Shown here: positions 1 to 64,000 of the stretch, piece by piece
How the letters are laid out: the number at the start of each line of letters is the position of its first letter
Position numbering within the stretch: position 1 is the stretch's first letter
NCBI GenBank assembly: GCA_963666345.1
Contig: OY762721.1
Location: 1,088,001-1,152,000, forward strand
Reading direction: 5' to 3'
Length of the DNA: 64,000 bases
DNA from: Desulfatiglandales bacterium
GTDB lineage: Bacteria > Desulfobacterota > DSM-4660 > Desulfatiglandales > Desulfatiglandaceae
Translations under genes and position numbers: made by a program
Notes under the pieces: model-generated
The model's input: the letters and a program-made list of their open reading frames with translations, nothing else
Databases searched by the model: none
Told to the model about the DNA's origin: nothing

Positions 1-95
1 CTGAACATGCCCGGCAGAAAAAAGGTTATCTCCCGCCCGAAGTGTTTCCAGGAAAGCTCTCCTGCCCTGTCAATCTTTTCAATTATCTCTTTCAT
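1..95 (-). CDS. 5' part of a probable radical SAM protein (LipS1-like), runs off the window start
   Basis: Not in the ORF track. Reading from ATG at 95 gives MKEIIEKIDRAGELSWKHFGREITFFLPGMF with no stop, overlapping the stop of the preceding gene. The N-terminus resembles LipS1-type radical SAM proteins and the context is lipoate genes. The CxxxCxxC motif would lie outside the window. Confidence 0.5.
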   Translation of the reverse strand, partial: MKEIIEKIDRAGELSWKHFGREITFFLPGMF

Positions 96-1146
96 AGTAC
101 CGTTTATATGAAACCCAGCATTTCCTTATAATGCCGTCGAAATTCTCCCAGTTTTCCTCCATCAGATTTCTTCTGGAACATGCCCTTTCGAGGGTTTCCC
201 CGAAAAGATCGGACCATTCGTCTTCATACCCGCCAAGGGCCTCAATATCCTTTGAAATTACCGCCTCGGCTGCCCATTTCCCCGCCATTCGACCACCCAT
301 GACCGCCTGGGACACCCCCGCGCCTGTAATCGGATGCGTGTGCCCGGCCGCATCGCCGGCAAGGATTACGTTGCCCTTGCGGATCTTTCTGGGGCTTTCA
401 GCAGGTATCCAGCCTGCCATGGTCCTGAAAGATCCCTCCCTGACCTTACCCTCACGGGAAAGTCTCTGCAGAAATTTCTTCAAAACCTCCTGGATAGAAG
501 GACTCCGTTGATCCCTCTTTTTCATTCCGATTCCTATATTTGCCGTATCACCCTTCGGGAAAACCCATGCATATCCCGCGAAAAAGTCCTTTTCAATGTA
601 GATCTCGGTAAAATCCATCTGCCTGCTCAGGGGAACCGAGTATTGTATACCTGGTATCAGATTCCTGTTTTCAGACCCGATCCATCTGCCCACGGTGGAA
701 TGGGGTCCGTCGGCACCGATCACCACCTTGGCATTTACTGATATGTTATCTCCCGCCTTGGTCCTGAGTAAAATTCCTTCCCTGCCCCTCGAAAGGGCGG
801 AAGTGGAAAGAAAAATCCTTGCACCCGCCTTTTCCGCCGCCTCCGCGATGCATTGATCCAGGATGTCCCTGTTGACCATAAAGCCGGGAGCGATGGTCTC
901 CTTGTCTTCCTTTCCCGATATAAATGTCTTCATGCCCCTTACGGGCTGGACCACGAAACCACGGCCAAGGCCGATTTCCCCCAGCAACATGCCCGGGATA
1001 TATTCGGCACACCTGACCGGGATTCCCACGGTTTTCCGGCGTTCCGCAACCAGGACCTTAAGCCCCTTTTCAGCGGCGGCAATTGCAGCCGATGACCCGG
1101 CGGGCCCGGCACCCACGATCAGGATATCACATTCTTCTTGCTTCAT
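79..1146 (-). CDS. Geranylgeranyl reductase family FAD-dependent oxidoreductase (LipT-like by context)
   Basis: GAGPAG Rossmann motif, GADG, GYAWVFPKG, LAGDAAG...GAG. Confidence 0.85.
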   Translation of the reverse strand: MKQEECDILIVGAGPAGSSAAIAAAEKGLKVLVAERRKTVGIPVRCAEYIPGMLLGEIGLGRGFVVQPVRGMKTFISGKEDKETIAPGFMVNRDILDQCIAEAAEKAGARIFLSTSALSRGREGILLRTKAGDNISVNAKVVIGADGPHSTVGRWIGSENRNLIPGIQYSVPLSRQMDFTEIYIEKDFFAGYAWVFPKGDTANIGIGMKKRDQRSPSIQEVLKKFLQRLSREGKVREGSFRTMAGWIPAESPRKIRKGNVILAGDAAGHTHPITGAGVSQAVMGGRMAGKWAAEAVISKDIEALGGYEDEWSDLFGETLERACSRRNLMEENWENFDGIIRKCWVSYKRYYERDN

Positions 1147-1166
1147 TTGAAAAACCGTTCCGGATA

Positions 1167-2738
1167 TCAGCGACTCCTCCTGACATCTGTGTTGAGGACC
1201 GTGTTCAACAGATCAAGGTTGACTTCGGTCTGGCTCGAGAAGGTCCCGGCGTAGGCGTCTTTCGCCTGGTCAAGTTCGTAACAGGTGGTGCTGTCGATAT
1301 CCAGGAGTATTCCGGGCAGCCCTGCCTTTTCAAAGTCGTCTACATGTTTGGTAAAAAAGGGCTGACAGCAGCAGCCTATATAGGAGGTCACCCCTCTCGC
1401 CTTCATCTTGAGCAATTCCTCCCACAGGTCTTCAAAGCTGACTATGCAGACGGTCTTCATCTTCTTTTTCCTGCCCATCTCCCATGCGGTCCCTATGGTG
1501 CACTTACCACAGGCTCGGCACCCCTTTTTATATCGCAATTCGCAGGTCGTAAGTTTGGAACAGTAGGGAAGGAGAAGGAGCGACGGTTCATCCTTGAGGA
1601 TTTCCTCGAATGTCCCGTTCGTAACCGATATCTTGTTGCAGTGCTCTATGGGGATATCATATTCTGATATGGCAATTTTCTGAAGTATCTGATCCACAGG
1701 CTTTAGAAAATCCTCAAAACCCATTCCTGGTATGGTGATTAATTTATTTTCAAAATACTCCCTGATGATACCATGGATCAGACCTCTGTCGAGACGCAGC
1801 CCTCGAAGGGCCGATTCCATATCAAAGAGGGCCCTGCTTGGAAAGGACAGAAAATCACCTGTAATGAAAATGTCCTTGATCCTCTTCTGGGCCTTATTTA
1901 TCGCCATGGTGAACCTCACCAGGCCCGAGTCGGCCTTATAGGCGGACTGAACCACCTCTTTTTTCTGATACCTGGGATTGACATGGTAGATCCATTCACT
2001 TGATCTGTAATAGTCAAGCTTTTCCCTGAAAAGATCCTTTTCCGATTCCGCAAGCCCCCCCGGTTCGAGTGTGATACCAAGCTCCTTTTCAAAACCCCCG
2101 GCAACGGCATCCTTTATCTCAGACAAAGAGGGGGTATGACCCAGCTCCCAGTTGAGGCACGTGACCCTTTCCTTGACGGAATCTATCTCTTTTGCCTTCA
2201 GCTTTTCCACCGGTATTCGAAGGCTCCTGAGCATCGTATCCACGTCAAAATCAACAAGCATGGTCCCCTGAAAAAGAAAGGCGTCGTCGGAGTCGGTGCC
2301 GCCCGTACCTGATATCTTCCTTCCGTTAACCTCTATGTCGTTTCTGGGCCTGAAATCGGACTCCACCCCGAGGATCCTGAGCGCCTCTACAACGGGGGCG
2401 CAGAGCCGTTTGAACAGTCTCAGATTCGGAAGTTTCACGTCAAAGAATGACTTGGAGCTGATGACCTCCCATCCAAGTTGATTCTCATCAAAAAACAGGG
2501 CACCGCCCCCTGTATTCCGCCTGTTTATCTCAATGTTATTGGCCATGCAGTAATCTACACGGACCTCCTCCTCCACCGACTGATGATAACCCACAAGTAC
2601 GCATCGCGGCGAAAACTGCAGGAAATGAATAGTATCAGGGGTCTCCCCCTTTCCCTTTAATTCCACCAGGGTTTCGTCAAGGGCCATATTTTCAGCCGCC
2701 GTCATTGGCGGTGTATCAAGGAGTCTCCATACCGTCAT
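1167..2738 (-). CDS. Lipoate-protein ligase A fused to a Cys-rich DUF116-like C-terminal domain
   Basis: NMALDE, RRNTGGGA, RPRNDI..GRKISG ligase motifs; C-terminal PYC..C..CRACGKC..GCCCQPF..TTC. Confidence 0.85.
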   Translation of the reverse strand: MTVWRLLDTPPMTAAENMALDETLVELKGKGETPDTIHFLQFSPRCVLVGYHQSVEEEVRVDYCMANNIEINRRNTGGGALFFDENQLGWEVISSKSFFDVKLPNLRLFKRLCAPVVEALRILGVESDFRPRNDIEVNGRKISGTGGTDSDDAFLFQGTMLVDFDVDTMLRSLRIPVEKLKAKEIDSVKERVTCLNWELGHTPSLSEIKDAVAGGFEKELGITLEPGGLAESEKDLFREKLDYYRSSEWIYHVNPRYQKKEVVQSAYKADSGLVRFTMAINKAQKRIKDIFITGDFLSFPSRALFDMESALRGLRLDRGLIHGIIREYFENKLITIPGMGFEDFLKPVDQILQKIAISEYDIPIEHCNKISVTNGTFEEILKDEPSLLLLPYCSKLTTCELRYKKGCRACGKCTIGTAWEMGRKKKMKTVCIVSFEDLWEELLKMKARGVTSYIGCCCQPFFTKHVDDFEKAGLPGILLDIDSTTCYELDQAKDAYAGTFSSQTEVNLDLLNTVLNTDVRRSR

Positions 2739-3802
2739 TTTTTCTCTTTAACCCCGAGTACCTCCAGCCAGTCTCTGATCTCGATTCCGGGGGTCTCCAC
2801 CTTTCTTTCTCCGTAAAATCTCTCAAGTGCTTCTTGCATATCACTTAAGCGCAATCCTTCAATATAAGACTCAAGCTGGCTTATACCACTCTCCGGGAAA
2901 CAAAAAAAATCGCCTGAGATATGAATCCCCGAAAGCCTTCCATCCGACAGCTGCATTTCGGCCCTTATAAGTCCGCCCATGGCCTTATGCATCCTCCGGA
3001 TGACATTGGTGCCCGCCCTTATTTTTATGTCCCTGCCATCGGGATACCTTCTTCCCCTCTGAAAAAGCCATTCATCGGCAAGCATACGGGATCTCAGTTT
3101 ATCCATAGTCTCTCTTAGCTCATCATCAATTCCGCACGGCTCCATCCGCCCCAAAAGCCTTTCAAACGATTGCCTCATCAGCCGGTTGAGCCTGGGTTCG
3201 GGCCATTCCGATGCACACTCTCCGAGTTCCCGCCTGATAGTGGACAGATTTTCCTTAAGTGTCTTTTGCACCTTGTCTCGGAATTTTTCATCAGGCACCC
3301 TCAACACCCGGCACATCGTCTCATAGTCGAAATCGACTATAAGATTTCCCACAAAGACTATACATTCGCCTATCTCGGAGGCGCCCGTGCCAGATATTTT
3401 CCTGGTACCCGCGATTATGTCGTTTATCGGCCTGTATTCGGCAGGTATTCCTATAGTTCGGTACACCTCTATTGCCGGGGCGAGAAATTTCTTGTAAAAG
3501 GCCTCTTTGTTGGCCGGAACAAGGGGACTTTTTCTTTTCAGTATCAGCTGGAAAAAAAGCTGATTTCCGTCAAGGTAAACCGCGCCTCCCCCGAGATCAC
3601 GCCTGAAAACAGGGATGCCCCTTTCTCTGCAGAAATCAAGATCCACCTCCTGCTCCAGATCCTGGTGAAATCCTATGCAGACATAATGAGAAGAAGGGGA
3701 AACAAGACAAAGCGCCTCTCTTTCCAGTCCGGCAAGGGCGTGGTAAATCAGTTGAGATTCATCCCAGGGAACCTTTCCGAGATTGTAGAGTTTCATGCCC
3801 AT
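2735..3802 (-). CDS. Lipoate-protein ligase A (sLplAB-like)
   Basis: RRDLGGGAVYLD, PINDI..RKISGTG, C-terminal ISGDFF domain. Confidence 0.85.
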   Translation of the reverse strand: MGMKLYNLGKVPWDESQLIYHALAGLEREALCLVSPSSHYVCIGFHQDLEQEVDLDFCRERGIPVFRRDLGGGAVYLDGNQLFFQLILKRKSPLVPANKEAFYKKFLAPAIEVYRTIGIPAEYRPINDIIAGTRKISGTGASEIGECIVFVGNLIVDFDYETMCRVLRVPDEKFRDKVQKTLKENLSTIRRELGECASEWPEPRLNRLMRQSFERLLGRMEPCGIDDELRETMDKLRSRMLADEWLFQRGRRYPDGRDIKIRAGTNVIRRMHKAMGGLIRAEMQLSDGRLSGIHISGDFFCFPESGISQLESYIEGLRLSDMQEALERFYGERKVETPGIEIRDWLEVLGVKEKK

Positions 3803-4126
3803 TTTCGTCCGACCTGACCTTCAGAAACAGATTTTCTATTATTAAACCAGAATTCGTCAAAAATACCGTTTGCCGGAAACCAGGCGCTTAAATCACATCT
3901 GTCGGTAATGTCTATAAAAAAACAAGGTACGGACAACACTGTTACCGGAACCCGGATGCTGTCCATACCTTGTTCTCTGTAATGATAATCAAATTTCTCC
4001 CGCCTCCGCCCAAATGGCGGAAGCACACCGCTTTGTTGACAAATGCGGAGGGGATGTATTCCGTCGAAACCACAGGATACTTCCAGGGCCGAATAATAAG
4101 ACCCGATTTTGCCGATAAACTTATAT

Positions 4127-5311
4127 CTAGTCTTTAAGGGCCTTTCTTACCAGCTGAGTTATATCCAAGACCTGAAGGGGAATCTTGTTCCTCCTTACAT
4201 ATGTCGCCATGGTCCTTACGCACTGCTGGCAAGAGGTTATAACCGCATCCGCCCCGGTGCTCAGCACCTCTTCTATCTTTCTTTTTCCCACTTCCGAGGA
4301 AAGACCCGCATCAATCATCTCGAGGTTACCTCCCCCTCCGCAACACTGGGAATTCTCCCTGTTATGCGGCAGTTCCACGAACTTGACACCGGGGATGGAG
4401 CCGATGACCTCTCTTGGTTCATCAAAAACCCTTGCCCCCCTTCCGAGATCACAGGGATCGTGATAGGTCACCGTCATGGAAAGCTCCTTCAGAGGAACCC
4501 TTCCTTCCTTCATCAATTTAAGAAGGTACTGGGTGGCATGAAACAGTTTGAACTCGGAAGGGTAGTACTCCCTCCACATCTGGTAGCAGGAGGGACAGGC
4601 AAAGAGTATTTCCCTTGCTCCTCTTTCCCTTACCGCCTCTACATTGTGGTCTACAAACTGCTTGAACATGTCCATGAGGCCCGCTCCCAGAAGCGGGAAG
4701 CCGCAGCACCATTCATCCTCACCCATAAGGGTCCATTCGACTTCACTGGCATCCAGTATCTCTGCAAGGGCTATCGGAATTTTCTGTACAAGCGGAAAAT
4801 ACGCGGAAGTACAACCGGTAAAATAGACGAGTTCCGCCTTGTCCCTGATATAACTGTCATCAGGTGGATCATCCATATCTTCGACCCAGTCGGCCCGTTC
4901 CTCGTTATCCTCATTAAATACGTTATAGCTCTTTTCCAGATTATCCCTGATCATGTCTATCTTATTGGGATAATTGTCGCTGTGAACAAGGTCCTGACGG
5001 AGTGAAAGCCACAGCTCTTTAAGAGGAATTCCCACCGGACAGATTTCCTGACAGTTTCCGCAAAGAGTGCACTTGAAAACAGTGTCGCTGAAATGCTTGG
5101 CCTGCTCCGGAGTCTCAGGCCTTGCCCCCAAAAGCCTTCCAAAGACGGTCCGTTGTTTCAGAAGCTGCCTTAGGCCGCCGATACGGAAGACAGCGGAAAG
5201 CTCACCATCTTCAGATGCGGATACCACAGGGCACACATCCGCGCACATCTGGCAGTTGGTGCAGGCCCCCATAGAAAGGAGCTGAGTTACACTGTAGTCC
5301 TTGATGCCCAT
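4127..5311 (-). CDS. HdrD/GlpC-like Fe-S oxidoreductase (2x[4Fe-4S] plus two CCG domains)
   Basis: CTNCQMCADVCP, CTLCGNCQEICP; FTGC..CCG..CPSC and YHDPC..CCGGG..SCQQC. Confidence 0.9.
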   Translation of the reverse strand: MGIKDYSVTQLLSMGACTNCQMCADVCPVVSASEDGELSAVFRIGGLRQLLKQRTVFGRLLGARPETPEQAKHFSDTVFKCTLCGNCQEICPVGIPLKELWLSLRQDLVHSDNYPNKIDMIRDNLEKSYNVFNEDNEERADWVEDMDDPPDDSYIRDKAELVYFTGCTSAYFPLVQKIPIALAEILDASEVEWTLMGEDEWCCGFPLLGAGLMDMFKQFVDHNVEAVRERGAREILFACPSCYQMWREYYPSEFKLFHATQYLLKLMKEGRVPLKELSMTVTYHDPCDLGRGARVFDEPREVIGSIPGVKFVELPHNRENSQCCGGGGNLEMIDAGLSSEVGKRKIEEVLSTGADAVITSCQQCVRTMATYVRRNKIPLQVLDITQLVRKALKD

Positions 5312-5312
5312 A

Positions 5313-5735
5313 TTATTCCTGCGCGTATTTCTCTAGATCCGCCGCAATCCACTTTTCGATAGCTTCAGCACCCTTGATGAGGTCTCCAAGTTCGGCCTTG
5401 TCGTCAGGTTTTACCTTGTACATCCAGCCTTCACCGTAACAGTCCTCGTTGATAAGACCGGGATTGATTTCAAGATCCTCATTTACTTCAACGAGTTCTC
5501 CGTTCACAGGGGCAAATGCCTTTCCCAGCCACTTGCCGGACTCCAGTTTCGCGAACTTCTTTCCCTTTTTGAGTCTCTTACCCTCGTCAGGCAGCTGTAC
5601 ATAAACTATATCTCCGGCCATTCTCTGGGCGAAATCATCCATTCCGAGTACGAGCAGATCCCCCTCTTCCCTGACCCAGAGATGATTTTCCTCATAGTAC
5701 AGATCTTCCGGCATATTGTATCCTTGTACTTCCAT
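5313..5735 (-). CDS. Glycine cleavage H-like lipoyl carrier protein (LbpA-like)
   Basis: HLWV..G..DFAQ..GDIVYV; lipoyl-Lys in ESGKW; APVNGE..VNE..P..INED.YGEGW. Confidence 0.9.
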   Translation of the reverse strand: MEVQGYNMPEDLYYEENHLWVREEGDLLVLGMDDFAQRMAGDIVYVQLPDEGKRLKKGKKFAKLESGKWLGKAFAPVNGELVEVNEDLEINPGLINEDCYGEGWMYKVKPDDKAELGDLIKGAEAIEKWIAADLEKYAQE

Positions 5736-5834
5736 TGTTGATCCTCCTCTTACATTTTTTTGATTAGGCAGTCATGATTCAAGAGCCATTATGCTGCCGT
5801 CATTATCCCGCCTCTCGGATTACCCGATCAAAGA

Positions 5835-6935
5835 TCAGTCCTCCTCACGCAGCAGGTTTATAAACTCTGTCGTTGTATATATCTTGAGCTTCTGTTTTCT
5901 CAGTTTAGCATTCGCAAGGTTATGCACGCAGGAGTTACATTCGGTAAGAAGGACCTCCGCCCCTGCCTCCTCGGCCTCCTCAAGCCTTCGCCTTGCCATT
6001 GCGATAGAGTTTGCCGCATAGGCTCCTCTTACACCACCTCCCGCCCCGCAGCAAAGGGCCTTTTCATGGTGATGTCTCATCTCCACGAAATTGGGGGCTA
6101 TCTTTCGTATCGTATCACGCGGCTCTTCATAGATACCGCAATGCCTTCCAAGATCGCAAGGATCATGGTAGGTCACTTTCTTATCGGTCTTGAATCCGAT
6201 ATCGATATCCTTCAGGAACTGGGAAAGATGAATGCATTTCACTCCCTTTTCCTTAAGTTCCGCATATTGTTTCTTGTTGTTGAATGTACGGGAACAATAC
6301 GGACAACCGGTTATGACGGTCTTTGCCCCGGTTGCCATTATAAGATCTATATTCGTCCTTACATGCTTCTCATTTATGGGATGCCCCACATCCTCGAGCA
6401 CACCGCTGCAGCAGACCTCATCTATAAGAGTGTAATCCACCTCAAGATAATCAAGGAGATCGAGTGTTGCCGTTGTCCTCTCGTCCTCTCTGTAGGAGCC
6501 TACGCATCCTATGAAAAAAACATATTCCGCTTTTCCGTTTCGCTCTCTCTCAAAATCTTCAGGTTCGTCCTCGGCATATATATTATCGTGCTCCTTAAGC
6601 ACCTTGTTCATTCCTGTAAATGCAGGATGACATGACCCTATATGCACCATGTCTTTTCTGGCCTGCTTTATAATCTCAGGCACTTCCACCCCTGATGGAC
6701 AGTTTTCGGCACAGGCCCCGCATGTTGTGCACTGAAAAAGGGTTTCAATCAGCTCGTCGTTCAGATCAAGAGTGCCGTCCATTACCTCCTTGAGAAGCAG
6801 CATCTTTCCCCTTGCGTTGTAGGCGGGCCTGAGAGTAGCCCCGAATACCGGACATACCGACTGGCAGAAGCCGCATCTTGAACATTGGAGTACCTGATCG
6901 CGAAATTTTCTTTCAAAATCATATTTGGCTTCCAT
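5835..6935 (-). CDS. GlcF-like Fe-S oxidoreductase subunit
   Basis: CSRCGFCQSVCP, CTTCGACAENCP, two CCG-type domains; start placed at MEAKY after GAGGG. Confidence 0.85.
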   Translation of the reverse strand: MEAKYDFERKFRDQVLQCSRCGFCQSVCPVFGATLRPAYNARGKMLLLKEVMDGTLDLNDELIETLFQCTTCGACAENCPSGVEVPEIIKQARKDMVHIGSCHPAFTGMNKVLKEHDNIYAEDEPEDFERERNGKAEYVFFIGCVGSYREDERTTATLDLLDYLEVDYTLIDEVCCSGVLEDVGHPINEKHVRTNIDLIMATGAKTVITGCPYCSRTFNNKKQYAELKEKGVKCIHLSQFLKDIDIGFKTDKKVTYHDPCDLGRHCGIYEEPRDTIRKIAPNFVEMRHHHEKALCCGAGGGVRGAYAANSIAMARRRLEEAEEAGAEVLLTECNSCVHNLANAKLRKQKLKIYTTTEFINLLREED

Positions 6936-6936
6936 G

Positions 6937-8319
6937 TTATCCCTCATCAAGCGCCATTTTCCCTGGATTAAGAATATTTTTGGGGTCAACCATCCTCTTG
7001 ATACTTCGCATTACATCCATGGCCACATCGTCATGTTCCCAGCACATGTAGCGTGCCTTCTGCATTCCTATGCCATGCTCTCCGGTCAGCGTGCCGCCCA
7101 GCTCAATCGCCATTCTGAAAAGATCATCGCTGGCAGCCCTTTTGGCCTTTACCTGATCCTGGTCATATCCGTCGTATACAAACTGTGGGTGAAGGTTTCC
7201 ATCCCCTGCGTGACCATATGTTGCTATCATTATGTTATGTTTTTTGGAGATCTCCTGTATGCCCTTCAATGCTTCGGCCAGTCTGCTCATAGGAACCGTG
7301 ACATCCTCAAGCACCTGGTGGGTCTTGAGCCTGGCAAGGACCGCGTAAGCCGACTTTCTGGCCGCCCACAGACCGGCTGCCTCATCCTTGGACTGGGCCT
7401 GTTTAATCTCTTTGGCGTTGTTGGCCTTGAAGACCTCCAGGACCTTTGACATCTGATAATCGGTTTCTTCCTGGGTATAACCGTCGGTCTCCGAAAGCAG
7501 AATGGCATCAACCTCCGGAAGGTTCAGGTCCGTGTTCTGGTTTATGGCCATTATGGCCTCTTTTCCAAGGATCTCAAGAACCGCGGGCAGGATGCCGCTG
7601 TGCATAACCTGGCTTACCGCCCTTCCGGCATCCTCCACATCATCGAAGGTACCGAGCGCGGTAGTGGAAGCGGTCGTCATCGGATTTATCTTAAGCGTAA
7701 TTTCCGTGACAACGCCAAGGGTACCTTCAGAGCCTACAAAGAGTTTAGTGAGGTCGTAGCCGGACACACTCTTGATGCACTGAGATCCTGTCTTCATGAT
7801 TCGTCCGTCAGGAAGGACAACCTGAAGGCCGAGCACATAATCCCTTGTTGTGCCGTATTTGGCCCCCCTTACCCCTCCCGCGTTGGTGGCGACATTTCCG
7901 CCCAGGGTACAAACCTGACTGCTTGCGGGATCAGGGGGGAAAAAGAACCCGTAGGGTGCTATCGCCCTTGCCAGATCGTCATATACCACACCAGGTTCAA
8001 CCACGACCAGACGATCTTCTATGCTTATCTTCTTGATCCTGTTCATGTGATTGAGATCAAGAACGATTCCTCCCTTAAGCGGTATGGCCATACCGGTAAG
8101 GCCAGTCGCCCCCCCCCTCGGTATTACGGGCATCTCTTCCTTGTTGGCCAGCTTCAGGATCTCCGAGACATGCTCGACCGTCTGGGGCCACACACCACAG
8201 GAAGGCCTGTGAGTGTATTCGCTTGCATCGTAAGAATAGGAGACCATATCTATCAGGCTGTCATTGTAGTTCTTCTCCCCTACAATCTCAATCAAGGCCT
8301 TTTTTAGTCTGTCTTCCAA
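6937..8319 (-). CDS. GlcD-like FAD-linked 2-hydroxy-acid oxidoreductase
   Basis: PRGGATGL, PPDPASS, GGNVATNAGG, GYDL..LFVGSEGTLG, GHAGDGNLH, GEHGIG, NPGK; TTG start after AAGGAGG. Confidence 0.9.
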   Translation of the reverse strand: MEDRLKKALIEIVGEKNYNDSLIDMVSYSYDASEYTHRPSCGVWPQTVEHVSEILKLANKEEMPVIPRGGATGLTGMAIPLKGGIVLDLNHMNRIKKISIEDRLVVVEPGVVYDDLARAIAPYGFFFPPDPASSQVCTLGGNVATNAGGVRGAKYGTTRDYVLGLQVVLPDGRIMKTGSQCIKSVSGYDLTKLFVGSEGTLGVVTEITLKINPMTTASTTALGTFDDVEDAGRAVSQVMHSGILPAVLEILGKEAIMAINQNTDLNLPEVDAILLSETDGYTQEETDYQMSKVLEVFKANNAKEIKQAQSKDEAAGLWAARKSAYAVLARLKTHQVLEDVTVPMSRLAEALKGIQEISKKHNIMIATYGHAGDGNLHPQFVYDGYDQDQVKAKRAASDDLFRMAIELGGTLTGEHGIGMQKARYMCWEHDDVAMDVMRSIKRMVDPKNILNPGKMALDEG

Positions 8320-8376
8320 GGTTTACCTCCTTAAACGTCCCCTGCAGAATGTAAACGGCAGAGGGTCAGCCCTTTA

Positions 8377-10200
8377 TCAGTCGTGATGATCCTCATTTGC
8401 CGCCGCACGCATAGAGAGCATGACAGGCCCCAAAATTATGTGAAACAGGCGACTGAAGGGCAGGTATGCAACAAATATCCCGGTAAGTATCGCATGCAGA
8501 TACCATATGAAGCCGTATATACCTGTCAACCATGTTCCGGAAAATACAAGGCTGATAATATAGCCTAAAAATGCATAGCCTGAGTTGTCCGGCCGGCCTG
8601 TCATGGCGATTCTTATTCCTTCCAGTATGAAGCCTACGACAACAATCCCTCCTATGAGACACAGTGCCAGTCTGTCCTGCCTGGGAAGGCCCCGAGCAGG
8701 ATTTACCTGTCTGAAAAGGCCGCGCACAAAGGCGGAGATTATCCCGGCAATTATCATCAGCCCGGTCAAATCATATAGGAATGCGGTAAGCGGATGGTTC
8801 TTGTATACCATATCCCAGATAAATGATGATTCCGAAGGATGCCATAGAGATCCCAGAAGGGCGAAAAGCCCCCAGAAAAACCTGAACACAAAGGGCAGGA
8901 AAATCAGGCTGTGTATCAACCAGCGTGTCGGAGACTGAAGATAGAGCCTCCTCTGGAGCAGCACATCAAAGAAGAGAGTCTTAATGATCTCCCCGATCTT
9001 TTTTGAAAAGATCGCACCAAACGCGCTTCCGAGAAGAACTCCCAGTTTGGAAAACGGCCCCAACCCCTCTTTGCCTTGAATGGAACCGGAAAGGAGCACT
9101 GAGAAAAACGCCGCCACACCGAATAAAAATACCAGAAGAGAAAGTATCGTAACAGTATCACCCGCGGAAAAGGTGGCGATATGGCAGGGCATGCACAAGA
9201 CCCCTTTTGCCGGCAGCACCATGGCTGCCGCACCCAGGGTATTGCCCGAACTGTGGCATCTTTTGCAGGAGTCATCGTCTTCAAATTCAATCATCTCATG
9301 AATAGAAAGTTTCGAACCGGTTGATGCAGGCCTTTCCCACACTATACGATTTGTTTTTTCATCCTTGACAGGAGTCACCCCTTTGAGATGGCATGCCTCG
9401 CAGGATACCCCGACATGCGCGTCATGGGCCATCTTTTCATCATGAGGATTATGGCAGCGGGTGCAGTCTCCCGGTTTCTGTTCATGGTGATAGTATTGAG
9501 CGGCATTGGGGTGACAGGTCGTGCAGGCCATTGAGGCGTGAGGCGTTTTTTCGTAATCCTTGAGATCTATAAGAGGAAGCGCCTTTGAGGTTATCTTCTG
9601 CGCCTCCTTTTCTCCCTCGCCGTGGCAGTTGGTACAGAGAGAGACGACCTGTTTTTTGCCCTCCGCAGTAACATGGTCGACCTCTCGGTGGCATGTCATG
9701 CAGGCCTCATCGTCTTCAGAAAGCACCGGGAGTTTCGATCGCTCTTCGTGGCAGGCCCCGCACTGGAGGTGACGCGGCCTGGACGGGTCGAATTCGCCCG
9801 CTGCGTTTTCATCCCGACTCTGAAGGTAGTGGGGCTTGTGACAACGTATGCAGAGGCCGTACTTTTCCTTATCCTTTACCTGTCTTGAGCCATGGGTACC
9901 CGATTCAAGGTCATCCATTATATAGTCATGACAATCCAGACATTGTTGGGCTTCGAAAAAATCGACCTTGCCCTTTTTTACATTCGAGGGATCAGGGTGA
10001 ACGGATTCATCCGAGATGGCATAATGACATTCCTGGCAACCTATCTGGCCATGTGCGGAACTGTGGAATCTGGCTTCATCAAGCACCCAGGAGGCTTCGG
10101 CACCCATAGTCGTAATGAAGACCAACCCGGCAACAATCGCTCCTATTGCACCTCTTTTCATAGCTGACTTTAAAATCCTCATAGTTAATCGAAAAAGCAT
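8377..10200 (-). CDS. Multiheme cytochrome c (11 CxxCH) fused to a NarI/TmcC-like cytochrome b membrane domain
   Basis: Signal-peptide-like N-terminus ending AEA; 11 CxxCH motifs counted; C-terminal hydrophobic helices with WLIH, GFILEGIR, YLH, PFSRLFH. Exact start uncertain. Confidence 0.85.
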   Translation of the reverse strand: MLFRLTMRILKSAMKRGAIGAIVAGLVFITTMGAEASWVLDEARFHSSAHGQIGCQECHYAISDESVHPDPSNVKKGKVDFFEAQQCLDCHDYIMDDLESGTHGSRQVKDKEKYGLCIRCHKPHYLQSRDENAAGEFDPSRPRHLQCGACHEERSKLPVLSEDDEACMTCHREVDHVTAEGKKQVVSLCTNCHGEGEKEAQKITSKALPLIDLKDYEKTPHASMACTTCHPNAAQYYHHEQKPGDCTRCHNPHDEKMAHDAHVGVSCEACHLKGVTPVKDEKTNRIVWERPASTGSKLSIHEMIEFEDDDSCKRCHSSGNTLGAAAMVLPAKGVLCMPCHIATFSAGDTVTILSLLVFLFGVAAFFSVLLSGSIQGKEGLGPFSKLGVLLGSAFGAIFSKKIGEIIKTLFFDVLLQRRLYLQSPTRWLIHSLIFLPFVFRFFWGLFALLGSLWHPSESSFIWDMVYKNHPLTAFLYDLTGLMIIAGIISAFVRGLFRQVNPARGLPRQDRLALCLIGGIVVVGFILEGIRIAMTGRPDNSGYAFLGYIISLVFSGTWLTGIYGFIWYLHAILTGIFVAYLPFSRLFHIILGPVMLSMRAAANEDHHD

Positions 10201-10368
10201 ATCTTAATCACGATGTTACGGTGGAAAATCATTACAGGAATAGTCACTTCATCTAAAGAGATCAGTCAATAGCAGATAGCAAATGAGGTGTCAAGAAGCA
10301 AAAGAGCATGCTTAATCCTCACTTTTCAAAATGAAAGCGGGCAATAAGAGCCCATCCCAAGTTTTGTA

Positions 10369-10384
10369 AGCAAGGCGTGTGCCA
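10369..10384 (-). promoter_or_regulatory. sigma54 (-24/-12) promoter of the cytochrome-lipoate operon
   Basis: Minus strand reads TGGCAC-ACGCC-TTGCT. Confidence 0.8.
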
Positions 10385-10691
10385 TTATATATGAAAGGTC
10401 CATGACCGGGTAACTGTCTGATTAATTAAGACTGAAATGACATGTCTGATTGGGAAAGGCCGGGTTGGTCGAAAAAACTGTCAATTTTTTTTACACTATG
10501 TAAAAAGGCAGGGCATTCTATCTGAACCGCCGAGCATGAGGATCATGGAACATTTAACCTCTTCCGAGACAGGTTGGCTTATTTCATAATAGAATATCTG
10601 GTTATATGCGTCAGTTTGGGAAAACGGCTCTACGTTAATGATTCGGGTAAAACAGCTGCCTTGCAGAAATCGAAAATTTCCTGATGGAGAA

Positions 10692-10759
10692 TTCAGCCGT
10701 CTGTATTCAGCCAAATGACCTGTTTTTTTTATTTCTTTTGCCGACAGCCGATAGCTGAG
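10692..10759. repeat. Intergenic repeat family B, copy 1
   Basis: TTCAGCC..TTCAGC..AATGACCTGTTT..TCTTTTGC..ACAGCCGATAGC.GAG, recurring at 26191-26257. Confidence 0.7.
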
Positions 10760-10792
10760 TGCGAATCCGGCCCTGTTGACCGGGATTTACTT

Positions 10793-11587
10793 CTAACCCT
10801 TTGATCCAAGACGCAATCCGCCATGGATGAAAAAGACCTCGCCGGCCATAGCCTCGTTTCGGAAAAGTTCCGCAACAAGGCTTGCGACCTCATCAGGTTC
10901 CACAAGCCTCTTTATCGGAACATCCTCCAGTATGCGATCAAGGGCCTTCTGATTCATGCCTTTAACCATGGCAGTGCCCACATACCCGGGAGCTATCGCA
11001 ACGCATCTCAGCCTGCTGGAAAGACCCTTTCTGAAAAATTCAGAGGTTATCACCTTCGGTATTACAGACATTGCAGCCTTTGAAGAAGCATAGTTTATCT
11101 GACCCGCCGTGCCCAAAGATCCGGTTGAAGAAATAAGGCATATCAGCCCCTTGGAACCGGAATTTACCATCTGTTCGCTACATTCCCTTATTGTAAGGAA
11201 TACCCCGCTCAGATTTATATCCAGGACCGATTGGAACTGCTCAAGAGACATCTTTTTCCTTACCTTGCCGGATTCCCTGTCGACAGACAACATAAGGCCG
11301 TCCTTTATTATACCCGCACAGGGAATGACAAGGTTTATGGAACCGAATTTTTCAATAGCAAGTAAGGCAAGGGCCTCGTTATCCTTTTCCCTTGTTACGT
11401 CGCATACCATGGTAACGACCTTACCGCCTGCCTCTTTTACTTCTTCCTCAACGCGATTAAGGCTTTCAGGATCAAGATCAGCCAGAACAAGATTTCCGCC
11501 GTGAGAAGCCCATTTTTTGGCCACGGCCTCTCCTATTCCGCTGCCCCCGCCTGTTATTACAGCCACTGAGCCTGCAATTTCCAGCAT
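10793..11587 (-). CDS. Short-chain dehydrogenase/reductase (3-oxoacyl reductase / 3-hydroxyacyl-CoA dehydrogenase-like)
   Basis: TGGGSGIG, YASSK, IAPGYV. Confidence 0.85.
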   Translation of the reverse strand: MLEIAGSVAVITGGGSGIGEAVAKKWASHGGNLVLADLDPESLNRVEEEVKEAGGKVVTMVCDVTREKDNEALALLAIEKFGSINLVIPCAGIIKDGLMLSVDRESGKVRKKMSLEQFQSVLDINLSGVFLTIRECSEQMVNSGSKGLICLISSTGSLGTAGQINYASSKAAMSVIPKVITSEFFRKGLSSRLRCVAIAPGYVGTAMVKGMNQKALDRILEDVPIKRLVEPDEVASLVAELFRNEAMAGEVFFIHGGLRLGSKG

Positions 11588-11643
11588 TACCCTATACCCC
11601 CCCACCTGAAAAATGGATTTTTTGCATCCGGGACAAAAACGTC

Positions 11644-13059
11644 TCAGTCCTTCTTGATCATCTCATCGTACAATCCCCGCTTGTCAACAACCCGTTTGGC
11701 CTTGAACTCTGTCCTTTCAAGGGTCCCCGGTTTCATCATCTGGACAACCGTCCTCAGGCCTCTGGCCTTGAGCCGGATCTCAAGCCTTCTGGCCAGTTCA
11801 GGCACAACTGCCTCGTCAACGTCAGGGTTGTATTCACTCTGGACTATGAGTTCATCCATGGTCTTTTCCCTGGTTATGACGATACGAAATTCATCCCCCA
11901 TACCCTCAATGCCTCTTATTGCATCTTCGATAGCGCTTGGATAGACATTTTCCCCCCTCACCACAAACATGTCATCCGCCCTGCCGTATATGCCTCTGGG
12001 CAACCTCGGATAGGTTCTTCCACAGGGGCATTCATCATTCACCCACATGGAAATATCACCCGCCATAAAACGGATCATGGGCTGTGAATCCCGTTCAAGA
12101 TGAGTATATACAGTAACGCCTTCCTCACCGTAGGGAACCCTCTTTAAGGTCCTAGGATCCACCAGTTCGGCATAGACCATATCCTGCCACAGGTGCATGC
12201 CCTTCCTGTATTCGCATTCGCTGTTACTCATCCAAGGGGCCATCTCCGCTGTAGAGCCCGAATCTATACATATCCCGCCGTATATATCTTCTATCCTCTT
12301 TTTTGTGGAAGGCACACCTGCTCCAGGTTCACCGGAAAAAAATAGTATTCGGAAATTGAAATCCTTTCTCGGGTCAAGCCCCTTTTCCTTTGCCTTCTCA
12401 GCCAGGTAGAGGCTGTATGAAGGCGTACCGTAGAATACCGTAGGCCTGACGTCTTTCATCCATTCAAGCGCTCTGTCCGACTGACCTGCCACACCCGCGC
12501 CGAAAGGAAAGGCTGTGGCACCGAGTCTCTCAGCCCCTGCAAGAGCCCCCCAGCTGCCCCAATAAAGGCTGAAAAACGAGCCGACAAAAACAGTGTCCTC
12601 CTGGCGCACCCCGAACCCCCACATGATCCTTGCGTGAGCCTCTGCAATGCGTGCCATATCTCCCTTGCTTATGCCGAAGGCTGTCGGTTTCCCGGTCGTG
12701 CCTGAAGTACCCTGCACCCTGGCCAGATCTTGAGCGGAAACGCATAAATTACTTCCAAAGGGCGGATATTTTGCCTGATCCTCACGGATTTCCTCTTTTT
12801 TGACCACAGGAATTTTTTCAAAATCCTCAAGGCTTTTTATATCCTCCGGCCTGAGACCTGCCTTATCCCACTTATTTCTGTAAAACTGGGAACTTCTGTA
12901 TGCATAATCCAAGACATTTTTGAGTTTTGGAAGGATCACCTTCTCTTCTCGCTCTTCAGGATCCATGGTTTCAAGCTCTTTGTTCCAGTAATAAGAGTCA
13001 GATGAGGGTATATAGGCGCGATCATTCTGAGGGGGCCATATGCTTTTCATATACATCAC
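11644..13059 (-). CDS. Phenylacetate-CoA ligase family protein, resembling 2-hydroxyisobutyrate-CoA ligase
   Basis: GTSGTTGKPTAFG, AHARIMWG, SLYWGSWGALAGAERL, SGEPG, CGRTYPRLP, GRADDM..RGENVYPS. Confidence 0.85.
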   Translation of the reverse strand: MMYMKSIWPPQNDRAYIPSSDSYYWNKELETMDPEEREEKVILPKLKNVLDYAYRSSQFYRNKWDKAGLRPEDIKSLEDFEKIPVVKKEEIREDQAKYPPFGSNLCVSAQDLARVQGTSGTTGKPTAFGISKGDMARIAEAHARIMWGFGVRQEDTVFVGSFFSLYWGSWGALAGAERLGATAFPFGAGVAGQSDRALEWMKDVRPTVFYGTPSYSLYLAEKAKEKGLDPRKDFNFRILFFSGEPGAGVPSTKKRIEDIYGGICIDSGSTAEMAPWMSNSECEYRKGMHLWQDMVYAELVDPRTLKRVPYGEEGVTVYTHLERDSQPMIRFMAGDISMWVNDECPCGRTYPRLPRGIYGRADDMFVVRGENVYPSAIEDAIRGIEGMGDEFRIVITREKTMDELIVQSEYNPDVDEAVVPELARRLEIRLKARGLRTVVQMMKPGTLERTEFKAKRVVDKRGLYDEMIKKD

Positions 13060-13136
13060 TCCTTTGTGTTTATGTTATTCCCATTTTTTCATTAATGTGC
13101 CCTATCTTCCGGCAATTTATGCTGTTACCGGGGCGC

Positions 13137-13562
13137 TCAACCCGTCTTCTCAGCCACGAGATTCTTTATAGAGGAAACGATATCCTCACTCGATGCCCCG
13201 GGTGTAAAAACCCCGTCAAATCCCATATCATAGAGGCTATTCCCATCATCAGGAGCAAATACACCTCCGATAATAAAAACCATCTCTTCCCTTAGGCCTT
13301 TCTTTTGAGCCTCTTCAATAAGGGGCTTTCCAAGTGTAAGATGTGCACCGCCGAGAGAACTTACTCCGACGACATCGGCATCTTCCTGAATAGCCGAGCT
13401 TATTATCTCACCTGGAAGCGCATTCCCTATGTAAACGACCTCCATTCCCGCATTGCTCAACTCCTTTGCTACGGTAATAACACCTCTGTTGTGAACATCC
13501 AGACCCAGTTTGGAAAGGATTACTTTGATTTTCTTGACCATAAGGGAATTTTTCTCCTCCAT
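13137..13562 (-). CDS. Acyl-CoA mutase cobalamin-binding small subunit
   Basis: KLGLDVHNRG (DxHxxG), GVSSL, IIGG. Confidence 0.9.
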   Translation of the reverse strand: MEEKNSLMVKKIKVILSKLGLDVHNRGVITVAKELSNAGMEVVYIGNALPGEIISSAIQEDADVVGVSSLGGAHLTLGKPLIEEAQKKGLREEMVFIIGGVFAPDDGNSLYDMGFDGVFTPGASSEDIVSSIKNLVAEKTG

Positions 13563-13591
13563 GTTGTTAAATTATGCGTTAGTAAGGCTTG

Positions 13592-15349
13592 CTATTTCCA
13601 GAGGGCGGGCGGAGTCCATAAACCGAATGAATCCTTAAAGACCCTGAACAGTTCCCCTTCAGTACACCTGGCCCTCGCACAATCCACACTGAACGGCAGG
13701 ATGTTTTTCTTTGTCCTGCATGCATCTTTCAATGCCTCAAGAGCTGACCCCACCTTTTCATTGTCCCTTTTCAATCTCAGTTTCTGAAGACGCTCCTTCT
13801 GCATCTGCTCAACACCTTCAGGGTATTTGAAAACATTTATGGGAGGCGGTTCAATCTCCGATTTGCATGTATTATATGCAACAATAGGGATATCACCTTT
13901 CTCAATATCTCTCTGCTGGTTGGAAAAATAGGAGGATATCTTGTTGTGAAGCAGGCCGCTTTCAATACATGCGACATAACCGCCTTCTGTTTCGATCTCA
14001 TCTAATTCATCCAGAATCCTTTTTTCCATTTCATTTGTGAGGGCCTCTACATAAAAAGATCCACCAAGAGGATCGACCACATCGGTGACGCCTGTCTCCT
14101 TCTGAATTATTTGCTGAGTCCTGAGGGAAACCAGCGCGGCCTCCTCCGTCGGCACTGAATAGGCCTCATCGTAAGAATCGACATGAAGAGACTGAACGCC
14201 ACCGAGAACGGCTGCCAATGCGTGAAAAGAGGACCTGATTATATTATTGAGAGGTTCCTGCTGTATCAGAGATACGCCGGATGTCTGGGCATGGCATCTC
14301 ATCCACATGGCCCTAGCGCTTTTTGCATGGAACCTGTATTTCATTATTTTATACCAGAGTCTTCTTACTGCACGAAGACGAGCTACCTCTTCAAAAAAAT
14401 CGCTTGCAGGCGACCAGAAAAACGCCATCCGATCCGCTACCGAGTCCACATCAAAACCTCTGGATATCATCTCATCCAAGGTTTCGATTCCATTTGCAAT
14501 GGCCACCGCCATTTCTGTAACCGCAGAAGTCCCGAACTCCCTCAAGTTGTACCCGTTTAGAGTAATATAGTTCCATCCGGGTACATTTTTCCTGATGAAT
14601 TCGATGTTGTCACATTGGATCCTGAAACAGTCCTGAGGCGGCGTATATTCAGCTCCGCTCCTGATAATCTCTTCGAGAGTCGTATCATTCTGAACGCTTC
14701 CTCTCAATTTGTCCCATGGGATTCCACGCTCTTCTGCCAATGCGAGATACATGGGAAAAAGGATAGCAGTATTGGAAGGGTAATGGGTGACTATTGAAAC
14801 TGTCACTTCGTCAAGAGGAATATCCTTGAAAAGAAGCTCCATATCCTCCACCGAATCAACGCAGACACCCGACATTCCAACCTGTCCCATGGAAAAAGGA
14901 TCATCTGAATCATACATCTGTATGGTCGGGATATCGAAGAGGACATTCAGCCCGGTTGCGCCGTTATCGATCATGAATTTGATACGGCTGTTGGTATCTT
15001 CAGGAGACCCGAAACCGGTCAACTGCCGCATGGTGAATTCTCTTCCTCGATACATATTTGAGTGGATACCCCTCGAAAAAGGCTCCTCGCCTGAATTGCC
15101 CAGATCCTCAAAGTAATCCAGCCCCGGATTGGAAAGTGGCGTATATAGCATTTCTCTTGGTATGTCGGAGCCAAGGACGGTACGCGGAGTTTTCACCCAT
15201 TCATCTCTGTCCTGCTCCCGGACCGTCTCTCTCATCCATTTTTCAACATGAGCCTTGATTTTCTCAAGCGCATCCGAGTCATATAGAGGGGTCCTTTCCT
15301 TTTGCCGGCCCCGTTCCATCAGTAGATCCCTTGTAGTTTTGTGGTTCAT
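13592..15349 (-). CDS. B12-dependent acyl-CoA mutase large subunit (methylmalonyl-CoA mutase family, atypical specificity residues)
   Basis: PFSRG..MYRG..TMRQLTGF, GSVQND, FFEEVARLRA.R, HAQTSG, LGGVQSLH, DPLGGS. Confidence 0.9.
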   Translation of the reverse strand: MNHKTTRDLLMERGRQKERTPLYDSDALEKIKAHVEKWMRETVREQDRDEWVKTPRTVLGSDIPREMLYTPLSNPGLDYFEDLGNSGEEPFSRGIHSNMYRGREFTMRQLTGFGSPEDTNSRIKFMIDNGATGLNVLFDIPTIQMYDSDDPFSMGQVGMSGVCVDSVEDMELLFKDIPLDEVTVSIVTHYPSNTAILFPMYLALAEERGIPWDKLRGSVQNDTTLEEIIRSGAEYTPPQDCFRIQCDNIEFIRKNVPGWNYITLNGYNLREFGTSAVTEMAVAIANGIETLDEMISRGFDVDSVADRMAFFWSPASDFFEEVARLRAVRRLWYKIMKYRFHAKSARAMWMRCHAQTSGVSLIQQEPLNNIIRSSFHALAAVLGGVQSLHVDSYDEAYSVPTEEAALVSLRTQQIIQKETGVTDVVDPLGGSFYVEALTNEMEKRILDELDEIETEGGYVACIESGLLHNKISSYFSNQQRDIEKGDIPIVAYNTCKSEIEPPPINVFKYPEGVEQMQKERLQKLRLKRDNEKVGSALEALKDACRTKKNILPFSVDCARARCTEGELFRVFKDSFGLWTPPALWK

Positions 15350-15418
15350 TTGAACACCACTCCTTCCGCCCTAAGGATTAGAACGTGTTAAAAAGATGCA
15401 ATAAAACAATTCATATTC

Positions 15419-15429
15419 TGGTGTTACCA
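15419..15429. promoter_or_regulatory. Putative GntR/FadR-type operator 1
   Basis: TGGT-GTT-ACCA palindrome. Confidence 0.6.
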
Positions 15430-15632
15430 ATACAATTATTCTATTTAACTGTCAACCCTCTTCTACGGCTGAAGACTTTCGAAAACTGCCACCCGGCTAC
15501 TAAACATTTATATGTTTTTATATCAACATGTTATGTCTCCATTTGTAAAACATTTCAAAAAATATCTTTCCGGCAATCCTTCCATGCAGGCCGTAAATAT
15601 CTGCAGCCCCTCCCCTTTCGCCTATTCGTTAT

Positions 15633-15645
15633 CTGGTAATACCAG
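15633..15645. promoter_or_regulatory. Putative GntR/FadR-type operator 2
   Basis: CTGGT-AAT-ACCAG palindrome. Confidence 0.6.
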
Positions 15646-15708
15646 TTTTTAATTTGACAATTTCACGGTGTTCTGTTAGTCTTTTCTCAAATTTTTTGAG
15701 GAAAACAA

Positions 15709-16425
15709 ATGTTCACACCTCTTCATCACAAAAAGTTCTCTGACGAGATAACTGAACAGATAATTGGATTGATAAAAAAGGGGGAATTGAGTCCAGGGGA
15801 CAATCTTCCTTCTGAGAGGCAGATGTGCGAAAGCCTTGGTGTAAGTCGACCCCCTCTGCGAGAGGCGCTCAAGACACTGGAGGTGATGGGATTCGTAGAC
15901 ATTCAACAGCGCCGCAAGATAATGGTAAAATCGATTACCACCAATCCCACCCTCTACGACCCTCTCAGCAAGGCCCTGGAAAACGATCAACAAATGGTAT
16001 TTCAACTTCTTGAATTTAGAAGGATACTGGAATCATGGGCCGTTTCAAGATTAACTCAGACAGCGGGCCCTAAAGAAATAAAACAACTCGAAAAACTTTA
16101 TGGTGAATTAAGGAAGGATTTTGAAACAAATCAACTTGGAGTGGATGCAGACGTCAAATTTCATCTGGCCATCTGCAATGCCGCAGGCAACACCATTGTA
16201 TCGCACATAGCGCACACATCCTTCAAACTGCTTAGAGAATCTCAGAAATTGACACGTCAGGTCATTTATAAGGACGAAAAAAACAGGAGAAGCCTCCTTG
16301 AAAAGCATCGAGCGATTCTTGAGGCGATAAAGGCAAAAAACAGCAAAAAGGCGAAAGCCGCCCTGATATCTCACTTCAATTTTGCAGAGCGGCAATTGAA
16401 AAAATGGATGGCATCTCAGGAGTAG
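15709..16425 (+). CDS. GntR family (FadR subfamily) transcriptional regulator
   Basis: PGDNLPSER..LGVSRPPLREAL wHTH; FCD domain with D.KFH..I..AAGN. Confidence 0.92.
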   Translation: MFTPLHHKKFSDEITEQIIGLIKKGELSPGDNLPSERQMCESLGVSRPPLREALKTLEVMGFVDIQQRRKIMVKSITTNPTLYDPLSKALENDQQMVFQLLEFRRILESWAVSRLTQTAGPKEIKQLEKLYGELRKDFETNQLGVDADVKFHLAICNAAGNTIVSHIAHTSFKLLRESQKLTRQVIYKDEKNRRSLLEKHRAILEAIKAKNSKKAKAALISHFNFAERQLKKWMASQE

Positions 16426-16426
16426 T

Positions 16427-16741
16427 TCAGTTTATATTAAGGCCTTCCTTCCAACCCGCCTTAAGATAATATTTCCCCTGGGAGCTTACTATGACGATTC
16501 CCGCCTGGATCAGATATTCAAGAGCCTTCGGCCGGTAGTCTCTAAGGCCAACGTTAAAAGCCTTTTTCTGAACATAAGGAAGCTCTACCGCATTTACAGA
16601 GTCAAGGGCCTCACGGTTTTCAAGGTCCTTAAGTATAAATTTGCAGGCATTCTTGATCTTCCAGCCCATGACAAACCTGCTCAGAATAAACACCCCCACC
16701 AGCAGTATCAAACCGCATATTATCTGTAGAGCCTCATTCAT
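16427..16741 (-). CDS. Small hypothetical membrane-anchored protein
   Basis: N-terminal hydrophobic helix; 4-nt overlap with the upstream gene. Confidence 0.7.
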   Translation of the reverse strand: MNEALQIICGLILLVGVFILSRFVMGWKIKNACKFILKDLENREALDSVNAVELPYVQKKAFNVGLRDYRPKALEYLIQAGIVIVSSQGKYYLKAGWKEGLNIN

Positions 16742-17445
16742 TGGGAAAACCTGTCCAATGCCAGAAACGTATTCGGATCAAGCCTTACGCTGACATCAGG
16801 GATGGATGGATTATCGTGGTCTTTCAGCAGCTTCAGGTAGACACCGCTCACATCGGGCTGGAGCTGCAAAATAAGGCTGAAAAGGTCATCCAGTTTGTCA
16901 CAGGGATAAGGGATACCTCTTTCATTTACCTCCGATATATGACGATGAGAAAGCGCTGAAAACCATATCTCAATTTGGAAATCCTCTGCGATCTTCTTCA
17001 TTGCCAAAAAAAGCTCTTTTTCCGTATTCTCAAAGTCCAAGCCGTCAAAGATGATGGCATTGGGTTTGAAATCAAGCTTTTCCGCAAGGTTCTGCAGATT
17101 CTTACGCAGTCGCGCCGGCTCAAAACTTCCATGAAGGTAGGACAAAATCATTCTGTTCTTTTCAATAAGGATTCGGGATTCATTTTCGTCTGAAATATCC
17201 AGAGCCTTCAGGAGTTCGTAAAAGATGACATTGTAATAGGACATCACCTTCTCCGGCCCCTCTTCGACTGAGACATGTACCAGTTTTTCCTGATGGTAGA
17301 GCTTGTCGAAGGCTATATGAATCAGACACGCTGTCTTGCCTACACCCGCCCGTGCTATCAACACACCCAGATTTCCGGCTCCGAGGGATCTGCGGGACGA
17401 TTTTTCCAGTATTCTCAATGGGCTGACTGAAATAAAATTTTTCAT
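16738..17445 (-). CDS. RecA/KaiC-like P-loop NTPase
   Basis: Walker [20 protein letters not shown]; overlaps the fusA stop. Confidence 0.75.
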
Positions 17446-19529
17446 TTTTTATCTCCCTTTTCTTTTTCCCTTATACTATTTTTTATCCCCTCTGCCAAGG
17501 CTTCCGGGACCTTGGAATATTTCGAAAACTCCATTGTAAATTCCGCCTTTCCCTGAGTTAGGGATCTAAGGTTGGTTGCGTAACCGAACATTTCCGCCAG
17601 AGGAACCTCCGCCTCTACCGTGGTAAAGGCGCCATCTTCCACGGCACTTGTTATTAGACCTCTTCTCTGATTTATGGAAGCCATCACATTCCCCTGAAAT
17701 TCTGTCGGTCCCTCCACCGAAACTTTCATTACAGGCTCCAGGATGACAGGTTTTGCCTTCATGTAGGCCTGCTTGAAGGCCCCTATGGCCGCCTGCATAA
17801 AGGCCATTTCGGATGAATCCACACTGTGACTCTTTCCGTCATTTATCGTTATATCCATACCGACTACAGGGAAACTGAGCAGTTGCCCTTTTTCAAGACA
17901 CGATTTAAAGCCCTTGTCCACCGCCGGGATATATTCGGTGGGAATAGCGCCTCCCTTTATCTGGTTCACAAGGTGGTAGGTCTCATCCTCGGAAGGTGCC
18001 ATAAAACCGCAGACCCTTCCGAACTGGCCGGAACCGCCTGTCTGTTTCTTGTGGGTGTAATCAAACTCCGCCATTCTGGTAATTGCCTCTCTGTAGGCTA
18101 CCTGAGGAATTCCCGTCACCACGTCGGCATCAAACTCCCTCCTCATTCTTTCCACGTAAACATCGAGATGCAGCTCTCCCATTCCTGAGATTATGGTTTC
18201 ACCCGACTCCTCATCAACGTAAGTTCTGAATGTGGGGTCCTCCTTTGTGAAACGGTTTAGCGCCTTTGACATGTTGTTCTGGGCCTTGTTGTCCGAAGGG
18301 GTTACCGTAAGAGAAATCACCGGCTCCGGCACGAACATGGTTGACATGCTGTAGTTCAGCTTCCCGTTGGCAAAAGTGTCCCCTGAATAGCAGTCAATCC
18401 CGAACAGGGCTATGATATCACCAGCCGTAGCCTTTGCTATATCCTCCATCTCGTCGGCATGCATCTTGACAAGACGGCCCACCTTGATCTTTTTTCTGTT
18501 TCTCGTTATAAAAAGGTCATCTCCCTTTGAAATGGAGCCCTGGTATATTCGCATGTAGGTAAGCTGACCGTAGGGCGTTACCTCAAGCTTGAAGGCCAGC
18601 GCCACACAGGGTAGTTCAGGATCGGCCTTCAGCAGGACCTCTTCTTCCGCGTTATCTATGTCAAGGGCGATACTGCTGACCTCATCCGGTGAAGGAAGAT
18701 AGGTGTTTACCGCATCAAGAACAAGTTGAACCCCTACGTTCTTGTATGCCGAGCCGAGGAATACCGGCGTCATTTGTCTGGAAAGGGTCCCCTTTCTTAC
18801 CGCGTCCATAATCATCTCATCGGTGACGCTTTCCGCGAAAATCGCCTCCATCAGTTCATCGGAAAACATGGAAGCTGCGTCAAGGAGCTCCTCCCTTTTG
18901 GCCTTAGCCTCATCAAGGAGATCGGAAGGGATTTCATCCGTCCTTATATCCTGCCCGCTTTGACCTTCAAAGTAATTGGCCTTCATGGTAACCAGATCCA
19001 CGACTCCATTGAACTCACTTTCAAGACCTATCGGAATCTGCATGAGCACCGCATTGTGTTTAAGTTTTTCCCGCAGTTGCTTAGCCACCTTGTATGGATC
19101 GGCTCCCGATCGATCACACTTATTTATAAATGCTATCCTGGGGACCTTATAGCGATTCATCTGACGATCCACGGTGATCGACTGCGATTGAACACCCCCG
19201 ACCGAGCAAAGGATAAGGATCGCGCCATCCATTACTCTCAGTGCCCTTTCCACTTCAATGGTAAAGTCGACGTGTCCCGGGGTATCGATGATATTGATCT
19301 TGTTTCCCTTCCATTCACATTGAGTGGCAGCCGAGGCAATGGTAATGCCTCTTTCCTTCTCAAGCTCCATAGAGTCCATCGTGGCTCCCACACCGTCCTT
19401 ACCTCTTACCTCATGGATCGCGAATATCCTGTTGGTATAAAAGAGTATCCTTTCGGTAAGGGTCGTCTTACCCGAATCTATGTGTGCGCTTATACCTATA
19501 TTTCTTAATTTCCGTATCTCAGTTGACAT
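17442..19529 (-). CDS. fusA: Elongation factor G
   Basis: [39 protein letters not shown]; start trimmed to MSTEIRK. Confidence 0.97.
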
Positions 19530-19888
19530 CTCAAGACCTCTAAAAAATAGACTGAAAAGTAAACGGCCCAGAGGACCGTTGATTCGCCCCTGAAAGGGGC
19601 CAGTTTGCCATACCGGTATTAAGGACGCCCCCGGTTCCCGTATCAAAAGGATCGCGCCTGTACCGACTACAGGCATCTATCTCATCAGCTGAAAACGCCG
19701 AATGGTCATTAATGGCAAAGATCCCGGGCGAATTTTCCGGAAAAAAGAACTCCCTGTTCCGTAGGCCGGTAGACTAGAGATAGTAAAAAAATGCGATCTT
19801 GCTGTTTTCTAAAAAAATGTAAAGAGATATTATAATACCAAAAACAACTCGCGCAACCCCGTAATTAAAAAAACCATGCACACTTATC

Positions 19889-19918
19889 AAAAAAAACCGG
19901 GCCTGCCCAGGCAGGCCC
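19889..19918 (-). terminator. Intrinsic terminator after the beta-oxidation operon
   Basis: GGGCCTGC/GCAGGCCC stem followed by a T tract on the minus strand. Confidence 0.7.
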
Positions 19919-19949
19919 TTCTCATGCCATTAGGATATCAAGATGACAT

Positions 19950-21734
19950 TCAGAATGGATATGTTTCAAGTTCAATCACCCTGTCTGCGATATCTCTTTT
20001 AAGGCTCACCGTGTCTATCGGTTGGTAACGGGCAAGCTTTTTCACTCCCGCCAGCTGGGTGCGGAGCATATCTCCCTGCTCGACATAAGCTATGACCTGT
20101 TTCGCCCACATCTCAATTTTCGGAATAACATCATCCACATAGACCTTCACGGCTGCAATCTGATAAGAACTCCTCTCCTCCCCCTGCCCCTGTATGAGCT
20201 TAACGGTCCTTAAAAGCCCGCTTTCCATCGCAAATATCTCCAGTACCATATCCGCTATCTTTGCCAGCACCTCCTGCTCCTTTGCCAGGTCCTGCTGAAA
20301 TTTCTGGGCCGCGACCCCGGCAACCATAAGAGCCAGTTTTTTGCTCATCCTGAGCATATGTTCCTGAAGGGCAAGAGGTGTATCAGGGAGCTGGACGGAC
20401 ATTGGAGAATAACTCATGAGTTCCTTTGTTATGGACTGCGCGGCCGCGAGCAGATTGAGTCGACCCTGCATGGCCCTTCTCATCATGGTACCTGGTATAA
20501 GCATCCTGTTTATCTCGTTTGTACCTTCCCAGATGCGATTTATCCTGGCATCCCTGTAATACCTTTCTGCCGGATATTCCGAACAAAAGCCGTACCCCCC
20601 GAGAGTCTGGACATATTCATCCACGCACAGATCAAGGGTCTCGGAGCCGTACACCTTTGTTATGGAGCATTCGGGAGCGTACTCCTCGATCGCCTTTGCG
20701 TTTTCAGCCCCGCTCTTTTTGGCCTCCGCATCAAGGGTTCCCAGTTTGTCGTCAAACATACCCGCAAGCCTGTACATCATGCTTTCGCTCATGAAGGTGC
20801 GTACGGTCATATCGGCCAGTTTTGTCTTTATCATCCCGAAGGAGCTTATAGGAACCTTGAACTGGATACGCCCGTTTGCATACCTTACCGATCCTTCTAT
20901 GCATTTTTTGCATCCGCCCACGGTCATAGCACCCAGTTTCCATCTGCCGATATTTAGTATATTGAATGCTATCTTATGGCCTTTACCGATCTCAAACATA
21001 AGATTTTCAGCAGGCACCCTGGCATCTTCCAGGATCAGAGGCCTGGTAGAGGAGCCATGAACGCCCATCTTTTTTTCCTCGGCCCCGGTTGAAACACCGG
21101 GAAAATCTTTTTCCACGATAAATCCGGTGAAATGTTCACCGTCGACCTTTGCGTACAGGATAAAACTGCTGGCCCAGCCTGCGTTGGTTATGAACATCTT
21201 TTCACCGTTCAGGATATAATATTTTCCGTCTTCGGAAAGCACCGCCTTTGTCTTGGCGTTCAGGGCGTCGGTACCTGCACCCGATTCAGTGAGGCAGTAA
21301 GAACCGCACCACTCACCTGAGGCAAGCTTCGGTAGATATTTTTTCTTCTGCTCCTCATTTCCGAAATATACTATAGGAAGGGTCGCGATGCCCGTATGTG
21401 CCCCATGAACGACCGCAAAGGGGCCTGCACTGCCGATCGCCTCACCCACCACGGTGGTACTGACCTTGTCAAGACCCAGTCCTCCGTATTCTTCAGGCAC
21501 ATCCGTTCCCAAAAGACCCAGTTCACCCGCCTTGGCGACCAGGGCTAAGACCAGATCATGGTCTTTTTCCTCAAGTCTGTCGATATTGGGGTCCACCTCC
21601 TTTTCGACAAAATCCCTTGCAGTCTGATAGATCATTCTATGTTCTTCGGTAAAATCCTCGGGAGTGAAGATATCCTCCGGAGCCACATCGGTAATAAGGA
21701 ACTCGCCTCCTGCGAAAACTTTTCTGTCAGCCAT
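19950..21734 (-). CDS. Acyl-CoA dehydrogenase (long, FadE/VLCAD-like)
   Basis: GGEFL, YCLTESGAGTD, NGEKMFITN, EEKKMG..GSST, GGYG, RIWEGTNEI. Confidence 0.93.
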   Translation of the reverse strand: MADRKVFAGGEFLITDVAPEDIFTPEDFTEEHRMIYQTARDFVEKEVDPNIDRLEEKDHDLVLALVAKAGELGLLGTDVPEEYGGLGLDKVSTTVVGEAIGSAGPFAVVHGAHTGIATLPIVYFGNEEQKKKYLPKLASGEWCGSYCLTESGAGTDALNAKTKAVLSEDGKYYILNGEKMFITNAGWASSFILYAKVDGEHFTGFIVEKDFPGVSTGAEEKKMGVHGSSTRPLILEDARVPAENLMFEIGKGHKIAFNILNIGRWKLGAMTVGGCKKCIEGSVRYANGRIQFKVPISSFGMIKTKLADMTVRTFMSESMMYRLAGMFDDKLGTLDAEAKKSGAENAKAIEEYAPECSITKVYGSETLDLCVDEYVQTLGGYGFCSEYPAERYYRDARINRIWEGTNEINRMLIPGTMMRRAMQGRLNLLAAAQSITKELMSYSPMSVQLPDTPLALQEHMLRMSKKLALMVAGVAAQKFQQDLAKEQEVLAKIADMVLEIFAMESGLLRTVKLIQGQGEERSSYQIAAVKVYVDDVIPKIEMWAKQVIAYVEQGDMLRTQLAGVKKLARYQPIDTVSLKRDIADRVIELETYPF

Positions 21735-21771
21735 CTTTCCGCTCCTTTCCTGCGAATTTATACCTGTTGTG

Positions 21772-22956
21772 TTAGTAATTCTCAATCTCAAAGATGGCGG
21801 CAGCCCCCATTCCAAAGCCGATACACATGGAAACGAGTCCCCACCTGAGACCCCTGTCCTGCATCTCGTATATGAGTTGAGTGGTCAGCTTTGCCCCGGT
21901 ACAACCCAGGGGGTGCCCCAATGCAATGGCCCCGCCGTTTACATTGGTAATCTCCTCGTCTATTCCAAGTTCTCTGATGCAGTAAATGGCCTGGGCAGCG
22001 AACGCCTCGTTAAGTTCGATAAGCTCCATATCCTCAAGACGCATGCCTGCCAGCTTCAGCACCTTGGGTATGGCCACCCTGGGACCCACCCCCATGTACT
22101 CAGGTTCACACCCTTCGACAGCATGATACCTGAATGTGGCCATCGGCTTAAGACCCAGTTCTTTTGCCTTTTCCTTTGACATCAATACCACCCCTGCCGC
22201 GGCATCGCTTGTCTGCGAGGAATTCCCCGCCGTCACGCTCCCGTTCGGTTTAAACGCCGGCCTGATAACGGAGATGCTCTCCTTTGTGGTTCCCGGGCGC
22301 ACACCCTCGTCCGTATCAAAGACGACCTCTTCGAATTCGAATCTGCCGTTCGGAAGCTTTTTCTGCTTTTTCACCGTAAGAGGTACTATCTGGCTCTTGA
22401 ATCTTCCCGCCTTTATCGCGGCCTCGGCCCGCTGCTGGCTTTTAGCTCCGAACTCGTCCTGCTCATCTCTTCCTATGCCGAATCTTTCAGCCACGTTTTC
22501 AGCCGTAAGCCCCATTCCGCTGAAGGCACCCGGGCGCATATCCACAAGGGCGGGATTGGGATACATCATGCTTCCTCCCATAGGTATCTGACTCATGTTT
22601 TCCACACCACCCGCGACCACGATATCGGAAAAACCGCACATGATCTTCTCAGCCCCTATGGCTATCGACTGAAGTCCTGATGAGCAGAACCTGTTCACCG
22701 TCATTCCGGGGACACGATCGGGCCACCCCATGGACATTACCAGCACCCGGCCCAGGTTGAGCCCCTGGGTCGCCTCCGGAAAAGTGCACCCGATTATGAC
22801 ATCGTCGATCAGGCCGGGATCAAGATCACCTGCCCTTTTGATAAGATCCCCCAGTACCGCACAACCCATATGTTCCGGGCGGGTATCCTTTAGAATTCCA
22901 CGAGGCGCCTTTCCGACCGCCGTTCTGCAGGCAGCAACAACCACGGCTTCTCTCAT
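21772..22956 (-). CDS. fadA: Acetyl-CoA C-acyltransferase (thiolase)
   Basis: [27 protein letters not shown]. Confidence 0.93.
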
Positions 22957-23012
22957 GATATTTTCCTCCATAGATAGGTTATGATAAAAGCGACCTTTTC
23001 ACCGGATCGGGC

Positions 23013-25445
23013 CTAGTTTCTGAGGGGCTTGCCTGTGTTGAGCATATGCTGAATTCTGGCCTGGGTCATCGGATGCCCGCACAGACTCAAAAAAGCCTCC
23101 CTTTCAAGATCCAGCAGGTACTGCTCGCTTACCAGGGTATCTGCCAGGACATTTCCTCCGCAAAGCACATAGCCGACCTTTTCAGAAACGGTCACGTCAT
23201 GATCTGTAATGTACCCCGAGGTATGCATGGTCCAGAGCCCCAGCTTCATCATGGCAAAGTTGTTCTCCCCTGCCACTCGGATCTCCTTTTTAGGGCGGGG
23301 AGGGCTATAACCCTCCAGGTTCATGGCAAGGACCGTCTTTTTGGCATCCCCGATCAGATAATCCCGATTTACGGTCATCTTGTCGGCAGGCCTCAAATAA
23401 CCGAGCTTTATCGCCTCAGGCCCGGAGGTCGCCACCTTGGCCATGGCGATTGTCTCAAAGGCCCTGGCAATATATGGCATCAATTCGATCTGTTTGGGAT
23501 AAAGTCCGCCTCTCGGTACCTCGAAGAGATGTTCCGTATTTCTTATAAGCAGCTCTTTTGTTCCGCCTCCTGCAGGGATAAGACCTACACCGACCTCAAC
23601 CAGCCCCATATATGTCTCGGCCGCGAAACGGACCCTGTCCGAGGCGAGACATATTTCACAGCCTCCTCCCAGCGCCATTCCGGCCGGGGCCGCGACAACC
23701 GGCTTTTCAAGGTATTTTAGCTTCATAAACGAATCCTGGAAGGTCTTGATCATCCAGTCAAGATCATCCCATTCCTCTTCCTGAGCCGTAAAAAGTACCA
23801 GGGGAAGATTTGCACCCACTGAAAAATTTGTACCATGATTTGAGATTACCAGACCTTCGAAATCTCTTGCTACGATGTCCGCTGATTTGAGTACCATATT
23901 CACGATATCATCGCCTATGGCGTTCATCTTGGTATGGAATTCCAGGCAGGCCACCCCGTCATCAAGATCTATAAGAGACGCACCTGTATTCGAATCGATG
24001 ACCTTCTGCCTCTCTTTGAGAGAGGGAAGAAGAATGATCCCCGGAACGGGAGGGATCTCACGGTAATCCTTTGAGTCTTTGTCGTAAAAATAGAGTGCCC
24101 CTTTCTTTTTCATATAAAACGAGTCGTTTCCGCTCTCAAGCATCTGCTCGACCCATCCGGGGATCTCATAGCCCGCCTCTTTCATCCCGGCAACAGACTC
24201 ACCCACCCCGAGGGCATCCCAGATCTCAAAAGGACCTAACTTCCATGCAAACCCCCACTTCATGGCATTATCTATATTGACGATGTCGTCAGCGATTTCA
24301 GGGATACGGTTGGCCGAATAGATCATCATCTCGGATAACTGTCTGAAGGTGAAAAGTCCTGCCTCATCCTTGGCATAATAGAGGGCCTTGATCTTCGGCT
24401 CTGTCCCCGACATTGTCTTTGCCGACTCAAGCGAGGCGAATCTGGTTTTTTTCCGGTCACTATATTCAAGAGTATCACTATCTATAGACAGGATAACCCT
24501 GTTTCCCTCATCGTCCTTGCTCTTTTTATAGAATCCTTTTTTTGTCTTTTCCCCCAAAAGCCCCTTTGAGATCATCCGGGAAACAAAGTCAGGAACCTTG
24601 AACAGTTCCCTTTTTTCGTCGTCAACCGCCCCTTCATATACATTCTCAGCCACATGGACCAGGGTGTCCAGCCCCACCAGGTCAGAGGTCCTGAAAGATG
24701 CACTTTTCGGATGCCCTATTACGGGTCCGGTCAGTTTATCCACAGCCTCAACGGTAAGCCCCATCTCCTCCATCGCCCTCATGATGTAAAGGACATTGAA
24801 GACGCCTATACGGTTTGCCACGAAATTGGGGGTATCCTTTCCATAGACTATGCCTTTTCCAAGCACCCTCTCGCAGGTCCGTGCAAGCAACTCTATTACC
24901 TCCGGCAGTGCGTCCGGTCCCGGAACGATCTCCAGGAGTTTCATATATCTTGGGGGATTAAAAAAATGGGTGATTGCGAAATGTCTTCGAAAGGTCTCAG
25001 ACCTGCCCTCGCACATTGCAGCTGATGAAATACCGGAAGTGTTTGAACTGATGACGGTACCGGGGGTAAGCACGCCTTCTATCTTTTCAAAAACCTTTTT
25101 CTTTATATCAATCCTTTCCACCACCACTTCGATTATCCAGTCCACGCTGCTGAGCCGGTCCAGATTATCCTCCATATTGCCTATGGTGATCATATCGGAG
25201 TTTTCAGGCAGATAGAAGGAGGCTGGTTTTGATTTAAGCGCTGCCTTGAGGCCGTTGGCCGCCAGTCTGTCCCTGAACCTTTTGCTCTCATCTGTGATAC
25301 CCTTTTTTTGATCCTCTTCGGTAAGGGCAGGCGGGACAATATCAAGGAGAAACGTATCGATACCCACATTTGCCAGCTGAGCCGCAATTGTGGCGCCCAT
25401 AACCCCTGCGCCCACGACTCCGGCCCTCTTTATTATCTTCTCCAT
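23013..25445 (-). CDS. 3-hydroxyacyl-CoA dehydrogenase/enoyl-CoA hydratase (FadN-like)
   Basis: GAGVMG, SNTSG, HFFNPPRYM, DTPNFVANRIG; C-terminal crotonase ALGGGCE, GLVEVGVG. Confidence 0.93.
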   Translation of the reverse strand: MEKIIKRAGVVGAGVMGATIAAQLANVGIDTFLLDIVPPALTEEDQKKGITDESKRFRDRLAANGLKAALKSKPASFYLPENSDMITIGNMEDNLDRLSSVDWIIEVVVERIDIKKKVFEKIEGVLTPGTVISSNTSGISSAAMCEGRSETFRRHFAITHFFNPPRYMKLLEIVPGPDALPEVIELLARTCERVLGKGIVYGKDTPNFVANRIGVFNVLYIMRAMEEMGLTVEAVDKLTGPVIGHPKSASFRTSDLVGLDTLVHVAENVYEGAVDDEKRELFKVPDFVSRMISKGLLGEKTKKGFYKKSKDDEGNRVILSIDSDTLEYSDRKKTRFASLESAKTMSGTEPKIKALYYAKDEAGLFTFRQLSEMMIYSANRIPEIADDIVNIDNAMKWGFAWKLGPFEIWDALGVGESVAGMKEAGYEIPGWVEQMLESGNDSFYMKKKGALYFYDKDSKDYREIPPVPGIILLPSLKERQKVIDSNTGASLIDLDDGVACLEFHTKMNAIGDDIVNMVLKSADIVARDFEGLVISNHGTNFSVGANLPLVLFTAQEEEWDDLDWMIKTFQDSFMKLKYLEKPVVAAPAGMALGGGCEICLASDRVRFAAETYMGLVEVGVGLIPAGGGTKELLIRNTEHLFEVPRGGLYPKQIELMPYIARAFETIAMAKVATSGPEAIKLGYLRPADKMTVNRDYLIGDAKKTVLAMNLEGYSPPRPKKEIRVAGENNFAMMKLGLWTMHTSGYITDHDVTVSEKVGYVLCGGNVLADTLVSEQYLLDLEREAFLSLCGHPMTQARIQHMLNTGKPLRN

Positions 25446-25647
25446 TAACAAACCTCCTTCCTGTAATAATCTGTGTGGTCCAAGGCACATCTATTTCATT
25501 ATGGGAACCCTGCTCCTCTTATCCTGGCTGAATAATACCCCTGTCCGAACAGATCGCTATAAATACCTGATATTTCAGATGGCTAAAATCATTGAACTGC
25601 TTCGCTTCGCACCGCTCCTTTGGGTCGGGCAGGAAATTTTTCAAAAC

Positions 25648-25667
25648 ATGAATGACATTTCATTCAT
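25648..25667. promoter_or_regulatory. Putative TetR-type (Bacillus FadR-like) operator upstream of the beta-oxidation operon
   Basis: Perfect inverted repeat ATGAATGA-CATT-TCATTCAT. Confidence 0.7.
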
Positions 25668-26190
25668 TTTTTTTGAACTTAAAGCTCCGAAACGCCGATC
25701 TGATTCGGTTCTTTTAAATGGAGATAAAGGGAACAATTTTCCACCCGGAACTCTTACCCGGATGACAAGGCCTGCGTGAAGTCATCAACAACCGCTCAAA
25801 AGTCTTCCTAAACCACCGGTCTGACAGCCTTCAGTTGAAAACCGAGAAACTCCACAGATTTTTTTTGAATCAGCAGGAAAAGCACCTTTAAGATTCCAGT
25901 TTCAGCATTCGCAGCATTCTGGATATATAATTACGGTTGGAAAGGTCGGATGAATTAACTGAAATCCACATATAACTTGTTGAATTGAAGGATACCTCAT
26001 GTTGAGTTTGTTTTCAATCCATATTTTTATTTGCAATGAAATATTTTACTAAACGGCCCTTAAAACTGAATATCATAAAGCATTAATGATATATCATTAA
26101 CATTTATTCAAACATGGAAACCCTGCTCCTCTGAGCCAGGTCAGAACGAGATGGCGCTGGCTGAAGAAATCGAAGATATCAGGATGCAGC

Positions 26191-26257
26191 TTCAGCCATC
26201 AGCATTCAGCTTAATGACCTGTTTCTTCATCTCTTTTGCTTACAGCCGATAGCCGAG
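26191..26257. repeat. Intergenic repeat family B, copy 2
   Basis: Aligns by eye with 10692-10759. Confidence 0.7.
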
Positions 26258-26421
26258 CGACCACGGCGCGAATCAGGTAACGGGAGAAAAGCCCCTGCTG
26301 CCGAAGGCCCGGCTAAAAAGGGTGAAAGGCCACGATTACCACCAATCCTGTTCACCGGTTTAATCGGATTGATTAATCAGCAAAAAACGACGGCCTATCA
26401 ACATATTTCAGATGAGGTCTT

Positions 26422-26766
26422 TCAAAGTCTTTCTGTTTCCACCGGTACCGGAGCTGACACGCCGATAAACACGAAGCGATCATTTCCGATGTTTCGCATA
26501 CCATGGACCTGCCCCGCACCTGCAAGCACCGCCATCCCTTTTTTGATAGTATAATGCACCCCGTCACCGGCAAAATAGGTCCCTGATTCACCTTCGATAC
26601 AAATCCATACATCATCAGCGTTTGGATGCTGGTGAAGAAACACCTCCTGCCCAGGTTCAAGGCACCACATGGCCGCGGATGTCTTTTCCGTCTCGTAGAC
26701 CTTTATCTTTTGCGGCTCATTGCCGAATTCGGCCGTTTCAAAGAGATCAAACAAACGTTCTTCCAT
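26422..26766 (-). CDS. Cupin domain protein
   Basis: PGQEVFLHQHP..D.W.C.EG and GQVHGMRN. Confidence 0.85.
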   Translation of the reverse strand: MEERLFDLFETAEFGNEPQKIKVYETEKTSAAMWCLEPGQEVFLHQHPNADDVWICIEGESGTYFAGDGVHYTIKKGMAVLAGAGQVHGMRNIGNDRFVFIGVSAPVPVETERL

Positions 26767-26780
26767 TATTACCTCCAGAT

Positions 26781-27012
26781 ATTGATGTATTCGTAGAAAG
26801 TCAACCCGGGCCGCATGCTAGAAGCTCTCCCGCCGAGACGGGACAATGCCTGTTCTTCCGGCAATCCGCCCCCCAGAATTCCGAAGGGTGGGACTGAGCG
26901 TAGCGAAGAAAATCAAGGAATTATGCTAAGACGTACCGCAGTACGCCTTCTCAAGTCATCCCGCAGATAGATGCCGGGATTGCGAAAACATTTATTTCCA
27001 AATGGAAACTAG
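26781..27012. repeat. Degenerate MITE-like element, family C
   Basis: Starts ATTGATG..TCGTAGAAAGTC like 36097; shares the CTTCCGG.AA.CCGCCCC..GGGTGGGACTGAGC core with 36163-36206. Confidence 0.5.
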
Positions 27013-27806
27013 CTATTTTCATCCCCATCCAGGGTGAACCTCCAGGAGCAGTACCACTCTTCAGGATGATGATCGGGAGGACAGCCTATGCATTCGGTCT
27101 TTATTCTGGGATCAATTGCAGTGGCAAAATATGGATATTCCACCACTCCAACCGACTTACAGGGATAATCCTCAAGCCCCTTCCTCTTTCTTGCTGTCTG
27201 GACCCTGCATTCATTCATTCGAAACACAAAGCTGTTGGGGCCCTCATCTGTTATGGACTGTTTATTTATCGAGGCATACATCCTGAAATTGAGGGCCCTT
27301 TTAAGCCCCTTAAGTCCCGCCTTTTCAGGAAGACCGAGGAATCTCCTGATTGACCATGCCTCAAAAGGAGAATACCTCACCCAGCATGAATCATTGCATC
27401 TTTTGGCATCAAACATGCCTCTGGCAAATTCCACTGACTGGAACCAGACACCGTCATTTGCGAGCCAGTTCTTTGCCACATCGCCCATGAGGTCTTTCAG
27501 TGCCTCTTTGGTCATGTTTAAAAGGGGTTCAGGCACTCCCTCCTTCATCTCAAATCCAAGCGCCTTTCCGAGCCTTTTCATCTGGATATCATAGCTTTTC
27601 CCGCTCGCCACCTCCATGATTTCAAGTGCCTTTTTCATGCCCATCTGGTGTTCGACCTCAAGAAACCACAGCCCGTGATGAACCGCGATCCTGTGAAACA
27701 TATCCACTATGAAGCGCGCCATTTGTTCCCGGCTCAGGTCCTCTGTTCGGCAAATTGATTCTTCCATTCCAGTATCTGAATTCCCCCTTCCTGTTTCGAT
27801 TTTCAT
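27009..27806 (-). CDS. DUF6125-like hypothetical protein
   Basis: Internally repeated HHGLWF/NDGVWF segments; CRVQ.AR..KGL..YPC, C..CPPD.HP..W.C.W.F. Confidence 0.7.
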   Translation of the reverse strand: MKIETGRGNSDTGMEESICRTEDLSREQMARFIVDMFHRIAVHHGLWFLEVEHQMGMKKALEIMEVASGKSYDIQMKRLGKALGFEMKEGVPEPLLNMTKEALKDLMGDVAKNWLANDGVWFQSVEFARGMFDAKRCNDSCWVRYSPFEAWSIRRFLGLPEKAGLKGLKRALNFRMYASINKQSITDEGPNSFVFRMNECRVQTARKRKGLEDYPCKSVGVVEYPYFATAIDPRIKTECIGCPPDHHPEEWYCSWRFTLDGDENS

Positions 27807-28555
27807 TCGTCCGCTTTACTGCCTTTTTTTACATGATCGGCATACCAGTTTATCTGGCGGCATATGCCCCTTATTACCCTTACCTCCCTTGCCCTCAGCT
27901 GCATCCTGGAAAGAAACCTTCTGATGCTGAGCATCCAGTGTTCAGGATTCTGCGGGTTCAAAAAGCCTATCTTCATCAAGACCTCTTTGAGGTGATCATA
28001 CATCCCCTCCAGCTCAAACCGATTCGCCAGACGCGGCACTGAATCCACGGGTGATTCCTGTTTGGCCAGAAATATCTCGTATGACACTATCATTACGGCC
28101 TGCGCAAGGTTGAGGGATGAAAACTCGGCTGTGGGCACATTGAGTATGGTGTCACAGAACTTAAGATGCTCGTTGGAAAGGCCTCTGTCCTCCGGTCCGA
28201 AGATTACGCATACCTTATTTTGCTGAGAGATGGAGACGAGCCTTTCCGCGATTCTGCGGGGCTGGGTCATGGCAGGGCGCCCAGACCCGATACGTGCTGT
28301 CGTGCCTATGGTATATTGAAATGGACGAAGGGCCTCTCTGAGATCTTCCGACACGGACATCTGTTCGATGATGTCGACCGAGGAGCCGGTAGCCGTCTTC
28401 AGCACCCTGCTTAAATCGCAATTCTTAGGCTCAACAAGCATCAGCCGGCTCAGCCCCATATTGTGCATTGCACGGGCCGCCGATCCGATGTTCTCCGGGA
28501 TCTGAGGCCGGACAAGTATTATACCCACATTTTCAAGATTGACCCTGGTTCTCAT
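27803..28555 (-). CDS. TrmJ-family SPOUT RNA methyltransferase
   Basis: PENIGSAARAM.NMG, FGPEDRGLSN, SLNLAQAV. Confidence 0.9.
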   Translation of the reverse strand: MRTRVNLENVGIILVRPQIPENIGSAARAMHNMGLSRLMLVEPKNCDLSRVLKTATGSSVDIIEQMSVSEDLREALRPFQYTIGTTARIGSGRPAMTQPRRIAERLVSISQQNKVCVIFGPEDRGLSNEHLKFCDTILNVPTAEFSSLNLAQAVMIVSYEIFLAKQESPVDSVPRLANRFELEGMYDHLKEVLMKIGFLNPQNPEHWMLSIRRFLSRMQLRAREVRVIRGICRQINWYADHVKKGSKADE

Positions 28556-28769
28556 CCTTCAATATCTTAAGAATCTCCGCCATTAGTTCTTCGCTGTCAA
28601 AGGAAAAGGCAACCGTACCGCAATGGACCTCAAAAAAAATCAGATCACAGTCATGGTCCCCTGCGACTTCCTCCAAAAGCATCCTGAAGGTTACTGCCTC
28701 CGGGTGTTCAGGGCCGTCCACATCGGCTGGAAACAGATCGACCTCTATGAATCCTGAAGGCTCTTCCAT
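28533..28769 (-). CDS. Small hypothetical protein
   Basis: 78-aa acidic ORF filling the panB-trmJ gap in the same direction. Confidence 0.65.
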   Translation of the reverse strand: MEEPSGFIEVDLFPADVDGPEHPEAVTFRMLLEEVAGDHDCDLIFFEVHCGTVAFSFDSEELMAEILKILKDENQGQS

Positions 28770-28812
28770 TTCTCATGCACCCTGGTTTTTTCTACCTTTA
28801 ACGCCTGAAGGA

Positions 28813-29643
28813 TCAGAGATCATCCGCCTCCTCCTGTTTCATCTTGAAGGTATGCTCCGGCCCCGGAAAGGCCCCGCTTTCAACCTCTTCTCTATATTGG
28901 ACAAGGGCATCTTTTATAAGGGGGGCAAGATTCATATACTGTTTCACAAACCGCGGCGTAAATCTTTCAAAGAGCCCGACAAGGTCATGATACACCAGCA
29001 CCTGCCCGTCACAGCCTTTTCCCGCACCGATGCCTATTGTCGGAATGGAAAGGGTTGAGGTTATCTTCTCCGCCACCAGATCAGGGATACATTCCATTAC
29101 GATCATGAACGCCCCGGCCTTTTCCAGATCCCTTGCGGAATCGATAAGTTCCTTTGCGCTCTCCGCGTCTTTTCCCTGCACCTTGAAGCCGCTCAGTTTG
29201 GTGGCGGTCTGGGGTGTCAGCCCGATATGGGCGCAGACAGGGATACCTGCACTGACTATCGCCTTAACGACCGGGGCCATTTCACTTCCCCCCTCCAGTT
29301 TGACGCAATCGCACCCCGCCTCCTTTATAAAGCGACCCGCGTTTTCAACCGCCTTTGAAATGCTTACCTGATAAGACATAAAAGGCATGTCTCCGATTAC
29401 AAAGGCCCTCTTTGCCCCCCTGCATACCGCTTTGCAGTGGTGCAGCATCTCTTCCATCGTAACAGGCACCGTGGAATCATAACCGAGAACGACCATAGCC
29501 AAAGAATCACCTACCAGGATAGTATCCATGCCTGACTGGTCCACGATGTTTGCAGTGGGATAATCATAAGCGGTCATCATGGTAATCTTCTTTGCCTGAG
29601 CCTTTTTCTCGTGCAGTTCCGATATGGTAACCTTTTTCTCCAT
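28813..29643 (-). CDS. panB: 3-methyl-2-oxobutanoate hydroxymethyltransferase
   Basis: TAYD, LVGDSL, DMPFMSY, KLEGG, HIGLTPQ, IGIGAG..DGQVLV. Confidence 0.97.
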   Translation of the reverse strand: MEKKVTISELHEKKAQAKKITMMTAYDYPTANIVDQSGMDTILVGDSLAMVVLGYDSTVPVTMEEMLHHCKAVCRGAKRAFVIGDMPFMSYQVSISKAVENAGRFIKEAGCDCVKLEGGSEMAPVVKAIVSAGIPVCAHIGLTPQTATKLSGFKVQGKDAESAKELIDSARDLEKAGAFMIVMECIPDLVAEKITSTLSIPTIGIGAGKGCDGQVLVYHDLVGLFERFTPRFVKQYMNLAPLIKDALVQYREEVESGAFPGPEHTFKMKQEEADDL

Positions 29644-29979
29644 AATTTCCTCCTAACTAAAAGGCTGATAATCTCCATATATTTCAGCTAAAAGAATTAT
29701 TCCAATGCCATGCGCGTTGTCAACCAGAATAAATATGAGCGATGCCCATCAAGCCAAGTCCTTTTACTGATTCGCCCTTTCAGAAGCCCGCCGCGGTAAA
29801 TGAAAACAATAATGCCTCTACGCTGCGGCAGAAGATCCATTTTCTGGTTGAATAGCACCCTTTTCTGTGTATAATAATTGACAAATTCGGCCTACCGCCG
29901 CTACCGTACGACACCAGGACATCCTAACCGACAGGGATGCGGCATTTCTCCTATTACCTAAAGCCTCTGGGAGGTATAA

Positions 29980-31062
29980 ATGGCACAGATAGATGCTTTT
30001 TTCAAACTCATGAATGAACAGGGCGCCTCGGATCTTCATCTTGTAGCCGGGCAGCAGCCGGTCCTTAGGATACGCGGAGAGATGGAGAGGGTCAAATACA
30101 AGGAGCTTGAGACCGACGATTTAAGATCAATGCTCTATGAGATCGCGCCCGAGGAAAAGGTCAAGGTCTTTGAAGAAACGGGCGACGTGGATTTCGCCTA
30201 TGAGATACCTGGTCTTGCAAGATATCGCGCCAATTTTTTCATGCAGAAAAACGGCGTGGGTGCCGTATTTAGAGAAATCCCGTCAGAAATACTCACATGC
30301 GAGCAGCTGGGGCTTCCTTCCGTGATAAGAAGGCTTGCGACTCTTCCAAGAGGTCTGGTCCTGGTTACAGGGCCTACCGGAAGCGGAAAGTCAACCACGC
30401 TTGCCGCCATAATCGACGAGGCGAACAAGGTCAGGAAGGATCATATAATCACCATAGAAGACCCTATCGAATTCGTGCACAAAAGCGACAAGGCGGTAAT
30501 AAATCACAGGGAGGTGGGCCTTCACACAAAGACATTCTCGGCCGCTCTCAGGGGGGCGCTCAGGGAGGACCCCGACATAATACTGGTGGGAGAGATGAGG
30601 GATCTTGAGACCATCTCACTGGCAATAGAGGCATCCTCGACAGGCCACCTCGTATTCGGAACTCTCCATACCACAAGTGCCGCCAAGACGGTTGACAGGA
30701 CGATAGAGGTGTTTCCCACCAACCAGCAGGAACAGATCAGAAACACGCTTGCAGACGGCATAAGGGCGGTGGTGGCGCAGAATCTTTTCAAAAGAGTGGA
30801 CAGAAGAGGAAGGGTCGCAGCACTCGAGATCATGATAGCCACGCCGGCGGTAAGGAATCTTATCCGTGAAGGAAAGACCTTCCAGATCCCTTCCATGATA
30901 CAGACAGGGAAAAAATACGGGATGCAGACACTTGATGACGCCATAATGGGTCTTCTTCAAAAAAAGATCATCAGTCCTGATGAAGCTTATGCCAAGGCGG
31001 TTGAAAAAGCCAAATTCGTGGGCTTTCTCAAAAACCCGCCCGCGGATTTTACCGAAGCATAA
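29980..31062 (+). CDS. pilT: Type IV pilus retraction ATPase
   Basis: GPTGSGKST, TIEDPIE, ALREDPD, GEMRD, GHLVFGTLH, AVRNLIRE. Confidence 0.95.
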   Translation: MAQIDAFFKLMNEQGASDLHLVAGQQPVLRIRGEMERVKYKELETDDLRSMLYEIAPEEKVKVFEETGDVDFAYEIPGLARYRANFFMQKNGVGAVFREIPSEILTCEQLGLPSVIRRLATLPRGLVLVTGPTGSGKSTTLAAIIDEANKVRKDHIITIEDPIEFVHKSDKAVINHREVGLHTKTFSAALRGALREDPDIILVGEMRDLETISLAIEASSTGHLVFGTLHTTSAAKTVDRTIEVFPTNQQEQIRNTLADGIRAVVAQNLFKRVDRRGRVAALEIMIATPAVRNLIREGKTFQIPSMIQTGKKYGMQTLDDAIMGLLQKKIISPDEAYAKAVEKAKFVGFLKNPPADFTEA

Positions 31063-31080
31063 ACAAGTGGAGAACATGAG

Positions 31081-32250
31081 ATGAGACGTCAACAGATAGA
31101 TTACATACTCACCAGTATGTTGGAATCCCATGACAACGTTTCGGATCTCAACATGACGGCGGATAAACCTTTCCAGGTAGAATCCTCCGGCGAATTGATG
31201 CCGGTTGAGCTCAACCCCCCCATAAGCCGCATAACCCCCTTTCAGGCCGAGATGTTCGCCCTCAATATAATAAACGGTGACAGACGCCTCACAAGGACAC
31301 TGTTGACCGAAGGGTCCTGCGATACGTCCTATCAACTCGCAGGAAAGGCCCGCTTCAGGGTCAATATTTTTTCACAGAAAGGAAATTATTCGGTTGTCAT
31401 GCGACAACTTGCAACAAGGGTTCCCACCATCCAGGAACTGGGTCTTCCCGCCGCATTCAATAAAATGACCGGAGAAAAGAACGGAATCATCCTTGTAACA
31501 GGGGCGACAGGCAGCGGAAAATCCACCTCGCTCGCCGCCTTTCTGGACCAGATAAACGAGACCAGATCCGTTCATGTGGTTACCCTGGAAGACCCTGTGG
31601 AATATGTACATTCACAGAAAAAGGCCACCTTTAACCAGAGGGAGCTGGGCATGGATTTCGAATCCTTTGCCCTGGGGCTGAGGGCAGCCCTCAGACAGGC
31701 GCCGAAGGTCATCCTGGTCGGGGAAATGAGAGACAGGGAAACGGTGGAGATAGGACTTTCAGCCGCGGAAACAGGCCACCTTGTTCTCGCCACACTCCAC
31801 ACGGTTGATTCAGGTCAGACAGTAAACAGGATAGTCGGCATGTTTGACACGGAGGAGGAAAAACAGATCAGGATCAGGCTTGCCGATACGGTCAGATGGA
31901 TCGTCTGCCAGAGGCTTCTTCCAAAGGTGGGAGGAGGACGGGTGGCGGCCTTTGAGATAATGGGCTCCAACTTGAGGGTCAAGGACTCCATCCTCAACGG
32001 GGAATCCGAAGGCAAGACCTTTTATGAGATAATTGACTCGGGACAGGCCTTCGGCATGATGACGTTTGATCATTCCATTGCTGAGCTCTTCAGGCAGGGA
32101 CTCATAACAGAGGAAACGGCCATGAGCTACGCCTCCAGGAAGGCTATAATGGGCAGGTCGATCGACTCGATAAAGTCCGAAAGAGGGCAAAAAACCACTA
32201 CCCTGGAAAAACTGGACATGGATGAAGACTACGGAAAAAGCGGAAGATAG
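31081..32250 (+). CDS. PilT/PilU family ATPase
   Basis: GATGSGKST, TLEDPVE, ALRQAP, GEMRD, GHLVLATLH. Confidence 0.9.
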   Translation: MRRQQIDYILTSMLESHDNVSDLNMTADKPFQVESSGELMPVELNPPISRITPFQAEMFALNIINGDRRLTRTLLTEGSCDTSYQLAGKARFRVNIFSQKGNYSVVMRQLATRVPTIQELGLPAAFNKMTGEKNGIILVTGATGSGKSTSLAAFLDQINETRSVHVVTLEDPVEYVHSQKKATFNQRELGMDFESFALGLRAALRQAPKVILVGEMRDRETVEIGLSAAETGHLVLATLHTVDSGQTVNRIVGMFDTEEEKQIRIRLADTVRWIVCQRLLPKVGGGRVAAFEIMGSNLRVKDSILNGESEGKTFYEIIDSGQAFGMMTFDHSIAELFRQGLITEETAMSYASRKAIMGRSIDSIKSERGQKTTTLEKLDMDEDYGKSGR

Positions 32251-32275
32251 GGTTAGTACCCCTGGAGGATATTAT

Positions 32276-32932
32276 ATGGAAATAATCTGCGATCAGTGTG
32301 AAAAAAGGCTGAATATACCTGATGAAAAGATCCCTGCTAACCAGCGTGTATCCTTAAGCTGCCCCAAGTGCGGAAAAAAGCTGACCCTTGACGGGCGAGG
32401 GTTGGTAAAAAGCGAGAAGACTCAAACAACCGAGGAAACCCCTGAATTGGAAAGCCGGGACTACGATGAGCAGGACACCTTTTTAGACACCTTTGAAGAG
32501 GGCGTTCCACTGGCCCTGGCAATGGTTGAGGATGAAACCCGGAAGGATGTTATCAAAAGATCCGTCGAGGAGCTGGGGTACAAATTCGTCCCGGCCGCCA
32601 ACAGCCATGATGCCAACGGGAAGATGAGATTTCACAACTTCGATCTGATGGTAATCGCAGACGGCTTTGACGACACATCCGTCGAAAACAGCCCTATCCT
32701 GAATTATCTGAACCACCAGCCGATGTCTATAAGAAGAAAGATCTTCGTGGCCCTTTTGGGTGACGACTTCAAGACCAAGGATCCGCTGATGGCCTACTCA
32801 CTCAGCTCGAATCTGGTGGTAAACAACAAGGATATCGGCCAGATCACATCTATTCTGAAGAACTCAATAACTGAAAACAACAGGTTTTACAAGGTATTCA
32901 TGGATACCATGGTGGAGGTGGGGAAGGCATAG
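32276..32932 (+). CDS. Zinc-ribbon protein with a degenerate receiver-like C-terminal domain
   Basis: CDQC..IPDEKIP..CPKC; start placed after GGAGG. Confidence 0.75.
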   Translation: MEIICDQCEKRLNIPDEKIPANQRVSLSCPKCGKKLTLDGRGLVKSEKTQTTEETPELESRDYDEQDTFLDTFEEGVPLALAMVEDETRKDVIKRSVEELGYKFVPAANSHDANGKMRFHNFDLMVIADGFDDTSVENSPILNYLNHQPMSIRRKIFVALLGDDFKTKDPLMAYSLSSNLVVNNKDIGQITSILKNSITENNRFYKVFMDTMVEVGKA

Positions 32933-32959
32933 GGGATTTGCGAATAATCCTCTTTGAAA

Positions 32960-34012
32960 TCACCCCGCTCCGGAATTATCGATCGCGCAGGGGAGCATAA
33001 GCGCCCCCTTTTCCTTTTTCAGGACCTTAATCCAGGCTGGCCTCAGTTTTTGCACGGCATCATAGGCACCGATCGCCCATACCGCTCCGCCGGCTCCCGC
33101 GCCTGAAAAACGCGCTCCGCAACCAGCCCTTTCAGCCTCATCTATCAGGCCTTCGGTTTCAGGGATAAAGGCCTCGGGGGTTATATCTCTCCTTATTTCC
33201 ATCTCTTTTTTTATGAGACCTGCGGCCCTTGCCCATTCACTCTCCTTGAGCGCCGGGGCCAGCTCTTTTACGATCTCATTTGCCTTAATCCATCCGGAAC
33301 GGGTCCTGCCTGAAAGAAAATCATCTATCCATTTGCGGTTCGTGACTGAAGACACGTGGCTCTTTCCGCTGTAGGCGACAAGTATTCTTTCCGAAAGTTC
33401 CCTTCTGCCTCTGCCGTCAAGGATCATCGTCCTTTCAAAGGGGCAGGCCTTCCTGCTGTATAACCATTGCCACAGATTCACACCCCCGTAGACCGCGGCC
33501 GCCTGATCCTGCATACCGCAGTTTCCTCCGCCCACACCATCCTCTATATGGTATGCCAGATGAAGGAGCTCTCTTTTTGAAAGGCCTTTGCCCTCTTTTT
33601 TCTCTTTGACCTTTGATAAGGCCCTTAAGAGGGCTACAAGGGCGGTGCTTGAGCCTCCAAGCGCGGATTTCACAGGTGCCTGGGAGCTTATGCGAACCTC
33701 CACTCCTTCGTATCCGAAAAGGGACAGGGCCGCAAAAAATATACCGAATGAAGAGGTAAAGGATGCATTGCCGGATGAATATACCTCACTTTTCATGAAT
33801 CCATCGGATGATATCTTCAACATCCCCTTTTCATAAGAAGACAACTTAACCCTGGTCCTGAGATTAAGGGCGATATTTACGGTTGAAGGCCGGCATGACT
33901 CCAACGGAAGGGCCATGGCCTTTATATCCCATGTCCCCCCCGCGTCGATCCTGCACGGGGCTGATGCCTCTATACTGTTAACTTCCAGAAACTGCGTCAA
34001 TGACTCAGGCAT
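32960..34012 (-). CDS. GHMP kinase family protein
   Basis: SAPCRIDAGG..D, PVKSALGGSS, GMQDQ, SGAGAGG. Confidence 0.85.
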   Translation of the reverse strand: MPESLTQFLEVNSIEASAPCRIDAGGTWDIKAMALPLESCRPSTVNIALNLRTRVKLSSYEKGMLKISSDGFMKSEVYSSGNASFTSSFGIFFAALSLFGYEGVEVRISSQAPVKSALGGSSTALVALLRALSKVKEKKEGKGLSKRELLHLAYHIEDGVGGGNCGMQDQAAAVYGGVNLWQWLYSRKACPFERTMILDGRGRRELSERILVAYSGKSHVSSVTNRKWIDDFLSGRTRSGWIKANEIVKELAPALKESEWARAAGLIKKEMEIRRDITPEAFIPETEGLIDEAERAGCGARFSGAGAGGAVWAIGAYDAVQKLRPAWIKVLKKEKGALMLPCAIDNSGAG

Positions 34013-34550
34013 GGAGTTCACCATTTTCCAGCCGCAATCTTGCCATGAAAAGGCCTGATATCGTCTTACTGTCCCTGATTTCGCCACTCTTTATCATCTC
34101 GATTGCGGCATCAAATTTCACCTCATGTACATCGATTATCTCATCACTGTCCAGATCCTGTTGAGCCGCTGCAAGGTCCGTGGCAAGGTAGACATGAATA
34201 AGTTCATCGCTGTATCCCGGCACAGGGATTATCTGCCCAAGACTCTGCCAGTTGCTGCCGGAGTATCCTGTCTCCTCGACCAGTTCCCTTTTTGCGCAAT
34301 TAATCGGAGATTCTTCAGGATCGAGGGTGCCGGCCGGGATTTCCCAGATATGATCTCTGACCGCATGGCGGTACTGCCTTAACAGCAGCAGGGTATTTTC
34401 CCTTACAAAAGGGATAATAGCCGTAGCACCAGGGTGACGGATTATATCCAGGTCCGTAGAGACTCCGTTTTCAAGCGTAACCATTTCCTTTGTAACGGTT
34501 ATCACCCTTCCTTCGTAAATCCTGGCCGTATCGTGAATCTTCGCAGTCAT
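34005..34550 (-). CDS. NUDIX hydrolase (ADP-ribose pyrophosphatase-like)
   Basis: QYR, EIPAG..E....AKRELVEETG. Confidence 0.9.
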   Translation of the reverse strand: MTAKIHDTARIYEGRVITVTKEMVTLENGVSTDLDIIRHPGATAIIPFVRENTLLLLRQYRHAVRDHIWEIPAGTLDPEESPINCAKRELVEETGYSGSNWQSLGQIIPVPGYSDELIHVYLATDLAAAQQDLDSDEIIDVHEVKFDAAIEMIKSGEIRDSKTISGLFMARLRLENGELHA

Positions 34551-34682
34551 TATTTATCTCCAAAATAGTGTCAATTCAGTAAAGTGATACTGCGGGGCCA
34601 TGTGCATCTTTTCTTTGCTGCACCCGGTCCCACTGCTTCGCAGCGGGTTCCCGGTTTCTTCGCCGTGCTCAGTCCGGACGCT

Positions 34683-34893
34683 CAAGCGCAGGTGCCGGGA
34701 CTCTTTTTGAAGGCCTTATCTCACAAAAAAATACCACAGGCATATGCAGTGGCCGGATACCGGGCTTTCTTCCTCGGTGCCTTATCAGACCGGGGAACAT
34801 TTCCAAAAGCCCGGGGATGCGGCCGCTTCTCCGTCAAGACTAGACAAGGCCGTAAATAAGAGTCCCGGCGCCGTAGCGCTATTGCCTATAAAC
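34683..34893 (+). repeat. Structured ~210 bp repeat family A, copy 1
   Basis: GCAGGTGCCGGG..GGCCTTATCT.ACAAAAAAATACCACAGG..GTGGCC..GGGCTTT..AAAGCCC..GGATGCGGCC..TCCGTCAAG..AAGGCC..GAGTCCCGGCGCC. Confidence 0.9.
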
Positions 34894-34923
34894 AAACACC
34901 TTGCAATTAGCAAGTGTCCTGTC

Positions 34924-35991
34924 TCACATCTTATCAAGTGCCTTATCAAGCGGGATCAGGAACTCGTCACATTCCATGCCCACGATACTGACACGGTTCT
35001 CTTCAAAAAACTTCCTTATTGTCGCATGAAGGCTCCTTCGATCAGCCGGAAGCCCCTTGAGCTTTGCCTCAAGGTCAAGCATTGCACGTCTGGGTGTGAC
35101 GAAAAAATCCCCTGTAATATAGATATCCTTGATCCTCTTCTGGGCGGGGTTGATTATCAGGGTAAAACGCACCATTCCGCCCTTTGCCTTGTATATCCCC
35201 TGATGCACTTCCTTTTTCTCGAATTGGTGTCTTACATGATTTATCCATTCGGAAGACCTGTAAAAATCAACCTTTTCTCTGAAAAGCGCCTTTTCAAAGG
35301 AGGCCAATCCGCCCGGCTCAAGTGTTATATCAAAGGTCTTTTCAAACCCTCTGACCATTGCCTCCTTAATCTCTTGGGTGGCAGGCGTATGACCAAGCTC
35401 CCATTTAAGGCAGGTAACCCTCTCCCTGACCGAGTCCACCTCCTTAGCCCTCAGTTTTTCCACCGGAATCTTAAGGCTTCCCATCATGCGGTCCACGTCG
35501 AAATCAACCAGTATGGTACCATGGAACATGAATGCATCGCCTGAATCAATGCCGCCCGTACCAGAAATCTTTCTGCCTTTCACCTCTATATCATTTCTGG
35601 GCCTGAAATCCGCCTTTACCCCAAGCTCATTGAAGGCTGAAATAGCGGGACCGCACAGCCTTTTGTATAGGCCAGCATTGGGGACCTTCACATCAAAGAA
35701 ATCCCTGTCGCATATGATCTCCCAGCCGATCTGGCTTTCGTCCAGATAGATGGCCCCGCCCCCGCTCGGCCGCCGGTTGATATCGATTCCTTTGTTTTTG
35801 CAGTAGACGGCGTCCACCTCCTCCTCTATTGACTGATGGAATCCCACCAGCACCACGGGGGGTGAAAACTGAAGGAAATGTATCGTATTAGGGCTCTCAC
35901 CCCTTCCCTTTACCGCAAGCAGGGTATCATCCAGGGCCATATTTTCCGCCCCGCTCATAGGAGGCGTATCAAGTAAACGCCAGGCTTTCAT
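34924..35991 (-). CDS. Lipoate-protein ligase A, paralog of 1167-2738 lacking the DUF116-like domain
   Basis: WRLLDTPPM..ENMALD, RRPSGGGA, RPRNDIE..GRKISGTGG; long stretches near-identical to 1167-2738. Confidence 0.88.
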   Translation of the reverse strand: MKAWRLLDTPPMSGAENMALDDTLLAVKGRGESPNTIHFLQFSPPVVLVGFHQSIEEEVDAVYCKNKGIDINRRPSGGGAIYLDESQIGWEIICDRDFFDVKVPNAGLYKRLCGPAISAFNELGVKADFRPRNDIEVKGRKISGTGGIDSGDAFMFHGTILVDFDVDRMMGSLKIPVEKLRAKEVDSVRERVTCLKWELGHTPATQEIKEAMVRGFEKTFDITLEPGGLASFEKALFREKVDFYRSSEWINHVRHQFEKKEVHQGIYKAKGGMVRFTLIINPAQKRIKDIYITGDFFVTPRRAMLDLEAKLKGLPADRRSLHATIRKFFEENRVSIVGMECDEFLIPLDKALDKM

Positions 35992-36092
35992 TATCTGTCT
36001 CCTCACAAAAATTTTGTTCCTCATTTATCAGCTGCCAATGGCAATGTCAAAAGATAGGGGAAAAGTCTTACAGGCCGGATCGGATCCAGGGC

Positions 36093-36330
36093 CATAATTG
36101 ATGACATCGTAATAAGTCAAAATTCAGACGGCACAGTAGAAAGTTCAAATGCAAGCCTTGCACTTCCGGGAACCCGCCCCAAGCCTGTTGAGGGGTGGGA
36201 CTGAGCAAGGCCCGCAGGGTCTTCCGAAGAATCTTGAGGAATGAGGCGTATAGTACATCGCAATGACGAAAGATGAAGCATAATCCCCCGTGGCGCGGGA
36301 TTGGACTTTTTACGAAGCCGGCATAATTGA
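36093..36330. mobile_element. MITE-like element, family C
   Basis: Imperfect terminal inverted repeats (TGATGACATCGTAATAAGTC / GACTTTTTACGAAGCCGGCA); CATAATTGA at both ends; no transposase. Confidence 0.55.
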
Positions 36331-36349
36331 TTAACCATGACGAAGTCTT

Positions 36350-36694
36350 CTAGACGCTCAGAAGAGTTTCTCCATTCTTTAAGAGTTCGGTAAGTGGTTC
36401 CCCCCAATATTTCACTTCCACATCCAGGGCCTCAAACACCTCAGTTGCCCCCAGCTGATCCGCGCACGCCTTGCACGCGGTCACATGCACGCCGGCCTCT
36501 ATCGCCTCCTTTATTTTCTCCCTTATATCAGGCTCATCGCGCACGAGCCGGGCGGGATCTCCCCATATTATGAGGGTCACCTTGCCCCACCAGCCCTTGA
36601 TCAATGAATTTATTGCGTACATGAATACCATTTTTTCCGCGGTCACGCGATTTCCGTTTGTCCAAAGCATGTATAAATGTTCACTGTCTGCCAT
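36350..36694 (-). CDS. DsrE family protein
   Basis: LWT..MVFMYA.N..WW..VTLIIWG, ACKACAD. Confidence 0.8.
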   Translation of the reverse strand: MADSEHLYMLWTNGNRVTAEKMVFMYAINSLIKGWWGKVTLIIWGDPARLVRDEPDIREKIKEAIEAGVHVTACKACADQLGATEVFEALDVEVKYWGEPLTELLKNGETLLSV

Positions 36695-36734
36695 TTTGTC
36701 CTCCTTATTCTTCTGGTTTGGCTTAAACTCAATT

Positions 36735-36939
36735 GCAGGCTCACGGGCTCTTTCGCAGGCCTTATCTTACAAAAAAATACCACAGGCACTCGAAGTGGCC
36801 GTTTATAGGGCTTTCCTCCCGAATTCGCTACCAGCCAGGGTAATGTTTGCAAAAGCCCGTGGATGCGGCCACTTCTCCGTTAAGCATAGATAAGGCAGAG
36901 AAAAGAGTGCCGGTGCCGAAGCGTTTATACCCTTTAAAT
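36735..36939 (+). repeat. Structured ~210 bp repeat family A, copy 2
   Basis: Same ordered sequence blocks as 34683-34893. Confidence 0.9.
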
Positions 36940-36999
36940 AGCCGAATTCTTGCTTGCAGCCTTCGATTCAGCGTCCGCAACCCTTATCATCGTTGGAAT

Positions 37000-37146
37000 C
37001 CTGAATCTGCCTGGTATGTAGTCGGAGGAAATCAGGGCCTTTTTCCTGTAGATCGATGCGGGAGAGGAGGATGACCAGTCACAAAAAACCACTGCCGCTG
37101 CATAAGCGGGTGAAGAATCATAAGATACGTCGACGGCTGCGATCAT
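37000..37146 (-). pseudogene. Truncated endonuclease V (nfi-like) 5' fragment
   Basis: MIAAVDVSY..AAAVVF.DW..P..YIPGRF, then similarity ends before the expected RE motif. Confidence 0.65.
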
Positions 37147-37342
37147 TTTTCCGGCCTGAAAACAGGGCATCTTTTTTCTCTCAAATATCAATCTAACCCT
37201 ATTTATGAACTATATCAATCTATTGATATACAGGCTTCCGCCTTATGATCATCAGCTGATAGAGAGATAATCCATATTCATTTATTGAAAAACCCTTGAG
37301 AAAGGTTATTATCAGGTAATTTTCTTTTTTGACCCTTTTATT

Positions 37343-37918
37343 ATGCCCAGTAAAGGAGGAAGGGACTCTCTTTTGGACCCTGTTACCATAGTCGGAACGG
37401 CATTCGGCCTTGCAATGGATGCATTTGCCGTGGCAACTGTCGTTGCGGCAGGACTTAACCGGATTACTTTCAGGCACATCTTCAGACTTGCCTGGCATTT
37501 CGGACTGTTCCAGGCCATGATGCCGGTCATAGGCTGGTTCGGCGGCGCTGCTGTTTCATCCCTTTTTACATCCTTTGCCTATTGGGTAGCCGCCGGGCTC
37601 CTTGCATTCATCGGCATCAGGATGATATGGGAGTCTTTCGAGCATGAACAAAAGGGAAAATCGTTTGATCCCACCAGGGGATGGAGCCTTGTGGGACTTT
37701 CCGTTGCCACGAGCATTGACGCCCTGGCAGTGGGAATATCAGTCGGCCTTATGAAGATATCGATCTGGATTCCGGCACTTGTAATAGGCCTCATAACCAT
37801 GGTCCTTACCTCCTTTGGTGCCTGGTTAGGGCGGACGGGCGGCATGATCTTCGGGCCGTGGGCCGAAAGGATCGGTGGAGTCATATTGATCCTTATCGGC
37901 ATCAGGATCCTGATTTAG
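37343..37918 (+). CDS. mntP: Manganese efflux pump MntP family
   Basis: LAMDAFAV, FGLFQA.MP.IG, ATSIDALAVG, AERIGG.ILI.IG; true start may be the TTG near 37373. Confidence 0.9.
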   Translation: MPSKGGRDSLLDPVTIVGTAFGLAMDAFAVATVVAAGLNRITFRHIFRLAWHFGLFQAMMPVIGWFGGAAVSSLFTSFAYWVAAGLLAFIGIRMIWESFEHEQKGKSFDPTRGWSLVGLSVATSIDALAVGISVGLMKISIWIPALVIGLITMVLTSFGAWLGRTGGMIFGPWAERIGGVILILIGIRILI

Positions 37919-37956
37919 CATTTATCAGAAAACCGGGGATTTCCGGATAAAAGCCT

Positions 37957-38634
37957 TCAAACATGGTGGATCGCCTTAAAATAAAGAAGGGCACCGTTTT
38001 CGACCGGCAAGGTTTCAAGGCATAAATCAAATAGCGAGCAGTATTCTTCCAATTCCTCTTCAGAGTATAATTTCCCCCTTATGGGACTGGTTGTCTTTTT
38101 TCTCTCCGGAACCGGTACCGAGCAATAAAAGACACCTCCCCGCACCAGGACCCTCCTTATTTCCGCTAAGACAGCTTTCAGATCATTGAAGAAGTTAAGA
38201 GAAAGCATGCAGACGCAGATATCAAAGGAATCATCGGCAAAAGGCAGGTCATCGGCTGTCGCGACGTAAAAGCGGGGTTCTCTGAAATCCGCCTCTCTGA
38301 ATCTTTTAACAGCCTTCCTGAGTAGTCCGGCACTTATGTCCGTCCCTGTATAGCTGTTGCCGGATGGGAGAAAATCCGAGGCACTTCCGCTTCCAGCCGC
38401 AAGTTCAAGGATACGCTTATCCTTTACATCCTCTAACTCCTGGCTGAGGATTTCAACATGCCTGATTATATCCCCTCCGAATTTTTTAGGAAAAATGGAG
38501 TTCTTCATGATGTAGTCATAAAGGAATGAAAAGGCATCTCCAAGCCATGGTCTGAATCTCCTCGGCTTGCCGTATTTTGTCTCAACATATTCAAGCCCTC
38601 TTACCTTTACCGTCTTTATCCCTTCTTTTAACAT
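37957..38634 (-). CDS. Class I SAM-dependent methyltransferase
   Basis: ILELAAGSG, GTDIS, LPFADDSFD, EIRRVLVRGG; start uncertain. Confidence 0.85.
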   Translation of the reverse strand: MLKEGIKTVKVRGLEYVETKYGKPRRFRPWLGDAFSFLYDYIMKNSIFPKKFGGDIIRHVEILSQELEDVKDKRILELAAGSGSASDFLPSGNSYTGTDISAGLLRKAVKRFREADFREPRFYVATADDLPFADDSFDICVCMLSLNFFNDLKAVLAEIRRVLVRGGVFYCSVPVPERKKTTSPIRGKLYSEEELEEYCSLFDLCLETLPVENGALLYFKAIHHV

Positions 38635-38877
38635 AACCGGCTGAATCGCACCTCCGCTATGAGCAACTTTACACACATCCTTTAATGATGTTGCGCACTG
38701 CTTATCAATTATCACTTTACCAGTCAATGGCTGCAGCCCGACTTTGGAGTTTCTGGATCTGCCGGAGCGAATGCAGGGTACTGTCTTTTTTTATGGTTGA
38801 TTAATTGTAAATAATAGCCAAGCATACAGATCTTAAACATAATTATCCGTCACCTTATAAAGGGACATGTTTTTACC

Positions 38878-39459
38878 ATGAGTGAAACCTTTCTGATTCC
38901 AGCCAGGCGATGCAGGGTCTTTGAGACTATCTCAAGGAGCCGCTTTATCACGACAATCGGCCACGCAGCAGATGATGCAGCGGCAAAACAGTTCATAGGG
39001 AAAATAAGTAGCGAATTCGCCGATGCCTCACACAACTGCTGGGCATACCAGACCGGACCTCCCGGAGATACCATATCCATAGGCATGAGCGATGACGGCG
39101 AACCACACGGAACAGCGGGCCGCCCCATGCTCACGGTGCTTATTCATGCGGGGGTAGGTGAAATCGTTTCAGTAGTGACAAGGTATTTCGGAGGGATCAA
39201 GCTGGGAAAGGGAGGACTCGTGCGTGCCTACACCAGCGGGGTCAAGCAGGCGCTCGAACAACTGCCCACGACATATAAGCAGGAGTTCGAGGTCATTACA
39301 GGCCTGTTTGACTACCGGCACCTCCGGGAGATCCGAAGGATCTGCCGCACCTTTAAGGCCCGTATTGTGGATGAAGTATATGCAGAAAGGATCCGCCTTG
39401 AAATCGAACTGCCGGCCGGGACCCGTCAGGCCTTTGAAAAAGAGGTGTCCCGATTTTAG
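38878..39459 (+). CDS. YigZ/IMPACT family protein
   Basis: SRF, ASHNCWAY, SDDGEPHGTAG, VTRYFGGIKLG.GGL.RAY. Confidence 0.93.
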   Translation: MSETFLIPARRCRVFETISRSRFITTIGHAADDAAAKQFIGKISSEFADASHNCWAYQTGPPGDTISIGMSDDGEPHGTAGRPMLTVLIHAGVGEIVSVVTRYFGGIKLGKGGLVRAYTSGVKQALEQLPTTYKQEFEVITGLFDYRHLREIRRICRTFKARIVDEVYAERIRLEIELPAGTRQAFEKEVSRF

Positions 39460-39608
39460 CACCCCCGGCAAGACTAAAAGAGAAAAACCTCAGGAAAGCA
39501 AGGGAATAAAGAAGAAAGATAAGCCACGAAAAGGCCCGGCAAAAGGGAATAAAGCCCTTTCGAGATCTACAGACGGACATAATATGAAGACACCCGGAAA
39601 AACCGGGT

Positions 39609-39637
39609 AAAAAAAGTGGCAAAGGATTTTGCCACTT
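39609..39637 (-). terminator. Intrinsic terminator downstream of tRNA-Pro
   Basis: AAGTGGCAAA/TTTGCCACTT stem with a T tract on the minus strand. Confidence 0.7.
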
Positions 39638-39670
39638 CAAAGACGCAAAGATATTTATATTATTAAAACA

Positions 39671-39747
39671 TGGTCGGGACGACTGGATTTGAACCAGCGA
39701 CTCCCGCGTCCCGAACGCGGTGCTCTACCAGACTGAGCCACGTCCCG
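39671..39747 (-). tRNA. tRNA-Pro(CGG)
   Basis: CGGGACG acceptor stem, D arm, anticodon arm CCGCG-TTCGGGA-CGCGG, GGTTCAAATCC T arm, encoded CCA. Confidence 0.97.
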
Positions 39748-39777
39748 ACTCTATTTAATTGAGTTGCCCACCATATA

Positions 39778-40389
39778 TTATTTCTTTTTAAGAGGCAAGG
39801 GCAATTTGTCCGCCACAATTTTCATGAACTTTTCCATTATCTTGGCGGTGGCCCCCCATATCACATCCCCCTTATAGGAAAACGTCGGCCCTGTGTAGGG
39901 CTCTCCCATGTATTCAAAGACATCACCCCTTGCCTCTCTGTTTTCAGGATGAAACAGATTAAGCGGCACGGGGATTACCCTTTCAACCTCCACCTCGCTT
40001 ATGACAAAATCATACGGGTATGGAATAAGGCCCACTACCGGATGAATCACGAAATTTGAGGCAAGCGTGAGAGTATCATCCATGGGACCAAGAATCTTTA
40101 CATCCTCAGGTCTGATGCCTACCTCTTCATGAGATTCCCTAAGGGCCGTGTCTATAAAGGAGTTATCCTCATCGTCCACTGCGCCGCCAGGAAAGGATAT
40201 CTGCCCCTTATGGTGCTCCACCGTGTCTGTCCTTTTGGTAAAAAGCACGGCGCAGCCCCCGTTCATAGAAAAAAGCGGGATAAGGACCCCTGCGTGGCGA
40301 TATAGATGTTCCCCGTCTTCGATCACGCCGGGATTTCTGCTATTCAATACCTCCCCTATTAAATGAACCATGTCTTTGCCTGTTTCCAT
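39778..40389 (-). CDS. NUDIX CoA pyrophosphatase
   Basis: LFTKRT...HHKGQISFPGG, TALRESHEEVG, IWGATA. Confidence 0.9.
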   Translation of the reverse strand: METGKDMVHLIGEVLNSRNPGVIEDGEHLYRHAGVLIPLFSMNGGCAVLFTKRTDTVEHHKGQISFPGGAVDDEDNSFIDTALRESHEEVGIRPEDVKILGPMDDTLTLASNFVIHPVVGLIPYPYDFVISEVEVERVIPVPLNLFHPENREARGDVFEYMGEPYTGPTFSYKGDVIWGATAKIMEKFMKIVADKLPLPLKKK

Positions 40390-40404
40390 ATATCACACGC
40401 GCTT

Positions 40405-41175
40405 TTAAGATGCGGGTGTTTCCACCCCATAGACTCCAAGGTACTCGTCAAAAGCCCTCTTTGTCTCCTCATCGATTGGTTTCCGGTTTCCACCTATCAT
40501 CACAGGGATCTTCTCTTGGTAAAGATACTCGATCACCTCTTTTATGCCTGCAACCGCATTCACCGGTACTCCGCTTTTTGAGATGAATTCCTCTATCGCG
40601 TTATCTCCCCTGGTGTCCTTGACAACATCCCCGTTTTCATCATAGACCGCGGTCGTTTGCTCCCTGTCTATGCCGATACCGATTCCGATCACATTGTATG
40701 ACCTGCTATGGGCCCTTGCCTCATGCTCAATTTTTTCAAGCAGTTCATATTTTGTCCCCATCGAGGTTGCCACGTCATCAACAACAAATATACGGCACCC
40801 GTCAAACAGGGACTTGTTCACGAATATAGTCTTCTGCGAGCTAGCCTCACCGTGCGTCTTTGCCTCCTTGCGGTCATACTCAAACAGCATATCAATGCCA
40901 TGATCCCGCCATAGTGCGATAGCAGTCGCAAGCGCTATGGAGCTTCCCTTGTAAGAGGGGCCGAGTATTATGTCGGTCTCCTTTTCAAGGCCGAGTGAAA
41001 CCATCATTCCCGCGTAAAACGAGCCCATCTCCATGCTCAGCCTTCCGGTCTTGAACATGGCCATATTTACAAAATATGGGGTGGGGCGTCCGTCCTTGAG
41101 CACAAGGCCCTTGTCAAAAAAAAGCGCCCCTGTCTCGGCGAGAATTTCGGCGAATCTGGTCTTGTATTTTTCCAT
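40405..41175 (-). CDS. pyrE: Orotate phosphoribosyltransferase
   Basis: LKDGRPTPYFVN, GPSYKG, RKEAKTHGE, VVDDV. Confidence 0.88.
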   Translation of the reverse strand: MEKYKTRFAEILAETGALFFDKGLVLKDGRPTPYFVNMAMFKTGRLSMEMGSFYAGMMVSLGLEKETDIILGPSYKGSSIALATAIALWRDHGIDMLFEYDRKEAKTHGEASSQKTIFVNKSLFDGCRIFVVDDVATSMGTKYELLEKIEHEARAHSRSYNVIGIGIGIDREQTTAVYDENGDVVKDTRGDNAIEEFISKSGVPVNAVAGIKEVIEYLYQEKIPVMIGGNRKPIDEETKRAFDEYLGVYGVETPAS

Positions 41176-41362
41176 ATAACGATTCTATGAAAATTACTTT
41201 TCCATATCAACCAGAATTTCTTCGCTTCGCTCAGGGCGGAACTTAGCTTACCGCTTACCGGAGCGGCAGCCGCCCGGTCGTGCAGCGTTATTTGTTACCA
41301 GTTATTCGAAAAAACTATAAAACCACACATCCCGGGTCCTTATACCTCTGTCTGTTAACCCA

Positions 41363-41570
41363 CAAGCGCAGGTGCCGGGGCTTCTTTTTCCGGCCTTATC
41401 TCACAAAAAATACCACAGGAAGCACCAGTGGCCGCAGACAGGGCTTTCTTCCCGGCTGCCTTTCAGCTAAGGTAACGCCCGCAACGGCCATTGGATCCGG
41501 CCACTTTTCCGTCAAGCATAGAGAAGGCCGGAGAAAGGAGTCCCGGTGCCGGAGCATCCCTGCTATAAAT
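41363..41570 (+). repeat. Structured ~210 bp repeat family A, copy 3
   Basis: Same blocks; 41371-41401 pairs with 41520-41550 at 30 of 31 positions, including 5 G-T wobbles. Confidence 0.9.
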
Positions 41571-41784
41571 GGGCAAGAAAGACTTAAAATGATTCATTCA
41601 CCACTTGCTCCCCCTAGCCCCGTGAATCCTTATATATCAATGACCGCCCCGTCATTTGTAATATCTTGACATAGAAATAAAAAGCCGATATCTGTTTGTT
41701 AATTGTTCTCCGGACTTATTTAAAAGCAACTTTGTCAATAATGTTAATCTTTCTATTTGTTAAATAAAAATAGGGAGGGTTATT

Positions 41785-42039
41785 ATGCCTGAGGAAGAAG
41801 TTGCCGTTATCATAAAATTCTTTTCAAAACCGAGCGTGGCAGCCCTTGAAATAAAGGGGGCCGTTAAGGTAGGAGACACCCTTCATTACAAGGGTCACAC
41901 CACCGACTTCACAGAGACCGTTAACAGCATGGAAGTAGACAACAACTCTGTTGATGAGGCCAAACCGGGTGATCTGGTGGGGATAAAGGTAAAGGAAAGG
42001 GTAAGAGAAAACGACAAGGTTTACAAGGTAGTGGAATAG
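41785..42039 (+). CDS. Small beta-barrel protein (translation elongation factor-like / U32 C-terminal-like)
   Basis: FFSKPSVA, GHTTDF..V.SME, G..VGIKV..RVRE.D.VY; GGGAGG RBS. Confidence 0.8.
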   Translation: MPEEEVAVIIKFFSKPSVAALEIKGAVKVGDTLHYKGHTTDFTETVNSMEVDNNSVDEAKPGDLVGIKVKERVRENDKVYKVVE

Positions 42040-42560
42040 CCCTTTATCATGTCAAGCGCCTTTGGTATAAGCTTTCTTATAAAGGCCTCTTTTTCAAAGC
42101 TCGTCATCCCTGAAAATTGCTCATATTGAGGGTGTTTTTCACTCAAGACGGGTATTTGCGCCTTCAGATGAGGCGCCAGTGAATCGAACCGCCTTATGAG
42201 CTCAACAAGGGTGTAATCATCGCCCGGGCAGCTCTCAAACCATCCCAGCCTCTTCATGCACTCGAATCTTATGCTGTCGAGCAAAAATAGATATTGATCT
42301 ATCACCGCCATCTTTTCTTTCGGTTCCAGCTCATTAAACTCGAATCCGGAGCCCATACCGCTTATATTCATTATCAGGTCATAGATATAGAAATTGCTGT
42401 TTTCCCTTCCCTGGGACAGTATGCACAGGGTGTTAAAGGTAATGTTTGTGAGCCTGGTGTCAGCCCCGAAATCCTCGTTAAAACGACTTTTCCAGTTACG
42501 AAATCCCTTTTTTATGAAAACCTGGAGTCTGCCCTCTTCCAGGTCAATGACCTGCGGCAT
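42021..42560 (-). CDS. Hypothetical protein
   Basis: 179-aa ORF overlapping the upstream gene in the same direction. Confidence 0.7.
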   Translation of the reverse strand: MPQVIDLEEGRLQVFIKKGFRNWKSRFNEDFGADTRLTNITFNTLCILSQGRENSNFYIYDLIMNISGMGSGFEFNELEPKEKMAVIDQYLFLLDSIRFECMKRLGWFESCPGDDYTLVELIRRFDSLAPHLKAQIPVLSEKHPQYEQFSGMTSFEKEAFIRKLIPKALDMIKGYSTTL

Positions 42561-42939
42561 CCTTTTCCCCCTTACAGAATGGATCTTCTTTAAGCTGAAA
42601 TCCGCACTTTACACATACCCCTATTCTTGACTGTTTGAATCCGCATCGAGGGCACATGATAAAATCATCAAAAGAGGCTATGTTTATCGAATGATTGAAT
42701 CGCTTAGCCTCCTCAAAGCAGCCGTTTTCCTCAATAGTAACCCGGCCTCCGGCCTCCTGAATGGTATCGGCGTAATGCCTTGCGTCCTTCAGGGTTGCAT
42801 CACGTTTTATAACCGCCGGTGTTTTTTTCATCAGCTCAGTCAAGGTCTCACTTGGAATACCATAGCGAGACATTTTCTTTAAAAAGCCCGCCTCATCCCC
42901 CCTCAATCCCTTGAATATTACACGATATTTCTTGACCAT
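42544..42939 (-). CDS. Hypothetical protein with C-terminal zinc ribbon
   Basis: CPRCG..CVKCG. Confidence 0.7.
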   Translation of the reverse strand: MVKKYRVIFKGLRGDEAGFLKKMSRYGIPSETLTELMKKTPAVIKRDATLKDARHYADTIQEAGGRVTIEENGCFEEAKRFNHSINIASFDDFIMCPRCGFKQSRIGVCVKCGFQLKEDPFCKGEKDAAGH

Positions 42940-43054
42940 CAGGCAGGCCCTTTTGATAAAATAAAAAAACAGCACGGGGAAACTCGTATTACGGGCGCAT
43001 GAACATCATTTGAAATTCAGGGACGCTCTTTACAGGCATTGACATTCAACCCGA

Positions 43055-44635
43055 TCATCCCAGGCAGGCCTTTACAAAGCCGTAGAAAAGGGGTGCAGGC
43101 ACTTCCATCCTGGATTTCAATTCAGGATGCGCCTGTGTCGCGACAAAGTATTTGAGATCCGGTAATTCGATAAATTCAACCAATCTGCCGTCCTGTGACG
43201 CGCCTGAGAATATCATTCCTTTTTCCTGCAGTAGGGAATGATACTCAGGATTAACCTCGTAACGGTGGCGATGACGCTCTGTCGCCTCTTTCTTTCCATA
43301 CAGGGACCCGACAAGGCTGCCTTTCTTTAGCAGAGCCTTGTAGGCGCCCAGTCTCATGGTGCCCCCCTTTTCATACACCTCCCGCTGCTCCGGCAGGATG
43401 TCGATAACAGGATAGGGGGTATCCGGAGCTATCTCTGTCGAGTTTGCACCTTCAAGACCACACACATTCCTTGAAAATTCGATCACAGCAAGCTGGAGAC
43501 CGAGGCAAAGCCCGAGAAAAGGGACGCCCTTTCCCCTTGCCATCCTTATTATCTCTATCTTTCCCTCTGTCCCTCTTGATCCGAACCCTCCCGGCACCAC
43601 AACTCCGGCGACATGATCCAGAAACGATGTATCAGCAAGATCCGTAGTCTCGATCCACTCAAGGTTTATCTTGCAGCCCAGATGAGCTGAACAGTGATTG
43701 AAAGCCTCGATTATAGAGGCGTAGGAGTCCTCAAGTTTCGTATATTTCCCGCACATTGCGATGGAAATTTCTCTTTTGGGATTGCGGATATTTTCTATCA
43801 ACGCCTTCCACCTTCTCAGGTCGGGCGGGCTGTAGATATTCAGTTTTTTATGGATTATCTCAGGGAGACCCTCCTGCTCGAAGATAACCGGAATCTCATA
43901 GACATCCTCTACATCAAGGCCGGTTATCACGGCACTCGGATGGACATCGCAGAAACTGGAGATCTTCATCTTTACCTTCTTTGTCAGAAACTCCGTGCAC
44001 CTTCCTATAATGATATCAGGAAATATGCCGCGCTGCTTAAGAAGGTTAACGCTCTGCTGGGTCGGCTTTGATTTCTGTTCGTTGACGCCATAGGGTATGG
44101 GAACATAGGTGAGGTGAACATATATGATGTTTTCCTTGCCCACATCCTCTTTCATCTGCCTCATGGCTTCCAGGAAAAGCTCGTTTTCGATGTCACCGAC
44201 CGTTCCTCCGATTTCCACAATTATCATGTCCGGCTTTTCCTCGGAGGCGACCTCGAATATATGGTCCTTTATTGTATCGGTGACATGAGGGATATACTGA
44301 ACCGTTTTCCCGAGATAATCACCCTTTCTCTCCTTTTTCCTGACCATGTCGAATACCTTGCCCATGGTAAGATTCCATTTGGACTTGCAGTTTACCCCTA
44401 GGAATCTCTCATAGTGACCGAAATCCATGTCCACTTCGGCTCCGTCATCAAGAACGAAGACCTCCCCATGCTCAAAGGGGTTCATGGTGCCCGGATCGAC
44501 ATTCAGATATCCGTCGCATTTGATGGGGACTATTCTGAGTTTGGAGGAAAGCAGGTGTCCGATTGAAGCGGCAGCAACCCCCTTTCCAAGACCGGAAAGA
44601 ACACCACCTGTGATAATTATATATTTTGTGGGCAT
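43055..44635 (-). CDS. pyrG: CTP synthase
   Basis: TGGVLSGLGKG, DPGTMNPFEHGEV, EIGGTVGDIE, KPTQ, GLCLG, RHRHRYE, HPE. Confidence 0.97.
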   Translation of the reverse strand: MPTKYIIITGGVLSGLGKGVAAASIGHLLSSKLRIVPIKCDGYLNVDPGTMNPFEHGEVFVLDDGAEVDMDFGHYERFLGVNCKSKWNLTMGKVFDMVRKKERKGDYLGKTVQYIPHVTDTIKDHIFEVASEEKPDMIIVEIGGTVGDIENELFLEAMRQMKEDVGKENIIYVHLTYVPIPYGVNEQKSKPTQQSVNLLKQRGIFPDIIIGRCTEFLTKKVKMKISSFCDVHPSAVITGLDVEDVYEIPVIFEQEGLPEIIHKKLNIYSPPDLRRWKALIENIRNPKREISIAMCGKYTKLEDSYASIIEAFNHCSAHLGCKINLEWIETTDLADTSFLDHVAGVVVPGGFGSRGTEGKIEIIRMARGKGVPFLGLCLGLQLAVIEFSRNVCGLEGANSTEIAPDTPYPVIDILPEQREVYEKGGTMRLGAYKALLKKGSLVGSLYGKKEATERHRHRYEVNPEYHSLLQEKGMIFSGASQDGRLVEFIELPDLKYFVATQAHPELKSRMEVPAPLFYGFVKACLG

Positions 44636-45109
44636 AGGACCTAAGGATTATCTGTTTGTTTGATTTGGGACTCGGTTTGTAAATGATTAATCCATATCAA
44701 TGGCAATAGTCAAGCCCTAAAAGAAAAAAGATCCGGGGCACTGAGACCGGCCCTGCTAAGCCCTGATCAGGCGTCAAAATATTACGGCGCCTTGGATCCA
44801 ACATCCCGCAGCGGCCCGGGGATAAGACGAAATCCCCGGTCATGATTGATCGCATTTTGATCAGACGGTGGGTTTCGGGTAAAGAAATCGTCTTGACCTT
44901 GATCCAGAAAAGACTAAGATTAAAAGGGAAATAGACTTAAACCTGCGAAGCGAAATTTTTCCCGCAAATTTTACGGTCGGCTGATGAATAACCCTGCCGA
45001 GAAGCGATGGGTCAGCATCGGTAATATCTGTAACCACACCCCGGGGTGAATGAATTGACTGTTTCCCGCCCGAGGCGGATTAAACTATTTTTTGACGAAA
45101 GATGAGGCA

Positions 45110-46417
45110 ATGGCCCCTATAATTGCAATAGTGGGAAGACCCAATGTGGGAAAATCGTCCCTTTTCAACAGGCTTTCCCGTTCAAGAGACGCACTTGTCG
45201 ACGATATGCCCGGTATTACACGGGACAGGCTTTACTCCACCGTGCAATACGACGGCAGCACCTTCACCCTGATTGATACGGGCGGTTTTGACGATACGGA
45301 TCAGGACCCTCTTGTCAAAAAGATGCGCGAACAGGTGGAAACGGCCATTGATGAGGCCGACGCCATAATATTCATGGTGGATGGACGCCAGGGTATAATA
45401 CCGGGAGACGAGGAGGTCGCCGACATCCTCAGACGAAGCAGGAAAAAGGTATTTCTTGCGGCAAACAAGATAGACGGTCCTGAACATGATCACATGAGCC
45501 TTGTTTTTTACCGACTGGGTGTTGAAAAGGTATACCCCGTATCCGCCGCGCACGGCTATGGAATAAGAGACCTGTTCGAGGGAATTATGAGGGACCTTCC
45601 ACCGGCCGAACTCGAACATGAAGATGAAGACAAGATCAGGGTGGCGGTCCTTGGAAAGCCTAATGTGGGCAAATCTTCTCTCATAAACAAGATACTGGGG
45701 CTTGACAGACTTGTCGTAAGCGATATCCCAGGTACGACCCGTGATTCCGTGGATACGAATTTCAGTTACAGGAACAGGGATTACGTCCTTATCGACACTG
45801 CGGGGCTCAGGAGAAAATCGAGGGTAAGAGAAAAGATCGACAAATTCTCAATGATAAAGACACTCAAAAGCATCGAACGCTGCCATATCGCCGTTCTGCT
45901 CATAGATGCCGACGAGGGGGTATCCGATCAGGACGCACGGATATTCGGTTACGCGTTTGAGCGCGACAGAGCCATAGTCCTGGCAATTAACAAGTGGGAC
46001 CTTGTAAAGGGCAATCCTGAAAAGATAGACTATCTTAAAAGGGATATAGAGAGAAAGCTCAAATTTATTTCCTTTGCGCCGAGTATAAACCTCTCCGCCT
46101 TGACAGGCCACAGGGTTATGAAACTTTTTGACAGAATAGACCTGGTTCACACGCAATTTTCTAAAAAGATAGGCACAGGGGTACTGAACAGGGGGATAAA
46201 GGAGATAATTGAAAGGCATCAGCCGCCAAGAATCAAAGGGAAGAGCCTCAAATTTTTATACGCGACCCAGTCGCGTATAAAACCCCCTACATTTGTTATA
46301 TTTGTCAACAGGCCCGAAATAATACATTTTTCATACGAGCGTTTCCTTGTAAACAATCTGAGGTCGCACTTCGGGCTCGAGTTTTCTCCCATAAAGATAA
46401 GATTCAAAAAGAGGTAG
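45110..46417 (+). CDS. der: Ribosome biogenesis GTPase Der
   Basis: Two G domains (GRPNVGKS, GKPNVGKS), DTGG/DTAG, NKID/NKWD, C-terminal KH-like domain. Confidence 0.97.
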   Translation: MAPIIAIVGRPNVGKSSLFNRLSRSRDALVDDMPGITRDRLYSTVQYDGSTFTLIDTGGFDDTDQDPLVKKMREQVETAIDEADAIIFMVDGRQGIIPGDEEVADILRRSRKKVFLAANKIDGPEHDHMSLVFYRLGVEKVYPVSAAHGYGIRDLFEGIMRDLPPAELEHEDEDKIRVAVLGKPNVGKSSLINKILGLDRLVVSDIPGTTRDSVDTNFSYRNRDYVLIDTAGLRRKSRVREKIDKFSMIKTLKSIERCHIAVLLIDADEGVSDQDARIFGYAFERDRAIVLAINKWDLVKGNPEKIDYLKRDIERKLKFISFAPSINLSALTGHRVMKLFDRIDLVHTQFSKKIGTGVLNRGIKEIIERHQPPRIKGKSLKFLYATQSRIKPPTFVIFVNRPEIIHFSYERFLVNNLRSHFGLEFSPIKIRFKKR

Positions 46418-46447
46418 CCTGAAAACATAATTTCCCAACCTGGGTAT

Positions 46448-48445
46448 ATGATCATGACTGACGCACGTGAAAAGACCGGGCCGGAACTCCTGGCGGAAAT
46501 AGAGGCCCTTAAAAAAAGGCTTGAATCCCTTGAAACGACTCAGGATGAGGATTCTCAAACAGGGAGCACTCCTAACGAGTCGGAAGAGATGTACCGCAAC
46601 CTGATTGAGCGCGCAAACGACGGCATTGTGATCCTGCAGGATGGAAACGTCAAATTCCTCAATAAGCGTATGTCGGAGATGCTCGGCTACGGCAATGCCG
46701 GTATAATTGATAAGCCGTTCACCGATTATGTAAAACCTGAAGAGGCGGAAAGGCTCCTTAAGCGCTTTGCCAGGAGAATGGCAGGAGACCCGGCGCCTTC
46801 CAGGTATGAAGCCACCCTTATTAACAGCACCGGTAAATTCCTGGATGTGGAGATAAACGCCGGCCACATAACCTACAACGGAAGACCGGCGGACCTGGTC
46901 ATAATAAGGGATATGACCGAACACAAGGAGGCTGAAAAGGCCTTGCGCAAATCCGAAGAAAAATACAGGCTTCTTGTGGAAAATGCAAATGATGTCATAT
47001 TGATAGCTCAGGATGGCGTCATCAGATTCTTCAACCACCAGACCTCGGAGCTTACCGGCTATTCCGATGATGAACTTGAGGGTAAGCCCTTCATCGAACT
47101 GATCCATCCCGATGAAAGGGACTTTATAGAAAACAGACACAAGAAAAGGCTTAAAGGCGATGAACTTCCGTCCACCTATTCATTCAGGGTGCTCCATAAA
47201 AGTGGAAGGACGATGTCGGGCCAGATAAACACCGTAAAGATTGATTGGCAGGGCAGGCCAGCGACTCTCAATTTCATAAGGGATATAACAGAGCAGAAAA
47301 AGATTGATGCCAGGCTCAGGATGGCCCAGAAAATGGAAGCGGTGGGAACACTTGCCGGGGGCATAGCCCACGACTTCAACAACCTTTTGATGGCCATTCA
47401 GGGCGGTATCTCGCTCATGCTCCTGGAAACAGACAAGGACCTGCCTAATTACGATATCCTCAAGGGTATAGAGAGACAGATTCAAAGCGGTTCAAAGCTT
47501 ACCCGGCAGCTTCTCGGTTATGCCAGAAGGGGGAAATATGAAGTCAAGCCGCTTGATATCAACAAAATAATCGATGAAACCGCCGAGACGTTCGGAAGGG
47601 CGAAAAAAGAGATAAAAGTACATAAAAGGCTCGACAGGGATCTTTACCCGGTTAAGGCGGACCTGCCTCAGATAGAGCAGGTGCTCCTGAATCTTTGCTT
47701 AAATGCCGCTGATGCCATGCCGGACGGAGGCGAGCTCTTCATTGACACCGCTAATGTGTCACACCTTGATCTGAGCGCCAAGCAATATATCGCCAAAAAG
47801 GGTAATTACGCCATGATCAGGGTGACCGACTCCGGAACCGGTATAGACAAAGGGACTATTGATCGTATTTTCGAACCCTTTTTCACTACAAAGGAAATGG
47901 GAAGGGGTACGGGCCTTGGCCTGGCATCCGTGTACGGCATCGTAAAGGGACATGGAGGCTACGTAGATGTTGAATCTGAAGTAGGCAAAGGGACCACCTT
48001 CTTCATATATCTGCCCGCATCGGAAAAAGGGGCTGAAACTGCTGCCGGTCTGGAAAACGACATCGTCAAAGGTGAGGGAGCGATACTGTTTGTCGATGAT
48101 GAACCGATGGTGCTGGATGTAGGTGCCAGGATGCTTGAACGTATCGGATACAAAGTATTCAAGGCAAAAAGCGGGACAGAGGCCCTCGCGATCTTCGAAA
48201 AAATAAAGGACGACATCGACCTTGTCATGCTGGACATGGTCATGCCCGACTCTGCGGCGGAAAAGACCTTCGAAGGCATTAAGGCGGTCAGGCAGGATAT
48301 CAAGGTTCTGATCTCAAGCGGGTACAGCGAATTCGGCGAAGCCGAAGAGATAATGTCAAAGGGATGCGACGGCTTTATTCAAAAACCGTTTGACATCGCC
48401 GGGCTCTCAAAGAAAATCAACGAGATTTTAACTCAAAAGGCGTAA
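46448..48445 (+). CDS. PAS-PAS hybrid sensor histidine kinase
   Basis: [13 protein letters not shown] boxes ([14 protein letters not shown]), receiver with VDDE, LDMVMP, QKP. Confidence 0.93.
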
Positions 48446-48490
48446 TTTCATAAACGGAACCTGTTCACTGATTCGGGGGTTATCATAAGG

Positions 48491-50230
48491 ATGCGCACGA
48501 TAAGAATAGGAATGGCCCAGATAAATTCAGCGGTGGGGGATATAAAGGGAAACACGGAAAAAATAATTTCCTATCTTGAAAGGGGCAGAAAACTGGGAGT
48601 TGATCTTATAAGTTTTCCTGAACTTGCGGTTACAGGTTACCCTCCGGAGGATCTCCTTCTTATGCCCCAGTTTATAGACGCAAACCTTGCAGCACTTAAG
48701 ACAATAACCGGGGCCGCATCAAATATCTGCGCGATAGTGGGCTTTGTTGATAAGGACACGGACATCTACAATGCAGCTGCAGTAATAGACGACGGAAAAC
48801 TTATCGGCATATATCACAAGATATATCTTCCGAACTACGGTGTGTTTGATGAGAACAGATATTTTCAGGCAGGCGTTGACATGCCTGTTTTCAAGTTTGG
48901 AAGCTCCGTGATAGGGGTAAATATCTGCGAGGATATGTGGCATCCGGGGGATCCGACTACCAGCCAGACCCTTTTGGGGGATGCGGAGATAATCGTAAAC
49001 ATATCATCTTCTCCCTATCATGCCGACAAGGCGGGAAGAAGAAAACAGATGCTTGCCACAAGGGCCTCGGACAACGCGGTGATAGTTGCCTTTACGAATC
49101 TCGTGGGCGGCCAGGACGAGCTCATATTCGACGGAGCAAGCATGCTCCTTGATCAAAGGGGTGAGGTCCTGTGCCTGGGCAGGCAGTTTGAAGAGGATTT
49201 TATTGTAGCTGACTGCGATCTGGATGCGGTGTTTCATCAGAGGCTCCATGATCCTAAAAGGCGAAGCGCCAAGCGGCATCTTTTGATGTCCGATAAAAGG
49301 GTGAAGACATATCAGATCGAAAAACCCGGCTCAGGGACCCCAGTGAAGCCCGAGATCCCGGCCCGCGCCGTATCTTCGTTGACCGCTGCGGAAGAGATCT
49401 ATGAGGCCCTCAAATTAGGGATTAAGGACTATGTCGTAAAAAACGGTTTTGAAAAGGTGACCATAGGCCTCAGCGGCGGTATAGACTCTGCCCTGGTCGC
49501 GGCCATTGCGGCCGATTCTCTCGGAAACCGGAATGTCGTGGGAGTTTCAATGCCCTCGACATATACATCCAAAGAAAGCATCGAAGACGCGGAGAGGCTC
49601 TCATCCAATCTCGGCATAAGACATATAACCATACCTATTGATAAAGGATTCGACTCATTCGAGCGGATGCTCGCCCCGGCGTTCGAAGGCACCGAACCCG
49701 ACCTTACCGAGGAAAATCTACAGGCCAGAATCAGGGGGACCCTGCTCATGGCCCTTTCAAACAAATTCGGATGGCTTGTTCTCACCACGGGGAACAAGAG
49801 CGAGACAAGCGTTGGTTATTGCACCCTGTACGGGGATATGGCGGGCGGCTACGGCATAATAAAGGATGTCCCCAAAACCCTTGTGTATGAACTGGCAGGA
49901 TATATAAACGAAAAGGGCGAAAAAGAGTTAATCCCCGCGAGGATCCTCACCAAATCGCCGTCAGCCGAACTGAGGCCGAATCAGAAGGACTGCGACTCCC
50001 TGCCGCCGTATAATGTTCTTGACCCTATCCTTCAGGCATACGTTGAGGAGGACAAAAGCGTCAAGGAGATTGTCAGGATGGGCTTTGACGAAAAGACCGT
50101 GCGTGAGATAATAGGGCTTGTCGACAAAAATGAGCACAAAAGGCGTCAGTCCCCCCCCGGGATAAAGATAACCCCCAGGGCACTCGGCAAGGACAGGCGC
50201 CTTCCCATCTCCAACAGATTCAGGATGTAA
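48491..50230 (+). CDS. nadE: Glutamine-dependent NAD+ synthetase
   Basis: Nitrilase domain FPEL, K.YLPNY, ICED; SGGIDS, ENLQAR, TGNKSE, PSAEL. Confidence 0.96.
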   Translation: MRTIRIGMAQINSAVGDIKGNTEKIISYLERGRKLGVDLISFPELAVTGYPPEDLLLMPQFIDANLAALKTITGAASNICAIVGFVDKDTDIYNAAAVIDDGKLIGIYHKIYLPNYGVFDENRYFQAGVDMPVFKFGSSVIGVNICEDMWHPGDPTTSQTLLGDAEIIVNISSSPYHADKAGRRKQMLATRASDNAVIVAFTNLVGGQDELIFDGASMLLDQRGEVLCLGRQFEEDFIVADCDLDAVFHQRLHDPKRRSAKRHLLMSDKRVKTYQIEKPGSGTPVKPEIPARAVSSLTAAEEIYEALKLGIKDYVVKNGFEKVTIGLSGGIDSALVAAIAADSLGNRNVVGVSMPSTYTSKESIEDAERLSSNLGIRHITIPIDKGFDSFERMLAPAFEGTEPDLTEENLQARIRGTLLMALSNKFGWLVLTTGNKSETSVGYCTLYGDMAGGYGIIKDVPKTLVYELAGYINEKGEKELIPARILTKSPSAELRPNQKDCDSLPPYNVLDPILQAYVEEDKSVKEIVRMGFDEKTVREIIGLVDKNEHKRRQSPPGIKITPRALGKDRRLPISNRFRM

Positions 50231-50294
50231 CACCGGCACCATCTTCCTGACCTGGCTCAGAGAGACGGGTTCTCCACAGGAATTCCCCACAAAA

Positions 50295-50336
50295 GACATT
50301 TTTGTCTTCATATTATTTTTTTACTACAAATTTGTC
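50295..50336. promoter_or_regulatory. Paired ACA-N4-TGT sites, putative sigma54 activator binding sites
   Basis: GACATTTTTGTC and TACAAATTTGTC, 30 bp apart. Confidence 0.55.
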
Positions 50337-50414
50337 TTATATCATCCCACAGCACACGGCACTCCACACCTTATCTCATTGATAATACTATATTAAATCA
50401 TGACAAACCCTCTC

Positions 50415-50430
50415 TGGCACGTTCATTGCT
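50415..50430 (+). promoter_or_regulatory. sigma54 promoter of amtB-glnB-glnD
   Basis: TGGCAC-GTTCA-TTGCT. Confidence 0.85.
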
Positions 50431-50464
50431 GAAAATAGAGTTAGAAACTATAAAGGAGGCAACC

Positions 50465-51685
50465 ATGAACGCGGCAGACACGGTTTTTGTATTAATTTCA
50501 GCGGCCCTTGTAATGCTTATGACACCGGGGCTGGCACTTTTTTACGGGGGTATGGTCCGGACCAAGAATATCCTGGGCACCCTCATGCAGAGCTTTATCA
50601 TTCTGGCGATAATAACGCTTGAATGGGTCCTGTGGGGCTACTCAATGTCATTCGGGCCCGATATCGGGGGAATCATAGGCAATCTGAGCTGGATAGGACT
50701 GGATTCGGTAGGCATGGCCCCGAGCCCTGATTATGGGAGCACTGTCCCGCACCTGGCATTCATGGTCTTTCAGTGCATGTTCGCGATAATAACCCCGGCA
50801 TTGATAACAGGCGCCTTTGCGGAAAGGATGAAGTTCAGCGCCTTTCTCATCTTTGTAATCCTCTGGGCAACCTTTGTCTACAATCCCATGGCCCACTGGG
50901 TATGGGGTGTCGGCGGCTGGATCGGAAAGATGGGCGCCCTTGATTTTGCCGGCGGCACGGTCGTTCATATAAGCTCCGGGGTCTCCGCACTGGCTGCGGC
51001 GATCTTTATCGGAAAGAGACTGGGCTATGGAAACACCGCCTATATTCCTCATAATCTGCCCATGACGGTCACAGGAGCGGCCCTTCTCTGGTTCGGCTGG
51101 TTCGGGTTCAATGCGGGCAGCGCGCTTGCGGCAGACGGTCTGGCAGCCAATGCCTTTGTGGTTACCCACATAGCCTCTGCAACCGCCGCCCTGTTCTGGA
51201 CCCTTCTTGAATGGAGGCACAGAGGAAACCCCACGACCCTGGGGGCCGCAAGTGGGGCCGTGGCCGGCCTTGTAGCGATAACACCCGCCTGCGGGTTTGT
51301 CGGGCCGCTTTCCTCCATGGTCATCGGAGCTTTTGCCGGTCTGATATGCTACGGCGGAGTTATCCTCAAAAGCAAATTGGGCTATGACGACTCCCTCGAC
51401 GTGGTAGGCATACACGGCCTCGGCGGCACCTGGGGTGCACTTGCCACCGGTCTTTTTGCCAGCACCGCAATAAATCCAAACGGCGCGGAAGGTCTGTTCT
51501 TTGGAAATCCCGGACTGCTCATGACCCAGTTCGTATCCGTCATCGTTACCATGGCCTTTGCCTTTATAATGACCCTTATCATACTCAAGGTCGTGGATCT
51601 TTTGATCGGTATCAGGATAACCGCAGAGGAGGAAGAAAAGGGCATGGACTTGACCCTTCACAACGAGGCGGGCTACAGCCTCTAG
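50465..51685 (+). CDS. amtB: Ammonium transporter
   Basis: MTPGLALFYGG, FQCMFA, DFAGGTVVH, WFGWFGFNAGS, DDSLDV.GIHG; start after AAGGAGG. Confidence 0.96.
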   Translation: MNAADTVFVLISAALVMLMTPGLALFYGGMVRTKNILGTLMQSFIILAIITLEWVLWGYSMSFGPDIGGIIGNLSWIGLDSVGMAPSPDYGSTVPHLAFMVFQCMFAIITPALITGAFAERMKFSAFLIFVILWATFVYNPMAHWVWGVGGWIGKMGALDFAGGTVVHISSGVSALAAAIFIGKRLGYGNTAYIPHNLPMTVTGAALLWFGWFGFNAGSALAADGLAANAFVVTHIASATAALFWTLLEWRHRGNPTTLGAASGAVAGLVAITPACGFVGPLSSMVIGAFAGLICYGGVILKSKLGYDDSLDVVGIHGLGGTWGALATGLFASTAINPNGAEGLFFGNPGLLMTQFVSVIVTMAFAFIMTLIILKVVDLLIGIRITAEEEEKGMDLTLHNEAGYSL

Positions 51686-51702
51686 TTCACAGCATTAAAT
51701 AA

Positions 51703-52065
<363 letters not shown>

Positions 52066-52101
52066 TACCGATTAACCGAATGAACCGAGGGACTATCAAG
52101 T

Positions 52102-54723
52102 ATGTCATCCTTTGCATCAGCCAGACTGGAGAGTTCGAAAGAACAGTTGGTTTCACTGTTTTCTGAAGGTGATATCTCCGAGACATTTCCTCAGAGTTAT
52201 ACCGAACTTGTAGACCGGTATTTTCGTTCTTTTCTTGAGGAAAGCGAGACCGGGCACAGGCTCTTCAGGGGGAAAAAGCCCTTCGCCCTTGTCGCCGTTG
52301 GAGGATACGGACGCAAGGAACTTTGTCTTAATTCGGATATCGATATACTCATATTGTTCAAAGGCAGGCTGCCTTCCACGGCAAAAAAACTGGCCGAGGA
52401 GCTATTTTATCCTCTGTGGGATATGGGGATGGATCTGGGTTATGGAGTTCGCTCCATCAGAGACTGCATCCGTCTGGCCGCAGATGACTTCGAAGTACTT
52501 ACATCCCTTATGGATGCCCGGTTCGTGGGGGGCGATTCACCCCTTTTTCTTTCTCTTGTTGAATCGGTTCAGGACAAAATAATCAAGAAAAAGGCCGGGG
52601 CCCTCAAGATATGGTTTGAGGCCAAAAACAAGGGCAGGATGGATATTTTCGGTGACGCAAGCTACATGCTTGAACCGAACCTGAAGGAAGGCATCGGCGG
52701 ACTCAGAGATTATCACCAGATCCTTTGGCTTTCAAAGGCATTTTTCAAGATTCGCACGCCAAGAGACCTTGAATTCGCAGGCATCCTTTCACATAAGGAA
52801 TATGAGGCACTCAAGGAGCAGCTCAATTTCATATGGCTTGCAAGAAACCGGCTTCATCACCTTTCGGGAAGGAAAAACGACAGGCTCGCATTTGAATACC
52901 AGGAAGAGATCGCAAAAGAGCTGGGATATAGAAACAAAAGGGGCTTTCTTGGCGTGGAACAGTTTCTTGGAGACCTTCATGCCTGCATGGGTGCGATCAA
53001 GTCATTGCGCCGTTCTTTTATCAATACCCAGCTTCCCGGAAACAGGATGAAGAGCCGTATCCTGCCCTTTCCCTTTCCAAAAGGAATTCATATCTCTCAG
53101 GGCGAACTTGAGTTTGACTCGGCTACCGCGATAATCAAAAATCCGATGCTGCTTCTTGAAATCTTCGAGCAGGCAGGCGCACTTTTATTTCCCCTTTCGA
53201 TGGAGGCAAAGAGGCTTGCAAGGGAATTCAGATATCTGGTGGACGAATCATTCATAAATTCGAGGGATGCGGCCATAAGCTTCGGCTCCCTCCTTGAAAA
53301 CAGATACGCTTCGCATGCCCTTGATCAGTTATTCGAGACCAATCTCCTTGAGGCCTTTATACCTGAGTTCGCTCCTGTAAAAGACAGGGTTCAGTTCGAT
53401 GCCTATCATACATATCCGGTTGGAAGGCACCTGCTGGAGGCCGTAAAAAATCTCAAGGAACTGCCCCGGCGAAAAGAGCTGCTCCTGTTGGAAATTTATT
53501 CCAATCTCCCGGATAAGGAGGCTCTTATACTTGCCGCCCTTCTACACGATATTGGCAAAACCGGTAAAGATCATTCTTCAAGAGGAGCGGCTCTTGCGGC
53601 AAGGATATTGAACCGGATGGGCTATCCGAAAAAAAAAGTAAAAATGGTCTCATCGCTGATCAGGAACCACCTTCTTCTGGCAGAGACGGCCACCCGCAGG
53701 GACCTGAATGATGAGAAGATCATTGTCGACTGTGCCGCCATGATAGGGGACGTGGAAACACTCAAGATGCTTTACCTTCTGACCTGGGCCGATTCCAACG
53801 CTACAGGGCCGAGGGCCTGGAATGACTGGGTGGCGAACCTGGTGGAAGAGCTTTTCTTCAAGGTGCTTCATGTCCTGGAAAAAGGAGAGCTGGCCAATCC
53901 CGACAACGCCCGCAGGCTGAGGCGCAAACAATCGCAGATAGCCGGGCTTATGTCTGAAGAAATTCCCGAATCACGTCTGAAAAATTACTTCGAACTTATG
54001 CCCCCCCGATACCTTCTCGATTCAGGCGCCGCGGATATATCAAGACACCTGGAGGCCGTTTTAGAACTGGAAAAACGATTTAAAACAGAGGGCGGCAATG
54101 CCTTTTCCTTTTCCGTAAAGAAAGAAGGCACGGAGGGTTTCTGGCAGATAACTCTCATGGCCGCGGACAGGCCCGGTCTTTTTTCCGATTTTTCAGGCAT
54201 CCTGGCCTTAAATAACATAAATATCTTTTCATCCTGCGTCTATACATGGAGAAACGGAATAGCCGTCGATATATTCAGGACCGGCAACCTCCCTGATCCC
54301 TTGCATATTGAAGATACATGGGAAAGGGTCCAAAGGGATCTGAAGATGTCCCTTGAGGGAAACCTTTCGATCAGGAAAAGGCTCGCAAAAAAGGCATCGC
54401 CTTCCCTGTTGAGTGTTTCAAAAGTTCCTTCGCGTGCGCCGCAGGTATCGGTCGACAACAATTCGTCGGATTTTTTTACCATTATCGAAGTCTTCGCGGA
54501 CGACAAACCGGGGGTACTCTTTCAGCTCAGCAGGGTCCTTTATGAACTGGGCCTTGATATCAGGGTAGCCAGGATAGCCACAAAGGCGGACCAGATAGCG
54601 GACATCTTTTACGTGCTCGACATGGAAGGTCAGAAGGTGGATGAGGAAAATGACCTTGCAAAAATCAAAGAGACACTGCTCTCAATGCTTGAAAAATCAA
54701 TCGAAACTCCGGCCCGGTCCTGA
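52102..54723 (+). CDS. glnD: [Protein-PII] uridylyltransferase
   Basis: AVGGYGR..SDID, EPNLKEG.GGLRD, LLHDIGK, two ACT domains (DRPGL, DKPGVL). Confidence 0.95.
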   Translation: MSSFASARLESSKEQLVSLFSEGDISETFPQSYTELVDRYFRSFLEESETGHRLFRGKKPFALVAVGGYGRKELCLNSDIDILILFKGRLPSTAKKLAEELFYPLWDMGMDLGYGVRSIRDCIRLAADDFEVLTSLMDARFVGGDSPLFLSLVESVQDKIIKKKAGALKIWFEAKNKGRMDIFGDASYMLEPNLKEGIGGLRDYHQILWLSKAFFKIRTPRDLEFAGILSHKEYEALKEQLNFIWLARNRLHHLSGRKNDRLAFEYQEEIAKELGYRNKRGFLGVEQFLGDLHACMGAIKSLRRSFINTQLPGNRMKSRILPFPFPKGIHISQGELEFDSATAIIKNPMLLLEIFEQAGALLFPLSMEAKRLAREFRYLVDESFINSRDAAISFGSLLENRYASHALDQLFETNLLEAFIPEFAPVKDRVQFDAYHTYPVGRHLLEAVKNLKELPRRKELLLLEIYSNLPDKEALILAALLHDIGKTGKDHSSRGAALAARILNRMGYPKKKVKMVSSLIRNHLLLAETATRRDLNDEKIIVDCAAMIGDVETLKMLYLLTWADSNATGPRAWNDWVANLVEELFFKVLHVLEKGELANPDNARRLRRKQSQIAGLMSEEIPESRLKNYFELMPPRYLLDSGAADISRHLEAVLELEKRFKTEGGNAFSFSVKKEGTEGFWQITLMAADRPGLFSDFSGILALNNINIFSSCVYTWRNGIAVDIFRTGNLPDPLHIEDTWERVQRDLKMSLEGNLSIRKRLAKKASPSLLSVSKVPSRAPQVSVDNNSSDFFTIIEVFADDKPGVLFQLSRVLYELGLDIRVARIATKADQIADIFYVLDMEGQKVDEENDLAKIKETLLSMLEKSIETPARS

Positions 54724-54884
54724 AAAAAAGCGCCTATCGTTCGTAAGATATCCGTTCATTTCGCAAATACGGTTAAAAGGTTCCTGCAAGGGATGCGACA
54801 ATACCAGGGGCAGGCGATCATGTCCTCCCCTGCCACCGGGGATCAAACAACTCGACAATGCCGGCCGAATCGCCTTTAACCTGT

Positions 54885-55079
54885 AAAGCAATTTCTGTCC
54901 GTCGGGCCAGCGCTTTGCCTTCAGCTTCATTCAACCCCACCTCACGGTGACGCAGTTGCCGTTCAGCCAACACTTCCCCTTGACGGGCTGACGGGCGCGC
55001 GTATAGGACTTGAGTCCATACATACTTCTCGATACTTATTGAGTCTCACCTACAAGTGGATGCGCCCTGCCGGGCGCAC
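54885..55079 (-). mobile_element. 5' fragment of a class IIC group II intron (no RT, truncated)
   Basis: Starts GTGCGCCCGGCAGGGCGCA right after a terminator; domain I-like blocks GGTGAGA..AGTCC, GAAGTGTTGGCTGAACGGCAA, GAAGCTGAAGGCAAAGCGCTGGCCCGACGGACAGAAAT. Confidence 0.8.
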
Positions 55080-55111
55080 AAACAAAAAGGCCGCAGGCAA
55101 AGACTGCGGCC
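55080..55111 (-). terminator. Intrinsic terminator of glnK-amtB
   Basis: GGCCGCAG-TCTTTGC-CTGCGGCC-TTTTTGTTT. Confidence 0.85.
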
Positions 55112-55126
55112 TTGATAAATTATTGA

Positions 55127-56458
55127 TTACTGCTGCGCGTAAGTGGATATCTCAAAGTCGGGATACGCGCTTCCGCCATGCTCGCCCAGATCAAGCCCTT
55201 CGGCCTCTTCTTGAGGGCCTGCCCTGAGGCCTATCGTCTTATTTACCACCTTGAAAAGGATAAAGGCGGTTGAAAAGGTCCATATAAAGCATGTGACAAT
55301 ACCCAGCACCTGCACGCCTATGATGGATGCCGAGGTGCCTCCCATATTGAAAATCCCCGCTGCAAGAGTTCCCCAGGCACCGTTTACACCATGAACCGAA
55401 ATGGCGCCTACAGGGTCATCCACTTTTACCTTTTCAAAAAAGAGCACCGACAGCACCACAAGTATTCCTGCCACGGCTCCTATTACAATCGAACTCCGAG
55501 GAGACACCGAGGCGCAGGGGCTCGTTATGGCAACAAGTCCTGCAAGCGCGCCGTTCAGACTCATTCCCACCTCAGGTTTTCCGAACTTTATCCAGGAGGT
55601 GAACATGGCAAACACAGCGCCTGTGGCCGCTGCCATATTGGTGTTTACGAATATCATGGCGATGTCCTTGTTTGCAGCCGTGGTGGAGCCGGGGTTAAAG
55701 CCGAACCATCCGAGCCACAGGATAAATACACCTAATGCCGCAAGCGGCATGTTGTGCCCCAGGATCGGCCTTATGCTGCCGTCTTTTCCGTATTTTCCTA
55801 GCCTCGGCCCCAGAACTATGGCGCCTGCAAGGGCGGCCCAGCCCCCGACCGAATGAACCACGGTTGAGCCTGCAAAGTCGATAAAGCCGAGGTTTTCAAG
55901 CCAGCCGCCCCCGTTAAAAAGGCCTCCCCAGGCCCAGCTCCCGAATATGGGATATATGAGCCCGCTTATAAAGATGCTGTAAATGAGATAGCCCGAGAAC
56001 TTGGTGCGCTCAGCCATTGCCCCTGACACGATGGTTGCGGCGGTTGCGGCAAAGACCACCTGGAACATCCAGAAGGCCAGCACCCAGGGATCTCCGCCCG
56101 GGGCAAAATCACTCAGAAAGAATCCCGAGGTACCGAACCACCCTGTCTTTGAAACCCCGAACATAAGGCCGAAACCGAGCGCCCAGAAGGCAAGCGAGCC
56201 CATTGAAAAATCCATGAGGTTTTTCATCATGATGTTTATGGCGTTTTTCGCCCTTGTAAAACCCGCCTCAACAAGAGCGAATCCCGCCTGCATGAAAAAC
56301 ACCAGACAGGCGGCCACCAGGGTCCAGACATAATCGGCATGGGTCTGAACCAGTGCTATGGCCTCTTTGTTGGATAAAACCGTGGGCGCCTCATCCCCCG
56401 CGAACAGGCCCGCAGGCACGCCCAAAATCAAAACAACCATTAAAAGCAAAAATTTCAT
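55127..56458 (-). CDS. amtB: Second ammonium transporter
   Basis: FFMQAGFA, KNLMD, GAMAER, DFAGSTVVH, WFGFNPGS, DDPVGAISVHG. Confidence 0.95.
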   Translation of the reverse strand: MKFLLLMVVLILGVPAGLFAGDEAPTVLSNKEAIALVQTHADYVWTLVAACLVFFMQAGFALVEAGFTRAKNAINIMMKNLMDFSMGSLAFWALGFGLMFGVSKTGWFGTSGFFLSDFAPGGDPWVLAFWMFQVVFAATAATIVSGAMAERTKFSGYLIYSIFISGLIYPIFGSWAWGGLFNGGGWLENLGFIDFAGSTVVHSVGGWAALAGAIVLGPRLGKYGKDGSIRPILGHNMPLAALGVFILWLGWFGFNPGSTTAANKDIAMIFVNTNMAAATGAVFAMFTSWIKFGKPEVGMSLNGALAGLVAITSPCASVSPRSSIVIGAVAGILVVLSVLFFEKVKVDDPVGAISVHGVNGAWGTLAAGIFNMGGTSASIIGVQVLGIVTCFIWTFSTAFILFKVVNKTIGLRAGPQEEAEGLDLGEHGGSAYPDFEISTYAQQ

Positions 56459-56476
56459 TTTACCTATCCTCCGTTT

Positions 56477-56953
<477 letters not shown>

Positions 56954-57022
56954 TCAGGCCTTATAATATTGAATTATATATGTTTTTTAATTTGACGGGA
57001 AAAGAAAGAAAAAATATAATGT

Positions 57023-57064
57023 TACATTATTGAGGTATGTTTTAAAATTTAGTACATTATTGTA
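57023..57064. promoter_or_regulatory. Paired ACA-N4-TG(T/A) sites, putative sigma54 activator binding sites
   Basis: TACATTATTGAG and TACATTATTGTA, 30 bp apart. Confidence 0.55.
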
Positions 57065-57128
57065 ATTTTTTTGTACGCCTGTATCAAAACCCGGGCAAGC
57101 CATGAACACCTATTGGATGCGGGCTGCC

Positions 57129-57779
57129 TTAAAATTCAATCAGATCTATCGCCGTAAGGGTTGTGCGGTTCCTTGTTCCAGGTGCATTAACAAGATGCCA
57201 GGCAACATACTGCTCTGAATAAAGCCGGTCAGACATCCCGTCCACCGGCACTATAATATTCAATTTCCGCATCGCCGCCCCGATGGCTGTACCCAGAACT
57301 GCTCCGTTCGCAGCAGTGCCGACAATAATGACGGTCTTGATGCCTTTATCCGATAAAATCTTTTCCAGATCCGTGCCGTAAAATTTGTCTACCGAGGATT
57401 TGACTATTTTCTCCCCCTTTAACGGAGCGACCTCTTTTAAAATGGCTTCCGGCGTCCCTTTGCTGGTCAGGCTGTAGACGACAGGTATTCCCACAGCCCT
57501 CGCCTTTGTGACAAGTGTCTTGATTTTAGGAACAGAAGCTATACATCGAGGCCTTCTCTCTGAATTACAGGTTCGCTTTTCAATGTCCAAAACCAAAAGG
57601 GCCGTAACCTTGGAGTCCACTTTGACCGGTTTGATCGCAGGGGCCTCCGGCGCTTTGACGCTGGTCCATTCGTCAATAATCGTTTCATCTGCCCGAACAG
57701 GGCCTGTAAAAAACAAAAGAACGCCGAATAAAACGGTTCCCTTCATAATCATTTGTTGCATGTTTCCTTTAATAGTCAT
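57129..57779 (-). CDS. Isochorismatase/cysteine hydrolase family protein with a predicted signal peptide
   Basis: TALLVLD, K..VDKFYGTDL..L..GI.TVIIVG; hydrophobic N-terminus ending PVRA; GGAGG RBS. Confidence 0.8.
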   Translation of the reverse strand: MTIKGNMQQMIMKGTVLFGVLLFFTGPVRADETIIDEWTSVKAPEAPAIKPVKVDSKVTALLVLDIEKRTCNSERRPRCIASVPKIKTLVTKARAVGIPVVYSLTSKGTPEAILKEVAPLKGEKIVKSSVDKFYGTDLEKILSDKGIKTVIIVGTAANGAVLGTAIGAAMRKLNIIVPVDGMSDRLYSEQYVAWHLVNAPGTRNRTTLTAIDLIEF

Positions 57780-58013
57780 TTCTCTTAATCCTCCGATTGT
57801 TTTAATGCTGAGAAATGAAATGACACTATTCACGCATTTGTTTTCTGAAGGAGCTTTTGGATAACCAATCAGCATCGTGTTTCCTGATTGTAACTTCTTG
57901 GCCCAGCCGTGAGGACAAATAGGCTTGTGCTATAATGATGCAGTATTCAAATGGCAAGGCCACCGTATTCTATTTTAGACCACAGTAAGCAGATTTTTGA
58001 GGTATGATTAAAT

Positions 58014-58712
58014 TCACGGCACCTCCCAGAAGGGGCCTAGCTTCATGCCTTTAATTTTGTCGAGAAGTTCGTTTCTGAGAATAGGTCTGTTAGATATAAA
58101 GTCAGGATCCAGACGCCTGCGCATGTGTTCACATGAAAACAGACTGTGCAGATCGGCAAGAGAAATGATTCCATTTTCAGTACTTGGATCGAAAAGCACC
58201 CAATTACGAACATGTTCTTCCGACCGGAAGAAGTTCATGGTGCTTCAGGCGAAACTTATGTCATCGTACCACTTATTGAAAGGAACGGCCACATATCCTA
58301 CGATACCCTCAGGATCAACATTCAATATCTCACCATCTCGCATCTCAACACTTATCGGCTCCCCACAGTGCATGCAAACCGTATCGATCTGAACTTTTTT
58401 ACCTGGAAAAAGCCAGCTAACTGCCAGCGACTCGAAGGCTCACTGGCCAAACCACTTCTGCTCACCGTCCACAGTGATGGGATACTGGTTGGGAAGGTTG
58501 TTGAAAGGGGCCAGGGAAACGATGAGATCTGTTTTTGGAAAAACCCAGCCTGGAAGTATCTCTGAAAAAAGGGCCTGAACGGCTTTTCGGCCGTTCTCTA
58601 TGGAGACCCCAAGTGCCTCAGCTACTTCAGTGAAAAATGGGGCTTTCCCGGTTTCGACAAGACTTTTCATAATGCAGTGGTAGGTTTTGTCTAAGGTTGT
58701 AGGTTCTGACAT
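58014..58712 (-). CDS. MerB-like (organomercurial lyase family) protein with two in-frame TGA codons, probable selenoprotein of 232 aa
   Basis: One continuous frame: ..KWFGQ-TGA(58440-58442)-AFESLAV..CMHCGEPI..ISFA-TGA(58245-58247)-STMNFFRSEEH.. Both TGAs fall at MerB catalytic Cys positions. Confidence 0.85.
58208..58236 (-). promoter_or_regulatory. Putative bacterial SECIS after the second TGA
   Basis: TGA-AGCACCAT-GAAC-TTCTTCC-GGTC-GGAAGAA-CAT-GTTC. Confidence 0.7.
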
Positions 58713-58751
58713 GGCTATTTACCTCCATTTATTATTCTAGTATGAACTCAA

Positions 58752-58767
58752 AGCAATATATGTGCCG
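58752..58767 (-). promoter_or_regulatory. sigma54 promoter of the MerB-like gene
   Basis: Minus strand reads CGGCAC-ATATA-TTGCT, about 40 bp upstream of the ATG (GGAGG RBS). Confidence 0.7.
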
Positions 58768-58894
58768 AACAGGCCTTGCCTTAATTAATAAGAAATCAAT
58801 GCCATTGTATTCAGTAGTATAAGGGCGAATTTTAGGGTAGCATAAAAATTAATTAATATTATCAACGCAATAACTGGACTGGCAATATTGCAAG

Positions 58895-60649
58895 TCATAA
58901 TGGCATTTCTGCCGTTTTTAGCTTTCTGTAAATTGTTGCAGGGTCCATCTTGAGGAATTTGGCAGCCTGCTTTACGCCACCATGTTTTTTAATTGCCGTT
59001 TTTAGCAGCGTTATCTCAAACTGTCTGACGGCATTCTTGAAGGAGCCCGCTTGCTGGATAGGATAATTGAGGAAGTCCTGTCTAAGCTCTGAGGGTAAGT
59101 CCTCCATGATGATTTCATCATGTGGGGTAACCAAAACGAGTCTTTCAATTAAATTGATCAGTTCTCTGACATTGCCGGGCCATTGAAAACCTATTAGATA
59201 ATCGATTACTTCTCGAGAAAAAAAGGCATTTTTATCATATTTGAGATTGGTCTTTTCGAGAAAGAAATTGATCATATGAAGAATATCGTCCGGTCTTTCC
59301 CTAAGAGGTGGGATAAAAATGGGAATGACGTTTATGCGAAAATAGAGATCCTTCCTGAAAGTTCCCTTTTCCACCATGCCTTTTAGATCACGGTTGGTAA
59401 TAACGATGAGCCGAACGTCAACCTTCTTGGGCGTAACACTTCCAATCCTTACGATCTCAAGGTCCTGAATCGTCCTTAAAATCTTGACTTGAAGGTTTTG
59501 GGGCATCTCTCCTATCTCATCCAGGATTAGGGTTCCTCCTTCGGCAGCTTCGAAAAGGCCTTGTTTGCCCTTTGCATCGGCACCGGTAAAGGCACCATGC
59601 TCGTAGCCAAAGAGCTCCGACTCCAGAAGATTTTCAGGTATGGCCCCACAGTTTATTTTGAGCAGGGGGCTGCTGTTGCGCGTTGAGTGCCTGTGAATAT
59701 AGTTGGCAATAACCTCTTTGCCTACTCCTGTCTCGCCCGTTATGAGCACAGGGGCATCCACCTGAGCAACACGCCCGGCCAGTTCAAAGGCTTGCCTGAT
59801 TGCCTTGGATTCAGCTACAATCTGGGCCTTTTCAAAGTGGTGCGTCTTAAGCCTTTCTATCTTTTCATGATATTGACTGTAAGGCCTTTTAGATTCAATG
59901 TTTTTACTTGATAGCCGCCTGATATCGCTTAGTTCCCTGACGTTACTGACAACCATGGTGATATCGCCGTTGTCATCAAATATCGGAGTTGCAGTGACAA
60001 GGGTCTCTTTTCCAGTGAACCATCTTTTCTGTAGAGTGAGTGTCCGCTTTTCCTTGAGTACCATTTTGGTTGCTGACCGGTTTGAAAAATACCCCTCCGT
60101 TTCCAGTTCAGCCACATTCTGTCCCAGGACCTCTCTGGCCGATATACCAGTAATCTTCTCCCAGGAGGGATTAACGCGTATTATGTTGCCTTCACCGTCG
60201 GTGATAAAAAAACCGTCGTAGGATGAATCAATAATCGCAACCATCTCTTCAATCATGTGGCGGCAGTCTTCACATTTATGGATATTCTCTTCAATTTCTG
60301 AGAAATCTTGAAGAATCGTCACCACCTTGATAAGCGATTCATTTTCTAGGATAGGGATCTGATTGACAACAATAGTACGGTCATCCCATTCGACTCTTTT
60401 CTCTTTCTCAAGTTTTACTCTTAACTGAAGATCCTGGAAGTCCTTCCAGATTTCAGGGATAACCTTGGAAATATTTTTCCTTTCCAGTTCCTCGGCTTTC
60501 AGCTTTAGTATTTTTTGTGCTTCAGTATTAAAAAATGCAATCAGGCCCTGGGGGTTAGTTATAATTATACCCTTGGGCGGTAATTCAAGCATCTTCTTGT
60601 ATGTGTCTTGCTCACTTTGAAGTATGTGATTTGATAATTGCAAAGACAT
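58895..60649 (-). CDS. PAS-PAS sigma54-dependent transcriptional activator
   Basis: GETGVGKE, ESELFG, GAFTGA, LDEIGE, WPGNVREL, C-terminal HTH. Confidence 0.95.
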   Translation of the reverse strand: MSLQLSNHILQSEQDTYKKMLELPPKGIIITNPQGLIAFFNTEAQKILKLKAEELERKNISKVIPEIWKDFQDLQLRVKLEKEKRVEWDDRTIVVNQIPILENESLIKVVTILQDFSEIEENIHKCEDCRHMIEEMVAIIDSSYDGFFITDGEGNIIRVNPSWEKITGISAREVLGQNVAELETEGYFSNRSATKMVLKEKRTLTLQKRWFTGKETLVTATPIFDDNGDITMVVSNVRELSDIRRLSSKNIESKRPYSQYHEKIERLKTHHFEKAQIVAESKAIRQAFELAGRVAQVDAPVLITGETGVGKEVIANYIHRHSTRNSSPLLKINCGAIPENLLESELFGYEHGAFTGADAKGKQGLFEAAEGGTLILDEIGEMPQNLQVKILRTIQDLEIVRIGSVTPKKVDVRLIVITNRDLKGMVEKGTFRKDLYFRINVIPIFIPPLRERPDDILHMINFFLEKTNLKYDKNAFFSREVIDYLIGFQWPGNVRELINLIERLVLVTPHDEIIMEDLPSELRQDFLNYPIQQAGSFKNAVRQFEITLLKTAIKKHGGVKQAAKFLKMDPATIYRKLKTAEMPL

Positions 60650-60680
60650 ATTTTTTGACCCAAGTCCGACTGTTTAAAGC

Positions 60681-61394
60681 CTATCCTCCCAGATAGGCTT
60701 CTTTAACTTTGTTGTTGTCCAACAGCTCTTCGGCAGGTCCTTCCAAGACTATTTCACCTGTTTCAAGCACGCATGCATGACTTGCGATCTTGAGAGCGGC
60801 TTTGGCATTCTGCTCTACCAATAAAATAGTAGAGCCTGTACGGTTCAGGTGTTTTATTGCTTCAAATATATCTCGGACAATTAAGGGGGCCAGACCCATG
60901 GAAGGTTCGTCTAAAAGAAGTAGATCTGGCTTTCCCATCAGCGCACGTGCGATCGCTAGCATCTGTTGTTCACCACCGGATAGGGTCCCGGCGATCTGTT
61001 CAGAACGCTTTTCCAGGACAGGAAACATGTTATATATAATCTCGATTCTTTCATTGATCTCCTGTCGAAATTTCCTTTTAAAGTATAGGAAAGCCCCAAG
61101 ATGAATATTGTCTTTAACAGAGAGGTGAGTAAAAATCTGTCTTCCTTCTGGAACCTGGGATATTCCTAATCCAACAACCCTGTTTGCCGGGAGATTGGCA
61201 ATATTTTTATTCTTATAAAGGATTTTACCCTTTTTTATCTTGATGAGCCCCGATATTGACTTTAAAAGTGTGGATTTCCCCGCCCCGTTTGCACCTATGA
61301 TTGAAAAAACCACCCCTTGAGGAATAGTAATTGAGATCCCTTTAAGTGCCAATATATTTCCATAGGATGTCTCAAGTCCTTCAATATTAAGCAT
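60681..61394 (-). CDS. LivF-like ABC transporter ATP-binding protein
   Basis: GANGAGKST, VPEGR, LSGGEQQMLA, LDEPSMGLAP, VEQN. Confidence 0.93.
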   Translation of the reverse strand: MLNIEGLETSYGNILALKGISITIPQGVVFSIIGANGAGKSTLLKSISGLIKIKKGKILYKNKNIANLPANRVVGLGISQVPEGRQIFTHLSVKDNIHLGAFLYFKRKFRQEINERIEIIYNMFPVLEKRSEQIAGTLSGGEQQMLAIARALMGKPDLLLLDEPSMGLAPLIVRDIFEAIKHLNRTGSTILLVEQNAKAALKIASHACVLETGEIVLEGPAEELLDNNKVKEAYLGG

Positions 61395-61395
61395 C

Positions 61396-62175
61396 TTATT
61401 CATTCCCTCCCAAGTATGCCTCAATTACTTTGGGGTCGTTTTGTATTTCTTCGGGTGGGCCTTCAGCTATCTTTTCCCCGTAGTTGAGAACCATAATTTC
61501 GTCAGAAATATTCATCACAACTTTCATATCGTGCTCTACAAGAAGCACTGTAATCCCCTGCTCCCTGATGGACCTTATAAGTGAAGATGCAACCTTGGTT
61601 TCAGTTTCATTAAGGCCTGCTACCGGTTCATCCAGGCATAAAAGATCAGGCTCAGTGGCCAGCGCCCTCCCTATTTCCAATGTTTTCTGGTCACCCAATG
61701 GCAGACTTCCCGAGGGTTCACGCATTTTATCCTTGAGACCGATAAATTCTAAAATTCCAATTGCTTTTGATTGAATATGTGTTTCTTTTCTTCTTGTCCT
61801 GGGGAACGCAAAGCCAGACGCCAGAAAAGATGACCGCGTTCTTGTGTGGCAACCAACCATTACGTTTTCGAGGACAGTCATATTGTCAAAAAGCTCAACA
61901 GTCTGAAAGGTTCTAGAGATTCCAAGATTGCAGATTTCGTGTGCTTTTAGCTGTTGAATGCTTTTTCCTTTAAAGCATATTGTTCCCCTAGTGGGAGGAA
62001 AGATGCCTGTTATGACATTAAATAGGGTAGTTTTTCCAGCGCCGTTTGGTCCTATAATGGCCTTAATGGTCCCCATTTTGACCTGAAAGTTCTGGTCATT
62101 AAGCGCCAGCAGGCCCCCAAAAACCATGCCCACTTTTTCCAATTCAAGGATGTTCTTATTGAATGATTCTTTCAA
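61396..62175 (-). CDS. LivG-like ABC transporter ATP-binding protein
   Basis: GPNGAGKTT, RTFQ, LDEP.AGLN, VEHDM, AYLG. Confidence 0.93.
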   Translation of the reverse strand: MKESFNKNILELEKVGMVFGGLLALNDQNFQVKMGTIKAIIGPNGAGKTTLFNVITGIFPPTRGTICFKGKSIQQLKAHEICNLGISRTFQTVELFDNMTVLENVMVGCHTRTRSSFLASGFAFPRTRRKETHIQSKAIGILEFIGLKDKMREPSGSLPLGDQKTLEIGRALATEPDLLCLDEPVAGLNETETKVASSLIRSIREQGITVLLVEHDMKVVMNISDEIMVLNYGEKIAEGPPEEIQNDPKVIEAYLGGNE

Positions 62176-62182
62176 TGTAGAT

Positions 62183-63136
62183 TCAGCTCCTAAACCATCT
62201 CTTTATAATTCCAGGTATGCCGACAAGTCCTTTTGGCAAGAATATGGTGACTAAAAGGAGGATGGCCCCGTACACCACAATCTCAAATTCCTCAAAAAAA
62301 TGTAGCCACTCATAGCTTAAAAATGTAATCAACCCAGCACCTATTATGGCGCCCCAAAGTTCATACATCCCTCCCAATGTAATCATTATGATAAGTTTAA
62401 TTGAAAAGGAGACGTCAAAGGTAGATGGGTTAACAAAGTTGAGGTAATGCGCGAATAAACTTCCCGCAAGAGAGGCCAGCATGGCCCCATATATAAAAAC
62501 AATTACTTTGAACCTTAATACATTTATGCCCATGGCACTAGCAGCTGCTTCACTGGAGTGGATAGCACGAAGAGCACGGCCCGTGCCTGACAGAACGACA
62601 TTTACAGAAAAAATAAAAGCCGCGAAAACAAAAGCCCAAACGAGGTAATAGTATTTTTCAGTGGTATCAAATTCAAATCCGAAAAGGCTGAGCATCGGAA
62701 TCCCGGTCATACCATCGGGACCGCCTGTTAAATCGACTTCTTGATTTAGAATTACGGAAACAATTATCCCGAATGCCATGGTAGCCATTGCAAGATAATG
62801 CCCTCTTAGCTTGAGGGAAGCCGGGCCTACCAATAGGGCCACAAGTCCTGAGAATATCATACCTATAGCCATGCAGAGCCATGAATTCAATCCATATCTT
62901 GCAGTAAGGATCCCTGAAACGTAGGCACCGATACCATAAAATGCCGCTTGACAAAGTGATATCTGGCCAGTGTAACCCAATAGCAAACTGAGACCGATGG
63001 TGATCAGGCTATAGATACCTGCGAATACCATCACGTCAGGATAGTGGGTAATGGCGGGAATGTGTTCAGCTATCCAGGGGAAACCTATTATGATGACAAA
63101 AAAAATTGCGATTGCCCGTTTTCGGATATGTAACAT
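62183..63136 (-). CDS. LivM-like ABC transporter permease
   Basis: GYTGQISL.QAAF.GIGAY, LRGHYLAMAT.AFG, TGGPDG, GRALRAI. Confidence 0.92.
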   Translation of the reverse strand: MLHIRKRAIAIFFVIIIGFPWIAEHIPAITHYPDVMVFAGIYSLITIGLSLLLGYTGQISLCQAAFYGIGAYVSGILTARYGLNSWLCMAIGMIFSGLVALLVGPASLKLRGHYLAMATMAFGIIVSVILNQEVDLTGGPDGMTGIPMLSLFGFEFDTTEKYYYLVWAFVFAAFIFSVNVVLSGTGRALRAIHSSEAAASAMGINVLRFKVIVFIYGAMLASLAGSLFAHYLNFVNPSTFDVSFSIKLIIMITLGGMYELWGAIIGAGLITFLSYEWLHFFEEFEIVVYGAILLLVTIFLPKGLVGIPGIIKRWFRS

Positions 63137-63138
63137 AC

Positions 63139-64000
63139 CTAAAACCTTTTCATTTTACTAATTTCTACGTTGCCTAAAAGCCCGCTAGGTTTAAAGAAGA
63201 GCACTCCCAGAATTACTATTAAGGCAAAAGCATCTTTATATGCTGAGGATATTAAACCTGAACCGAATGATTCAATAGACCCCAGGATCAATCCACCAAT
63301 GATAGCACCAGGAAAACTGCCAAGACCTCCCAGCATTGCTGCGCCAAATGCCTTAATTGCCAACTCCGCTCCCCTGTCATATTCCATGAAGGTTATAGGG
63401 GTTACAATGATGCCAGCTATTGCACCGATAGACGCGGAAAGCGCAAAAGATAATGAAAACATTAGCTTAACATTGATACCAACTAGACTTGCTGCATCCG
63501 GGTTATCCGCGCATGCGCTCATAGCCTTGCCGAGGATGGTTTTTCCAAAAAATATGGTCAGGGATATTGCAACCAGAACCAGAAAGCCCATAACCCAGAA
63601 ATATTGGGGTTGGATTACAGCACCAAAAAACTGAATGGGGTTGCGACCTGATAAAGCAGGAAGATCAAAAGGATCTTTACCCCAAATAAGCATGGCTGCT
63701 CCCTTTAGCAGGAAAGAAAAGGCCAAAGTAGCTATGATAAGTGTAAGTACCGAGGGCTGCTTGATCGGCCTAATTGCAAGTCGATCAAGTAGGATTCCCA
63801 CCAGGGTTACAAGGAGGACAGTTGCGGGGAAGGCTATAATAAGAGGCAGTCCAGCTGCAGTGTGAAAAGAAACCATGGCCAGCCCTCCCAGCATGACAAA
63901 CTCACCCTGCGCAAAGTTTATGACCTCAGTAACATTGTAAATAATACTGAAGCCTACTGCTACCATTGCATATATGCTGCCTACAGTGAGCCCGGTTATT
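63139..64000 (-). CDS. LivH-like ABC transporter permease (5' end beyond the window)
   Basis: Frame open to the window end (ITGLTVGSIYAMVAVG), INFAQGE, LGGLGS..GA, KPSGL. Confidence 0.92.
   Translation of the reverse strand, partial: ITGLTVGSIYAMVAVGFSIIYNVTEVINFAQGEFVMLGGLAMVSFHTAAGLPLIIAFPATVLLVTLVGILLDRLAIRPIKQPSVLTLIIATLAFSFLLKGAAMLIWGKDPFDLPALSGRNPIQFFGAVIQPQYFWVMGFLVLVAISLTIFFGKTILGKAMSACADNPDAASLVGINVKLMFSLSFALSASIGAIAGIIVTPITFMEYDRGAELAIKAFGAAMLGGLGSFPGAIIGGLILGSIESFGSGLISSAYKDAFALIVILGVLFFKPSGLLGNVEISKMKRF

Follow-up and report, generated by a model that had tools for sequence, protein, structure and literature searches.

Why should a lipoyl carrier of the GcvH family be encoded between iron-sulfur proteins and a membrane cytochrome in a sulfate-reducing bacterium? 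The window, a 64-kb stretch of a Desulfatiglandales genome (contig OY762721.1, positions 1,088,001 to 1,152,000), carries on its minus strand every gene that a first-pass annotation had named from the sequence letters. Profile matches, motifs and coordinates bear out both content and order: a sigma54-type site, a fusion of an 11-haem c-type cytochrome to a NarI-like domain, GlcD-like and GlcF-like proteins, the GcvH-like carrier, an HdrD-like protein, two lipoate ligases, a LipT-like flavoprotein and, at the window edge, a LipS1-like protein that had been listed as a probable radical SAM enzyme. The features are as follows.

10369..10384, minus strand: sigma54-type -24/-12 promoter element TGGCACacgccTTGCT, 11/11 specified positions, beginning 184 nt upstream of the fusion ATG
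8377..10200, minus strand: membrane cytochrome fusion, 607 aa, with signal/anchor helix, periplasmic domain with 11 CXXCH motifs and C-terminal NarI-like cytochrome b domain of 5-6 helices
6937..8319, minus strand: GlcD-like FAD-linked 2-hydroxy-acid dehydrogenase subunit, 460 aa (FAD_binding_4 E 2e-43, FAD-oxidase_C E 1e-66)
5835..6989, minus strand: GlcF-like iron-sulfur protein; two 4Fe-4S motifs, both CCG motifs complete (CCG profile matching in two stretches, E 1.9e-29)
5313..5735, minus strand: GcvH-family lipoyl carrier, 140 aa (GCV_H E 1e-39), with invariant ESGKW around lipoyl-lysine K68 and a basic run before K68
4127..5311, minus strand: HdrD-like protein, 394 aa, carrying CxxCxxCxxxCP twice and two CCG motifs, both complete
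3912..3978, minus strand: strong terminator-like hairpin with a U7 run behind it, in the gap from the HdrD-like gene to ligase paralogue 1
2735..3802, minus strand: lipoate:protein ligase paralogue 1, 355 aa (LplA-B_cat E 1.7e-34), with LplB-like C-terminal domain and RKISGTG lysine motif
1167..2738, minus strand: lipoate:protein ligase paralogue 2 fused to cysteine-rich DUF116, 523 aa (LplA-B_cat E 1.9e-49; DUF116 E 5.4e-11, residues 376-488)
79..1146, minus strand: LipT-like FAD oxidoreductase of the geranylgeranyl-reductase family, 355 aa (TIGR02032 210.7 bits, passing the cut-off of 158.8)
1..95, minus strand: first 32 codons of a LipS1-like radical SAM lipoyl synthase running past the window edge (whole gene L009:9142-10095)
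L009:8029-9129, beyond the window: LipS2-like protein, by profile match
L009:4239-7373, beyond the window, after the LipS2-like gene: TRAP transporter DctPQM, with DctP, DctQ and DctM each recognised by Pfam

We favour, with a probability of about 0.55, the reading that the five redox genes encode a transmembrane thiol:disulfide oxidoreductase resembling Tmc and HdrDE, whose dedicated substrate, in the cytoplasm, would be the lipoyl group borne by a specialised carrier from the GcvH family.

The carrier could also be an ordinary extra H protein serving a glycine cleavage system elsewhere in the genome. It keeps the lipoyl-lysine and lies above the NCBIfam gcvH cut-offs (142.2 versus 117 and 116.6 versus 115.85), so that sequence score alone does not exclude a working H protein. 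However, a complete cluster gcvT-gcvH-gcvPA-gcvPB-lipB-lipA with an E3-like gene is found at C1:4.062-4.071 Mb, 3 Mb from the carrier, and its H protein is 38% identical to the carrier and reads ESVKA where ESGKW is invariant in carriers. As had been annotated, the 64-kb window has no gcvP, gcvT or E2; the sole GDC-P and GCV_T matches of the genome are at C1:4.064-4.069 Mb, a PF00198 search of the whole genome for a 2-oxoacid dehydrogenase E2 gave nothing, and the E3-like tblastn matches lie elsewhere in the genome, none of them inside the window. Because the separate gcv cluster is complete and brings along an H protein, LipB and LipA, and because the E2 search was empty, the carrier is spare to the known lipoate enzymes and distinct from the glycine-cleavage H protein. 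It never adjoins gcvP or gcvT in the loci examined, and over the 35 carrier-seeded loci of Desulfobacterales, Desulfatiglandales and Desulfarculaceae identity is 64-89%, other GcvH reaching at most 50%. A tree of 103 rows places 41 carriers on one branch (SH-aLRT 98) and joins 6 canonical GcvH of Desulfobacterales to 45 GcvH from other phyla (support 100). That the carrier is an extra H protein is therefore scarcely credible.

The genes downstream are of the Lpl/LipT/LipS1/LipS2 type by their profile matches, in line with the first reading of the locus. LipS1-like (213.7 bits, cut-off 230), LipS2-like (231.2 bits, cut-off 270) and both ligases score below the NCBIfam cut-offs; paralogue 1 reaches 127 bits with TIGR00545 (cut-off 280) and is 34% identical to paralogue 2, whose fusion to DUF116 recurs in 8 related loci with coverage of at least 96%. 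The LipT-like gene is flanked by a ligase and LipS1/LipS2, the same placement of lipT as in published clusters (PMC10332631). The 26 residues around K68 of the carrier include 9 K/R and 3 D/E, versus 2 and 4 in the canonical GcvH of the genome, a strongly basic patch that fits the preference of sLpl-type ligases for basic acceptors reported in a preprint (10.64898/2026.10.01.755906).

Conservation of the neighbourhood was followed in carrier-seeded loci (L071-L105), each count using those loci with enough sequence. The HdrD-like gene comes next after the carrier in 21/28, the cytochrome fusion lies at most 5.5 kb upstream in 15/19, GlcD and GlcF-like genes are upstream in 8/19 and a ligase is found within 6 kb downstream in 15/26; LipS1 is present in 10/21, LipS2 in 8/21 and LipT in 7/21. 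The 7 of 28 loci without HdrD-like as next gene have sulfatase-family and Pfam-less neighbours, or DsrE/DsrH-like genes. All five redox genes occur in order in 15 of the 20 fusion-seeded loci, and the trio cytochrome-carrier-HdrD stands alone in 2. The linkage of the carrier to the HdrD-like protein, the fusion and the ligase/LipS genes, which the first-pass annotation had put up for a synteny search, is thus conserved across several Desulfobacterota orders. Among 209 genomes of the order, related ones among them not being independent, 102 have the carrier and 105 the fusion (both in 91, carrier alone in 11, fusion alone in 14, neither in 93).

These counts bear on a role of the carrier in lipoate assembly, as a scaffold that would hand the finished lipoate on to other proteins, the redox genes being mere neighbours. 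GcvH of Bacillus subtilis is such an intermediate scaffold for lipoate transfer, a full lipoate assembly set adjoins the carrier here and, speculatively, one of the two distinct ligase paralogues could be a transferase. The genome offers, however, no E2 acceptor in the PF00198 search, its canonical GcvH has LipB and LipA alongside, the carrier is linked more often to the HdrD-like gene and the fusion than to LipS1 or LipS2, and in many loci the redox genes have no LipS genes nearby. We hold this role to be very unlikely.

The membrane protein has its CXXCH motifs between residues 55 and 336, and 32 of 35 orthologues have 11 of them, the other 3 having 10. PF02665 matches all 31 C-terminal domains searched at E<=0.01 (best 1.2e-9), with the fusion of the window itself at 19.5-21 bits, below the cut-off of 22.9; a profile built from the domain finds NarI 1y5l_C (E 8e-4) with H...PFSRLxHI aligned, and H430, H569 and H587 are invariant. 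The HdrD-like protein, which starts 1 nt past the carrier stop, has its CCG cysteines at C167, C202-C203, C239, C242 and at C287, C323-C324, C361, C364. Its 18 cysteines, among them the two CC pairs and the 10 cysteines of the CCG motifs, are all invariant in 30 sequences. Its best NCBIfam match is TfrB (182.5 bits), also the best of the GlcF-like protein (thiol:fumarate reductase subunit, NF004898, 154 bits, cut-off 385 for both), which gives 71 bits with GlcF NF008434 (cut-off 333). Alignments of orthologues of the GlcF-like protein begin at residue 10-19, and translation of this protein probably starts at one of the ATGs at 6947 and 6935. The thiol/disulfide type assigned earlier to the CCG proteins finds support in that both retain the catalytic Hdr-type cysteine pattern.

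The closest solved chain to the HdrD-like protein is EtfD (9ojn_A, E 2.8e-43, residues 69-392), which receives electrons from a flavoprotein and performs no thiol chemistry, so that CCG domains alone do not prove disulfide reduction. The locus might accordingly form an electron relay like that of EtfD/EMO: the GlcD flavoprotein would pass electrons via the GlcF-like and then the HdrD-like and NarI-like parts to menaquinone or c haems, with the CCG clusters acting as a wire and the carrier being a bystander, a regulator or a protein that serves another enzyme. Pairs of GlcD and a CCG protein stand alone in related loci, e.g. L055, L058, L067 and L078, and the passage from hydroxy acid to quinone is thermodynamically easy. 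EtfD of M. smegmatis (9ojn) shares its domain order with the HdrD-like protein, and its system includes a NarI-like haem b membrane part, but this part is fused; moreover, one CCG motif carries Thr539 in place of its second Cys and, as C-T, binds a linear 3Fe-4S cluster. This substitution and the capping of the other cluster by His583 make EtfD non-catalytic (PMC13083937). In the HMMER alignment the HdrD-like protein has C202-C203 against C-T539 and Ser241 against His583 of EtfD. As aligned, it is without the two substitutions that render EtfD non-catalytic, with both CC pairs intact; its membrane protein is separate, and no ETF genes are seen at the locus. The relay also leaves aside that the carrier gene lies between the two CCG genes, that the trio persists without GlcD/GlcF, that the fusion is directly upstream of the carrier in 11/43 loci, and that 91 genomes have carrier and fusion together versus 25 with one alone. 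We regard it as unlikely.

The architecture of the proposed thiol:disulfide oxidoreductase has parallels in HdrDE of cytochrome-containing methanogens and in Tmc, Hmc and DsrMK(JOP) of sulfate reducers, which like the present locus combine a cytoplasmic HdrD-type protein with a NarI-like membrane cytochrome b; Tmc, Hmc and Dsr share periplasmic c-type haems with it as well. It differs from all of these in having the 11 c haem sites and cytochrome b in a single polypeptide, and in that the neighbour gene encodes a lipoyl carrier in place of CoM/CoB chemistry or DsrC. The HdrD-like protein is below the curated cut-offs of DsrK (97 versus 400), TmcB (88 versus 735) and HmcF (69 versus 750), and a true DsrK is encoded elsewhere in the genome (732 bits). 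The GlcD/GlcF-like pair resembles TfrAB of Methanothermobacter, where a flavoprotein and a CCG iron-sulfur subunit connect a thiol/disulfide couple with an organic acid. TfrB is the best match of both CCG proteins, although under its cut-off; the flavoprotein is here of the GlcD type and not of the fumarate-reductase type, and the proposed thiol would be protein-bound lipoate. GlcDEF dehydrogenases of D-lactate or glycolate likewise have a GlcD-like FAD subunit followed by a CCG subunit, and Desulfovibrio Dld-II is a D-lactate dehydrogenase type with GlcD plus a CCG subunit. Compared with GlcDEF, the locus has no GlcE, the GlcD-like protein (474.7 bits with TIGR00387 glcD, cut-off 567.9) and the GlcF-like one are below curated cut-offs, and the pair sits between the membrane cytochrome and lipoyl carrier genes.

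Sulfur chemistry has to be weighed too. Handling of sulfane sulfur has been proposed for LbpA with sHdr, and for the DsrC trisulfide with DsrK; here the lipoyl group might carry or accept sulfane sulfur, the HdrD-like protein reducing or oxidising lipoyl-bound sulfur species and not a plain disulfide. The host, with a DsrA at 574 bits (above the cut-off), is a dissimilatory sulfite reducer; in one related locus, L079, the carrier is followed by DsrE-like and DsrH-like genes; and Lpl, LipT, LipS1 and LipS2 make up the maturation set that was originally discovered alongside sHdr-LbpA (PMC10332631). The two systems also have in common a non-glycine-cleavage GcvH-family protein, Hdr-like CCG proteins (PMC10332631; preprint 10.64898/2026.10.01.755906) and, by the preprint, a basic acceptor surface around the lysine. 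In contrast with sHdr-LbpA, no sHdrA/B/C-type soluble complex is seen at the present locus, and no DsrE, TusA or rhodanese was found among the genes scanned; the partner sits in the membrane and includes a multihaem cytochrome, and the host is a sulfite reducer instead of a sulfur oxidizer. The carrier sequence also lacks the N-/C-terminal cysteine pair given as the LbpA hallmark in the preprint, and the usual neighbours in related loci belong to carbon metabolism (GlcD/GlcF, E1-E2-E3, TRAP transporters). The placement of the carrier between LbpA and GcvH, raised at first pass, thus stands as a clade apart from canonical GcvH, while the LbpA cysteine signature is missing. Sulfur handling appears quite unlikely.

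For the preferred reading, the carrier should meet the HdrD-like protein. Complex prediction for this pair scored 0.57 (runs 0.54-0.58), the best of 3 controls being 0.00; the mark is reached by 116/157 solved complexes and 2/215 mismatched pairs, and at scores up to 0.60 by 18/157 solved complexes and both passing mismatches. At least 93% of contacts are shared between the runs, with partner pLDDT of at least 88, the interface not being reported. The predicted complex that had been suggested as a check thus reaches the mark, but in the range where both mismatches fall, and the model lends weak support to the pairing.

The proposal that all these genes form one sigma54 operon is not supported. 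Perfect sigma54 consensus matches number 2 in the 64-kb window, the second being at amtB-glnK, a classical sigma54 target, and the motif is kept at 9/11 or better in just 2/34 orthologous upstream regions, both the same NaphS2 DNA. Folding, and not the consensus terminator scan, which had no entry there, revealed the hairpin at 3978-3912(-), with -37.4 kcal/mol and z -8.69, none of 200 shuffles being as stable. Because this terminator-like hairpin lies between the HdrD-like gene and the first ligase, the lipoate genes probably have a transcript apart from the five redox genes. Contigs from marine-sediment metatranscriptomes (4 runs of one study), 95-99% identical to the window, touch all five redox genes between 4037 and 10049 and span the junctions HdrD/carrier, GlcF/GlcD and GlcD/fusion; this is a weak hint at transcription, as DNA may be present in such libraries.

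In the mechanism that we propose, Lpl1, Lpl2-DUF116, LipT, LipS1 and LipS2 would lipoylate the neighbouring carrier. The HdrD-like protein would dock from the cytoplasm onto the NarI-like cytochrome b domain of the fusion, and its paired non-cubane clusters would interconvert lipoyl disulfide and dihydrolipoyl. Haem b would pass electrons, in either direction, between these clusters and menaquinone as well as the 11 periplasmic c haems. After the manner of TfrAB, the GlcD/GlcF-like pair could be a further CCG enzyme that uses this carrier and links it to a 2-hydroxy-acid/2-oxo-acid couple; the adjacent TRAP transporter would then probably bring in the acid. We infer carrier lipoylation, binding to the CCG proteins and all electron flow; what we observe is which genes are present, their motifs, their conserved synteny and the carrier clade that stands apart. 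Loci L082 and L093 have E1beta-E2-E3 genes with LipB immediately ahead of the trio, as expected if it services lipoyl groups. Since the trio occurs there and also without GlcD/GlcF, hydroxy-acid oxidation would be one of several possible partners.

Standard potentials are about -290 mV for lipoamide and about -190 mV for pyruvate/lactate, so that electrons run downhill from dihydrolipoyl to a 2-oxo acid or quinone. The direction from 2-hydroxy acid to lipoamide, assumed at first pass, is uphill by about 100 mV on these values, so that electrons may flow in either direction. A full-text literature search returned no paper describing a module of lipoyl carrier, HdrD-like protein and cytochrome fusion. 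The arrangement suggests an undescribed electron route through a protein-bound dithiol in a sulfate-reducing bacterium.

The module lies on the minus strand and falls into a redox block (the membrane cytochrome fusion, the GlcD-like and GlcF-like proteins, the lipoyl carrier and the HdrD-like protein) and a lipoate block (Lpl1, Lpl2-DUF116, LipT-like, LipS1 and LipS2), as follows.

Features of the module within the window
10369-10384, minus strand: perfect match to the sigma54 -24/-12 consensus
8377-10200, minus strand: cytochrome fusion, 607 aa, with 11 CXXCH motifs and a NarI-like membrane part
6937-8319, minus strand: GlcD-like flavoprotein
5835-6989, minus strand: GlcF-like CCG protein, likely start ATG at 6947 or 6935
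5313-5735, minus strand: carrier, GcvH-family protein of 140 aa (PF01597, E 1e-39)
4127-5311, minus strand: HdrD-like CCG protein
2735-3802, minus strand: Lpl1, LplA-type ligase (PF21948 and PF10437)
1167-2738, minus strand: Lpl2, LplA-type ligase with a cysteine-rich DUF116 tail (PF21948 and PF10437)
79-1146, minus strand: LipT-like flavoprotein of the geranylgeranyl reductase family
1-95, minus strand: LipS1-like radical SAM gene, first 32 codons

All genes named in the first-pass annotation were recovered in the order it gave, and the gene it called a probable radical SAM is LipS1-like, by far its best match (213.7 bits, below the NCBIfam cut-off of 230). The shorter start of the GlcF-like protein is preferred because its orthologues align only from residue 10-19. 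Gene coordinates show the redox block to be tight, with gaps of 57, about 0, 99 and 1 nt from the fusion to the HdrD-like gene; the lipoate block likewise has overlaps or gaps of at most 20 nt from Lpl1 to LipS2, and 324 nt lie between the two blocks. Past the window edge the LipS1-like gene is followed by a LipS2-like gene and, after a gap of 655 nt, by genes for TRAP components DctP-DctQ-DctM. Upstream of the module, at 10793-15349 (minus strand), are genes for an SDR, a PaaK-like CoA ligase, a B12-binding subunit and a methylmalonyl-CoA-mutase-like large subunit, and a beta-oxidation set (acyl-CoA dehydrogenase, thiolase, hydroxyacyl-CoA dehydrogenase/hydratase) is found at 19950-25490.

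The carrier exceeds both gcvH cut-offs, NF002270 (142.2 against 117) and, barely, TIGR00527 (116.6 against 115.85), so annotation pipelines will label it 'glycine cleavage system protein H' and the module stays hidden. Its lipoyl-lysine, K68, is invariant in 41 of 41 sequences and aligns with the lysine of ESVKA in the gcv-linked H protein of the same genome; the motif of the carrier is invariably ESGKW. The 26 residues round this lysine comprise 9 K/R and 3 D/E, versus 2 and 4 in the gcv-linked copy. The pI computed from sequence has a median of 4.60 among carriers (4.48 for the protein of the window) versus 4.17-4.25 in the GcvH groups. The phylogeny proposed in the first-pass annotation as a check of the carrier against GcvH sets it apart: in a maximum-likelihood tree of 103 rows a branch with SH-aLRT 98 divides the 41 carriers from the rest, and six canonical Desulfobacterales H proteins group with 45 of other phyla with support 100 (51 rows), in a quick search (LG+G4, 140 columns) that leaves many inner forks unresolved and has no LbpA among its rows.

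A complete glycine cleavage cluster stands elsewhere in this genome, which is a single contig, 96.7% complete. Genes gcvT, gcvH, gcvPA and gcvPB are found at C1:4.064-4.069 Mb, directly beside LipB (149 bits, cut-off 83.55) and LipA (376 bits, cut-off 310), with an E3-like gene on the other side. PF00198, for the E2 of 2-oxoacid dehydrogenases, has no match in the genome. The known lipoate-dependent enzymes therefore need no carrier from the module, having their own H protein and maturation genes. The first-pass annotation had raised the case of a carrier serving a glycine cleavage system encoded elsewhere, and that cluster proves to have an H protein of its own. Neither gcvP nor gcvT is next to the carrier in any of 55 related loci probed with the proteins of this locus and with Pfam on 65 neighbouring ORFs. 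Although its family scores would suggest it, an ordinary extra GcvH has next to no chance of being the right description, and it was rejected on the separate gcv cluster with its own H protein, LipB and LipA and on the separate clade.

The genome encodes further GCV_H proteins. In the para3 set (L010:7585-10242, plus strand, corresponding to G000:C1:1375585-1378242) a GcvH-like protein with QSRKW, which is over the gcvH cut-offs, is encoded together with an LplA-type ligase of its own and a radical SAM protein resembling LipS2 (208 bits against a cut-off of 270); its orthologous group has 76-79% identity in 5 related genomes. The para4 protein (L011:8533-9507, minus strand, corresponding to G000:C1:2612533-2613507) is 324 aa long; its N-terminal half is rich in cysteine, and its C-terminal GCV_H domain has Gly at the lipoyl-lysine position. 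Genes for a sigma54 response regulator and a PAS/GAF histidine kinase lie upstream of it, and it is kept at 56-67% identity in related genomes, where further tandem copies occur. GCV_H matches number 6-7 in each of five related genomes and fall into the same orthologous groups.

The lipoate block has the composition expected of a candidate maturation set for the carrier. LipS1-like and LipS2-like (231.2 bits, below the NCBIfam cut-off of 270) form a pair in which each is by far the best match, adjoining a ligase and the LipT-like gene. Both ligases combine their two Pfam domains with the RKISGTG lysine motif; they score 127 and 175 with TIGR00545, below its cut-off of 280, and E. coli LplA is not among the 9 PDB matches of Lpl1 (E<=1e-5). 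The DUF116 domain of Lpl2 (residues about 376-488) carries the cysteine motifs CxxxxxC, CxxCxxC and CCC. Eight related loci have the same ligase-DUF116 fusion at a coverage of 96% or more, in every case together with LipT, LipS1 and LipS2, which suggests a role of DUF116 in lipoate assembly. From this neighbourhood we infer that the carrier is lipoylated by the adjacent Lpl/LipT/LipS proteins. A stand-alone LplA-type ligase of 366 aa with an LplB-like end (LplA-B_cat, E 2e-51) is also encoded in the window at 34924-36024 (minus strand), and no carrier gene adjoins it.

The HdrD-like protein has two ferredoxin motifs of the CxxCxxCxxxCP type (C17/20/23/27 and C81/84/87/91) and two complete CCG motifs (C167/202/203/239/242 and C287/323/324/361/364). 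Across 30 sequences none of the 18 cysteines varies, and conservation of S241 is at least 90%. The GlcF-like protein likewise has two 4Fe-4S and two CCG motifs. The best NCBIfam match of both CCG proteins is TfrB, the thiol:fumarate reductase subunit, with both scores below the cut-off. The HdrD-like protein is also below the curated cut-offs of DsrK (97.3 against 400), TmcB (88.2 against 735) and HmcF (69.3 against 750). Elsewhere the genome encodes a true DsrK (732 bits) as well as DsrA (574 bits), from which it follows that the host reduces sulfite by the dissimilatory route and that the HdrD-like protein is distinct from its DsrK.

The best solved relative of the HdrD-like protein is mycobacterial EtfD (9ojn_A, E 2.8e-43), which would speak for a pure electron relay. 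According to PMC13083937, EtfD does no thiol chemistry: in one CCG motif the second cysteine is exchanged for Thr539, giving a linear 3Fe-4S cluster, and His583 completes the coordination of the other cluster. Both of these non-catalytic substitutions are absent from the HdrD-like protein, whose C202-C203 stand opposite C538-T539, and C239-P-S241-C242 opposite C581-P-H583-C584, in the HMMER alignment to 9ojn_A. By the published EtfD criterion, applied to the sequence, the HdrD-like protein would be of the open, catalytic Hdr type, and we consider an EtfD-like relay unlikely.

Prediction of a complex of the carrier with the HdrD-like protein, also among the checks listed in the first-pass annotation, gives weak support to their binding, with a score of 0.57 (runs 0.54-0.58; best of three controls 0.00). 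This is over the mark, which 116 of 157 solved complexes pass, as do 2 of 215 mismatched pairs; among those that pass, only 18 of the 157 complexes, and both mismatches, have a score of 0.60 or less. At least 93% of contacts are shared between the runs, and the partner has a pLDDT of at least 88. A lipoyl relay scaffold is a very improbable reading of the module; we favour that of a carrier which may bind the HdrD-like protein as its substrate.

The membrane partner of this pair would be the fusion. Residues 18-40 of this protein form an N-terminal hydrophobic segment, its 11 CXXCH motifs fall between residues 55 and 336, and five or six hydrophobic helices (residues 352-589) make up the membrane part. 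Among 35 orthologues, 32 have 11 CXXCH motifs and 3 have 10; the haem cysteines are all at least 92% conserved, and the membrane part has three invariant histidines, H430, H569 and H587, against the four that ligate haem in NarI. PF02665 matches the fusion of the window weakly (19.5-21 bits against a cut-off of 22.9) and is matched by 31 of 31 orthologous membrane domains at E<=0.01 (best 1.2e-9). The only PDB chains hit by a profile built from these domains are those of NarI (E 8e-4), with H...PFSRLxHI as the aligned stretch. A shorter cytochrome/NarI form of about 450 aa is found in genus g66 (genomes G157-G167; for example G161:C2:2588025-2589595). It is 39-43% identical over residues 215-604 and encoded directly upstream of a carrier orthologue with 61-68% identity.

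Conservation of the neighbourhood was followed with the fusion and with the carrier as query. In the GTDB order of the window, 164 of 209 genomes match the fusion at E<=1e-10, and about 70 of the matches are full-length with 45-56% identity. Among 20 fusion-seeded loci, selected by length of contig, 15 have the five redox genes in the same order, two have fusion, carrier and HdrD-like only, two lack an intact GlcD and one is at a contig edge. Searching with the carrier in one genome per species gave 35 loci at 64-89% identity, the next matches standing at no more than 50%. The 35 belong to Desulfobacteraceae/Desulfobacterales MAGs, strain NaphS2, a Desulfatiglandales MAG, Desulfarculaceae MAGs and Dethiosulfatarculus sandiegensis (two copies). 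Seeding on the carrier leaves the sample unbiased as to neighbours, and the counts take the loci with enough sequence.

Neighbours of the carrier in carrier-seeded loci
HdrD-like as next gene after the carrier: 21/28
Fusion within 5.5 kb upstream: 15/19
GlcD and GlcF-like upstream: 8/19
Ligase within 6 kb downstream: 15/26
LipS1: 10/21
LipS2: 8/21
LipT: 7/21

The synteny asked for in the first-pass annotation is thus seen in the first two rows, adjacency of carrier and HdrD-like and presence of the fusion upstream. Across the 209 genomes, the carrier (E<=1e-45) occurs in 102 and the fusion (E<=1e-40) in 105: both in 91, carrier only in 11, fusion only in 14 and neither in 93, a tally that includes some shorter forms (36-43% identical), many incomplete genomes and kin genomes that are not independent. 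From the neighbour and co-occurrence counts, the minimal conserved unit is fusion, carrier and HdrD-like, and the GlcD/GlcF-like and lipoate genes are its frequent but inconstant companions.

Other settings of the carrier were observed in some loci. In two of them, from other lineages (L082:1632-8245 and, in Dethiosulfatarculus sandiegensis, L093:2069-7626), the trio comes directly after E1beta, E2, LipB and E3 genes, joined by Zn-ADH and LipA in L082 and by a BKACE-family gene in L093; from their gene content these are predicted 2-oxoacid/acetoin-type dehydrogenase operons with the trio at the end. In four loci (L071:2900-7318, L092:3674-8111, L084:8656-11734 and L096:8588-12366) the carrier's neighbours are a sulfatase-family gene, one for a LysR regulator and one for a conserved Pfam-less protein of 425-463 aa. 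The genome of the window has the sulfatase/Pfam-less pair at C1:2774528-2780362, with no carrier. On one short contig (L079:805-1550, plus strand), DsrE-like and DsrH-like genes directly follow the carrier orthologue.

The first-pass annotation read the whole module as one sigma54 operon, a view that stands only in part. The element upstream of the fusion is one of only two perfect matches in the window and appears convincing at this locus. The second stands at amtB-glnK-glnD (50415-50430, plus strand), and an element with one mismatch (56919-56934, minus strand) precedes glnK-amtB; these amtB/glnK sites are a useful positive control for sigma54 prediction in the genome. However, an element of at least 9/11 is found upstream of orthologous fusions in just 2 of 34 regions, both being the same NaphS2 DNA, and a hairpin with U7 divides the blocks. 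No sigma54 activator gene is close to the module, the nearest in the window being at 58895-60649, about 48 kb off. The terminator-like hairpin (22-bp class) lies at 3978-3912 (minus strand), between the HdrD-like stop and the Lpl1 start. It has a folding energy of -37.4 kcal/mol (z -8.69), equalled by none of 200 shuffles, and was missed by a consensus scan. Together with a sigma70-like site at 3860-3831, it indicates that the redox and lipoate genes are probably separate transcripts, or joined by read-through only. A 77-aa ORF at 3793-4026 matches no family and overlies the hairpin, and was therefore taken as spurious. Rfam reveals no RNA family in 1-11700 at E<=0.1.

Metatranscriptomes of marine sediment (four runs, all from one study) contain assembled contigs that match the window at 95-99% identity and extend over parts of each of the five redox genes, between 4037 and 10049. 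Some cross from one gene to the next: HdrD-like to carrier at 5088-5375 and 5156-5799, GlcF-like to GlcD at 6794-7015 and 6965-7404, and GlcD to fusion at 8110-8493. Contigs are missing from 1-2730 in all four runs, from most lipoate genes and from 8971-9360 and 10141-10530, holes that carry no weight in assembled data. We take this as a weak hint that the redox block is expressed by a close relative in sediment, since the contigs are assembled, the libraries may contain DNA and a contig over two genes is not one transcript.

In membrane architecture the module is closest to HdrDE, Tmc, Hmc and DsrMK; TfrAB is also among the closest systems, and EtfD/EMO holds the nearest solved sequence. Its other close counterpart is sHdr-LbpA, in which a lipoyl protein is encoded with Hdr-like proteins and the same maturation genes (LipS1/LipS2/LipT and ligase). 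LbpA, as described in 10.64898/2026.10.01.755906, has a cysteine pair at the N- and C-termini as its hallmark, is less acidic, and has a basic surface where that of GcvH is acidic. The carrier has, in sequence, a local basic run round its lysine and lacks the cysteine pair, which is present in 0 of 41 sequences; a single cysteine at position 99 is found in 37 of 41. No shdr-type genes were seen in the locus. A sulfur-carrier role of the lipoyl group, as the likeness to sHdr might suggest, is quite unlikely in our view. The module falls outside the curated or published criteria of DsrK, TmcB, HmcF, EtfD and LbpA. A full-text search, with subscription journals outside its scope, returned no paper describing it, and tables S2-S5 of PMC10332631, which give gene arrangements by genome, might list these genomes. 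On sequence grounds, we regard the module as conserved and undescribed in the literature found, with a function that is proposed here.

The best-supported reading, to which we assign a probability of roughly 0.55, is a Tmc/HdrDE-like transmembrane complex with the lipoyl group of the dedicated carrier as its cytoplasmic substrate. The 11-haem c domain would be outside, the NarI-like b domain in the membrane and the HdrD-like protein inside, where it would act on the lipoyl/dihydrolipoyl group; the GlcD/GlcF-like pair would be a second CCG enzyme on the same carrier. The genes with their motifs, the distinct carrier clade and the kept adjacency are observed, and binding and every electron transfer are inferred. 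The direction of electron flow put forward in the first-pass annotation, from 2-hydroxy acid to lipoamide, was not adopted. With potentials of about -290 mV for lipoamide, about -190 mV for pyruvate/lactate and about -75 mV for menaquinone, transfer from dihydrolipoyl to quinone, haems or a 2-oxo acid is downhill and from hydroxy acid to lipoyl uphill. A TfrAB-plus-Hdr logic, or the oxidation of dihydrolipoyl groups coming for example from E1/E2/E3 enzymes as in L082 and L093, would fit at least as well.

HdrD-like CCG proteins are common in anaerobes, and to our knowledge few of their substrates have been identified other than CoM-S-S-CoB in methanogens and DsrC for DsrK. Since a candidate substrate gene is found here 1 nt from the HdrD-like gene, together with its own cofactor-assembly genes, the question is directly testable. 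The list of lipoate functions is short: 2-oxoacid dehydrogenases, glycine cleavage and sHdr. We tentatively propose, at somewhat under even odds, a lipoyl-protein respiration in which a lipoylated H-type protein, free-standing and diffusible, would serve a Tmc/HdrDE-type transmembrane complex as its dedicated dithiol/disulfide substrate. If so, a respiratory role would be added to the functions of lipoate, and the presence of at least 4 GcvH paralogues and several lipoylation systems in these genomes, with no 2-oxoacid dehydrogenase in this one, would be explained. The long-unknown substrate of bacterial HdrD-like proteins would be named for one large family. Sulfate reducers and their relatives would have a low-potential cytoplasmic shuttle plugging dehydrogenases, of the GlcDF-type hydroxy-acid kind here and the E1-E2-E3 oxo-acid kind elsewhere, into periplasmic multihaem cytochromes and the quinone pool, and energy conservation by a redox loop would be possible.

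Follow-up and report, generated by a model that had tools for sequence, protein, structure and literature searches.

A MerB-fold gene with two in-frame TGA codons, a probable double selenoprotein in a Desulfatiglandales bacterium

The window analysed here is the whole stretch of 64,000 nucleotides taken from contig OY762721.1 of the Desulfatiglandales bacterium assembly GCA_963666345.1. On its minus strand, positions 58017-58712 form one frame of 232 codons whose sole interruptions are TGA triplets at codons 91 and 156; translation of this strand from 58712 to 58017 revealed no other stop and no frameshift. Mechanical ORF reading splits the gene into three fragments. The first-pass annotation had claimed that the 90-aa ORF (58440-58712) and the 74-aa ORF (58014-58238) share one frame, with 64 open codons between them and only the two TGAs as breaks, and our translation confirmed this. 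The motifs it cited (WFGQ-U-AFE, CMHCGEPI and FA-U-STMNFFRSEE) are likewise all present when TGA is read as U. Nearly all of 30 relatives have a GGAGG-like site ahead of the aligned ATG, and a PAS-domain sigma-54 activator lies directly upstream of the gene on the same strand. The features of the locus, with the evidence for each, are as follows.

58895..60649, minus strand: sigma-54-dependent activator with PAS sensor domains (Pfam Sigma54_activat, PAS, HTH_8)
58877..58896, minus strand: 20-bp near-palindrome GACTTGCAAT/ATTGCCAGTC, candidate enhancer site (read from the sequence)
58753..58766, minus strand: sigma-54-type -24/-12 element GGCAC-N5-TTGC, 41 nt upstream of the ATG (sequence)
58722..58726, minus strand: Shine-Dalgarno GGAGG, 9 nt before the ATG (sequence and relatives)
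58017..58712, minus strand: coding sequence of the probable MerB-like double selenoprotein (translation, Pfam, AlphaFold2, Foldseek)
58440..58442, minus strand: TGA codon 91, probable Sec 1, counterpart of MerB Cys96 (alignment and conservation)
58431..58433, minus strand: Glu94 codon of the U-x-x-E motif, counterpart of the MerB proton donor Asp99 (alignment and conservation)
58412..58428, minus strand: SECIS-like hairpin 1 (consensus fold, synonymous entropy, pairing counts)
58365..58376, minus strand: CxxC pair Cys113/Cys116 (alignment to MerB and conservation)
58245..58247, minus strand: TGA codon 156, probable Sec 2, counterpart of MerB Cys159 (alignment and conservation)
58215..58232, minus strand: SECIS-like hairpin 2 (own fold, covariation, codon invariance)
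58014..58016, minus strand: true stop codon, TGA (fold test and relatives' stops)

Sequence and structure prediction together indicate that the product of 58017-58712 is a MerB-fold protein, with a winged-helix-like N-terminal part, a MerB core and a helical C-terminal extension of about 40 residues. It is encoded by the only MerB-domain gene in the genome and matches Pfam MerB (PF03243) over residues 72-191 with 84.8 bits against a cut-off of 27 (E 6.2e-24). The AlphaFold2 model of the 232-residue product has a mean pLDDT of 95.0 and a pTM of 0.89, and all 11 matches that Foldseek returned from the PDB at E<=0.001 are MerB or MerB2 (TM 0.55-0.71). Alignment to MerB and MerB2 chains with phmmer places U91, E94 and U156 on C96, D99 and C159, as had been proposed from the sequence; these are the MerB active-site residues according to the accessible part of bioRxiv 10.1101/2022.07.06.499078. 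The catalytic positions Cys96/Asp99/Cys159 are thus kept, with Sec, Glu and Sec as the predicted occupants. Cys113 aligns with MerB Cys117 and Cys116 has no MerB counterpart; the pair forms a CxxC motif that reads CMHC in this gene and CLDC in most relatives.

The two TGA codons are conserved over considerable distances. Among relatives from one order, with identities of 41-86%, TGA occupies site 1 in 30/30 and site 2 in 29/29, one copy ending at a contig end before site 2. A further 91 loci carry TGA at both columns without exception, part of the two sets being the same genomes reached by two routes. In these 91 loci position 94 is always Glu, encoded by both GAA (70) and GAG (21), which points to selection on the residue, and Cys113 and Cys116 are always both Cys, with TGT and TGC codons mixed. 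The C-terminus and the start codon are also conserved among relatives, and the coincidence of two such columns is far more than chance. The first-pass annotation had suggested a search for homologues with Cys or TGA at both sites, and both kinds were found. In a sister clade, 72 of the 76 loci spanning the two sites have a Cys codon at site 1, and all 76 metagenome loci that extend to site 2 have TGA there; the frames of the 72 metagenome loci that combine Cys at the first site with TGA at the second run to the homologous C-terminus. Cys codons at both sites occur in four relatives (P0022, P0075, L250 and L251 in our numbering), and one relative, G515, has decayed: its codon 23 is TAA, it carries E94Q, and site 2 encodes Val. 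Database proteins of the family comprise 34 with W at both sites and others that are truncated at about 155 aa; the W/W entries stem from contigs of about 1-2 kb and are known here as protein entries only. A FastTree tree of 173 unique sequences (109 U/U, 60 C/U and 4 C/C, copies with fewer than 195 aligned residues being left out), rooted on distant Cys/Cys paralogues, puts most C/U forms into a single clade (support 0.91), which also includes one U/U form, and nests one C/C form among the U/U forms. Because its deep nodes are weak (0.45-0.51), we claim no direction for the change between Sec and Cys.

Each TGA is followed by a SECIS-like hairpin. Counted from the U of UGA-1, hairpin 1 spans nt 15-31 in the consensus fold and pairs GCUGGC with GCUGGC around an AGUUA loop, which in relatives is mostly GGUCA or GGUCU; all six pairs are intact in 99 of 103 unique sequences with TGA at site 1, as against 6 of 57 with a Cys codon there. 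Hairpin 2, at nt 16-33 from the U of UGA-2, consists of (U/C)UCUUCC, a GGUC loop and GGAAGA(A/G). It emerges from the fold of the gene's own sequence (-23.3 kcal/mol, z = -3.84, with none of 200 shuffles as good), its pairs 17-22/27-32 form in 136/136 unique sequences, and its GGUC loop is present in 135/136. Pairs 21/28, 22/27 and 16/33 show compensatory changes, one of the double changes consisting of two synonymous substitutions, and the F-R-S-E codons are invariant. Synonymous-codon entropy falls to about zero at codons 95-99 and 155-165 only. The true stop, also TGA, provides a comparison: the 62 nt starting from it fold without any stem at nt 15-33 (z = -1.6), so that no SECIS-like hairpin stands at the right distance, and 25 of 29 full-length relatives end at this position with TAA or TAG. 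An Rfam scan of 57950-58800 returned nothing at E<=1, which shows only that no curated family fits.

The genome has the machinery that recoding would require. Of selA, selB, selC and selD, which the first-pass annotation had suggested looking for, all four were found, as SelA, SelB, SelD and a tRNA-Sec scoring 74.6 bits; the SelD gene of this genome itself carries one TGA. Among the 39 carriers in our phylum sample, 36 have SelA and the remaining three have SelB, a weak test because SelA is present in 371 of the 401 genomes of that sample. The locus and its relatives therefore combine what is expected of a selenoprotein, namely conserved in-frame UGA codons, a stem-loop for each UGA, Cys homologues and selA-selD, and the earlier suggestion that both TGAs encode Sec is well supported. 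On this comparative evidence we regard the gene as almost certainly a real double selenoprotein.

The surroundings of the gene are variable. Neither MerT nor MerR nor a MerA over cut-off was found in the genome, no mer genes lie beside the 17 and 80 related loci that we compared, and no SaoP (131.8 against a cut-off of 295) or HgcA passes its cut-off in the genome. SaoC had no match in the genome, in a search that also matched no control genome. The absence of mer and Sao-type partners that had been noted for the window was thus borne out for the window and for the whole genome alike. An identity as canonical MerB (EC 4.99.1.2) was discarded, given that no mer genes are found and that the protein scores below both NCBIfam MerB equivalog cut-offs, with 38.5 against 193 (NF009710) and 34.5 against 200 (NF033555). 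The idea of a conserved operon was likewise dropped: no partner gene is common to the 17 loci compared over +-8 kb or to the 80 compared over +-3 kb. The 17 wider loci place the gene among unrelated metabolic genes, with acyl-CoA dehydrogenases near five of them; across the 80, no neighbour family occurs in more than six, and the commonest pair, a CCG-domain protein with an FAD-linked oxidase, is found at 5-6. With no conserved neighbour, context gives no hint of a metal substrate. HgcA was counted by hand in 20 of 39 carriers and 101 of 362 non-carriers, an association that is only partial in a comparison where related genomes are not independent.

In this genome the gene appears, from sequence motifs, to be under a sigma-54 promoter. 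The element at 58753-58766, which we take to be sigma-54-type from its -24/-12 consensus, has three matches in the window where 0.37 would be expected. The near-palindrome at 58877-58896, some 110 bp further upstream than the -24 element, is a candidate enhancer site, and the PAS-domain activator at 58895..60649 could possibly act as a local regulator. Sigma-54 control as a trait of the family was rejected since, of 30 homologous loci, a single one has such an element.

The product is most likely a stand-alone diselenolate organometal(loid) lyase or soft-metal binder. The sequence evidence supports recoding of each UGA through its own in-CDS SECIS hairpin by host SelB and tRNA-Sec. In the mechanism that we propose by analogy with MerB, the two selenolates, U91 and U156, would hold an organometal(loid) compound by clamping its soft metal(loid) atom, while Glu94 would protonate the leaving carbon, a protonolysis of the carbon-metal bond. 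The Cys113-x-x-Cys116 pair would then take the metal over or re-reduce a U91-U156 diselenide. There is chemical precedent in that, according to the part of PMC10114901 available to us, the C-Hg bond is cleaved by selenoamino acids and by a selone-based MerB mimic. The protein would act alone, without MerA, MerT, MerR or SAO partners, and may have a housekeeping role in detoxification or scavenging in anaerobic Desulfobacterota-type bacteria. We consider this explanation as a whole, an intact double-Sec MerB-fold enzyme acting on organometal(loid)s, to be reasonably probable; carbon-metal(loid) lyase chemistry as such we put at even or slightly better.

Hg-Se bonds are very strong, so release of the product from a diselenolate would be hard, which argues for binding over turnover. 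A real double selenoprotein that is not a lyase, and that uses the MerB fold as a mere scaffold, is the alternative that we take most seriously, although we think it rather unlikely. It might be a stoichiometric scavenger or chaperone of soft metals (Hg, Cd, Cu, Ag), or a redox protein in which a U91-U156 diselenide or a selenenylsulfide cycles with the CxxC pair. The lack of a MerA-type acceptor or conserved partner would suit such a protein, as would the conserved extra CxxC, typical of redox or metal-transfer sites. The accessible text of Haft and Gwadz adds that MerB also binds further metals and becomes copper-binding through a single residue exchange, and the available part of PMC9312934 describes known selenoproteins as mostly redox enzymes. 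What speaks against a non-lyase is that Glu is kept at the proton-donor position in every one of the 91 loci, although neither a binder nor a redox protein would obviously need it, and that conservation extends over the entire MerB core and takes in its substrate-pocket region.

The remaining alternatives concern the nature of the gene itself. In favour of a reading of the TGAs as Trp or Cys, of near-cognate suppression or of a local change of code stand the 34 family proteins with W at both sites, although TGA=Trp gene callers would render the gene in just this way. TGA is the most frequent normal stop of this genome (it closes 666 of the 1637 mechanical ORFs that have 300 codons or more) and also ends this very gene, the GGUC-loop hairpins stand at a fixed distance and hairpin 1 is lost together with the UGA where a Cys codon takes its place, the two sites exchange with Cys codons only, and the Sec machinery is complete, which makes read-through of this kind very improbable. 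A merB-like gene in decay that has suffered two nonsense mutations, or an assembly error, would explain the mechanical three-fragment reading, and G515 demonstrates that relatives can truly decay. G515 is unlike the gene of the window, however; the same two TGAs recur without any other break in over 100 copies whose identity goes as low as 41%, with start codon, ribosome-binding site and C-terminus conserved, and a pseudogene or assembly error is barely credible. That the protein is a SaoL family member displaced from its SAO operon is similarly hard to sustain. The SaoL model NF040728 is its best NCBIfam match (E 3e-11), and SaoL, as far as the accessible text describes it, also has Sec at the C159-equivalent site. 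The score is nonetheless 43.4 bits against a cut-off of 140, and relatives reach at most 53, while a control SaoL from the same phylum (L253) scores 140.3. SaoL as described there has Cys99/Asp102 and a CU dipeptide where our protein has U, E and A-U, the residue before the second Sec being A or S in 29/29 relatives, and this genome has a single MerB-domain gene and neither a SaoP over cut-off nor a SaoC match. The comparison with SaoL made in the first-pass annotation thus holds as an analogy and fails as membership.

An intact double-Sec MerB-fold enzyme would be new to selenoprotein biology, as a family in which both metal-site ligands are Sec and each has an in-frame SECIS. Literature searches found no earlier description of a two-Sec MerB-like protein or of the Cys/Sec sister clade, and the double-Sec form is absent from curated selenoprotein lists: the accessible portions of PMC9312934 and PMC13188914 hold one MerB-like entry, equated with SaoL and having one Sec, MerB does not occur in the main text or four supplements of PMC2398784, and PMC13326102 does not mention a double-Sec MerB-like protein. 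Supplement file 4 of PMC5029168 lists 'Organic mercuric lyase MerB2' with a count of 17 selenoproteins from 17 organisms and neither sites nor accessions, and these entries may include members of the double-Sec family. The gene and its relatives have likely been annotated as fragments or pseudogenes. Species-representative genomes contain at least 573 stretches of this MerB-fold gene, and its carriers include Desulfobacteraceae, Syntrophales, Syntrophobacteraceae, Desulfarculales, Desulfomonile and some Chloroflexota-type MAGs. Since its product is cut at the TGAs or rendered with Trp, the double-TGA gene would escape protein-based merB surveys. The available text of PMC10114901 describes MerB homologues as frequent in anaerobes and notes how little is understood of demethylation that proceeds independently of mer in anoxic habitats. 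We think it unlikely, if conceivable, that methylmercury or another organomercurial is the physiological substrate, and we hold out somewhat less hope for a mer-independent catalyst that breaks carbon-metal(loid) bonds without MerA in sulfate-reducing and syntrophic anaerobes. Were such a catalyst real, methylmercury and methylated arsenic, tin and lead species would be candidate substrates, the two selenolates could serve extreme affinity at environmental trace concentrations, and the gene, cut into fragments by gene callers, would have gone unseen when metagenomes from anoxic sediments and soils were surveyed for merB.

Comparison with known systems places the protein beside, and not within, the families described so far. 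It shares its fold with MerB of plasmid R831b (PDB 3F0O, 3F0P and 3F2F) and with MerB2 (5C17), with a Foldseek E of 1e-10, a TM of 0.6-0.7 and about 20% identity, and in both a helical domain at the N-terminus precedes the core. It differs from MerB in having two predicted Sec in place of the Cys ligands and Glu in place of Asp99, in the extra Cys three residues past the Cys117 equivalent that creates the CxxC, and in its C-terminal extension. SaoL resembles it, to judge from the published text accessible to us, as a MerB-like protein of anaerobes with Sec at the Cys159-equivalent ligand, and SaoL too is routinely mis-annotated, as truncated (bioRxiv 10.1101/2022.07.06.499078, in its accessible part); SaoL, though, has one Sec and belongs to a nine-gene operon, whereas our protein has two and its gene stands alone in variable contexts. 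The selenoprotein forms of HgcA and HgcB, in the portion of their description available, also represent Sec in a mercury-handling protein of similar anaerobes, but their fold and reaction are unrelated. Another close system is the Cys/Sec sister clade (metagenome loci L169-L248, together with database fragments of about 155 aa), which is 41-60% identical, has the same length and the same Glu, retains the CxxC pair in 71/80 loci and carries the same hairpin 2 with its GGUC loop after the site 2 TGA. It differs in the Cys codon at site 1 and the missing hairpin 1, and may be regarded as a natural experiment in which a SECIS has been gained or lost along with its UGA.

Translation of 58712-58017 on the minus strand of the window yields a single frame of 232 codons interrupted solely by two TGAs, at codons 91 (site 1) and 156 (site 2), as the first-pass annotation had described; in the mechanical ORF list the 90-aa ORF (58440-58712) and the 74-aa ORF (58014-58238) likewise share this frame and are joined by an open bridge of 64 codons.

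58712-58017, minus strand: MerB-like double-TGA gene, one frame of 232 codons
58442-58440, minus strand: in-frame TGA, codon 91
58247-58245, minus strand: in-frame TGA, codon 156
58016-58014, minus strand: terminal stop, a third TGA

When both TGAs are read as selenocysteine (Sec), residues 72-191 of the product match Pfam MerB with 84.8 bits (gathering score 27; E 6e-24), and the only solved structures matched by sequence are MerB2 (5C17, E 6e-9) and MerB chains. Alignment to these chains places U91, E94 and U156 at Cys96, Asp99 and Cys159 of MerB, which are its active-site residues according to the available part of Haft and Gwadz (bioRxiv 10.1101/2022.07.06.499078). An AlphaFold2 model built from an alignment of 26 sequences (mean pLDDT 95.0, pTM 0.89) retrieved MerB or MerB2 in all 11 Foldseek matches to the PDB at E<=0.001 (TM 0.55-0.71); the weaker matches begin at E 0.2 and involve the N-terminal part only, where they correspond to winged-helix DNA-binding domains. 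This is the sole MerB-domain gene in the 4.16-Mb genome.

Both TGA columns are conserved among relatives. Scanning 201 genomes of the same order gave matches in 38, and in the 30 loci kept, whose genes were extracted by script, TGA occupies site 1 in 30/30 and site 2 in 29/29, one copy being cut by a contig end. These genes are 41% to 86% identical and contain no further stops, and 25 of the 29 full-length copies terminate with TAA or TAG where the subject gene has TGA. Across the phylum, 49 of 401 sampled genomes matched, 38 of them with two-TGA copies, and species-representative genomes contain at least 573 related stretches. The loci kept from these two sources, which partly come from the same genomes as the same-order set, number 91; the first-pass annotation had suggested seeking homologues with TGA or Cys at both sites, and the TGA pair is present in 91/91, with Cys-containing relatives also found. 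Residue 94 is Glu in all 91 (GAA in 70, GAG in 21), and Cys113 and Cys116 are conserved through both TGT and TGC codons.

Shortly 3' of each TGA lies a SECIS-like hairpin. Synonymous-codon entropy, computed from a codon alignment of the 30 genes, runs at ~1-2 bits over the coding sequence and drops to ~0 in just two stretches, codons 95-99 and codons 155-165, right after the two TGAs. Hairpin 2, after TGA-2, is CUCUUCC-GGUC-GGAAGAG, and the subject gene's fold there has -23.3 kcal/mol (z = -3.84; none of 200 shuffles was equally stable). The 194 occurrences reduce to 136 unique 42-nt windows (nine loci, mostly cut by contig ends, lacked a regex match); pairs 17-22/27-32, counted from the U of UGA, form in every one and the GGUC loop is kept in 135. 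C-G is replaced by U-A at pair 21/28 in eight windows and, through two synonymous substitutions, by A-U at pair 22/27 in one; at pair 16/33, 80 windows have C-G and 25 have U-A. Hairpin 1, GCUGGC-(G/A)GU(C/U)N-GCUGGC, retains all six pairs in 99/103 unique sequences with TGA at site 1, against 6/57 relatives with a Cys codon there, in which residues and codons of the region vary freely; the latter can be regarded as a natural control. The apical loops of both hairpins lie 21-26 nt from the U of UGA. At this same spacing, a GGUC-containing loop of the E. coli fdhF SECIS holds the essential G23/U24. Folding the sequence from the gene's real stop TGA revealed no such hairpin.

A tRNA-Sec gene (74.6 bits; gathering score 47), SelA, SelB including its wing domain, and SelD are all present in the subject genome, where the first-pass annotation had proposed looking for the Sec genes. 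SelD carries one in-frame TGA: this gene (L011, G000:C1:620342-621268, outside the window) appears itself to encode a selenoprotein, with the motif GSG-U-ASK and a hairpin ~18-32 nt after its UGA, a distance similar to that of the MerB-like gene's hairpins. TGA has not been reassigned, because it is the commonest terminator among long mechanical ORFs (666/1637) and ends the MerB-like gene itself. In the phylum sample SelA occurs in 36/39 carriers and SelB in the remaining three, all draft genomes, a comparison of low power with SelA in 371/401 genomes.

Exchange between Sec and Cys is seen in an aligned collection of 73 related proteins. Two (P0022, P0075) have Cys at both sites and 29 have Cys at site 1 and end exactly ahead of site 2. 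A further 34 (among P0003-P0037), from contigs of ~1-2 kb, have Trp at both sites, and judging from the protein entries these Trp residues are probably TGAs translated with a TGA=Trp code. Departing from this pattern are a 139-aa fragment with Leu at site 1 and two poorly aligned or shifted entries, one with Pro and the other with Ile at site 2. In 80 metagenome loci of the Cys-first form, 72 have a Cys codon and TGA, four have TGA at both sites and four end ahead of site 2; the Cys/TGA frames run past the TGA into a homologous C-terminus. More distant Cys/Cys paralogues (L250, L251) have C-x-x-E. A decayed copy (L249, G515:C14) retains TGA at site 1 but has TAA at codon 23, Gln in place of Glu94 and Val at site 2, and by its sequence is a real pseudogene, in contrast to the subject gene. 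One Desulfobacteraceae-type MAG has tandem double-TGA copies (L054, 5763-6452 and 6643-7341) followed by an amidase gene. Machinery, conserved columns, hairpins and Cys exchange all agree with the earlier proposal that both TGAs are Sec codons, and on this comparative evidence we conclude that both very probably encode selenocysteine.

The best 80 of the at least 573 stretches come from Desulfobacteraceae, Desulfobacterales, Desulfosarcina, Desulfatitalea, Syntrophaceae/Syntrophales, Smithella, Syntrophobacteraceae, Desulfarculales and Desulfomonile tiedjei, with a few MAGs labelled Dehalococcoidia, Chloroflexia, Poribacteria or Abyssobacteria. HgcA, tabulated by hand in the phylum sample, occurs in 20/39 carriers versus 101/362 non-carriers, a partial association that kinship of the genomes could explain. 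The surroundings of the subject gene are as follows.

58895-60649, minus strand: sigma-54-dependent activator with PAS domains, upstream neighbour
58877-58896, minus strand: 20-bp near-palindrome, ~110 bp upstream of the -24/-12 element, overlapping the activator stop codon
58766-58753, minus strand: GGCAC-N5-TTGC element, 41 nt before the ATG
57129-57875, minus strand: isochorismatase-family hydrolase with apparent signal peptide, 142 nt downstream
52102-56944: nitrogen-regulation cluster on one flank, glnD (plus), amtB (minus) and the P-II gene glnB (minus)
10370-10383 (minus) and 50416-50429 (plus): further exact GGCAC-N5-TTGC matches

The element at 58766-58753 fits the sigma-54 -24/-12 consensus, and the window has three exact matches versus 0.37 expected. 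Together with the near-palindrome and the PAS/sigma-54 activator it looks like a local inducible module; sigma-54-type control seems local because such an element occurs at 1/30 related loci. A GGAGG ribosome-binding site is found at nearly all 30. A scan found no terminator-like site between the gene and the hydrolase. A branched-chain amino-acid ABC transporter lies on the flank opposite the nitrogen cluster, whose P-II gene, taken as its longest ORF, is extended by 43 residues at the N-terminus, probably a mis-start. Within 8 kb on either side of 17 relative loci are acyl-CoA dehydrogenases (five loci), acyl-CoA ligases, electron-transfer flavoproteins, amidases and hydrolases, and no mer, sao or hgc genes; within 3 kb of 80 loci no neighbour family recurs at more than six. 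The neighbourhood is unconserved among relatives.

Taken together, the sequences establish a gene with two UGAs, each with its own putative SECIS, and a product of predicted MerB fold with Sec/Glu/Sec at the catalytic positions and an additional conserved CxxC. If its chemistry parallels that of MerB, U91 and U156 as selenolates would hold the metal(loid) of an organometal(loid), the leaving carbon would be protonated by Glu94 and the CxxC pair might take the metal or reduce a diselenide. Chemical cleavage of C-Hg bonds by selenoamino acids and by a selone compound that mimics the MerB site is described in the available part of PMC10114901. The strength of the Hg-Se bond argues against catalytic turnover and the subject genome lacks a MerA-like acceptor, so a binding or redox role in place of catalysis is kept as the main rival to organometal(loid) cleavage, though we consider it the less likely of the two.

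The first-pass annotation's view that no mer or Sao partners lie nearby holds: window and genome searches found neither MerA nor SaoP over cut-off in the subject genome, nor MerT, nor SaoC (weak, as the same search matched in no control genome); HgcA over cut-off was also not found there. Canonical MerB identity is rejected, both MerB equivalogs of NCBIfam scoring far under their cut-offs (38.5 against 193; 34.5 against 200). SaoL, the best NCBIfam match, is rejected on its score (43.4 bits against 140), its different motifs and the lack of SaoP over cut-off, and all U/U, C/U and C/C members tested reach at most 53 bits on that model, versus 140.3 for a control SaoL from the same phylum (L253). 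That control (G561:C24) and L252 (G586:C1), both from this phylum, are single-Sec MerB-like genes that have C-x-x-D and, at site 2, T-U; because L252 falls under the SaoL cut-off while L253 reaches it, a further Sec-containing MerB-like lineage may exist.

No NCBIfam release 20.0 model claims the double-Sec protein. Full-text literature searches yielded no MerB-like protein in which Sec replaces both ligand cysteines and no account of a stand-alone double-Sec family, two points on which fuller accounts by Haft and Gwadz and by Haft and Tolstoy 2025 may bear. A 2016 supplement lists 17 'MerB2' selenoproteins without details (PMC5029168), and review tables of 2022 and 2026, in the parts available, list one MerB-like family with one Sec (PMC9312934, PMC13188914). 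The sequence evidence argues that the gene is a real, widespread double-selenocysteine branch of the MerB superfamily, apparently uncurated so far. SaoL, the MerB-like selenoprotein already known, carries one Sec, within a CU dipeptide, retains Cys99 and Asp102 and is the marker of an SAO operon of nine genes, according to the available part of bioRxiv 10.1101/2022.07.06.499078, whereas the present family is distinguished by the motifs Q-U-x-F-E and (A/S)-U-S-T-M.
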